Made by a program: the position numbers and the translations under genes. Shown one piece after another: positions 1 to 64,000 of a stretch of 64,000 bases of DNA. This DNA comes from Macrostomum lignano (Eukaryota), in the NCBI GenBank assembly GCA_002269645.1, contig NIVC01000218.1, positions 328,407-392,406 on the forward strand. Reading direction: 5' to 3'. Under the pieces are notes generated by a model, which did no database searches, had not been told where the DNA came from, and saw only the letters and a list, made by a program, of their open reading frames with translations. The first letter of the stretch is position 1, and every line of letters starts with the position of its first letter.

Positions 1-409
<409 letters not shown>

Positions 410-774
410 CTGTACAACTTTTAAGGCTTATTCTCCAACTCTTGCCATTCTTTCAGGCCACTTGAGTCGTCTGCAGTTCGAGCTGCCTTAAAACCCTTTC
501 CTCTCGACCACATTGTTTCATTCCTGCGGTCCCCCGCCCGCCTGCACTGCTGTGGCGCATCAGTGCGGAAAAGCTGCGAAAACAACTGTGGAACATAATA
601 ATGGGACAGACGCTCAGACATTTGCACTACAACAGAAACTTCATGAATAAAATGGCTAAAAGTCGACTGGCCTCTTCTGTTGACTACAAAAATGGAATGC
701 AATGTGTTACTGCGCTCGTAAAAGTAACAAAAAATTACTTAAAAAATAGTACTGCCAGAATAACTGCGATATAT

Positions 775-1012
775 AATGGATTGCTAATCTAACCAATACA
801 CACTGATGCAGGAATAGAATGGATTGCTAATCTAGCCAATACACACTGATGCAGGAATAGAATGGATTGCTAATCTAGCCAATACGCACTGATGCAGGAA
901 TAGAATGGATTGCTAATCTAGCCAATACGCACTGATGCAGGAATAGAATGGATTGCTAATCTAGCCAATACACACTGATGCAGGAATAGAATGGATTGCT
1001 AATCCAGCCAAT
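775..1012. repeat. 43-bp minisatellite (aatggattgctaatctagccaatacacactgatgcaggaatag), ~5.5 copies
   Basis: Period 43 (ttgctaa at 781 and 824). Shares its first ~22 nt with the 29-bp intron-3 satellite of genes A/A'. Confidence 0.92.
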
Positions 1013-2124
1013 CAAGTTACTTATAATAGGTTTTCCTTACGAGTTCATTACGAGTAGATTAAGAGGGGCACTTACTCAGCGCTTTGATGATACATGACTC
1101 TGTTTAGCGGGTAACTCATAGAAACTTCTCAGTTAATAAATCGATAACATCGAGACTGCATTGCGAACTTTTTATCAATACTGTAGGAAATTAATAAATC
1201 AATAAAGAGCAACTACGCTGTGGACAGTGAGTGGTGAAGCAACGAAACTCTCTAGAGAAATAGTTGAACAGATTGAGTTTTGTTGATTAATAAACCTTGA
1301 TCCGACAAGGAATATAAAGGGACATGTATATTTATGCATAACTGAGATTACATTGCCGCATTGAAAATACGGGATAAAGACATTGTGAGACTTAGAATGA
1401 GATTAAGTGAGATTCTTGTGTAAGATTGGTTTTGTTACACTAAGCTTCTTTAATGAGATTAGATTAGAAGAGGAGTTGAGATGAGATGAAGTGATATTTT
1501 TAAAATGAAATTAGATAAGATTTATTAATATTAGACTAGATGTAGTAGGATTAGCTGAGACTTACTGAGATTAAATTAGATGGGGAGATTAGATGAGATT
1601 TAAGAACAAATTTACTGATATTAGATGACACTCACTGAGATTATATGACTCTCACTGAGATTAGATGACTCTCACTGAGATAAGATTGCTCTCACTGAGA
1701 TTACACGAGACTTGTTGAGATTGGATAAGATTTATTGAGATTATATTAGATTATCGGGGCGAGATAGCGAGACCAAGGACCACTAGAAGATTACGTTACT
1801 TTATTAGTCATTGAATGAGACAAATCTAAATAAGGACTAGAAAGGGACATCGGTACGGAAGTTACAGGGGCTACTAAAAAGTAAAAAACATGCTAATTTT
1901 GTGACTTTTTATGCATCCATCTTGTCAATGAAAGCAAAAATAAATTTATTTAAACTACCTAAAGTAGTAAAATAGCAAATATTCAGCAAATAATTTATTT
2001 AAATCCGGAAAGAACATATGTACTAATTAAGTTTTTTATTCGACAGCAAAAATGCCCGTTTTTTAAACTAAAAAGGTACATTCTTATTGAAATGCTTATT
2101 AATACAGATCGCTATCGCTTTATT

Positions 2125-5100
2125 TTATATCCTTACTTCCCTCAGCAGCTTCATCGCCTGTCGAGTTTCGGTCACAGGAAGACGGACTCCAATGGGGCTC
2201 ATGCCGTACAGCAGGAACTCCATCTTGTACATCTCTATCTGGCTGATGTAGTGGAATGTGGCCGAAACCTTGCTGACGCAGCCGCGGTGACACTGCGTTG
2301 GTATTATTGGTAAGGCGGTGGATTGCTAATCTAGCCAAGATATGCAGAATGGATTGCTAATCCAGCCAAGATGCATAATGGATTGTTAATCTAGCCAAGA
2401 TATGCAGAATGGATTGCTAATCTAGCCAAGATGCATAATGGATTGCTAATCTAGCCAAGATGCATAATGGATTGCTAATCTAGCCAAGATGCATAATGGA
2501 TTGCTAATCTAGCCAAGATGCATAATGGATTGCTAATCTAGCCAAGATGCATAATGGATTGCTAATCTAGCCAAGATGCATAATGGATTGCTAATCTAGC
2601 CAAGATGCATAATGGATTGCTAATCTAGCCAAGATGCATAATGGATTGCTAATCTAGCCAAGATGCATAATGGATTGCTAATCCAGCCAAGATGCATAAT
2701 GGATTGTTAATCTAGCCAAGATGCATAATGGATTGCTAAATAGCCTACATGTATGAGGAATAGAGTATAACGTATTGAGATGCTCACAGCCTTAAACTTG
2801 AAGTAGTTGAAGGTGTGCATCCACTTGGGCATGGGCATGGCGCCCCAGCCAATCATGTACTCCGGTGTCAGAGGATGGAACCGCTCCAGGCCGCTCGAGT
2901 CGCGACTGTCAATGAACTCAACGCCAAGTCCTTTCAGACAGGAGCCTAAGGGTTGGTTCGAATGGGTTTGTTAATTTGAGCTGTCAGTCACCCTCTAGAT
3001 TTATCAGTACTAGATCTGTTTCACCCTCTAGATCTGTCACCCTCTAGATCTGTCACTCTCTAGATCTGTCACTCTCTAGATCTGTCACTCTCTAGATCTG
3101 TCACCCTCTAGATCTGTCACCCTCTAGATCTGTCACCCTCTAAATCTGTCACCCTCTAGATCTGTCACCCTCTAGATCTGTCACCCTCTAGATCTGTCAC
3201 TCTCTAGATCTGTCACTCTCTAGATCTGTCACCCTCTAGATCTGTCACCCTCTAGATCTGTCACCCTCTAGATTTATCAGTACTAGATCTGTCACCCTCT
3301 AGATTTGTTCTACCCTCTAGATCTTTCACTTTCTAGATCTGTCACCCTCTAGATCTGTCACCCTCTACACCTGTAACACCCAGCAACAGTCCCAAACCAA
3401 CCCAGCAAAATTCCCAAACCAACCCAGCATGAAATCCTCCGAGTGGCGCATCTGCCTCTGGCACGGATCCAATTTCGGATTTCGAACGGCCGCACTTAAA
3501 AAAGTTCGCAGTGCCCTTCGAGACAGGGCGTACCCGGCACCACCTGACATGTAGGGCCTGTTGGCGTCGCCGCTGTACTTGAACTTTCGGCCTACAAAAC
3601 TCGGCCTGTCAGGGTGCAGCGGGAGCAAAATCAATCTTAAGTTCTCCATCACCGCGAAGGTGTCATCGTCGGCTTTGAAAATGAAGTCGAACTGGTCCAG
3701 ATCGAAGTTCTTCTCCGCGTAGTCAAGAGACATCCACGTTTTCTGCCAGAGGTTGTCGTGAGTCTCCGTGACGTTCAGTCCTGAGTTCAGTGATGTGAAT
3801 TGGCAAGTGATTCGCCTAAAGATGTCAACACTAAGATATCACAGACACCAAGATTGGCGCTTCACAGACACCAAGATTGGCGCCTTATAGACACCAAGAT
3901 CGGCGCCTAACAGACATCAAGATTGGCGCTTCACAGACACCAAGATTGGCGCTTCACAGACACTAAGATTCGCGCCTCACAAAAACTAAGATTGGCGCCT
4001 CACAGACACATAGATTGGCGCCTCAGAGACACCAAGATTGGCGCCTTATAGACACCAAGATCGGCGCCTACAGACATCAAGATTGGCGCTTCACAGACAC
4101 CAAGATTGGCGCTTCACAGACACTAAGATTCGCGCCTCACAAAAACTAAGATTGGCGCCTCACAGACACCAAGATCGGCGCCTCACAGACACTAAGATTA
4201 GCGCCTCACTGACACCAAAATTGGCGCCTCACAGACACCAAGATCGGCGCCTCACAGTCACCAAGATTGGCGCCTCACAGACACCAAGATTGGCGCCTCA
4301 CAGACACCAAGATTGGCGCCTCACAGACACCAAGATCGGCGCCTCACAGACACCAAGATTGGCGCCTCACAGACGCCAAGATTGGCGCCTCACAGACACC
4401 AAGATTGGCGCCTCACAGACATCATCAATGGCGCCACACAGACACCAAGATCGGCGCTTCACAGACACTAAGATTAGCGCCTCACAGACACCAAGATTGG
4501 CGCCTCACAGACACCAAGATTGGCGCCGTACAGACATTAGAATCGGCGCCTCACAGACACGAAGATCGGCGCCTCACAGACACCAAGATCGGCGCCTTAC
4601 AGACACCAAGATTGGCGCCTCACAGACACCAAGATTGGCGCCTTATAGACACCAAGATCGGCGCCTAACAGACATCAAGATTGGCGCTTCACAGACACCA
4701 AGATTGGCGCTTCACAGACACTAAGATTCGCGCCTCACAAAAACTAAGATTGGCGCCTCACAGACACATAGATTGGCGCCTCAGAGACACCAAGATTGGC
4801 GCCTTATAGACACCAAGATCGGCGCCTACAGACATCAAGATTGGCGCTTCACAGACACCAAGATTGGCGCTTCACAGACACTAAGATTCGCGCCTCACAA
4901 AAACTAAGATTGGCGCCTCACAGACACCAAGATCGGCGCCTCACAGACACTAAGATTAGCGCCTCACTGACACCAAAATTGGCGCCTCACAGACACCAAG
5001 ATCGGCGCCTCACAGTCACCAAGATTGGCGCCTCACAGACACTAAGATTGGCGCCTCAGAGACACCAAGATTGGCGCCTCACAGACACCATCAATGGCGC

Positions 5101-8100
5101 CACACAGACACCAAGATCGGCGCCTTACAGACACCAAGATTAGCGCCTCACAGACACCAAGATTGGCGCTTCACAGACACTAAGATTAGCGCCTCACAGA
5201 CACCAAGATTGGCGCCTCACAGACACCAAGATTGGCGCCGTACAGACATTAGAATCGGCGCCTCACAGACACGAAGATCGGCGCCTCACAGACACCAAGA
5301 TTGGCGCCTCACAGACACCAAGATTGGCGCCGTACAGACATTAGAATCGGCGCCTCACAGACACGAAGATCGGCGCCTCACAGACACCAAGATCGGCGCC
5401 TTACAGACACCAAGATTGGCGCCTCACAGACACCAAGATTGGCGCCTTATAGACACCAAGATCGGCGCCTAACAGACATCAAGATTGGCGCTTCACAGAC
5501 ACCAAGATTGGCGCTTCACAGACACTAAGATTCGCGCCTCACAAAAACTAAGATTGGCGCCTCACAGACACATAGATTGGCGCCTCAGAGACACCAAGAT
5601 TGGCGCCTTATAGACACCAAGATCGGCGCCTACAGACATCAAGATTGGCGCTTCACAGACACCAAGATTGGCGCTTCACAGACACTAAGATTCGCGCCTC
5701 ACAAAAACTAAGATTGGCGCCTCACAGACACCAAGATCGGCGCCTCACAGACACTAAGATTAGCGCCTCACTGACACCAAAATTGGCGCCTCACAGACAC
5801 CAAGATCGGCGCCTCACAGTCACCAAGATTGGCGCCTCACAGACACTAAGATTGGCGCCTCACAGACACCAAGATTGGCGCCTCACAGACACCATCAATG
5901 GCGCCACACAGACACCAAGATCGGCGCCTTACAGACACCAAGATTAGCGCCTCACAGACACCAAGATTGGCGCTTCACAGACACTAAGATTAGCGCCTCA
6001 CAGACACCAAGATTGGCGCCTCACAGACACCAAGATTGGCGCCGTACAGACATTAGAATCGGCGCCTCACAGACACGAAGATCGGCGCCTCACAGACACC
6101 AAGATCGGCGCCTTACAGACACCAAGATTGGCGCCTCACAGACACCAAGATTGGCGCCGTACAGACATTAGAATCGGCGCCTCACAGACACGAAGATCGG
6201 CGCCTCACAGACACCATCATTGGTGCCACACAGACACCAAAATCGGCGCCACACAGACACCAAGATTGGCGCCTCACAGACACCAAGATTGGCGCCTCAT
6301 AGACACTAAGGTTGGCGCCACACAGACACCAAGATTGGCGCCTTACAGACACCAAGATTGGCGCCTTACAGACACCATCAATGTCGCCACACAGACACCA
6401 AGATCGGCGCCTTACAGACACCAAGATTGGCGCCTCACAGACACATAGATTGCCGCCTCACAGACACTAAGATTGGCGCCTCACAGACATCAAGATTGGC
6501 GCTTCACAGACACCAAGATTGGCGCTTCACAGACACTAAGATTCGCGCCTCACAGAAACTAAGATTGGCGCCTCAAAGACACCAAGATCGGCGCCTCACA
6601 GACATTAAGATTGGCGCCTCACAGACACTAAGATTGGCGCCTCACAGACACTAAGATTGGCGCCACACAGACACCAAGATTGGCGCCTCACAGACACTAA
6701 GATTGGCGCCTCACAGACACCAAGATCGGCACCTCACAGACACCAAGATTGGCGAATTACAGACACCATCATTGGCCCCACACAGACACCAAGATCGGCG
6801 CCTCACAGACACCAAGATTAGCGCATCACAGACACCAAGATTGGCGCCTCACAGACATCATCAATGGCGCCACACAGACACCAAGATCGGCGCCTCACAG
6901 ACACCAAGATTAGCGCTTCACAGACACTAAGATTAGCGCCTCACAGACACCAAGATTGGCGCCTCACAGACACCAAGATTGGCGCTTCACAGACACTAAG
7001 ATTCGCGCCTCACAAAAACTAAGATTGGCGCCTCACAGACACATAGATTGGCGCCTCAGAGACACCAAGATTGGCGCCTTATAGACACCAAGATCGGCGC
7101 CTACAGACATCAAGATTGGCGCTTCACAGACACCAAGATTGGCGCTTCACAGACACTAAGATTCGCGCCTCACAAAAACTAAGATTGGCGCCTCACAGAC
7201 ACCAAGATCGGCGCCTCACAGACACTAAGATTAGCGCCTCACTGACACCAAAATTGGCGCCTCACAGACACCAAGATCGGCGCCTCACAGTCACCAAGAT
7301 TGGCGCCTCACAGACACCAAGATTGGCGCCTCACAGACACCAAGATTGGCGCCTCACAGACACCAAGATCGGCGCCTCACAGACACCAAGATTGGCGCCT
7401 CACAGACGCCAAGATTGGCGCCTCACAGACACCAAGATTGGCGCCTCACAGACATCATCAATGGCGCCACACAGACACCAAGATCGGCGCTTCACAGACA
7501 CTAAGATTAGCGCCTCACAGACACCAAGATTGGCGCCTCACAGACACCAAGATTGGCGCCGTACAGACATTAGAATCGGCGCCTCACAGACACGAAGATC
7601 GGCGCCTCACAGACACCAAGATCGGCGCCTTACAGACACCAAGATTGGCGCCTCACAGACACCAAGATTGGCGCCTTATAGACACCAAGATCGGCGCCTA
7701 ACAGACATCAAGATTGGCGCTTCACAGACACCAAGATTGGCGCTTCACAGACACTAAGATTCGCGCCTTACAAAAACTAAGATTGGCGCCTCACAGACAC
7801 ATAGATTGGCGCCTCAGAGACACCAAGATTGGCGCCTTATAGACACCAAGATCGGCGCCTACAGACATCAAGATTGGCGCTTCACAGACACCAAGATTGG
7901 CGCTTCACAGACACTAAGATTCGCGCCTCACAAAAACTAAGATTGGCGCCTCACAGACACCAAGATCGGCGCCTCACAGACACTAAGATTAGCGCCTCAC
8001 TGACACCAAAATTGGCGCCTCACAGACACCAAGATCGGCGCCTCACAGTCACCAAGATTGGCGCCTCACAGACACTAAGATTGGCGCCTCAGAGACACCA

Positions 8101-10919
8101 AGATTGGCGCCTCACAGACACCATCAATGGCGCCACACAGACACCAAGATCGGCGCCTTACAGACACCAAGATTAGCGCCTCACAGACACCAAGATTGGC
8201 GCTTCACAGACACTAAGATTAGCGCCTCACAGACACCAAGATTGGCGCCTCACAGACACCAAGATTGGCGCCGTACAGACATTAGAATCGGCGCCTCACA
8301 GACACGAAGATCGGCGCCTCACAGACACCAAGATTGGCGCCTCACAGACACCAAGATTGGCGCCGTACAGACATTAGAATCGGCGCCTCACAGACACGAA
8401 GATCGGCGCCTCACAGACACCAAGATCGGCGCCTTACAGACACCAAGATTGGCGCCTCACAGACACCAAGATTGGCGCCTTATAGACACCAAGATCGGCG
8501 CCTAACAGACATCAAGATTGGCGCTTCACAGACACCAAGATTGGCGCTTCACAGACACTAAGATTCGCGCCTCACAAAAACTAAGATTGGCGCCTCACAG
8601 ACACATAGATTGGCGCCTCAGAGACACCAAGATTGGCGCCTTATAGACACCAAGATCGGCGCCTACAGACATCAAGATTGGCGCTTCACAGACACCAAGA
8701 TTGGCGCTTCACAGACACTAAGATTCGCGCCTCACAAAAACTAAGATTGGCGCCTCACAGACACCAAGATCGGCGCCTCACAGACACTAAGATTAGCGCC
8801 TCACTGACACCAAAATTGGCGCCTCACAGACACCAAGATCGGCGCCTCACAGTCACCAAGATTGGCGCCTCACAGACACTAAGATTGGCGCCTCACAGAC
8901 ACCAAGATTGGCGCCTCACAGACACCATCAATGGCGCCACACAGACACCAAGATCGGCGCCTTACAGACACCAAGATTAGCGCCTCACAGACACCAAGAT
9001 TGGCGCTTCACAGACACTAAGATTAGCGCCTCACAGACACCAAGATTGGCGCCTCACAGACACCAAGATTGGCGCCGTACAGACATTAGAATCGGCGCCT
9101 CACAGACACGAAGATCGGCGCCTCACAGACACCAAGATCGGCGCCTTACAGACACCAAGATTGGCGCCTCACAGACACCAAGATTGGCGCCGTACAGACA
9201 TTAGAATCGGCGCCTCACAGACACGAAGATCGGCGCCTCACAGACACCATCATTGGTGCCACACAGACACCAAAATCGGCGCCACACAGACACCAAGATT
9301 GGCGCCTCACAGACACCAAGATTGGCGCCTCATAGACACTAAGGTTGGCGCCACACAGACACCAAGATTGGCGCCTTACAGACACCAAGATTGGCGCCTT
9401 ACAGACACCATCAATGTCGCCACACAGACACCAAGATCGGCGCCTTACAGACACCAAGATTGGCGCCTCACAGACACATAGATTGGCGCCTCACAGACAT
9501 CAAGATTGGCGCTTCACAGACACCAAGATTGGCGCTTCACAGACACTAAGATTCGCGCCTCACAGAAACTAAGATTGGCGCCTCAAAGACACCAAGATCG
9601 GCGCCTCACAGACATTAAGATTGGCGCCTCACAGACACTAAGATTGGCGCCTCACAGACACTAAGATTGGCGCCACACAGACACCAAGATTGGCGCCTCA
9701 CAGACACTAAGATTGGCGCCTCACAGACACCAAGATCGGCACCTCACAGACACCAAGATTGGCGAATTACAGACACCATCATTGGCCCCACACAGACACC
9801 AAGATCGGCGCCTCACAGACACCAAGATTAGCGCATCACAGACACCAAGATTGGCGCCTCACAGACATCATCAATGGCGCCACACAGACACCAAGATCGG
9901 CGCCTCACAGACACCAAGATTAGCGCTTCACAGACACTAAGATTAGCGCCTCACAGACACCAAGATTGGCGCCTCACAGACACCAAGATCGGCGCCTCAC
10001 AGACACCAAGATTGGCGCCTCACAGACGCCAAGATTGGCGCCTCACGGACACCAAGATTGGCGCCTCACAGACATCATCAATGGCGCCACACAGACACCA
10101 AGATCGGCGTCTTACAGACACCAAGATTAGCGCCTCACAGACACCAAGATTGGCGCTTCACAGACACTAAGATTAGCGCCTCACAGACACCAAGATTGGC
10201 GCCTCACAGACACCAAGATTGGCGCCGTACAGACATTAGAATCGGCGCCTCACAGACACGAAGATCGGCGCCTCACAGACACCATCATTGGTGCCACACA
10301 GACACCAAGATCGGCGCCACACAGACACCAAGATTGGCGCCTCACAGACACCAAGATTGGCGCCTCATAGACACTAAGGTTGGCGCCACACAGACACCAA
10401 GATTGGCGCCTCACAGACACTAAGATTCGCGCCTCACAGACACTAAGATTCGCGCCTCACATGCACCTGCATTGGCGCCCCCAAGCATTAAAATTCAAGG
10501 CACAACAGGGGCAAAGGTTACTCATCCTGCTCACTCATCAAAGGCAAACTCAGATTGGTTGGCTGGCTGCCAACAAACACGTGCCGATTGCACCGCCTAG
10601 CCCAGGTGTTATTAACAGCCGTCGCTCTTGTCGCGTAGTTGCCAGGATGGGTGATAATCAGGCAGAGGATTCGAACTCGCTTGTACAGCTCGGCAGGAAT
10701 GTCCAGCTGAGGCGAGCTCAACGATTTTCTGCTGGCATTGGTCTGATTTCCCATCTCAGTGAGCTGCTGTGACCTCATCTGCGACCCAGCTGCATTCACC
10801 ATCACTCGGGCGCCGTCACCAAGCATTTTTGTAGTTAGATGAGCGAAATGAGTTGCCATGGCGCCAACAATGAGGCCGCAGATTAGTGGGAGCCATTTCC
10901 TGCTGCAAACAGTTGCCAT
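2125..10919 (-). CDS. C1GALT1: Core-1 beta-1,3-galactosyltransferase-like (T-synthase, GT31), copy A; 4 exons, 355 aa
   Basis: Exons (minus): 10919-10535, 3780-3424, 2945-2788, 2292-2125. All introns are GT-AG with consistent phases 1,1,0. N-terminal TM anchor (LICGLIVGAMA), VRILCLIITHP..NNTWARRCN, NLWQKT, FKADDDTF (DxD), YMSGGAGY, EDFML, DSRD..ERFHP, FHY..MYKMEFLLY match the animal C1GALT1 family. Confidence 0.92.
2320..2742. repeat. 29-bp minisatellite (aatggattgctaatctagccaagatgcat) in intron 3 of copy A
   Basis: Direct reading; paralogous array at 18605-18850. Confidence 0.95.
2990..3365. repeat. 16-bp minisatellite (tagatctgtcaccctc) in intron 2 of copy A
   Basis: Direct reading; paralogous array at 19090-19410. 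Confidence 0.95.
3835..10465. repeat. 23-bp satellite (caagattggcgcctcacagacac), ~6.6 kb, with higher-order structure, in intron 1 of copy A
   Basis: Period 23. Diagnostic variants recur at offsets of 758/804 bp and 3033 bp (identical ORF-track entries at 4038/7071 and 6128/9161). Confidence 0.97.
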
Positions 10920-11207
10920 GCCAACAACTATAGTTTACTGTCGTATCTTGAAGATGAATTTTGAAGAATTTTTGCGACAGCTGTGAGTTTAAATCTTTTT
11001 ATTATTGCGAAATTTAGATAAAAGTAGAACGTTAGCTCAAATGATAAGTGCTTGCGTGTGGGCTCAGTGCCATAGACATATGTGAGCCATGTATCGCGTA
11101 ATATTCATTTTTCAAATCAATATAACTCCCGCTTTCACAGACTGCAAACTTCCCAAGCTCGAACGGAAATTCACAAACTCAAACTAAACTTCACGCACTC
11201 ACACTTC

Positions 11208-11481
11208 AATAATAATGAAATAATTGATTACACTGTCCCAATTAGGCCAGGTGTGCAACCGACAGCTCAGCCAAAGCTACGGCTGTTCAGTCCAAGGACT
11301 GGGGGGTCGCCACACACAGCCTCAATCACCTCAGCTAATGCTGGCACCCATTTTACAGCTGGGTGAACTGAAGCAATGCAGAGTTAAGTGTCTTGCTCAA
11401 GGACACAAATTGTTCCGAGTGCGATCTGGAATCGAACCCCCGACCTTCAACTCGTGAGTTCGAGGCTACAACCCCACAAAA
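11208..11481 (-). mobile_element. tRNA-derived SINE with CORE/MIR-like central domain
   Basis: Minus strand has a box B (GGTTCGATTCC), then tgtccttgagcaagacacttaac...gtaaaatggg (CORE-like), then an ATT-repeat tail. A 7-bp direct repeat acacttc flanks it (11201-11207, 11482-11488). Absent from the paralogous unit near 21.1 kb. Confidence 0.72.
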
Positions 11482-11489
11482 ACACTTCT

Positions 11490-11985
11490 GCAAAACTTCA
11501 CAAACTCGAACAAAACTTCACAAACTCAAGCAAAACTTCACAAACTCAAGCAAAACTTCACAAACTCAAGCAAAACTTCACAAACTCAAGCAAAACTTCA
11601 CAAACTCGAACAAAACTTCACAAACTCAAGCAAAACTTCACAAACTCAAGCAAAACTTCACAAACTCAAGCAAAACTTCACAAACTCGAACAAAACTTCA
11701 CAAACTCGAGCAAAACTTCACAAACTCGAACAAAACTTCACAAACTCGAACAAAACTTCACAAACTCGAACAAAACTTCACAAACTCGAACAAAACTTCA
11801 CAAACTCAAACAAAACCTTCACAAACTCGAACAAAACTTCGCAAACTCAAACAAAACCTTCACAAAATTGAACTAAACTTCACAAAATTGAACTAAACTT
11901 CACAAACTCAAACAAAACCTTCACAAACTCGAACAAACCTTCACAAACTCAAACAGAACTTCACAAAATCGAACTAAACTTATAA
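11490..11985. repeat. 20/21-bp minisatellite (acaaactcgaacaaaacttc)
   Basis: Direct reading; paralog at 21125-22330. Confidence 0.95.
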
Positions 11986-12484
11986 ATTAAAATTCACCTA
12001 CTTTCACGTGAAAGTTTTCACTTTAGCGATTGGCAGACTTGCAGAAATAATTCTTCGCAGAATATCTGAAGTTAAAAAAAAGCTTGAATTGTCAACTTGG
12101 GAAGCTTCTGCATGTAAGGTAGTTGAAAATTCTTTTTAACAAAAAGCTGTCACGGGAGTACTGCATGGGCACATGGGGGAGGGCAGTGTACAGTTCCCTC
12201 ACTGACACCTGGGGCCCATGCTATAGATTTAAGAGCAAAGAGTAAGGAGTTAGGAGTCAGGAGTGCTCCTAGCAAGGAGCGAATCGATTTTGTGTGCTAT
12301 AGAGTTCAAGAATCAAGAGTTAGGAGCTAGGAGTTGTTTTAAGGAGTGCAGCATAGGAGTGAGGAGGAGTTCTAAGGAGTGTAAGGCGATTGGCTAAGGA
12401 GTCTGCCAATCTGCGTGCTATATTAAACTCCTAAATGTACGCACCCTAAGGAGTAATTATAGGAGCAATTCGTGAATTCAAACA

Positions 12485-12652
12485 ATGCAAGCAAACCAAA
12501 AAGTTGCGTTTGTTAAAGCGATTGCGGCTCGAAAGGACGTACTTTTCGGTGCCTTTTCGCCAACAATAACAAAAGCACTCAAGACTGAAATGTGGAGAGA
12601 GGTCATCCTTGAATGTCGCCAAGAGTTGATTCTCATTGAGCCGAAATCGTGA
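12485..12652 (+). pseudogene. Truncated Harbinger Myb/SANT-like (ORF1) N-terminus
   Basis: Manual translation MQANQKVAFVKAIAARKDVLFGAFSPTITKALKTEMWREVILEC resembles the ..K.VLFG.FS..IT...K...W.EI pattern of Harbinger-associated Myb/SANT-like domains. Confidence 0.65.
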
Positions 12653-12757
12653 CACAGTATTATATTCTTCAAAAAAGTTAATCCTCTGCTTAAATTGTCT
12701 GGGTCGTCGATCATTAGCTCCCTCATCGTCCGAGCCTAGCTCTCTGTCCGAAAACAT
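12615..12757 (-). pseudogene. Truncated Harbinger (HARBI1-like) transposase N-terminus
   Basis: RRPRQFKQRINFFEEYNTVSRFRL resembles the R..R.F..R....(F)..RFRL N-terminal motif of PIF/Harbinger transposases. No DDE core is present. Confidence 0.6.
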
Positions 12758-13559
12758 GAAAAAAGAAACGAATCACACGATCCTACTATAACCTAAGAGT
12801 GAAATTTGGCCCTTGAAGTCTTAACTAGGAGTTAGGAGCTAGAAATGAGTTTCGCTCCTTCTATGGACAGGCACTCCTAGAACTCACTCCTAAACGGCAA
12901 TTCCTAGCTCCTAGCTCCTACGCTCCGCTCCTCATTCTATAGCACGCGACAAACCTTAATGAGGTCTCCTAAATTCACCAAGGAGTATCCTAACGTCCTT
13001 AAGGAGCCTCCTAGCTCTTAAAATTTACTCTTGATTCTATAGCACGGAAAAGCCAGCTAGGAGTTAGGACACTCTTAAGGATTTAGGAGTTAAGAGTATT
13101 CTATAGCACGGGCCCCTGTGCTCTGTGGCACCGGACCCACCCCCCCCCCCACGGAGGAAGAGGGGGCTGAACCGACAAACCTCAGAAGCCCCCCCCCCCC
13201 CTACAACTTATAACTTATATTCGCAACTTGATATGCAGTTTTTTAGGTTATCGATTTTTTTTCTGTGCAAAAATTATGCAGAATTGCTTGCATACAGCAG
13301 TGCATAAAAGTCAAAAAATGAATTCTATTTCAAAGTGATAGAAAGTCAGCCGAAGTCGCAAATATGACGCTTCTTTTACTTGAGAAACTTTTCATGATTT
13401 TTCTCTATTAAACAATTCCAAGTGGCTCCTTTTATTACCAGGATAAAGGGAGGTTAAGACACCTGGAAATTGTGGGGGGCATCAAAATGGCGCCAGTAAA
13501 CTGGGAGCGCCAGTTCAATCAGTGCCAGAAAAGCGCTCCGTACATTGTAAGTAGGAATG

Positions 13560-14200
13560 GGGCGCTAGGTAGAGTGGCGCTAGAAAGAGTGGCGCCAGGA
13601 AAAGGGCGCCAGGAAGAGTGGCGCCAGGAAAAGGGCGCCAGGAAGAGTGGCGCCAGGAAAAGTGGAGCCAGGAAGAGGGGCGCCAGGAAGAGGGGCGCCA
13701 GGAAGAGGGGCGCCAGGAAGAGGGGCGCCAGGAAGAGGGGCGCCAGGAAGAGGGGCGCCAGGAAGAGGGGCGCCAGGAAGAGGGGCGCCAGGAAGAGGGG
13801 CGCCAGGAAGAGTGGCGCTAAGATGAGTGGCGCCAGGAAGAGGGGCGCCAGGAAAAGTGGCGCTAAGATGAGTGGCGCCAGGAAGAGTGGCGCCAGGAAA
13901 AGTGGAGCCAGGAAGAGGGGCGCCAGGAAGAGGGGCGCCAGGAAGAGTGGCGCTAAGATGAGTGGCGCCAGGAAGAGGGGCGCCAGGAAGAGTGGCGCCA
14001 GGAAAAGGGCGCTAGGAAGAGTGGCGCCAGGAAAAGGGCGCCAGGAAGAGTGGCGCCAGGAAAAGGGCGCTAGGTAGAGTGGCGCTAGGAAGAGTGGCAC
14101 CAGGAAGAGTGGCGCTAGGAAGAGTGGCGCCAGGAAGAGGGGCGCCAGGAAGAGTGGCGCTAAGATGAGTGGCGCCAGGAAGAGGGGCGCCAGAAGAGAC
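13560..14200. repeat. 15-bp minisatellite (aggggcgccaggaag / agtggcgccaggaag)
   Basis: Direct reading; paralog at 23300-24622. Confidence 0.95.
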
Positions 14201-14379
14201 AGCGCATGCGATGCTAATGGTGTATTATGAAAATTTAATAAAAAATGAAAAATTATCAACCGGGCGATTTAACCTTCGAATAGTTTTGAAAATAAAATAA
14301 AATCTTTGAATGCTTATTTTCTCATAATATATATTTTGGCTTTGGCACTGAGTCATACAGGAATTGCCTCTATCTCACT

Positions 14380-14384
14380 CTCTC

Positions 14385-14415
<31 letters not shown>

Positions 14416-14418
14416 TAG

Positions 14419-14451
<33 letters not shown>

Positions 14452-14454
14452 TAG

Positions 14455-14535
<81 letters not shown>
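14380..14535. repeat. (TGTC)n microsatellite
   Basis: Direct reading; paralogous position to 29510-29880. Confidence 0.97.
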
Positions 14536-14539
<4 letters not shown>

Positions 14540-15078
14540 GCGAAAGTGAGGGGGTGAAAGGGTGACCGGGAGAGAGGGTGAGAGGTGAGAGGGTGAGAGG
14601 TGAGAGGGTAAGCGGAAGAGGTGAGAGGGTAAGAGATTGAGAATGAGAGAGTTCGAACAGATCCGCTGTAGTTTGACCCAGAGTGCAGCAAAATGCGCAG
14701 GAGCACGAGCACAGAGTCTATTTTTAGCAATTACTCTCAAACAGCAACAAAACATGGAAATAGCTGCAGAAATGAAATAGTCTATGGGACAATCGACAAA
14801 GCAATTCCCATATGCAGACTTGTGCACTCGTCTGTGTGTGCAGGAATTCAGTGGCATTCAGCACTAAACAGCGCTATGCTGACTGCCGCGGTTCTCAATA
14901 GAAAATTTGTCGCTTTCTCGCTAGGCGCCATGCTCGGCGCTCTGGCCAATCAAATTGTCCTAATGACGGCGGCTACTGGAAGTCGCGAGTCAATAGAAGA
15001 TTATCACCATGGCAATCATGCCGCTAATGCGTGAGTTTTTCTATGAATTTTGATTAACTGGGAAAATTAGGAAAAGAT

Positions 15079-15233
15079 GGGGTCCGTAGCCCAGCGGTCT
15101 GGCGCGGCGCTCTGATGTGCCAGCGGCTCAGGCTCGATCCCAAGTACAGGCACATTGATTTGGGGCTAAATTGGAATCTCGGCTTGGCTCTGCTCGTGCA
15201 ATTAACGGCCTTGAAGGCCAACGATAAATAAAG
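15079..15233 (+). mobile_element. Short tRNA-derived SINE-like element in intron 1 of copy B
   Basis: Box A TAGCCCAGCGG (15087), degenerate box B GGCTCGATCCC (15131), A-rich end ataaataaag. No cloverleaf and no clear TSD. Absent in B' intron 1. Confidence 0.5.
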
Positions 15234-15794
15234 TTAGGGCCGCTGTACACTGCTGTGTGAGTGTGTCCCTGTGCGTATGACTGCGTACGCATCCTTGCGC
15301 TTGTGTGCCTGCTCAGGGGAGTCGGCGGAATTTCTATTACTAATAGTAGTCTAAAACGACAGAGAACGGCCCTCAATTTCCCACACAAGACTTGAACCTC
15401 ACGGACGTGTACAACAACCTGTGGCAAAAGGCTTGGATGTCATTCGATTGGGCAGAGCGATGGTTGAACTTAGACCAATTCGATTTTGTGCTCAAAGCAG
15501 ACGATGACACATTTGTTGTGGTGGAGAACCTCCGTCTTCTGCTAGCCCCGTTGGATCCCGGACAGCCCGTCCATCTGGGCCGGTGGTTTTTCTACGATCG
15601 CGACCCGAAGCAGAGCTACATGTCCGGCGGGGGTGGCTACGTCTTGTCCAGAGCTGCTGTCCGACTGTTTCTGGCCAGAGCCGTGCGATCAGCTTCAACA
15701 CCCAAAGAGTGCAACCTGCAGGAGCACACTGCGGAGGACTGGAAGATGGGTGAGCGGCTGCCGTGGGATTTCTGGGTGTCTTCTGAGTTCTGGG

Positions 15795-16460
15795 GTGAGT
15801 CTGGTGTGAGTCTGGGGTGAGTCTCTTGAGTCTGGTGTGAGTCTGGTGTGAGTCTGGTGTGAGTCTGGGGTGAGTCTGGTGTGTGTCTGGGGTGAGTCTG
15901 GTGTGAGTCTGGTGTGAGTCTGGTGTGAGTCTGGGGTGAGTCTGGTGTGAGTCTGGGGTGAGTCTGGTGTGTGTCTGGGGTGAGTCTGGTGTGAGTCTGG
16001 GGTGAGTCTGGGATGAGTCTGGTGTGAGTCTGGGGTGTGAGTCTGGGTGGAGTCTGGGGTGAGTCTGGGGTGAGTCTAGGGTGAGTCTGGGGTGAGTCTG
16101 GGGTGAGTCTGGGGTGAGTCTGGGGTGAGTCTGGGGTGAGTCTGGGGTGAGTCTTGTGTGAGTCTGGTGTGAGTCTGGGGTGAGTCTGGGGTGAGTCTGG
16201 GGTGAGTCTGGGGTGAGTCTGGTGTGAGTCTGGGTGGAGTCTGGTGTGAGTCTGGGGTGAGTCTGGGGTGAGTCTGGGGTGAGTCTGGGGTGAGTCTGGG
16301 GTGAGTCTGGGGTGAGTCTGGGGTGAGTCTGGGTGGAGTCTGGTGTGAGTCTGGGGTGAGTCTGGGGTGAGTCTGGGGTGAGTCTGGTGTGAGTCTGGTG
16401 TGAGTCTGGGGTGAGTCTGGGGTGAGTCTGGGGTGAGTCTGGGGTGGGTCTGGGGTGAGT
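15795..16460 (+). repeat. 10-bp satellite (gtgagtctgg) in intron 2 of copy B
   Basis: Direct reading, roughly 65 copies. Confidence 0.95.
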
Positions 16461-16780
16461 CCGTTTCTGGGTTTTTTTAATCGCGGCTCTCAGTCACTCT
16501 GTATCCGAGTGCTCGTTGACTTCTCAGTTTGTGGGGTCTCTTTTGTAGGCATCTTCAAATGATAATTTAACAATAAAACCACTTCAATCTCTACAGGCAC
16601 GTGTCTTTCAAGCCTGGGCGTGAAATTTGTAGACAGCCGAGACGTGGGTGGTTTGGACCGGTTCCACCCCATCAACGTTGAGTACATGATCGGCTGGGGG
16701 CCCGCCGAGATGCCGCAGTGGATGTGGAAATTTAATTATTATAAATTCAGGGCTGTGAGTGCCGGGGTTGGGACTGGGGC

Positions 16781-16823
<43 letters not shown>

Positions 16824-16997
16824 GCAGAGCAGACACAGACAGACAGACGGACACAAACACTGACAGACACAAACACTGACAGACACAGACAGACAGAAAC
16901 GCAGACAGTCACCCATCCGAACGTGTCCCGCAGTGTCTAGAAAAGTGCGTGAGCAGCGTGGCGGCCACCTTCCACTACACGGACAATTTGTACTCTC

Positions 16998-17032
<35 letters not shown>

Positions 17033-18414
17033 TAGTGTCTGTCTGTGTGTCTGTCTGTCTGTCTGTCTATCTGTCTGTCTTAGTGTCTGTCTATTTGTCT
17101 GTCTGTCTTTCTTAGTGCTTGTCTGTCTGAGTGCGCACCTTATAGCCATATTGCTGATTTATGAAGGCTGCACAGTGGATACAGTAGATAGATAAAGAAT
17201 GGGACAGACGCTCAGACATTTGCAATACAACAGAAACTTCATCAATAAAATGGCTGGAAATCTACTGGCCTTATTTGTTGACTGCAAAAATGGAATTCAA
17301 TGTGCTGCTGAAGTTTCCTTACGGGTTATATTCATTTAGCTAAGCCCTCGGATAAAGTATGAGTCTGTTTAACGGGTGACTCATAAAAAGTTGTCAGTTA
17401 ATAAATCGGTTATCTCGAGAGTGCACCGGGAACTTTTTATCAATATCTCACGAAATTAATAAATCAATGAACAGCAGCTGCAATTCTCTTGAGAAATTAT
17501 TGAGGATATCAAATTTCTTGATTAATAAACTTGCATCCGAGGAGGAAGGTAATGTGACATGTATTTATGCACATTCATTTTGTTCACCTGATTTCGGCAA
17601 CTGAGATTGTCGCATTAAAAACACAGGATATGAGACATTGTGAGATTCTTGGGAAGGAATATTTGGTGAGATTAAATGAGAAGAGGAGATAAGATGAGAG
17701 GTTTTGTGAGGAATTTTAATGAGAAAAGAAGAAAATCTAGTTAGCTTTAAGAAGAGATTAGAAGAGAAATCAATAGACATTACCTGTTGATTAAAAAATA
17801 CCAGAATTGAGGAGATGTAGTGAAATTAGATTAAATTTAGTCATAATAGACGAGATTTAGTGAGATTCGATGAGATATACCCGGTAGTTATATAAGATGA
17901 GATTCAGTGAGCTTAGATAAAATTTAGTTAGATTAGATGAGATTAAGTAGGATTACATGTAGATACGATTTTGTGAGATTAGATGAGATGCCATGAGATT
18001 AGACGAAATGTAGTGAGATTAGATAGGATGCAGTGAGATTAGATGAGATTTAGTGAGATTAGATGAGATATAGTGAGATTAGATGATATGTATATGGTAC
18101 GATTAGATGTAATTTAATGAGATAAAATGAGATTTTCTAAGATTAGATAAAAAAGACTCGCGAGTTGAGACAAGGCAAAAATAAATTTGCAGTGGCAACA
18201 AAATAATTGTAACCAGTAATTTTTTATGCATCTATCTTGTGAAATGACAGCACAGATAGATTTATCTAAACTACTCCAAGTAGTTGAAAAGCAAAAACAA
18301 AACGAGAATTCAAATCAGGAAAGAACATTTACTCGTAATATTAACTAAGATATTTTTGACAGCAAAAAATGCCCGGGCACTTCGAAACTACAAAAATGCT
18401 TTTTATACACATCG

Positions 18415-20915
18415 TTATCGACTTCCCCTCAGCAGCTTCATCGCCTGTCGAGTTTCCGTCTCGGGCAGATGGACTCCAATGGGGCTCATGCCGTACAGCA
18501 GGAACTCCATCTTGTACATCTCTATCTGGCTGATGTAGTGGAATGTGGCTGAGGCCTTGCTGACGCAGCCGCGGTGACACTGCGTTGGTATTATTGGTAA
18601 GGCGGTGGATTGCTAATCTAGCCAAGATATGCAGAATGGATTGCTAATCTAGCCAAGATGCATAATGGATTGCTAATCTAGCCAAGATGCATAATGGATT
18701 GCTAATCTAGCCAAGATGCATAATGGATTGCTAATCTAGCCAAGATGCATAATGGATTGCTAATCTAGCCAAGATGCATAATGGATTGCTAATCTAGCCA
18801 AGATGCATAATGGATTGCTAATCTAGCCAAGATGCATAATGGATTGCCAAATAGCCTACATGTATTAGGAATAGAGTGTAGCGTATTAAGATGCTCACAG
18901 CCTTAAACTTGAAGTAGTTGAAGGTGTGCATCCACTTGGGCATGGGCATGGGGCCCCAGCCAATCATGTATTCCGGTGTCAGAGGATGGAACCGCTCCAG
19001 GCCGCTCGAGTCGCGACTGTCAATGAACTCAACGCCAAGTCCTTTCAGACAGGAGCCTAAGGGTTGGTTCGAATGGGTTTGTTAATTTGAGCTGTCAGTC
19101 ACCCTCTAGATTTATCAGTACTAGATCTGTTTCACCTTCTAGATCTGTCACCCTCTAGATCTGTCACCCTCTAGATCTGTCACCCTCTAGATCTGTCACC
19201 CACTAGATCTGTCACCCTCTAGATCTGTCACCCTCTAGATCTGTCACCCTCTAGATCTGTCACCCTCTAGATCTGTCACCCTCTAGATCTGTCACCCTCT
19301 AGATCTGTCACTCTCTAGATCTGTCACTCTCTAGATCTGTCACCCTCTAGATCTGTCACCCTCTAGATCTGTCACTATCCAGATCCTTCACTCTCTAGAT
19401 CTGTCACCCTCTCAGCAACAGTCCCAAACCAACCCAGCAAAACTCCCAAACCAACCCAGCAAAATTCCCAAACCAACCCAGCAAAATTCCCAAACACAAC
19501 CCAGCAAAATTCCCAAAACAACCCAGCAAAATTCCCAAACCAACCCAGCAAAATTCCCAAACCAACCCAGCAAAATTCCCAAACCAACCCAGCAAAATTC
19601 CCAAACCAACCCAGCAAAATTCCCAAACCAACCCAGCAAAACTCCCAAACCAACCCAGCATGAAATCCTCCGAGTGGCGCAGCTGCCTCTGGCACGGATC
19701 CAATTTCGGATTTCGAACGGCCGCACTTAAAAAAGTTCGCAGTGCCCTTCGAGACAGGGCGTACCCGGCACCACCTGACATGTAGGGCTTGTCGGCATCG
19801 CCGCTGTACCTGAACTTTCGGCCTACAAAACTCGGCCTTTCAGGGTGCAGCGGGAGCAAAATCAATCTTAAGTTCTCCATCACCGCGAAGGTGTCATCGT
19901 CGGCTTTGAAAATGAAGTCGAACTGGTCCAGATCGAAGTTCTTCTCCGCGTAGTCAAGAGACATCCACGTTTTCTGCCAGAGGTTGTCGTGAGTCTCCGT
20001 GACGTTCAGTCCTGAGTTTGCATTTTTTGCATTCAGATAAATTAGTTCTGAATTGGCAACCCACTTAACATGCACTAAGATTTGCGGTTCACAGCCGCAA
20101 AGACACACAGACACTGAGATTGGCGCCTCAAATTTTATCAAGATTTGCGCCTCAAATGCACCAAGATTGGCGCCTCGAATTTCACCAAGATTGGCGCCTC
20201 AAATGCACCAAGATTGGCGCCTCGAATTTCACCAAGATTGGCACCTCGAATTTCATAAAGATTGGCGCCTCAAATGCACCAAGATTGGCGCCTCAAAAGC
20301 ACCAAGATTGGCGCCTCAAATGCACCAAGATTGGCGCCTCGAATTTCATAAAGATTGGCGCCTCAAATGCACCAAGATTGGCGCCTCAAAAGCACCAAGA
20401 TTGGCGCCTCAAATGCACCAAGATTGGCGCCTCGAAGTTCATCAAGATTGGCGCCTCACAGACATAAAAGTCTGGCGTACGACAAGCACAAAGCAGAATT
20501 ACACTTGCACTAATAAAACAACACGCTCACTCATCAAAGGCAAACTCAGATTGGTTGGCTGGCTGCCAACAAACACGTGCCGATTGCACCGCCTGGCCCA
20601 GGTGTTATTAACAGCCGTCGCTCTTGTCGCGTAGTTGCCAGGATGGGTGATAATCAGGCAGAGGATTCGAACTCGCTTGTACAGCTCGGCAGGAATGTCC
20701 AGCTGAGGCGAGCTCAAGGATTTTCTGCTGGCATTGGTCTGATTTCCCATCTCAGTGAGCTGCTGTGACCTCATCTGCGACCCAGCTGCATTCACCATCA
20801 CTCGGGCGCCGTCACCAAGCATTTTTGTAGTTAGATGAGCAAAATGAGTTGCCATGGCGCCAACAATGAGGCCGCAGATTAGTGGCAGCCATTTCCTGCT
20901 ACCAACAGTTGCCAT
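18415..20915 (-). CDS. C1GALT1: C1GALT1-like copy A'; 4 exons, 354 aa
   Basis: Exons (minus): 20915-20531, 20011-19655, 19056-18899, 18579-18415. GT-AG, phases 1,1,0, open frame, all motifs as in copy A. Exon-1 differences from A are mostly synonymous. Confidence 0.93.
18605..18850. repeat. 29-bp minisatellite in intron 3 of A'
   Basis: Same unit as 2320-2742. Confidence 0.95.
19090..19410. repeat. 16-bp minisatellite in intron 2 of A'
   Basis: Same unit as 2990-3365. Confidence 0.95.
19413..19655 (-). repeat. 22-bp satellite built from the exon-2 donor junction (gctgg|gttggtttgggaatttt), ~11 copies
   Basis: Direct reading; only ~2 copies in copy A (3385-3425). Confidence 0.9.
20105..20462. 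repeat. 23-bp satellite (caagattggcgcctcaaatgcac) in intron 1 of A'
   Basis: Short, diverged sister of the 6.6-kb array in copy A. Confidence 0.92.
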
Positions 20916-21124
20916 GCCAACCAAATTAGTATCGTATCTAGAAATTATGAATGATTGAGCAGGTTGCGATAGTTTAAATGTAGCAGAGTTTTTCTCAAAA
21001 CTATGTGCTTAAAATTAACGCTTTCAATTTTAAAATGCTTTACTTTCAACTAATATACGTTTGCTAATCATAAGCTTGCAGAAGGTCGCTTTCACAATCT
21101 TGACATCGGGCTAACTGGAAACGT

Positions 21125-22330
21125 CACAAACGCGAACAAAACCTTCACAAACTCGAACAAAACCTTCACAAACTCAAACAAAACCTTCACAAACTCGAAC
21201 AAAACCTTCACAAACGCAAACAAAACCTTCACAAACTCGAACAAAACCTTCACAAACTCAAACAAAACCTTCACAAACTCAAACAAAACCGTCACAAACT
21301 CGAACAAAACCGTCACAAACGCAAACAAAACCTTCACAAACTCGAACAAAACCTTCACAAACTCGAACAAAACCTTCACAAACTCAAACAAAACCTTCAC
21401 AAACTCGAACAAAACCTTCACAAACTCAAACAAAACCTTCACAAACTCAAACAAAACCGTCACAAACTCGAACAAAACCGTCACAAACGCGAACAAAACC
21501 TTCACAAACTCGAACAAAACCTTCACAAACTCGAACAAAACCTTCACAAACTCAAACAAAACCGTCACAAACTCGAACAAAACCGTCACAAACTCGAACA
21601 AAACCTTCACAAACTCAAACAAAACCGTCACAAACTCGAACAAAACCTTCACAAACTCGAACAAAACCTTCACAAACTCAAAAAAAACCTTCACAAACTC
21701 GAACAAAACCTTCACAAACTCGAACAAAACCTTCACAAACTCAAAAAAAAACCTTCACAAACTCAAACAAAACCTTCACAAACCCGAACAAAACCTTCAC
21801 AAACTCAAACAAAACCTTCACAAACCCGAACAAAACCTTCACAAACTCGAACAAACCTTCACAAACTCGAACAAAACCTTCACAAACTCAAAAAAAACCT
21901 TCACAAACTCAAACAAAACCTTCACAAACTCAAAAAAAACCTTCACAAACTCGAACAAAACCTTCACAAACTCGAACAAACCTTCACAAACTCGAACAAA
22001 ACCTTCACAAACTCAAAAAAAACCTTCACAAACTCGAACAAAACCTTCGCAAACTCAAACAAAACCTTCACAAACTCAAACAAAACCTTCACAAACTCAA
22101 AAAAAACCTTCACAAACTCGACCAAAACCTTCGCAAACTCAAACAAAACCTTCACAAACTCAAACAAAACCTTCACAAACTCAAAAAAAACCTTCACAAA
22201 CTCGAACAAAACCTTCGCAAACTCAAACAAAACCTTCACAAACTCAAACAAAACCTTCACAAACTCAAACAAAACCTTCACAAACTCGAACAAAACCTTC
22301 GCAAACTCAAACAAAACCTTCACAAACCCG
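21125..22330. repeat. 21-bp minisatellite (acaaactcgaacaaaaccttc)
   Basis: Direct reading. Confidence 0.96.
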
Positions 22331-22601
22331 AAACTTACTCGTCAAAGTTTAACTACGACGGTTGCAGATTTGCAAAATTTTCTCTTTGCAGAAAATCTGA
22401 AACTACAAAAATGGCTTGAATTTTCATGCGCGAGACGGCGGAGCTTCTGCATGTGGAGGTTGTTAAAAATTATTTTTAGCAAAAATACTGCATTAGGCAC
22501 ATGGGGAGCATTGTACAGTCCCCACGGACACCTGTGCTGTGGCACTGTACCCCCGGAGGTGGAGGATTGAACCGACAAAACTCAGACGCCCGCCCCAATG
22601 T

Positions 22602-22647
<46 letters not shown>

Positions 22648-23299
22648 TCACTTTTAAGAAAATCGAAGAAATTGAATGCGGAAATTTTAGAATTCTACTT
22701 CGCTTTAGGAATGCAAAAAATAAGAATATAATTTCAAACATTTGCTTTCTTTGCATGCAAATGTTTGCAATTATATTCTTATTTTTTGCATTCCTAAATG
22801 CGGAAAATTTTGTCGGGCAATTGAAATGCAAGATATCGCATTTCAACTTGATATGCAGTCTTTCAGGTGATCGATTATTCTTTGTGCCCAGAAAATTATA
22901 TAGAACTACTTGCATAAGGGCATAAAAATTGAGGAAATGAATTTTCCTTCAAAGTGAAAAAGCCATGAAGCAAAATCTCAAAGCTGAAATATGACGCTTC
23001 TTTTACCTTTGAATATTTTTTCCCAGTTTTTCTTCGCCTAAGCCGCCCAAGTGGCTCCTTATTAGCGGGGTACAAGGAAGTTGAGAAGACTGACAGTTGG
23101 GGGGGGGGGAGGAGCAGCCAGCTAGCGCCATTGAAGAGTGAGCACCTGTTCAATAAGTGCCAGAAAAGCGCTCCGTCCGTTGTAATTAGGAATGAGGCGC
23201 TCGTGAAATAAGGGCGCCAAGATGAGGGGCGCCAAGATGGGGGTGACAGGAAGAGGGGCGTCAGAAAGAGGGGCGCCAGGATGAGTCGCGCCATGAAAA

Positions 23300-24622
23300 G
23301 GTGACCAAAATAAGAATAGCGCCAGGAAGGGTAGCGCCAGGAAGAGCAGCGCCAGGAAGAGTAGCGCCAGGAAGGGTAGCGCCAGGAAGAGTAGCGCCAG
23401 GAAGAGTGGCGCCATGAAAAGGAGACCAAAATAAGAATAGCGCCAGGAAGGGTAGCGCCAGGAAGGGTAGCGCCAGGAAGAGTAGCGCCAGGAAGAGTAG
23501 CGCCAGGAAGAATAGCGCCTAGAAGAGTAGCGCCAGGAAGAGTGGCGCCAAGAAGAGTGGCGCCAAGAAGAGTGGTGCCAGGTAAAATAGCGCCAGGAAG
23601 AGTAGCACCAGGAAGAGTGGCGCCGGGAAGAGTAGCGCCAGGAAAAGTGGCGCCAGAAAGAGTGGCGCCAAGAAGAGTAGCGCCAGGAAGAGGGGCGCCA
23701 GGAAGAGTGGCGCCAAGAAGAGTGGCGCCAGGAAGAGTAGCGCCAAGAAGAGTAGCGCCAGGAAGAATAGCGCCAAGAAGAGTAGCGCCAGGAAGAATAG
23801 CGCCAAGAAGAGTAGCGCCAGGAAGAATAGCGCCAAGAAGAGTAGCGCCAGAAAGAATAGCGCCAAGAAGAGTAGCGCCAGGAAGAGTAGCGCCAAGAAG
23901 AGTAGCGCCAGGAAGAATAGCGCCAAGAAGAGTAGCGCCAGGAAGAATAGCGCCAAGAAGAGTAGCGCCAGGAAGAATAGCGCCAAGAAGAGTAGCGCCA
24001 GAAAGAATAGCGCCAAGAAGAGTAGCGCCAGGAAGAATAGCGCCAAGAAGAGTAGCGCCAGAAAGAATAGCGCCAAGAAGAGTAGCGCCAGGAAGAGTAG
24101 CGCCAAGAAGAGTAGCGCCAGAAAGAATAGCGCCAAGAAGAGTAGCGCCAGAAAGAATAGCGCCAAGAAGAGTAGCGCCAGGAAGAGTAGCGCCAGGAAG
24201 AGTAGCGCCAGAAAGAATAGCGCCAAGAAGAGTAGCGCCAGGAAGAGTAGCGCCAAGAAGAGTAGCGCCAGAAAGAATAGCGCCAAGAAGAGTAGCGCCA
24301 GGAAGAGTAGCGCCAGGAAGAGTAGCGCCAGAAAGAATAGCGCCAAGAAGAGTAGCGCCAGGAAGAGTAGCGCCAAGAAGAGTAGCGCCAGAAAGAATAG
24401 CGCCAAGAAGAGTAGCGCCAGGAAGAGTAGCGCCAAGAAGAGTAGCGCCAGAAAGAATAGCGCCAAGAAGAGTAGCGCCAGAAAGAATAGCGCCAAGAAG
24501 AGTAGCGCCAGGAAGAGTAGCGCCAGGAAGAGTAGCGCCAGAAAGAATAGCGCCAAGAAGAGTAGCGCCAGGAAGAGTAGCGCCAAGAAGAGTAGCGCCA
24601 GAAAGAATAGCGCCAAGAAGAG
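23300..24622. repeat. 15-bp minisatellite (agtagcgccaggaag / aatagcgccaagaag)
   Basis: Direct reading. Confidence 0.96.
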
Positions 24623-25044
24623 TGAGTAATAATTCAGATTCGTCCAGGAATCTTCACAGCCAAACGTGAGAGGAATTATAAAAAAGATTAGCTAGTCTTT
24701 GCTTCGAAATAATTCTTTAAGTTGAGGTCCCAAAGCCTCAAGAAACCTCCAGAAGTCTAAAAGCTGGTATTAATACCACTTAAGGAGATTTTAGCATTGC
24801 TCGTACAGCATGGGTCGAACAATTTTTACGGGTTATAAGAAGCCACGAATGAAAAGTTAATGTAAATATATTTATAAAATCAAGGCAGTTTGTGCTTTTA
24901 AGCTTCACAATTATTTCTACAGGAAAGCATCAAGTCAGGTAATGATTACTGTTTTCTTTCATCTGTTAATTATAGGGGATTTTATCCTGATATATTAGAT
25001 TTCTTTCGAGATACTATCCTGGTAGTTTCACATATACCAGTAGG

Positions 25045-25925
25045 TATTTTCTCAGCTAGATATTTTCTCATCTAGGTATTTTCTCATCTAGGTATTTTCC
25101 AAGCTAGGTGTCTTCTAATTTACATATGTCTTTTCTTATCTAACAATCTTCTCATCTAGGTAGGTATTTTCTCATCTAGGTATTGTCTCATCTAGGTATT
25201 TTCTCATCAAGCATTTTCTCATCAAGGTAGCTTCTCTCATCTAGGTATTTTCTGATCTAGATAGCTTCTTTCATGTAGGTATTTTCTCATTTTCGTATTT
25301 TCGTATCTAGGTATTTTCTCATCTAGGTATTGTCTCAGCTAGGTATTTTCTCAGCTAGGTATTTTCTCATCTAGGTATTGTCTCAGCTAGGTATTTTCTC
25401 ATCAAGCATTTTCTCATCAAGGTAGCTTCTCTCATCTAGGTATTTTCTGATCTAGATAGCTTCTTTCATTTAGGTATTTTCTCATTTTCGTATTTTCGTA
25501 TCTAGGTATTTTCTCATCTAGGTATTGTCTCAGCTAGGTATTTTCTCAGCTAGGTATTTTCTCATCTAGGTATTGTCTCATCTAGGTATTTTCTCATCAA
25601 GCATTTTCTCATCAAGGTAGCTTCTCTCATCTAGGTATTTTCTGATCTAGATAGCTTCTTTCATTTAGGTATTTTCTCATTTTCGTATTTTCGTATCTAG
25701 GTATTTTCTCATCTAGGTATTGTCTCAGCTAGGTATTTTCTCAGCTAGTTATTTTCTCATCTAGGTATTGTCTCAGTTAGGTATTTTCTCAGCTAGGTAC
25801 TTTCTCATCTAGGTGAGACTAGAGAACAGAAATGTGAGACTAGAGAACAGGTGCGCAGGATTAAAAACACTACAAAGAGAACAATAACCTCTGTCTCAGC
25901 TTGGTATTTTCTCATCTAGGTATTT
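25045..25925. repeat. 16-bp minisatellite (attttctcatctaggt) with a 195-bp higher-order repeat
   Basis: The variant block aagcattttctcatcaaggtagc recurs at 25209, 25404 and 25599. Confidence 0.92.
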
Positions 25926-25958
25926 TCTGCCCATCAATTCGCACAGTCCGACTGACAG

Positions 25959-28900
25959 ATGGCTGGCAGCAACAGGTTACTCTCTCTGGCAGTGGGTCTG
26001 GTTGCCGGCGCCATGGTGACGCAACTGATTCACGTAGCGAACCATTCGTTGGCAATCCACCACTTGACTGATGAACAGCGGCCAAGCGAAAAATTTGAGC
26101 AGAAACTCAAACCTGAGGCTAAGATTCCTAGTGCAGATTGTCCATCTGCGACTTCTCAGGCAACTCGACTCAATATAGTTGACCAATTGTTTAATAGAGT
26201 TAGAATTCTCTGTCTAATTATGACTCATCCGGCTAACTATGCCGAGAATGCGGTTGCCGTGAACAACACCTGGGCTAGGCGCTGCAATCGCTATGCTTTC
26301 TTTGGTAGCGCCCGGACTCGACTGAAGATTCCACTGGTCTGTGAGTTGTGCCGCCGGTAGCCCGTTGGCAAGGCGACTTGGAAGAAGAAAAATGCGCCGC
26401 AAATCTAAGAGCGGGGAGATGAAGAGTTAAGAGGAAGTGGGGAAGGGGAGGGAGATATAGGGAGAGGGGAAGAGGGGGAGAGGGGAAGAGGGGAAGAGAG
26501 GGAGAAGGGAAGAGGGGAAGAGAGAAGGGAAGAAAGGGAGAGGGGAAGAGAGAGAGGGGAAGAGAGAGAGGGAGAGAGGGGAAGAGAGGGAAAGGGGAAG
26601 AGAGAGAGAGAGAGGGGAAGAGAGAGAAGGGAAGAAAGGGAGAGGGGAAGAGAGAGAGGGGGGTGAAGAGAGGGAGAGGGGAAGAGAGGGAGAGGGGAAG
26701 AGAGGGAGAGGGGAAGAGGGGAAGAGAGGGAGAGGGGAAGAGGGGAAGAGAGGGAGAGGGGAAGAAAGGGAGAGGGGAAGAGAGGGAGAGGGGAAGAGAG
26801 GGAGAAGGGAAGAGAGGGAGAGGGGAAGAGAGGGAGAGGGGAAAAGAGGGAGAGGGAAAAAGGGAGAACGGAAGAAAGGAAGTGGGGAAGAGAGGGAGAA
26901 GGGAAGAGAGGAAGAGGGGAAGAGAGGGAGAGGGGAAGAGAGGGAGAAGGGAAGAGAGGGAGAGGGGGAAGAAAGGGAGATTGGTAACGGCGAAGAAAGA
27001 ACCTTAGAAATTGGATCTCCATAAGGAGTTTCTCAGGTGCATTATATTGAAGTCTTCATTATCTGCTGATATGTATCGTGATTGTGGTAATGCTAATTAC
27101 GTATCGTAATTAGCATAACAAAGCCAAAAATATTACCGGTTGCCCATTAACGCCCTGAACATCAAGGAGAAGCGCAGAAATCTGTGGAAGAAGACTTGGA
27201 TGTCATTCCAATACGCAGAAGCGCACTTCAACTTTGACAACTTCGACTTCATACTAAAAGCAGACGATGACAGTTATTTTGTGATGGAGAACATGCGCTA
27301 CCTTCTTCTGTCGCAGGATCCCGATCAGCCCAGCCTGCTTGGCCGGGTGTTCAAGCCGCGCAGCTGGTTAAAGCAGAAGTACACCTCTGGTGGCGCCGGC
27401 TATCTGCTGTCACGGGGAGCGGCGAAAATTTTTGCCAGCAAAGCAGTGAAAAGCGGAGGCACTAAACCTAAGGCCTGCGATTTGAGGTCCAGCATGCCCG
27501 AGGATGTCAAAATGGGTGAGCGGCTCGAAGTTCCCGTTGTTCCACTGGGCTGCGACATCATGAGGGCTTAAGTTAGAGTCCGTTGGCACCTGACAATGGT
27601 TTGATAATCTCTTGTCCCTACTCCTCTCTTCTATCCACTCTCTCTGCTTAATCCATTCTTCTCTTTCCCTTTCTACCTTTTTCATCGCTATTCTCACTCC
27701 TCTCCTCTCTCTTCTCTCTTCTCTCCTCTCTTTTCTCTACTCCCTCTTCTCAACTCTCTCTTCTCTCCCCTCTCCTCTCTCCTCTCTTCTCTCCCCTCTC
27801 CTCTCACTTCTCTCCTCTGTCTCCTCTCCTCTCTCTCTTCTCTCCTCTCTCTTATCTCCTCTCTCCTCTCTCTTATCTCACCTCTCCTCTCTCCTCTCTC
27901 CTCTCTCTTATCTTATCTCTCCTCTCTCTTCTCTCCTCTCCCTTCTCTCCTCTCTCTTCTCTCCTCTCTCTTCTCTCCTCTCACCTCTCTCCTCTCTCCT
28001 CTCTCTTATCTTATCTCTCCTCTCTCCTCTCTCCTCTCTCCTCTCTCTTTCTCTCCTCTCTTCTCTCCCCTCTCCTCTCTTCTCTCTTCTCTCCCCTCTC
28101 CTCTCTCATCCCACCTCTCCTCTCTCCTCTCTCCTCTCTCTTATCTTATCTCTCCTCTCTCCTCTCTCCCTTCTCCTCTCTCATCTCTCCTGTCTGCTCT
28201 CTTCTCTCCTCTTTCCACTCTCCTCTTTCCCTCCCATCTCCTCTACTCTATTTTCTCTCTTCTTTCCCCCTCCTCTCCCTCCTTCTTATCTTATCACTTT
28301 ACTCCCTTCCATCTCCTGTATGCAAACATGTACTCTTTTTCCCTATTCCCCCATCTTTCCCTATGCTGTCCCCCCCCCAACCTTCTCCACCGCTATCTCC
28401 CGATCCTGACTTGGCTCCGCAGGCCAGTGCCTGGCAAAGCTCGGCGTTCGAATATTGGACACTGAGGACAGGCAGGGCCTGACGCGCTTCCATCCGCTGC
28501 CTCTGCAGTACACTCTCGGCCTGACCTCGGCTCCTGATTGGCTGATCGACTACAGCTATCATAAGTTTCGGGCCGTGAGTAGCCTACTGTTTCAAACAAA
28601 TTCTGGGACTTGAATTATTTCGGACCTAATGAAACTAATGTCTTGTGGAATTTTGGTCCTGATTTAGATCCTATAAATGAAATTTAGGTCCTGATGAAAT
28701 TAATGTCTTGTCAAATTTAGGTCCTGATTTAGATCCTATAACGTGACATTTAGGTCTTAATGAAATTTTCATTTCCTAATGAAATTTAGGTCCGAATGAA
28801 ATTTAGGTCCGAATGAAATTTAGGTCTAAATGAAATTTAGGTCCAAATGAAATTTAGGTCCGAATGAAATTTAAATCTAAATGAAATTTAGGTCTAAATG

Positions 28901-29212
28901 AAATTTAGGTCCAAATGAAATTTAGGTCCGAATGAAATCCTCCAATTCTTTACTAACAGCTGAGGGAGCCTCAAGCAGCCTTAGTAGGCAACTCATGCAC
29001 ATGATCCACGCCCCCCTTCCTTCACTCGTTTGCAGTGCGTCAAAGGCTGCGCCAGCCCTGTGTCAGTGTCGGTTCACTACGTCTCACCCGACGAGATGTA
29101 CCAGTATGAGTTTCTGCTGTACACACTGCGACCCATAGGAACTGATCCCATTGCTGAGCACACTAGACTTCTTCTAGAGGCTATGAAGAGGCCATTGGGA
29201 GAAGGAGAATAA
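25959..29212 (+). CDS. C1GALT1: C1GALT1-like copy C (divergent paralog); 4 exons, exon-2 acceptor non-canonical
   Basis: Exons 25959-26340, ~27153-27515, 28423-28574, 29036-29212. TM anchor, [61 protein letters not shown]. The homologous acceptor position reads ..ttaacg| instead of ..ag|. Confidence 0.8.
26420..26980. repeat. Purine-rich (GA) low-complexity tract, intron 1 of C
   Basis: Direct reading. Confidence 0.93.
27690..28280. repeat. Pyrimidine-rich (CT) low-complexity tract, intron 2 of C
   Basis: Direct reading. Confidence 0.93.
28675..28945. repeat. 17-bp minisatellite (atgaaatttaggtccga), intron 3 of C
   Basis: Direct reading. Confidence 0.9.
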
Positions 29213-29509
29213 GTCTATAGCAACTTTTCACTAAACTGTTTCGTCATCAATATCCAACACGAAGGTTCATGAACTCTAATCAACGATAACAATTAAATCA
29301 TGGCATGCTACTTATAGTAGCAGCCTATATGCATATAGCTCGTATTGGTGTTTTTGATTTAATAAAAACTGATCATTTTCATTGGGCTATTTAGGTTACC
29401 ACCCGATGATGTTAGATCTATTAAAATAAGTAAATAAATTTTGGCCTTCCTGAGACTATTAATTCTGCTTTTTTAATTGAACCAGACAGGCCATTCTCTG
29501 CACCTCTTT

Positions 29510-29513
29510 GTAT

Positions 29514-29590
<77 letters not shown>

Positions 29591-29591
29591 A

Positions 29592-29633
<42 letters not shown>

Positions 29634-29634
29634 A

Positions 29635-29683
<49 letters not shown>

Positions 29684-29692
29684 GGTCTGTCC

Positions 29693-29748
<56 letters not shown>

Positions 29749-29757
29749 GGTCTGTCC

Positions 29758-29851
<94 letters not shown>

Positions 29852-29880
29852 GTGCCTGTCTGTCTGTCTGTCTGTCTGTT
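29510..29880. repeat. (TGTC)n microsatellite
   Basis: Direct reading. Confidence 0.97.
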
Positions 29881-30302
29881 TTCTGATTGTGAGAGGGTGA
29901 GAGTTGGAGAGTGAAAGTGGTGCAATACAGGCAAAGCAGCAAAAGTATACTGCAGTGAGAGCATAACAGTGAGAGGTAGCGAACACCGCAAGCCGCCTGA
30001 CCCCCAGTAACATGAGCTAGACAACCGCTCCTAGAAACTTGGTCATACACTTTTTGACTTGCATAAGGATTGTATAACCGCCGCTAGAGTTTAAAGAAGC
30101 TAGAAAAAGAACTGAAATGAGAAAGGAAGGCAAAACTTGAGAATATGAAACCTTTCATTAATCCAGATAGCCCTACAATTCCTGCAACAGCCCGCCATCC
30201 ACCTCAACCTCCACATTCCTCAAAAGTAGACGCCATGTGGTTGCTGCACACAGATCCTCATTTCAAGCCATACCAACAGATCCCATTGCTGCAACAACCG
30301 CT

Positions 30303-32668
30303 ATGCTGATTACCACAGCGACTCTCAATAGAAAAATTGTGGCTTTTTCCCTGGGCGCCATGCTTGGCGCTCTGGCCACTCAAATTGTGATGATGGCTAC
30401 TGGAAGCCGCGAGCCAATAGAGGACTATCACCATGGCAACCAGGCATCGGCGTACTCATTGGCACCGGATCCAGTTTATCAACTGTCGACCCCAACGCCG
30501 ACAGAAGCAGCGCCTGAAGCTATTGAAGAGATTGGTAGGAAGGTTCGTCTGCTCTGCCTGATCATGACTCATCCGGGAAATTATAAAACCAAAGCTATTG
30601 CCACGAACAACACCTGGGCCAACAGGTGTGATAAATACATTTTTGTTGGCAGCAATGCGACCCAGCTCAATCTGCCATTGATGCGTGAGTTCTTCTATGA
30701 AGTTTCGATTGCATTTCGCTTGCTTACTTGACTATCGTATTTTCGATACATATCGGCAACATAAACAGGTGTGTACTTAAATGTAGAATCTTTCATTTTG
30801 CATGCCTCTCTTACAACTCCGACACTCCACATCTCCGACATTTCATATCACCGACACTTCATATCTCCGACACTTCATATCACCGACACTCCACATCTCC
30901 GACACTCCATATCACCGACACTTCATATCACCGACACTTCATATCACCGACACTCCATATCACCGACACTTCATATCTCCGACACTTCATATCTCCGACA
31001 CTTCATATCTCCGACACTCCATATCGCTGACACTTCATATCTCCGCACTTCAGTTTAATAGCTTCATTCACAACTCCGACACTTCATATCTCCGTCAGGG
31101 TTAAGGGTTTAGCTTACGTGAGATATAAAGCACCCCTGCGTACGTATCCTCGCTCAATGTTGCTCAGGGTAGTCGGCGGAATGGGCGGTAATGCCTCTCG
31201 CCGTTTGTATGACACAGCTAGCCCTCCTGCCTCTAATAAAAAAGCGCTCCCAACCGCTCCCAACAAGACTTGAACCTCACGGACGTGTACAACAACCTGT
31301 GGCAGAAGGCTTGGATGTCATTCGATTGGGCTGAGCGATGGTTGAACATAGACCAATTCGATTTTGTGCTCAAAGCAGACGATGACACATTTGTTGTGGT
31401 GGAGAACCTCCGTCTTCTGCTAGCCCAGTTGGATCCCGGACAGCCCGTCCATCTGGGCCGGTGGTTTTTCTACGATCGCGACCCGAAGCAGAGCTACATG
31501 TCCGGCGGGGGTGGCTACGTCTTGTCCAGAGCTGCTGTCCGACTGTTTCTGGCCAGAGCCGTGCGATCAGCTTCAACACCCAAAGAGTGCGACCTGCAGG
31601 AGCACACTGCGGAGGACTGGAAGATGGGTGAGCGGCTGTGACGGGATCTCCGAGTGTGTTTCTCAGCTGTGAGTCTGCTGTGGGTCTGGTGTGAGTCTGG
31701 TGTGAGTCTCTTGAGTCTGGAGTGAGTCTCTTGAGTCTGGAGTGAGTCTCTTGAGTCTGGAGTGAGTCTCTTGAGTCTGGAGTGAGTCTCTTGAGTCTGG
31801 AGTGAGTCTCTTGAGTCTGGAGTGAGTCTCTTGAGTCTGGAGTGAGTCTCTTGAGTCTGGAGTGAGTCTCTTGAGTCTGGGGTGAGTCTCTTGAGTCTGG
31901 AGTGAGTCTCTTGAGTCTGGGGTGAGTCTGGTGTGAGTCTGGGGTGAGTCTCTTGAGTCTGGAGTGAGTCTCTTGAGTCTGGTGTGAGTCTCTTGAGTCT
32001 GGAGTGAGTCTCTTGAGTCTGGTGTGAGTCTCTTGAGTCTGGAGTGAGTCTTTTGAGTCTGGTGTGAGTCTGGTGTGAGTCTGGTGTGAGTCTGGTGTGA
32101 GTCTGGGGTGAGTCTGGTGTGAGTCTGGTGTGAGTCTGGTGTGAGTCTGGTGTGAGTCTGGTGTGAGTCTGGTGTGAGTCTGGGGTGAGTCTGGTGTGAG
32201 TCTGGTGTGAGTCTGGTGTGAGTCTGGTGTGAGTCTGGTGTGAGTCTGGGGTGAGTCTGGGGTGAGTCTGGGGTGAGTCTGGTGTGAGTCTGGTGTGAGT
32301 CTGTCTCTGGGTGAGTTTTGTAATCGTGTCTCTTTGCCATAAAGTATCCAGGTTGACTGTGACTTCTTGACTCATCAGGTCTCTTATGTATAGGCATCTG
32401 CAGACATTGATTCAACAATAAAACCACTTCAATCTCTACAGGCACGTGTCTTTCAAGTCTGGGAGTGAAATTTGTAGACAGCCGAGACGTGGGGGGTCTG
32501 GACCGGTTCCACCCCATCAACGTCGAGTACATGATCGGCTGGGGGCCCGCCGAGATGCCGCCATGGATGTGGAAAATTAATTATTATAAATTCAGGGCTG
32601 TGAGTGCCGGGGTCGAAACTGAAACAAACAGACAGACAGACAATAAGACAGAAGGACATACAGACAGG

Positions 32669-32714
<46 letters not shown>

Positions 32715-32801
32715 CTAAGAAAGACAGACAGACAGACAGAAAGACAGACAGACAGACACTAAGAAAGACAGACAGACAGACAGACACATAGACAGACACT
32801 A

Positions 32802-32854
<53 letters not shown>

Positions 32855-32865
32855 CTAAGACACTA

Positions 32866-32910
<45 letters not shown>

Positions 32911-32997
32911 CTAAGAAAGACAGACAGACAGACAGAAAGACAGACAGACAGACACTAAGAAAGACAGACAGACAGACAGACACATAGACAGACACTA

Positions 32998-33062
<65 letters not shown>

Positions 33063-33078
33063 CTAAGACACTAAGACC

Positions 33079-33138
<60 letters not shown>

Positions 33139-33233
33139 GGCACACAGACAGACAGACACATAGACAAACACTAACACAGACAGACAGACAGACACTAAGA
33201 AAGACAGACAGACAGACACATAGACAGACACTA

Positions 33234-33272
<39 letters not shown>

Positions 33273-33580
33273 AAGACAGACAGACAGACAGACAGACAGA
33301 CACAGCAACGCAAAAAAGACACAAACACAAACAGATACAGAGCAGACACAGGCAGACAGAAAGATACATGTAAACAGACAGTAACGCGAACAGCCACCCA
33401 TCCACACGTGTCCCGCAGTGTCTAGAAAAGTGCGTGAGCAGCGTGGCGGCCACCTTCCACTACACGGACAATTTGTACCTGATGGAGTTCCTGCTGTACG
33501 GCGTCAGGCCATTCGGCGTTGATCCAACCAAGGAGGAACTGCAGACTCAACTGAAGCGACTGCGAAAGCAACCTCGCTGA
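30303..33580 (+). CDS. C1GALT1: C1GALT1-like copy B'; 4 exons, 353 aa
   Basis: Exons 30303-30684, 31268-31627, 32442-32599, 33419-33580 (382+360+158+162 = 1062 nt). GT-AG, phases 1,1,0. Motifs [57 protein letters not shown]. Confidence 0.93.
30810..31095. repeat. 16-bp minisatellite (ccgacacttcatatct), intron 1 of B'
   Basis: Direct reading; absent from B intron 1. Confidence 0.93.
31685..32305 (+). repeat. 10/20-bp gtgagtct-based satellite, intron 2 of B'
   Basis: Units gtgagtctgg and gtgagtctcttgagtctgga. Confidence 0.94.
32620..33380. repeat. (GACA)n microsatellite, intron 3 of B'
   Basis: Direct reading. Confidence 0.96.
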
Positions 33581-33913
33581 TTCAGACTGCTTGCTTCCTA
33601 TGTACTGCTCATAGTACTATATGAGCAAGCGTTTGTTTTTAAATCGTAGTTTCTGTTTCTGTAAATTATTTCAAAGCACCTGTTCCAAATGATTTTGAAT
33701 ATGTGTACCATTTTGCTGTGTCGCTTTAGTACTAAAAATATCTGCAGTATTGTGGATGTTCTTGGTGAAATTTTTTGCTCGCTAGTAACTGAAATGAAAT
33801 TATGTACATGTAAAATCAGGACCCAGTTGATAAAAATCAAATATATTGATTGCCTCCTGACACCCAATTTAGCTCCACCGCTGAAATTAAAATTAGTGCC
33901 TGTCTGTCTGTGC

Positions 33914-33948
<35 letters not shown>

Positions 33949-34008
33949 GTAGTGTCTGTCTGTCTGTCTGTCTGTCTTTCTGTCTGTCTGTGCGTCTGTC
34001 TGTCTTAG

Positions 34009-34057
<49 letters not shown>

Positions 34058-34288
34058 TAGTGTCTGTCTATGTGTCTGTCTTTTTACCAGACGTTGGTAA
34101 AAAGCACTGTTTCGACAGGCAACAGCCAAAATTTATGATGCAGTTAGAAGTCGCCCAGCACCAAATTTTGCTTGAAGATGTCCTGGACTCGGATGAAGAG
34201 GGAAAAAAGGAAGAGCGGAGGAAACCCTGACTGGTCCTCTTCTGGTTGGCTGGGGTCTGGGATAAGGACGGGAGTTGGGGAAGAGGGC

Positions 34289-34532
34289 TATAAAAGGGGT
34301 TGTCCAGCGTGACTCACTCCCTCCACACAGCACTGAAAGGCAGTAGCCGAGTCAGAAGGCTGGCTCTCCGAACTAAGCAAGAACATTCACATTTCCTGCA
34401 TCAATCACCAAAGCCGGTTGTTTCACTTCGTCACGGTTTTGCAGTCCTTTATTGCACTATTTTCACTGGAATCGCTGAACTGCAGACCATCGCGTTCTCG
34501 GGTGTGGTTGGTAGGAGCGTAAAGTGGTAAGA
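34289..34532 (+). promoter_or_regulatory. Candidate TATA box and non-coding first exon (possibly of the PHLDB-like gene)
   Basis: TATAAAAG at 34289, TGACTCA at 34310, donor-like G|GTAAGA at 34526/34527. The link to PHLDB is inference only. Confidence 0.3.
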
Positions 34533-34739
34533 AGTGACGTTTTTATGACTAATTATGCATTATAAAGCGCTAGCATTATGCATACGAACTCAAGCCGAGA
34601 CCGTCTCTGTCATCTGCATGTCTGACATTTCAATGTAGATTGCAATGCTTAGTCAGCCACAAAAATTATAACAATTGTTGAAATGGAACGCGATTAAAGG
34701 GCCTTCTTCTAAAGATCAGAGGCGCCAAAGCTCAGGAGG

Positions 34740-35240
<501 letters not shown>

Positions 35241-35864
35241 AAAGCCAAACTCACAGGCAGAGACAGCAGTGTGCATGTGCGTAATTTTCACTATTGATCT
35301 ATCAAACGCTCTCTTCTCCGCACTGGACATTCCGCTGTGCAATGAATGCGCAACGGGGGGGGGGGGTGGCCTTGCCTCCGAGACCTGCTCAAAATTGACT
35401 CATTAGACTTGACTCACCCGCGTGTTCGTCTTCTCTGTCCCCAGTTCCCCTTAGGTCCCAGTATTATGTATATTAGTAGGCTAATTTAACTCTAACTATT
35501 TTTTATCGCTATAAATTGTCTGTAGACAGAATTTGATTTTAGGTAATTATATATCTAAGGATTAAAAATCGATACTAAATATGTCTTTAAGTCTCTGGGG
35601 GGGGGGGGTATTTTAGCTCTGTAGGTATCGATACGACGCTTGCTTTAATTAAGAAGTTTGAAATATCGTTTTATGGCATCAGGAGCTGAATTTATACGAC
35701 ATGGTCATGACTGCGAAAGAAATAATAAAAAACTGGGTTTAAGTTAACAGACCGCTGTTAGATTATTATCTCCTACGGGTATGTACACGGTTAGTTTTAG
35801 GGTAGGTTATACAGGCTGATAGGGTAAACAGGTCATGAATCTTTAAGAGATTGGGAAAATTGTA

Positions 35865-36680
35865 GGTCATGACCCGATAAGAATCCGTGGGTCATGGGTC
35901 ATGACCCGATAAGAATCCGTGGGTCATGGGTCATGACCCGATAAGAATCCGTGGGTCATAGGTCATGACCCGATGAGAATCCATGGGTCATGGGTCATGA
36001 CCCGATAAGAATCCGTGGGTCATGGGTCATGACCCGATAAGAATCCGTGGGTCATGGGTCATGACCCGATAAGAATCCGTGGGTCATAGGTCATGACCCG
36101 ATGAGAATCCGTGGGTCATGGGTCATGACCCGATGAGAATCCGTGGGTCATGGGTCATGACCCGATAAGAATCCGTGGGTCATAGGTCATGACCCGATAA
36201 GAATCCGTGGGTCATGGGTCATGACTAGATGAGAATCCGTGGGTCATGGGTCATGACCCGATAAGAATCCGTGGGTCATGGGTCATGACCCGATAAGAAT
36301 CCGTGGGTCATGGGTCATGACCCGATAAGAATCCGTGGGTCATAGGTCATGACCCGATGAGAATCCGTGGGTCATGGGTCATGACCCGATAAGAATCCGT
36401 GGGTCATGGGTCATGACCCGATAAGAATCCGTGGGTCATGGGTCATGACCCGATAAGAATCCGTGGGTCATGGGTCATGACCCGATAAGAATCCGTGGGT
36501 CATGGGTTATGACTAGATGAGAATCCGTGAGTTATAGGTCATGACCCGATGAGAATCCGTGGGTCATGGGTTACGACCCGATGAGAATCCGTGGGTCATG
36601 GGTCATGACCCGATGAGAATCCGTGGGTCATGGGTCATGACCCGATGAGAATCCGTGGGTCATGGGTCACGACCCTAGGA
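35865..36680. repeat. 32-bp quasi-palindromic minisatellite (tcatgacccgataagaatccgtgggtcatggg), ~25 copies
   Basis: Period 32, with internal inverted arms CATGACCC/GGGTCATG. Confidence 0.95.
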
Positions 36681-37149
36681 GAAATATAAAGCCTTTAAGC
36701 CATTATGGGTTCGCCATTGCGGGGAAGTCGGCGAACCCAAAAACCGAGGCTGGATCAACCTTTGCTGAAGGTTCTGCGCCATCAAAAATTGATGCAGGGG
36801 AAAACGGAAAATGCTGCTGATAGGAAAGGGGAAGCTGTGTTGTTTACCGCTACGGGGTCATTGGGTGCAGCTGCGAGAGATTTGACCCCATTGCTAATCT
36901 ACTTGTGGAGAGAAAATCTTCAAATTTTTTGGATATTTTTGATGGAATCGAATTTCGGAAAAACTGTTGAAAAAGTAGCAATTTTTGAGAGATTAACTTT
37001 CGGCTTCGTTCGCATGCGATTCTACTGCGTTCATCAGTCTGATGATAGAGAATACTCTGATCCCCTATCTTCTTCCCAAATCCCCCTTTCTCTACCCCAA
37101 TTTTTTTCTACCATACTCTTTTTTATAACCCTTATTCCTTTCCCTATTC

Positions 37150-37560
37150 CCCACTCTCTACCATATTCCCCACTCTCTACCATTTTCCCCACTCTCTAAC
37201 CTACTTCCCACTCTCTACTCTACTCCCCACTCTCTACCCTACTTCCAACTCTCTACCATTTTCCCCACTCTCTAACCTACTTCCCACTCTCTACTCTACT
37301 CCCCACTCTCTACCCTACTTCCAACTCTCTACTCTACTCCCCAATCTCTACCCTACTTCCCACTCTCTGCTCTACTCCCCACTCTCTACCCTACTCCCAC
37401 TCTCTACCATACTCCTCACTCTCTACCCTACTCCTACTCTCTACCATATTCCCCACTGTCTACCCTACTCTAACCTACTCCCCACTCTCTACCCTACTCC
37501 TCGCTCTCAACCCGACTCTAACCTACTCTTCCCTCTCAACCCTAACCCTCATCGCCCTGC
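37150..37560. repeat. Degenerate ~19-bp pyrimidine-rich minisatellite (ctctaccctactcccact)
   Basis: Direct reading. Confidence 0.8.
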
Positions 37561-38229
37561 AATTATTTAATCTCCTTTCCTAATATTTTCCCTTATTTTT
37601 ATTCTTTCATTTATTCCCTCCCCAAAGAGGGTCACAGGATTGTTGCTGCTATGCCTCTCGCGCATTCACCAACGGACAGGGCTGAGCGAGCTCTGCAACA
37701 GGGGCAGACCCGGTGAGGAATTGCAAGCAGCGCAGCCAACCGACCCTTGACCCACCTGTCAGTCAAGTATCCACCCACCGCCCCCGCGGCCTCCTATCTC
37801 TCCTACTTCTCTCCTTACCGCACGAAACCTTCGCCTAAACAGTCGAATTAAGAATTTCCCAACTTTTTTTGCGCAACTGGCCTCCCTCTACCGTAGTATC
37901 TTCACCCATCCTATACCGCTTAAAATCGTAAAGGAACGGCATTGCCTAGATGAGTCAGCCTGCCTGGCAAGCACCTGGACTGTGGGGGGGGGGGGCTAAC
38001 CTCTACCGACTTTTAGCTGAATACTATTATAAATCAAACTTGCAGAATGTATCTAGGCTAACTGTGTATAATACAAGGTTTGAAAATTAATCTTTTACTA
38101 AGTCTGGGAGACTGAAACTTTCTGCTTTGAATCAATTTGATTCATGACTTCCTTATGCAGGCATGACGTACACACCGGTAGAATCTAAGGTAGGGGTGCG
38201 ATGGACACTGCATGATTTTCCAGACGGAA

Positions 38230-39218
<989 letters not shown>

Positions 39219-39236
39219 CCCTGCCTCACCCCTCAG

Positions 39237-53335
<14,099 letters not shown>

Positions 53336-55490
53336 AAATTCCTTAATCCGTGTGTCAATAAAGCAATTTATGGGCGTGTCAAAAGGTCAAAAACTTATCT
53401 ATTGATTCGATCCCGGATACCATGACTACTCGTATGCGAAATTGCAGGAGCTCGTGTGCATGAGGTGGCATTTGGATAGTACTGTATTTAAATGTACAAT
53501 TAATTTAGTATTCATGTGTTTTCAACTTGTATTAACTTAAAATACTTGTATAAATTACAATGGTTAGTTCTGTAATTCAATGCATCATGATTTTATTTAT
53601 TAGATACTTTTAATTCTTTCAGTATCTGAGATATGACTTTTGTGCTGTATATGAACGGAAATATAGACAAAATTATCAAAACAGACAAGGTTAAATTGTA
53701 AGAATTTACTTTAAAATAGATAAGTTTTATGTAAGTTTCATTAGTGATGTATAATCATACTAATTGTCTTAATAAGACGATAATTTTTTGTTAGGAGAAT
53801 ATTATCGCAAACTGTTATACTGTTTTACTTGGCTTGTTTTGAAAAGGTTAAAACAAATTTATTTTATTACGAGGTTCCAATATTCTGTTGCTTCAATTTT
53901 TTTTCTTGTTTTGCAGAGTTTGTGCTATTTCGTTTTCATGCATTCGCTTTCATCGTTCTCTCAGAAAGGCAGAACATAATACGAAAAATCATAAGTTTTT
54001 GTACTATAATCATTAAGACTTTAACTGTTTCTGTAGCTCAATTAGTTTTATGTCATTTGTAAACCAGAGTGTACTCTTGAATATTTGAGTATTGCACAGT
54101 ATTAGAAAATATTAATTGACTACTTGAGCATACTGTAGATTACTACTGCGCTTTTTCAGAACAGGAAAAAATCCACTCAAGCATCCAATTTGGAATTCAA
54201 ACTTGCGTTTAGATTAATTATATAAATACTGCTGTCTATTCCGCCTTCCACACATGCTTGGGATTCTTTAAAATAAACAGCTAAATAGCTTCAATGCATC
54301 CAACATCCGGTTTTTGTAGCTTTTGTAAATTTTGCCTCCCACCAGTACGAACTAACAAAGTGTTGCACATGCAGTTGCTCTTGATAAAAAAGTTTTGGTA
54401 ATGTTTGTGTCGATGCATGCTGTATTGTCGATGCAAATATTGTAATATTTTAAAATCAAAATATAATTTATGCATGAATCTATAATTGTCGATCTTGTTT
54501 TTCGCATCTATATGAAGTCTTTGTAATATTCTGTACACAATACAAACTGTCGATGTAATGCGCTGTGATGGTAGAGCTCGAGTATATCGATGAGAGTGAA
54601 TTCGAGAGTAAGGAAAGAAGACAAAGACCAAGACAAAAGTGCACGTAAAGAATACAAAAATTGAGTGGTTTGTTATTAGTAAATTTAGCAATAATTACAT
54701 TAAAACACGTAGGACTATGAACGTTCCTATAGCTAGCTTATTGAGCGCAGCCTTTAGTAGCTATTAGCTAGCTAATTTAGCTACATTTAAAAATTTTAAT
54801 CTCAAGCTGTTTCTGCAACGACTTCATCGTATTAATTAATTTACTAGGCCCAAAGCGTAATGTAAGAGAGTGAAGCTAAAGTGATTGTGACTTTTATTTC
54901 TCTTTCTTAACTTTCTTATCAGTTGTACATGTACTGTACATGTTCATCTTTGGTAACTTAAATGGCAGCATTTATTGAGAGACTGTTTTGAAGATGAAAC
55001 TGACAACAGCTATGCCAAACAAAAATTTAGCGTTTGGGGTATTAACTGCGCCGCCTTACCTTAGCAAAATCCATGCACTGTTCCTATGTATTACCGCAGC
55101 ACACTGTTATACTTGAAGAGCTCTCAGAGAATCGATTTTTTACGCGATTTTAATTTAAAATTTTCAGTAATTTTGATCGGCGCTTATGTCAAGATTGAGA
55201 CATTTCAATCAGTCCTGCCTGCCATTCAATCCATGAAGTGTCTCAATTTTCATGCGCTAAATTTGGGAAAATAACGCTGGCTCCTCGCTAAGTAGCCTTT
55301 CAATCAGACTTTTCACTTGATTTGCAAGTGAAAGTGATTGAGGTTTAATCCTTCGATTTGCACTTGTGCTCACTCTGCTCACCTCTTGTCTGCAGCTGTG
55401 AAAATCGTGAAAATTTTTCTTTGGATTGGAAACACTTCAGCAGATTCTGGTTTAATCTTGCTAATTAAAATTGACTGGAGTTTACAATAT

Positions 55491-55597
55491 TATTTATAAG
55501 CGAATTGCCCGGCTGAAATGCAGTGCGGGTTTCTTTGTTTGGTTTCATTAGAAACGAGTTTCGTAGATTAATTGTCTAACCCTCGAGTTTGGTGAGT
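55491..55597 (+). promoter_or_regulatory. TATA-like box and non-coding exon 1 of peptide gene P1
   Basis: TATTTATAAG at 55491; donor gagtttg|GTGAGT at 55591/55592; acceptor tttcag| at 57166, 3 nt before the ATG. Confidence 0.65.
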
Positions 55598-55734
55598 ATA
55601 GAATGCGTTTTTATTGGCCTTCACGATTGGTTTTTCTCATTTTTTCAAAGAATTACAAATACTCGAGGTGTGCAATTCTGAGATTCTATTTGTACAATTC
55701 TGTACAAATTACAAATATCATACGGAAGCAACAG

Positions 55735-57085
55735 TACAAACACAGAAGAAACAGTACAGACACAGAAGAAACAGTAGCTCGTACAGACACAGAAGAAACA
55801 GTACAAGACACAGAAGAACCATTACAGACACAGAAGAAACAGTACAGACACTGAAGAAACAGTACAGACACTGAAGAAACAGTACAGACAAAGAAGAAAC
55901 AGTACAGACACAGAAGAAACAGTACAAGACACAGAAGAAACAGTACAGACACAGAAGAAACAGTACAAGACACAGAAGAACCATTACAGACACAGAAGAA
56001 ACAGTACAGACACTGAAGAAACAGTACAGACACAGAAGAACCCTTACAGACACAGAAGAAACAGTACAGACACAGAAGAACCATTACAGACACAGAAGAA
56101 ACAGTACAGACACAGAAGAACCAGTATAGACACAGAAGAAACAGTACAGACACAGAAGAAACAGTACAGACACAGAAGAACCATTACAGACACAGAAGAA
56201 ACAGTGCAGACACAGAAGAACCAGTATAGACACAGAAGAAACAGTACAGACACAGAAGAACCATTACAGACACAGAAGAAACAGTACAGACACAGAAGAA
56301 CCAGTATAGACACAGAAGAAACAGTACAGACACGGAAGAAACAGTACAGACACAGAAGAAACAGTACAGACACAGAAGAACCAATACAGACACAGAAGAA
56401 CCATTACAGACACAGAAGAACCCTTACAGACACAGAAGAAACAGTACAGACACAGAAGAACCAATACAGACACAGAAGAACCATTACAGACACAGAAGAA
56501 CCCTTACAGACACAGAAGAAACAGTACAGACACAGAAGAACCATTACAGACACAGAAGAAACAGTGCAGACACAGAAGAACCAGTATAGACACAGAAGAA
56601 ACAGTACAGACACAGAAGAAACAGTACAGACACAGAAGAAACAGTACAGACACAGAAGAAACAGTATACAAGACACAGAAGAACCATTACAGACACAGAA
56701 GAACCATTACAGACACAGAAGAACCATTACAGACACAGAAGAACCCTTACAGACACAGAAGAAACAGTACAGACACAGAAGAACCAGTATAGACACAGAA
56801 GAAACAGTACAGACACAGAAGAAACAGTACAGACACAGAAGAACCAGTATACAAGACACAGAAGAACCATTACAGACACAGAAGAAACAGTACAGACACA
56901 GAAGAACCAGTATAGACACAGAAGAAACAGTACAGACACAGAAGAAACAGTACAGACACAGAAGAACCAGTATACAAGACACAGAAGAACCATTACAGAC
57001 ACAGAAGAAACAGTACAGACACAGAAGAAACAGTACAGACACAGAAGAACCAGTACATACACAGAAGAACCAATACATACACAGA
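55735..57085. repeat. 20-bp minisatellite (acagacacagaagaaacagt) in the 5'-UTR intron of P1
   Basis: Direct reading. Confidence 0.96.
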
Positions 57086-57169
57086 AGTAGATTCAGAAAA
57101 GCATTTAGCTGTAAATAAATCTGATGAATATTCTAGGCTTTTAATGGTTTAACTACCAAGTTTCAGAGA

Positions 57170-57469
57170 ATGTCGCCATCAATCAACAAATTGGTGTACA
57201 GCCTGCTGCTTCTGGGCCTCCTGTGCACCGCCACAACAGTCTCAGCTGACTGCACCAGCAAATGCTTTACTAGCTCCGATTGTCCAGAGTTTTCGGACGA
57301 TGGCGCTTTAAAACTGGCCAAATCGTGCTGGCGTTGGTATTATTCTTGCAAAACTATTGAAGAACAGCCGGTTGACCGTTCCAGCTGTGCTGAATGCGTG
57401 CAGTGCGCCTACACAGCCTGCAATCGGGGAAATGCTCCGCAAAAAATTATCAGCGACTACTGCAAATAA
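57170..57469 (+). CDS. Secreted 10-Cys peptide P1 (99 aa), family not recognised
   Basis: Hydrophobic signal peptide ending ..TTVSA; Cys framework conserved with two paralogs; single coding exon preceded by an acceptor. Confidence 0.88.
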   Translation: MSPSINKLVYSLLLLGLLCTATTVSADCTSKCFTSSDCPEFSDDGALKLAKSCWRWYYSCKTIEEQPVDRSSCAECVQCAYTACNRGNAPQKIISDYCK

Positions 57470-58661
57470 ATATGCAATTGCTAAAATATGTAATTACTAC
57501 AAACAGGCAAAATAGAACGCTTTTTGACGTCACATTGATCGAAAACATGTGTGCATGTAAATGCACATGATGTATATCAATAGAGATAAAGTGAACTTTT
57601 TGAAAGTTGGAATCATACAACGGTGTTAGTGTTTTGACCTTTAATGTCGTATGTTACAAAATATGACGGCTGATTCAAATAAATATTCACGAAGTGGAGA
57701 CGGTGTTGCAATTTTAAATTCTTCTGCCAATGTATTTGTGTGCTTTATAATTAAAAAATTACATTCGCAACGCAATTCGAAAAGTAATACTAGAATGACA
57801 TACTCGTATTTGCAGCCTGAAGCAATGTGTGATGCGCTTTAAAGTGCACCATTTTAAACTATGTTTTTAGCATTGACAGCACGTAGCTCGTAGCTAATCA
57901 CTGAAAACAATGAAGCAAACTAATAAGGTTTATGTTTTTATTTACTGCAGTAGCCAATACGTCATATCATCAATATAAATCGTGCACAAAATAGCGGATA
58001 AACAGTATACGAATTCTGTTGTACGCGATGCTATTTTGATACTACGAGTATTTTATCATTTCCGTTTTAGCAGCGCTACTCCAAGTTTGAATGCTGTAAG
58101 CATTATGGAAGCATTATTGACCGCATTAAGCTTAATCCTATGTACATATTGACATGACACTGTTACACTTCTCTCTGATAGATTTAAACCAACGGTTGCA
58201 AGAAGGAGCCGATTTTGGTTTACTGGAAACTGGTTCAGACCTGCTTGCAGCACAGTTTGTTAAAAAATGACTGAATTGAAGGAGAGTGATCTTACTGAGA
58301 GAAATGAGAAACACAAAAATGCTTTTTAATAGCTAGGATCATATATCTTACATCTTTTCAAATAGAAAGTCATTTCCAATGGTAACAAATGCATCATACG
58401 ACCGTAGAACACTTGTCGAACTCAGTGTCGCTGGGAATATTCTGGGAGTTAAAAATATTATTCTATGTTTTCGCTAGTATATTGAGAACTGTAACTCTAT
58501 TTCTGATCACTAAGTTTGCTGCGATTTGAATTCCTCCCTAGCAGAAGTATAGCTCTTATCAGCAGCTGTCGAAAAATGCACTGCTCACGCCCACTGGCCG
58601 TATAGCTTAGAAACTGCGATTCTGGTCTGATCTGCCAATTCAAGTGGATTTAAATTACGAC

Positions 58662-58774
58662 TATTTAAAAGCCAAATTCTTACTGTAATTAGGAGCGCGT
58701 AAGTCACAATAGTGAAAAAAGACGTTACTTTTTGAGGTTGCTGCAGTATCGAGTCGAACTGAAGTTTGGTAAGC
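58662..58774 (+). promoter_or_regulatory. TATA-like box and non-coding exon 1 of peptide gene P2
   Basis: TATTTAAAA at 58662; donor gaagtttg|GTAAGC at 58768/58769; 124-nt intron ending tttcag at 58892. Confidence 0.7.
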
Positions 58775-58896
58775 GCACTATTGATGAATCAGCTGTTTCG
58801 TGGTGTCCATGTCAACCGTAGTCGAAAGTTATAAGTAAAGTTAAAGTATTATAAACAGCACGTGTCTCTAAAAATACAATCTTTCATTTCAGAACA

Positions 58897-59196
58897 ATGT
58901 CGCCTTCCAGTTTCAAACTGGTGTCAAGCCTGCTGTTTCTCGGCCTCCTGTGCGTGTCAGTGTCCAAAGTCACTGCGAAATGTTCCAGCAAAATCTACAC
59001 AGCCGACGATTGCCCGGAGTTTTCTAACGAAGGCGCCGAATATCTGGCCTACATGTGCAAAATTTGGAGATACCGCTGCCTAAGGAGAGGGAAGTACGTG
59101 CTCGATGCCAGTTGCTCCGACTGCGTCCAGAGCGCCTACACAGCCTGCGATCGGGGCCAGGCGCCGGACTCCAGCAGATTCGAATACTGCTGGTAA
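58897..59196 (+). CDS. Secreted 8-Cys peptide P2 (99 aa), paralog of P1/P3
   Basis: Signal peptide ..SKVTA; CPEFS..GA..LA..C..W.Y.C...C.DCVQ.AY.AC.RG.AP.....EYCW. Confidence 0.88.
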   Translation: MSPSSFKLVSSLLFLGLLCVSVSKVTAKCSSKIYTADDCPEFSNEGAEYLAYMCKIWRYRCLRRGKYVLDASCSDCVQSAYTACDRGQAPDSSRFEYCW

Positions 59197-59679
59197 ACGC
59201 GCACTTGTATTTGATGAAATCCGCGTTAAGCTTATGAAACTGTAAACTGTATTTGGACTGACGGTGTGGGTTAACAATACTAATATTTGCGTGAATTAAA
59301 ACAATACCGAAGCAGTTGGTTTGAAGACAAGAAAATAGAAAATCTTTTGGAAAAAAAGAACTTTTTTGCTGAACACACATCTACGATTTATGTAGCTCGT
59401 ACGTTCAATTATTTACACTAATTCATCACTTGGATATTTCCCGAAGAATGCTTACAGATTTTTTCATTTTTAATTATTATTACATTTTAATTAGCAAGTG
59501 GTAGGACTCAATGGACTTATATTTATTTTATGTAGAAATATTCTTAGCAGAAGACTCTTCCACTACGAGCTAAATAATTCTTCAGAGAATCATGGGAGCA
59601 TACAAAAAAGAAAGATAAAAATGCAACCATAAAATGCGCTATCGCTGAGGTCCTAAACACTACAACTGAGTCACAGGAC

Positions 59680-60110
59680 TTTTCTCAGGACAGCCAACAG
59701 GCAGTCGACGAAAAGCCGAGTGCGCGCCTGTCCTCGCCGCGGTAGGCTGCCTGCAGCTTCAGCAGCAGCACCTGCAGCAGTATGACTGTCAGATGAAGTC
59801 GCTTGGACGCACCAGTCTGGTGCAGTGAGAGTGCCGCGTTGGTGACTCGCTTGTCGCCGATCTTGAAGGCGACGCACAGCAGCATTCGGCTGATTGAGCG
59901 AATCTTTAAACATTCAAGCCTCTCTACTCGTATAGCAGCTTGGACACAAGCCACCGTGTTCGCTCATGCAGCATTACTGTATTGGCATTCAAGACTCACT
60001 TTGATTGCACCAACGAATGTTTTCAGCCATGAATTTCGATTTGCTTATAGTGCATCCTCCTAACACCCATGGCGTAAGTCTGACTGTGCAAGATGAATTA
60101 ACGCCGTTGC
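59680..60110 (-). mobile_element. Decayed RTE-clade LINE 3' fragment (tentative)
   Basis: Minus-strand frames give ..AVRRLQ.. and RRGQARTRLFVDCLL, resembling the post-RT C-terminal segment of RTE ORFs; many frameshifts. Confidence 0.4.
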
Positions 60111-60433
60111 TTGGTTTAGGTCGGTGGGTGATTCGACTCAGACTCTTAGCTTAAGCAACACCTGAGCATTCTGCACCGCCCTCGACGCACCACTCGAAGG
60201 TACGAGTGACGAAATGAGTTGACCAAAAATCCTTCGGAGTTTGGTCTAAGGAGATTCAACGTCATTTTATCATGTTTAGTGATATCATGTGATATCATAA
60301 TATCATATCATTTATCGTGTTTAGTGACCATGACCAGGTGACTTCAAATCATTAATAAATTTAAGCAAACGCGTTCTAATTTTATGAAAATGTACAGCGA
60401 AATAAAATACAGTTGATAGTTCATATGTTGCAA

Positions 60434-60457
60434 CAAGGACTACTTATGTCGTCCTTG
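60434..60457. mobile_element. 24-bp fused-TIR remnant with 8-bp TSD (putative P-type excision footprint)
   Basis: tgttgcaa|caaggactacttatgtcgtccttg|tgttgcaa; the ends match the termini of the 49401-49977 element. Confidence 0.75.
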
Positions 60458-60473
60458 TGTTGCAAGTTTCAGC

Positions 60474-60520
60474 CAAGGACTACTTAACAACTGTTGTTAA
60501 CAGTTGTTAAGTAGTCCTTG
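60474..60520. mobile_element. 47-bp TIR-only remnant with 8-bp TSD
   Basis: gtttcagc|caaggactacttaacaactgtt-gtt-aacagttgttaagtagtccttg|gtttcagc; perfect 22-bp inverted arms. Confidence 0.8.
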
Positions 60521-60953
60521 GTTTCAGCCTAATCCAACAAAATTTTTACTTTTGGCAAGCAATAGTCCCGACACTTTTGCAGAATCCCTCATCAGCTGCT
60601 ATCACTTCTCACACTTTTGACTGGTCCAGTCACAGTCATTTTGACATCTCTGACATCACTGACTATCCATATACTAAAAATCAAATCTAATCATAGAGTA
60701 AAAAAACTAAGCTTCAAAACTAATCTACCGTGAGTCAAAGGCAATTAATTCTTTTATTAAAAAAGAAACTAGAGATCGAACTTTGGAGTAATATTACATT
60801 CACCAAATAAAGTAGTTTCACAAAAGTTGACTAAATTGTTTGGCACTCACCTTCAGCAAGACGTAGCTCTAGTCAACAGCTGTCAATTTCGGAGCGGATT
60901 GCATTACTGAAAAATGTTAGTAAATCCAGTTAATCGAATTGGCTCAAATTTGC

Positions 60954-61064
60954 TATTTAAGAGCGCAATAGCAGACTGCAAGTTTGAGTACGTGCGGTAG
61001 TGGCTTTAAGATTTAGAGTGCTCGCATCAGCGCATCAGTGCCATCCATCCGAAGTTTGGTAAGT
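60954..61064 (+). promoter_or_regulatory. TATA-like box and non-coding exon 1 of peptide gene P3
   Basis: TATTTAAGAG at 60954; donor gaagtttg|GTAAGT at 61058/61059; acceptor ttacag at 61839. Confidence 0.7.
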
Positions 61065-61094
61065 GCGTTGCATACATGAGCTGTGGGGATGCTA

Positions 61095-61752
61095 CGTCAG
61101 GATAGACCACACCTGGATGGACCGCATCAGGATCGACTGCATCAGGATCGACCACATCAGGATAGACTGCATCAGAATAGATCACACCAGGGTAGACCGC
61201 TTCAAAATAGACACATCAGGATAGACCACATCAGGATAGAACACATCAGGATAGACCACATCAGGATAGACCACATCAGGATAGAACACATCAGGATAGA
61301 CCACATCAGGATAGACCACATCAGGATAGACCACATCAGACTAGACCACATCAGGATAGAACACATCAGACTAGACCACATCAGGATAGACCACATCAGA
61401 CTAGACCACATCAGGATAGAACACATCAGACTAGACCACATCAGGATAGAACACATCAGGATAGACCACATCAGAAAGGACCGCATCAAGATATAGACCA
61501 CATCAGGATAGACCACATCAGGATAGACCACATCAGGATAGACCACATCAGGATAGACCACATCAGGATAGACCACATCAGGATAGACCACATCAGGATA
61601 GACCACATCAGGATAGACCACATCAGGATAGACCACATCAGGATAGACCACATCAGGATAGACCACATCAGACTAGACCACATCAGGATAGAACACATAA
61701 GGATAGATCACATCAGAAAGGATCACATCAGGATAGACCACATCAGGATAGA
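61095..61752. repeat. 15-bp minisatellite (catcaggatagacca) in the 5'-UTR intron of P3
   Basis: Direct reading. Confidence 0.96.
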
Positions 61753-61842
61753 AGCAGCAGACGCTTGAAAGACTATTGTCTATGTGTTGTCTATGTATGT
61801 TCTGTTCCAAGTATTTTTTGCAAAATATTACCGTTACAGAAA

Positions 61843-62148
61843 ATGTTGGGGCTATCTAATTGCAAACTGCTGTCCAGCCTGCTAGTTCTAATTTGGTTAG
61901 TCTGCGCTGCTACCTACGTCGGCGCGAACTGCTCAAGCAAGTGCTTCTCGCGATCCGATTGTCCCGATCGGTCGGACGAAGGCGCCGAAAAGCTGGCCAA
62001 ATCGTGCAGGACTTGGAGATACCGATGCCTAATTAATGAGGGGGAGTACGTTTCGGATTCTGCGTGCTCGGATTGCGTCCAGTGCGCCTACGCAGCCTGC
62101 GGCCGGGGAACGGCTCCGGACTCGAGTAGATACGAGTACTGCTGGTAG
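61843..62148 (+). CDS. Secreted 10-Cys peptide P3 (101 aa), paralog of P1/P2
   Basis: True ATG at 61843 (3 nt after the acceptor), not 61765; signal peptide ..TYVGA; same Cys framework. Confidence 0.88.
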   Translation: MLGLSNCKLLSSLLVLIWLVCAATYVGANCSSKCFSRSDCPDRSDEGAEKLAKSCRTWRYRCLINEGEYVSDSACSDCVQCAYAACGRGTAPDSSRYEYCW

Positions 62149-62669
62149 TCGGACGCATGGACGTTAAATATCGTTATTGGAAGGCAGTTTTGATAAGATT
62201 GTACGCGCCTATGGTGTCAGTTAATAACTTATTCATACTACATATATCGTGCAACATGCTGGCGTCCCCTGACGTCAGATTGCTGAACAGGATATTTGCT
62301 ACAACACGACCATCAGAAAATAAATCACTAAAATAGTTGGAACAAGGAATTGAAAACAATTGATAACAGTTAGCGTTGCGATTGTGTCATAAAGTACGAG
62401 CATTCGACTGTTTTTTGTTGTAAATAACTCAAGAAAGCTTGAAAAAAAGTGTAGTTGGTGGCTTCCGATCTAGGCTACTGGTAGATTAATTAATTTTAAG
62501 TGAATTATTTGTAATTCTTGGCTTCAACCGCCAGTTTTCCTGTTATCCTCCCTACTAATCCTAATATAATCGATAAAAAACGAAGACAGGAATCCCAAAA
62601 TAATTAATTTGTTCAAACAAAGACGTCACAATCAATAAAATAGTTAAAGTTTAATCGAGGCACCGTCGT

Positions 62670-63090
62670 GAAGTTGTACGCGAGGACTTTCGCTACCTCG
62701 GTAGTCCTCAGTTCCTTTGCGTCGAGCGCTGACACCATTGGCTTCGACAGAAAGACTCTGAAGACTCTGAGTCATCTGAAGATACGCTTCTGAAGCGCTG
62801 CTACGAGTAGCATAGCCAATCTTTCTGTATGGCGTGGATGCTGAACCAATGACTATGCCGCGAGAGAACAGTTGGACACTCACTAAAGGTCCCTTCTGTG
62901 CTAATTCCCGCTGGGCATACACTATCCGGAAAAGCTGTCGACCTGATATGGCGTCGCCATACAGATGCTGCTTGAACACTGTCTTGAACACGATCGTGAC
63001 GAACGAAAACGCCTGGAGCATGCAGGTCCACATGCATCAGCCTACAAAGCAGTTGCGCCACGGCCAAATCGGTACTGCAAATCAACAGTG
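62670..63090 (+). mobile_element. Decayed RTE-clade LINE reverse-transcriptase 3' fragment
   Basis: Frameshifted motifs EDFRYLGS, LKIRF, FLYGVD, ..QPTKQLRHGQ occur in the order expected for non-LTR RT domain 7 and the downstream RTE region. Confidence 0.55.
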
Positions 63091-64000
63091 AAACTTGATT
63101 TTATAACTTCATCACTACATCAATGAGCCCGTCAATCAAGTAAGAAAATTTCAGTAAAAATGTTTTCATGTTTTAGTTAGAGCAGCCTAATTTTTAGGTA
63201 TTATCCCCTGTCCTCTTGGTGTCGCCAACAGAATTTCGCACTATTGCACACTGCTCTGCCAGGGTAGGCCAGAGTAAGTTGAAGCCAGGAATTTTTACTA
63301 AGCACGTATCAAATTAAAGCTGCCCCCATGTGCACATAAGGAGAGACACTTGAGTGATTTTTCGACTGCAGGGTGTAGCTCATGGCTCGTGCTCCAGTTT
63401 TAGCAACTGTCGAGAGCTCCCACTCTTTCTGGCTCGCGCTTTTTTGGCATTCCAGGTGCACTTGGGTTATTGAGTCGTTCTGAGAGTCTAGAATGGTTAT
63501 ATAGAAAATTTTGAGGGTTTAAACACCAAGTGAAAAAAGGATATAAAGTTCCCTGACAACTGGCGTTAAATTGACAGGCAGTTAGACAAATTTTGATACA
63601 GTCAACGTACGGTTAAAACAATTCGAAACAACTCCCTGATTTGCATCAGTGTCGTAAACGGAATAGCAACTATCAAAACGTAAGTTAAAGTAAAGTCTAT
63701 GGCTAGACCTACCACTATTGCAATTCATAGCTGAAGGCTCGAGGGATTTAATCACATACCGACCTCAAACACATAGAATATCTTATTTAAACTACTTTAA
63801 TTTAGCGGGATGTATTCAGATAAATCCCGGAGCCATACTTGTATGTCTATGGTTGAAGTTGAGGATGGGGGTGTGGGGGCGAAGCCCCTGCTGGGGGTGA
63901 GGGACGAAGCCCCCACATTCTTACCATAGACAAAATTTCATTAAGAAATTTCTCGAGTCACGAAGGAAGAGAAGAGAGAAGCTCGTTTATTTAGATACAT

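Follow-up and report, generated by a model that had tools for sequence, protein, structure and literature searches.

An orphan tandem family of five genes for putatively secreted, disulfide-rich mini-proteins in Macrostomum lignano

Contig NIVC01000218.1 of Macrostomum lignano carries a tandem array of five same-strand genes, P1 to P5, which is probably best explained as an orphan family of secreted, all-alpha, disulfide-stapled mini-proteins with an extracellular role. P1, P2 and P3 lie inside the window, that is, the whole 64,000-nucleotide stretch analysed, and the divergent paralogues P4 (93 aa) and P5 (90 aa) are found in the same orientation past position 64000, at distances of 2.5 kb and 6.5 kb. 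A sequence-only reading of the window had described three tandem peptides; the three same-strand ORFs are where it placed them, and the number three proves to be an artefact of the window edge. The elements of P1 to P3 are as follows.

57170..57469, + strand: P1 gene, single-exon CDS, 99 aa (from the ORF)
57170-57247, + strand: predicted signal peptide of P1 (rule-based)
57248-57466, + strand: mature domain of P1, 73 aa, 10 Cys (from the ORF)
58897..59196, + strand: P2 gene, single-exon CDS, 99 aa, with a mature domain of 72 aa and 8 Cys (from the ORF and alignment)
61843..62148, + strand: P3 gene, single-exon CDS, 101 aa from the ATG at 61843 (from the ORF)
61927-62145, + strand: mature domain of P3, 73 aa, 10 Cys (from the ORF)

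The five genes and their conservation

The precursors of P1 to P3 share 53-60% pairwise identity in full-length alignment. Between paralogues only the coding DNA can be aligned and the flanks cannot, a pattern that fits neither a recent segmental copy nor chance. By tblastn, no further copy or pseudogene occurs elsewhere in the window. For P3, a 127-aa ORF opening at a TTG at 61765 is a mechanical extension, and the ATG at 61843 is the preferred start.

The family had been called unrecognised, which holds for its function and family and not for the genes themselves. P1, P2, P4 and P5, four of the five, already exist as GenBank 'hypothetical proteins' or gene models (P2 is a called gene in GCA_002269645.1), P3 was not called as a gene in that assembly, and UniProt gives copies of two members a domain name discussed below. 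The P1 protein is identical on L002 and L003 and has an allele, PAA64442.1 / BOX15_Mlig022385g1, at 97% identity. The P2 protein is identical across three homeologous contigs, with 2 synonymous differences only, and P3 has a 99% match to UniParc/MetaClust UPI0007A35A05.

These genes are real and conserved. Each of three homeologous or haplotype contigs carries all five ORFs intact (15 of 15), and no cysteine is altered. Substitution divergence in the CDSs is 0.75-1.4%, below half of the 1.8-3.2% found in the non-satellite flanks (Fisher p = 6e-5 and 0.0017), and indels between contigs number 0 in the CDSs vs 62-145 gapped positions in the flanks. The dN/dS ratio is 0-0.55 between homeologous copies and 0.34-0.49 between paralogues, whose dS runs from 0.85 to saturation. 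Together, these values indicate that purifying selection acts on the cysteines and on the reading frames. The divergence between cysteines had been taken as typical of pheromone, toxin, seminal or antimicrobial families, a view that the paralogue ratios do not support, as they give no sign of gene-wide positive selection.

Transcription is supported for P1, P2, P4 and P5 because they are Mlig_3_7 gene models, and that annotation drew on no evidence other than RNA-seq and transcripts (PMC5730564). No mention of the gene IDs was found in published article text or in the supplements of five M. lignano transcriptomic studies. Around P1 to P3 there are matches to the SL acceptor motif defined for M. 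lignano, [T/C]TNCAG (PMC8629364), and candidate poly(A) signals, listed here.

57161..57166, + strand: TTTCAG, acceptor-like [T/C]TNCAG match ending 3 nt upstream of the P1 ATG
57465..57470, + strand: AATAAA overlapping the P1 stop codon, candidate poly(A) signal
58887..58892, + strand: TTTCAG, acceptor-like [T/C]TNCAG match ending 4 nt upstream of the P2 ATG
59295..59300, + strand: ATTAAA ~100 nt past the P2 stop codon, candidate poly(A) signal
61834..61839, + strand: TTACAG, acceptor-like [T/C]TNCAG match ending 3 nt upstream of the P3 ATG
62319..62324, + strand: AATAAA ~170 nt past the P3 stop codon, candidate poly(A) signal

The background frequency of the [T/C]TNCAG motif is 0.003-0.005 per nt. 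Upstream of the ATG of P4 and P5, a CAG is present at 1 nt and 7 nt, respectively. These acceptor-like motifs may represent putative SL trans-splice or 5'-UTR intron acceptors; alternatively, each could be a TCAG-like initiator that marks where transcription starts.

Cysteine framework, predicted secretion and predicted fold

Each product had been described as a precursor of about 100 aa with a signal peptide and a mature domain of about 73 aa, and P1 to P3 agree with this in having 99-101 aa, a hydrophobic N-terminal core (Kyte-Doolittle 10-mer maxima of 2.6-3.2), a V-x-A site and domains of 72-73 aa. In each protein of the family a V/A-x-A/G cleavage site follows the h-region, and the signal peptides called by this rule (hydrophobic core plus cleavage site) suggest that the members are secreted. 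The motifs CP(E/D)xSxxGAxxLA, WxY, AYxACxRGxAP and YC(W/K), noted at the outset, are all found in P1 to P3, and the contrast in loop charge between P1 (IEEQ, acidic) and P2 (LRRGK, basic) is correct. The ten-cysteine framework said to be shared by all three breaks down at P2, where Ile replaces Cys2 and Ser replaces Cys8; these two cysteines were lost together, leaving 8 Cys. In P4 and P5 the N-terminal cysteine is relocated relative to P1 and P3. The inter-cysteine loops vary in charge among paralogues, and the helix A-B loop combines a 6-7-residue indel with charge reversal. Since the precursors contain no dibasic processing or amidation signals and the family is acidic to neutral (pI 4.9-7.6; net charge at pH 7 of -1.3 to +0.7), its members resemble neither classical neuropeptides nor cationic antimicrobial peptides.

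AlphaFold (AF2) models of P1 and P4, built on 3- and 5-sequence alignments, bear out as a prediction the earlier guess of a helical, disulfide-stapled fold. P1 is modelled as a three-helix bundle (helices 17-37, 44-57 and 65-71) with a pLDDT of 95.5 and a pTM of 0.83, and P4 as the same three helices with a pLDDT of about 88-91 over the mature part. On this basis, a precursor of ~90-101 aa would enter the ER via its N-terminal signal peptide and be cleaved after a small-x-small site, and the 66-73-aa domain would fold into a compact bundle consisting of a long helix A, an antiparallel helix B with CxxCxx(C/S)AYxAC, and a short C-terminal helix. The putative disulfide map, drawn from paralogue cysteine patterns and helix register only, has four invariant disulfides that would lock the bundle and an optional fifth that would join the third cysteine of CxxCxxC to the N-terminal cysteine. 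The position of the latter differs between P1/P3 and P4/P5, and P2 would be missing both partners. The product would be a secreted mini-protein of 7-8 kDa, resistant to protease and oxidation, and would most likely serve as a stable extracellular ligand or binding module secreted from glands or epithelia. Paralogue specificity may come from the variable N-terminal segment, the helix A-B loop and the C-terminal loop.

Orphan status and alternative roles

The family is lineage-restricted, with no detectable relatives and no known fold. Only M. lignano copies were returned by word-index searches of 5.8 billion proteins, by an exhaustive HMMER search of 1.84 billion proteins and by a metagenome scan. 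No Pfam family was matched, the PDB sequence search gave nothing beyond weak LRR noise, and Foldseek against PDB and BFVD gave no match with E < 0.99 (for the P1 model against PDB there was no neighbour, the best E being 3.8). The claim that these peptides match no characterised family thus withstood all three kinds of check. The 3-sequence profile of the HMMER search missed even P4 and P5, so remote homologues in other flatworms may exist. As a kind, lineage-specific families of secreted mini-proteins are common.

A possible but unlikely role for the family is in reproductive secretions, whether seminal-fluid or prostate, or female-tract, cement-gland or eggshell, that mediate post-mating interactions. 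The proteins would be suited to it in being small, secreted, lineage-restricted and tandem-duplicated, with a moderately elevated paralogue dN/dS. The ratio is nevertheless below 1, and the five paralogues are old (dS of at least 0.85) and stably kept, unlike seminal proteins, which typically turn over rapidly. M. lignano does have many orphan prostate-limited secreted transcripts; an in situ screen reported 76 prostate-limited transcripts, with an ORF predicted in 65 and a signal peptide in 38 of those 65 (PMC5977470). The supplement of that study contains none of the peptide words characteristic of the family, and the gene IDs do not appear in the 3-million-character supplements of a study of reproduction-related genes (PMC7336406); both negatives are weak, as the ID systems and the completeness of the files are uncertain.

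We regard it as improbable that the proteins are effectors of defence or offence (antimicrobials, or toxins aimed at predators or prey) that epidermal, rhabdite or pharyngeal glands release. Invertebrate toxins and host-defence peptides are usually built as tandem-arrayed, disulfide-rich secreted mini-proteins, a pattern that the family fits, and its inter-cysteine loops do differ in charge. However, its net charge and pI are unlike those of cationic antimicrobials or basic channel blockers, it has no amphipathic cationic helix, and no toxin-family similarity was found in Pfam or PDB. M. lignano is a diatom grazer and is not known to have a venom apparatus.

Equally doubtful is the identity proposed by UniProt/UniRef, where A0A267EUM9 (a P1 allele) and the P4 allele are automatically named 'ShKT domain-containing protein', presumably from the PROSITE profile (PS51670). 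The proteins would then be divergent ShKT (ShK-toxin-like / SXC) proteins, with Cys38-Cys79 of P1 as the core and extra N- and C-terminal disulfides, and might function as such modules do elsewhere, for instance as channel-blocking or protease-associated domains. The spacings C-x14-C-x6-C-x12-C-x2-C-x2-C in P1 and C-x9-C-x6-C-x6-C-x2-C-x2-C in P4 loosely resemble the ShKT consensus, C-x(5-9)-C-x(4-8)-C-x(8-14)-C-x3-C-x2-C, although the C4-C5 gap is x2 and not x3. Pfam ShK (PF01549) gave no match at E <= 10 to the five proteins or their sub-fragments, the family profile missed the ShKT chains that are present in PDB (1roo, 2n6b, 7od2, 8sed, 2mcr and 6buc), hhalign of the family against ShK gave a probability of 0.1%, and no ShKT structure was among the Foldseek matches of the two models. 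P2 lacks the would-be Cys6 yet retains the would-be Cys1, the cysteine lost together with Cys6 lying outside the putative core, and P5 carries no ShKT label. Judging from the model, C2-C4 and C3-C5 could not both pair across the antiparallel A/B hairpin because their residue-number sums differ (74 vs 84). A Lys-Tyr dyad segment is also missing, and the proteins are acidic to neutral. Despite the automatic name, membership of the ShKT family is not supported, and the dismissal of ShK in the sequence-only reading survives.

Chance ORFs or decaying pseudogenes in repeat-rich DNA, encoding no functional protein, might be suspected from the satellite arrays that dominate the window and yield many spurious ORFs and from the lack of a GenBank annotation for P3, but this negligible prospect is effectively refuted by the 15 intact ORFs with every cysteine invariant, the low coding divergence with zero indels and dN/dS < 1, the alignability of paralogues in coding DNA alone, the transcript-based gene models and the very confident prediction of a folded domain.

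Comparison with known systems

As an orphan family of predicted secreted helical mini-proteins, P1 to P5 invite an analogy with the water-borne helical pheromones Er-1/Er-23 of Euplotes (three- to five-helix disulfide-stapled bundles) and attractin of Aplysia. These are likewise secreted all-alpha bundles, of 4-8 kDa with 3-5 disulfides, and are lineage-restricted, with paralogue or allele diversity between cysteines. They differ in having no sequence, cysteine-framework or Foldseek similarity to the family, and release into water and a behavioural role are features of the pheromones.

The CHH/ITP/MIH neurohormones, from which the HAND toxins and latrodectins derive, also have an all-alpha mature chain of ~72 aa with multiple disulfides, and this chain directly follows the signal peptide. 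Their framework is different (6 Cys, C-x16-C-x2-C-x12-C-x3-C-x8-C), and the M. lignano family has neither amidation nor a precursor-related peptide; it gave no match to Pfam Crust_neurohorm and no structural match. The cestode 8-kDa antigens, or Antigen B (HLBP), are flatworm-restricted, tandem multigene, secreted helical proteins of ~8 kDa. They are essentially Cys-free lipid binders encoded by two-exon genes, whereas the M. lignano proteins are Cys-rich with single-exon CDSs, and no sequence relationship was detected in the word-index and HMMER protein searches. ShKT/SXC domains (PF01549, PS51670; ShK toxin, 1ROO) are small, secreted and disulfide-rich too, with a six-cysteine run whose final cysteines are closely spaced (C-x3-C-x2-C vs C-x2-C-x2-C here). 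Their domain is about 35-40 aa and basic, in contrast to the 66-73 aa, 8-10 Cys, long helices and acidic to neutral character of the M. lignano family.

The sole PDB sequence match is the LRR_CC of the F-box/LRR protein FBXL17 (8uah/6w66), with E values of 6.5e-4 (A1) and 0.065 (A5). The score sums several sub-threshold repeat matches, none significant alone. The likeness lies between C-P-x-x-S-D-x-G-A-x-x-L-A-x-x-C in the family and C-x-x-I-[ST]-D-x-G-L-x-x-L-A-x-x-C in LRR_CC, but the family is predicted to be secreted and disulfide-bonded and has one unit, without a solenoid of LRRs. Convergence on a helix-capping motif most likely accounts for the similarity.

A five-gene array and its satellite surroundings

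The sequence-only reading had counted three members in this tandem family of secreted peptides, but the array has five, with P4 and P5 lying past the window edge on each of the three contigs that carry the locus. The five open reading frames (ORFs) are listed below.

Members of the array (window positions; L003 is a sequence copy of the locus)
P1: 57170-57469, + strand, ORF of 99 aa
P2: 58897-59196, + strand, ORF of 99 aa
P3: ATG at 61843 to 62148, + strand, ORF of 101 aa
P4: L003 15758-16039, window-equivalent about 64654-64935 (past the window end), same strand, 93 aa
P5: L003 19800-20072, window-equivalent about 68696-68968 (past the window end), same strand, 90 aa

A 127-aa version of the P3 ORF that opens with TTG at 61765 is a mechanical extension only. 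P1-P3 are clearly paralogous, aligning end to end with 53-60% protein identity. Where P4 and P5 can be aligned with these three, identity is 26-37%; between P4 and P5 it is about 45-50%. At the DNA level, P1-P3 can be aligned in their coding regions alone, the flanks (200 nt on the 5' side, 300 nt on the 3' side) being unrelated, and tblastn with all family members returned no additional copies or pseudogenes in the whole window. The window matches contig NIVC01000218.1 of GCA_002269645.1 (Mlig_3_7) with 100% identity. Two further contigs, NIVC01000363.1 and NIVC01001750.1, hold homeologous or haplotype copies of the locus at roughly 92-96% BLAST identity including indels, and on all three contigs the array continues past the window end with P4 and P5.

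The claim that the family was novel and unrecognised stands in part: it withstands the family and structure searches, but gene models already exist. P1, P2, P4 and P5 are present in GenBank as 'hypothetical proteins' (e.g. BOX15_Mlig022385g1, Mlig003226g3, Mlig003746g1). P3 is absent from the called genes in GenBank and is known solely as a UniParc/MetaClust entry; its omission from the repeat-filtered annotation may be due to the 15-bp satellite array close by.

In the surrounding DNA, micro- and minisatellites predominate, with more than 40 distinct arrays (window 1-57100 and 61097-61752), for example a 23-mer repeated 289 times at 3839-10479 and a 44-mer repeated 29 times at 42807-44076. 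Many long 'ORFs' in these tracts are not genes but translated satellite repeats, as at 56204-57118 and 38163-40094. A composite satellite block recurs with its order kept at approximately 2319-16461 and 18606-32303; it consists of a 29-mer TGGATTGCTAATCTAGCCAAGATGCATAA, a 16-mer GTCACCCTCTAGATCT, a 23-mer with AGATTGGCGCC and a 20/21-mer with TCACAAACTCGAA, followed by a GGCGCCAGGAAGAG-like 15/30-mer, a TCTG array and the 11-mer TGAGTCTGG. This recurrence suggests that a satellite-rich segment of about 14-16 kb was duplicated. Upstream of the array, on the same strand, a multi-exon gene reaches to approximately window 53335 (L003 1-4439); it encodes a PH-domain protein of roughly 890 aa, and many of the satellite arrays presumably lie within its introns. 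Two satellites come close to the peptide genes. One, with a 20-bp unit in 67 copies (55725-57087), stops 83 nt short of the P1 ATG; the other, with a 15-bp unit in 44 copies (61097-61752), stops 91 nt short of the P3 ATG. Across both arrays, BLAST alignments with the homeologous contigs break into fragments.

Selection, transcript models and 5' ends

Each of the five genes has an intact ORF on all three contigs (15 ORFs in total), and no cysteine differs from contig to contig. Coding sequences diverge between contigs by 0.75-1.4% with zero indels, as compared with 1.8-3.2% and 62-145 gapped positions in the non-satellite flanks (Fisher p = 6e-5 and 1.7e-3). The dN/dS check proposed in the sequence-only reading gave no sign of gene-wide positive selection, with Nei-Gojobori values of 0-0.55 between homeologues, where there are few changes, and 0.34-0.49 between paralogues. 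Since dS among the paralogues ranges from 0.85 to saturation, the duplications that built the array are old. The locus holds five old paralogues, each kept under purifying selection.

The Mlig_3_7 annotation rests exclusively on transcripts: StringTie, TACO and TBONE were run on RNA-seq data, and novel models of low RPKM were discarded (PMC5730564). The gene models of the family are therefore indirect evidence of its expression. The gene and accession identifiers of the family do not occur in the text of searchable papers, nor in supplementary files of five transcriptome studies of M. lignano (PMC5816591, PMC5730564, PMC5946080, PMC7336406 and PMC12896417).

In P1-P3, a [T/C]TNCAG motif (TTTCAG, TTTCAG and TTACAG, respectively) ends 3-4 nt before the ATG, in upstream DNA that otherwise cannot be aligned between paralogues; the background frequency of the motif is 0.003-0.005 per nt. 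The same motif is reported as the top signal at spliced leader (SL) trans-splice acceptors of M. lignano (PMC8629364). P4 and P5 have CAG alone, which precedes the start codon by 1 nt in P4 and by 7 nt in P5. As read from the DNA, these motifs would fit SL trans-splicing or a 5'-UTR intron; the alternative is an initiator-like start site. The stretches compared with the SL are as follows.

Putative acceptor-to-ATG stretches (window positions)
57167-57172, + strand, P1
58893-58899, + strand, P2
61840-61845, + strand, P3

The published M. lignano SL itself ends in ATG (PMC8629364). Were the SL joined to the genes at these putative acceptors, its ATG would share the reading frame of the gene's start codon in P1 and P3, where the spacer is 3 nt, but not in P2, P4 and P5, where the spacer is 4, 1 and 7 nt, respectively. 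Candidate poly(A) signals lie 3' of each stop codon in P1-P3. Transcription as an operon is not favored: the genes lie 1.4-3.8 kb apart, more than the repeat-adjusted 1-kb criterion for M. lignano operons allows (PMC8629364), which makes separate promoters likelier than one polycistron.

Cysteine framework and predicted fold

By the conventional rule (n-region, h-region, small residues at -3/-1), all five proteins appear to carry a classical signal peptide and are predicted to be secretory. The hydrophobic core lies within residues 9-22 in each case (Kyte-Doolittle 10-mer maxima of 2.6-3.65), and a small-x-small site (V/A-x-A/G) immediately precedes the first cysteine. The mature chains are 66-73 aa and 7.3-8.3 kDa, with a pI of 4.9-7.6 and a net charge at pH 7 of -1.3 to +0.7. 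Cationic antimicrobial peptides and basic channel toxins are strongly positive, and these values do not place the family among them. A neuropeptide or peptide-hormone precursor is also set aside: direct reading of the P1-P5 sequences found neither dibasic processing sites outside the disulfide loops nor a C-terminal Gly amidation signal. The sole RR is in P2 (LRRGK), within a loop predicted to be bounded by a disulfide, and the C-termini of the family read YCK, YCW, YCY and YCYY.

All five paralogues share eight invariant cysteines, which in mature P1 numbering are C2, C12, C27, C34, C47, C50, C58 and C72. The ninth and tenth vary as a unit, consisting of C53, the third cysteine of the CxxCxxC motif, and an accompanying cysteine, which is C6 in P1 and P3 and is placed elsewhere (CPxxC) in P4 and P5; both are missing from P2. 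The motifs reported earlier, CP(E/D)xSxxGAxxLA, WxY, AYxACxRGxAP and YC(W/K), are all present in P1-P3. The common ten-cysteine framework proposed with them breaks down at P2, which has eight cysteines, with Ile at Cys2 and Ser at Cys8. The N-terminal cysteine arrangement also differs, being C-x6-C-x3-C in P4 and P5 as against C-x3-C-x5-C. From this pattern we infer four conserved disulfides and one optional bond that would tether the N-terminal arm to helix B.

AlphaFold2 modeled mature P1 with a pLDDT of 95.5 and a pTM of 0.83 from three aligned sequences only, placing helices at residues 17-37, 44-57 and 65-71. The model of a P4 allele, for which the full-length sequence was the input, has the same three helices, with a pLDDT of about 88-91 over the mature part. 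On these predicted structures, the earlier suggestion of a helical, disulfide-stapled fold survives. The best-conserved stretch is helix B with its C-cap, C-[AS]-[DEN]-C-[VL]-x-[CS]-A-[YF]-x-A-C-x-x-G. Least conserved are the N-terminal arm, the C-terminal loop and the A-B loop, which differs in charge (acidic versus basic) and through an indel is 6-7 residues shorter in P4 and P5.

Relatives, the ShKT label and possible function

Two word-indexed profile searches of 5.8 billion proteins matched Macrostomum lignano proteins alone, and an exhaustive HMMER search of 1.84 billion representatives found no relatives outside the species. The lone extra HMMER match (P0005, E 1.6e-5) is spurious, being a repetitive 254-aa sequence whose similarity consists only of 'QCITWYFRCL'-like words that occur five times. 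A metagenome contig scan gave 49 pattern matches, none of which was confirmed. The five proteins and their fragments matched no characterized Pfam family, with sub-threshold noise only (Nodulin_late, E 0.016, on the signal peptide; Dicty_CAD, E 0.054). With Foldseek, the confident P1 model and that of P4 found nothing in the PDB better than E 3.8, and one model searched against BFVD gave a best E of 0.99; TM-scores among these matches reached about 0.55. A ferredoxin-like 4Fe-4S motif (CxxCxxCxxxCP) was rejected on the x4 spacing, the predicted secretion and the lack of the third cysteine in P2.

The sole profile match to a PDB sequence was the LRR_CC repeat of FBXL17 (E 6.5e-4 and 0.065), a score summed from sub-threshold repeat matches. 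The segment concerned is the following.

LRR-like segment
57281-57331, + strand, P1 residues 38-54, C-P-E-F-S-D-D-G-A-L-K-L-A-K-S-C, with equivalents in P2 and P3

In the family this segment takes the form CPxxSDxGAxxLAxxC and resembles one cysteine-containing LRR unit of F-box/LRR proteins such as FBXL17, a likeness that is probably a convergent helix-capping motif.

UniProt automatically names copies of P1 and P4 'ShKT domain-containing protein'. ShKT domains have six invariant cysteines in about 35-40 aa, a terminal C-x3-C-x2-C and the connectivity C1-C6, C2-C4, C3-C5. No Pfam-A hmmscan match to ShK (PF01549) was obtained at E <= 10 for P1-P5, their mature domains or the Cys38-Cys79 fragment of P1, and hhalign of the family against ShK (sequence = 1ROO) gave a probability of 0.1%. 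ShKT entries were also missing from the Foldseek matches at E <= 10 for both models against 350,542 PDB chains, a set that contains several ShKT structures, although Foldseek performs poorly with domains as short as about 35 aa. The best ShKT mapping in P1 (Cys38-Cys79) is C-x14-C-x6-C-x12-C-x2-C-x2-C over 42 aa, in which the C4-C5 gap has two residues as opposed to three in ShKT (PS51670/PF01549). P2 has Ser at the would-be ShKT Cys6 while 'Cys1' is retained, and its co-lost cysteine is outside the putative core. Finally, the ShKT pairs C2-C4 and C3-C5 would be out of register in the predicted antiparallel helix hairpin. Taken together, these points argue against a ShKT identity, which we reject; most likely, the cysteines produced a borderline match to the profile and hence the label. 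The family flags an automatic database label that probably misleads. What is left is a genuine orphan family of secreted cysteine-rich proteins, whose modeled fold is possibly new.

The most likely mechanism, judged from protein anatomy and the retention of five old paralogues, would be to act outside the cell, as a binding protein or ligand in material secreted by a gland or an epithelium. This reading draws on the mature protein, which would be secreted, very stable, non-cationic and unprocessed, on a conserved core with variable loops, and on old paralogues under purifying selection; each paralogue may have its own specific partners. Pheromone-like, seminal or reproductive, and defensive roles are its rivals. 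As regards a reproductive role, the peptide words of the family were not found in the supplement of a prostate and seminal-fluid screen (PMC5977470). Charge and the absence of positive selection argue mildly against fast-evolving seminal roles and against classical antimicrobial and toxin roles.

To our knowledge, lineage-restricted tandem families of small secreted cysteine-rich proteins occur in nearly every invertebrate genome. The type is commonplace, and this family does not yet stand out within it. If the model holds, it would provide a new disulfide-rich helical scaffold without a solved or recognizable relative, and the array, in which the fifth disulfide would be kept in some paralogues, moved in others and missing from P2, may serve as a natural 'experiment' in the evolution of disulfide frameworks. 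Since RNA interference, in situ hybridization and transgenesis are routine in M. lignano, the function of the family could be determined quickly. A more elaborate proposal, which we regard as unlikely, is that an undescribed all-alpha fold of four to five disulfides, restricted to macrostomids, has yielded paralogues that act as distinct extracellular signals (mating, conspecific or chemical), each with its own receptor and with the fifth disulfide and A-B loop tuning specificity. By analogy, this signaling proposal would liken the family to the helical pheromones of Euplotes and Aplysia.
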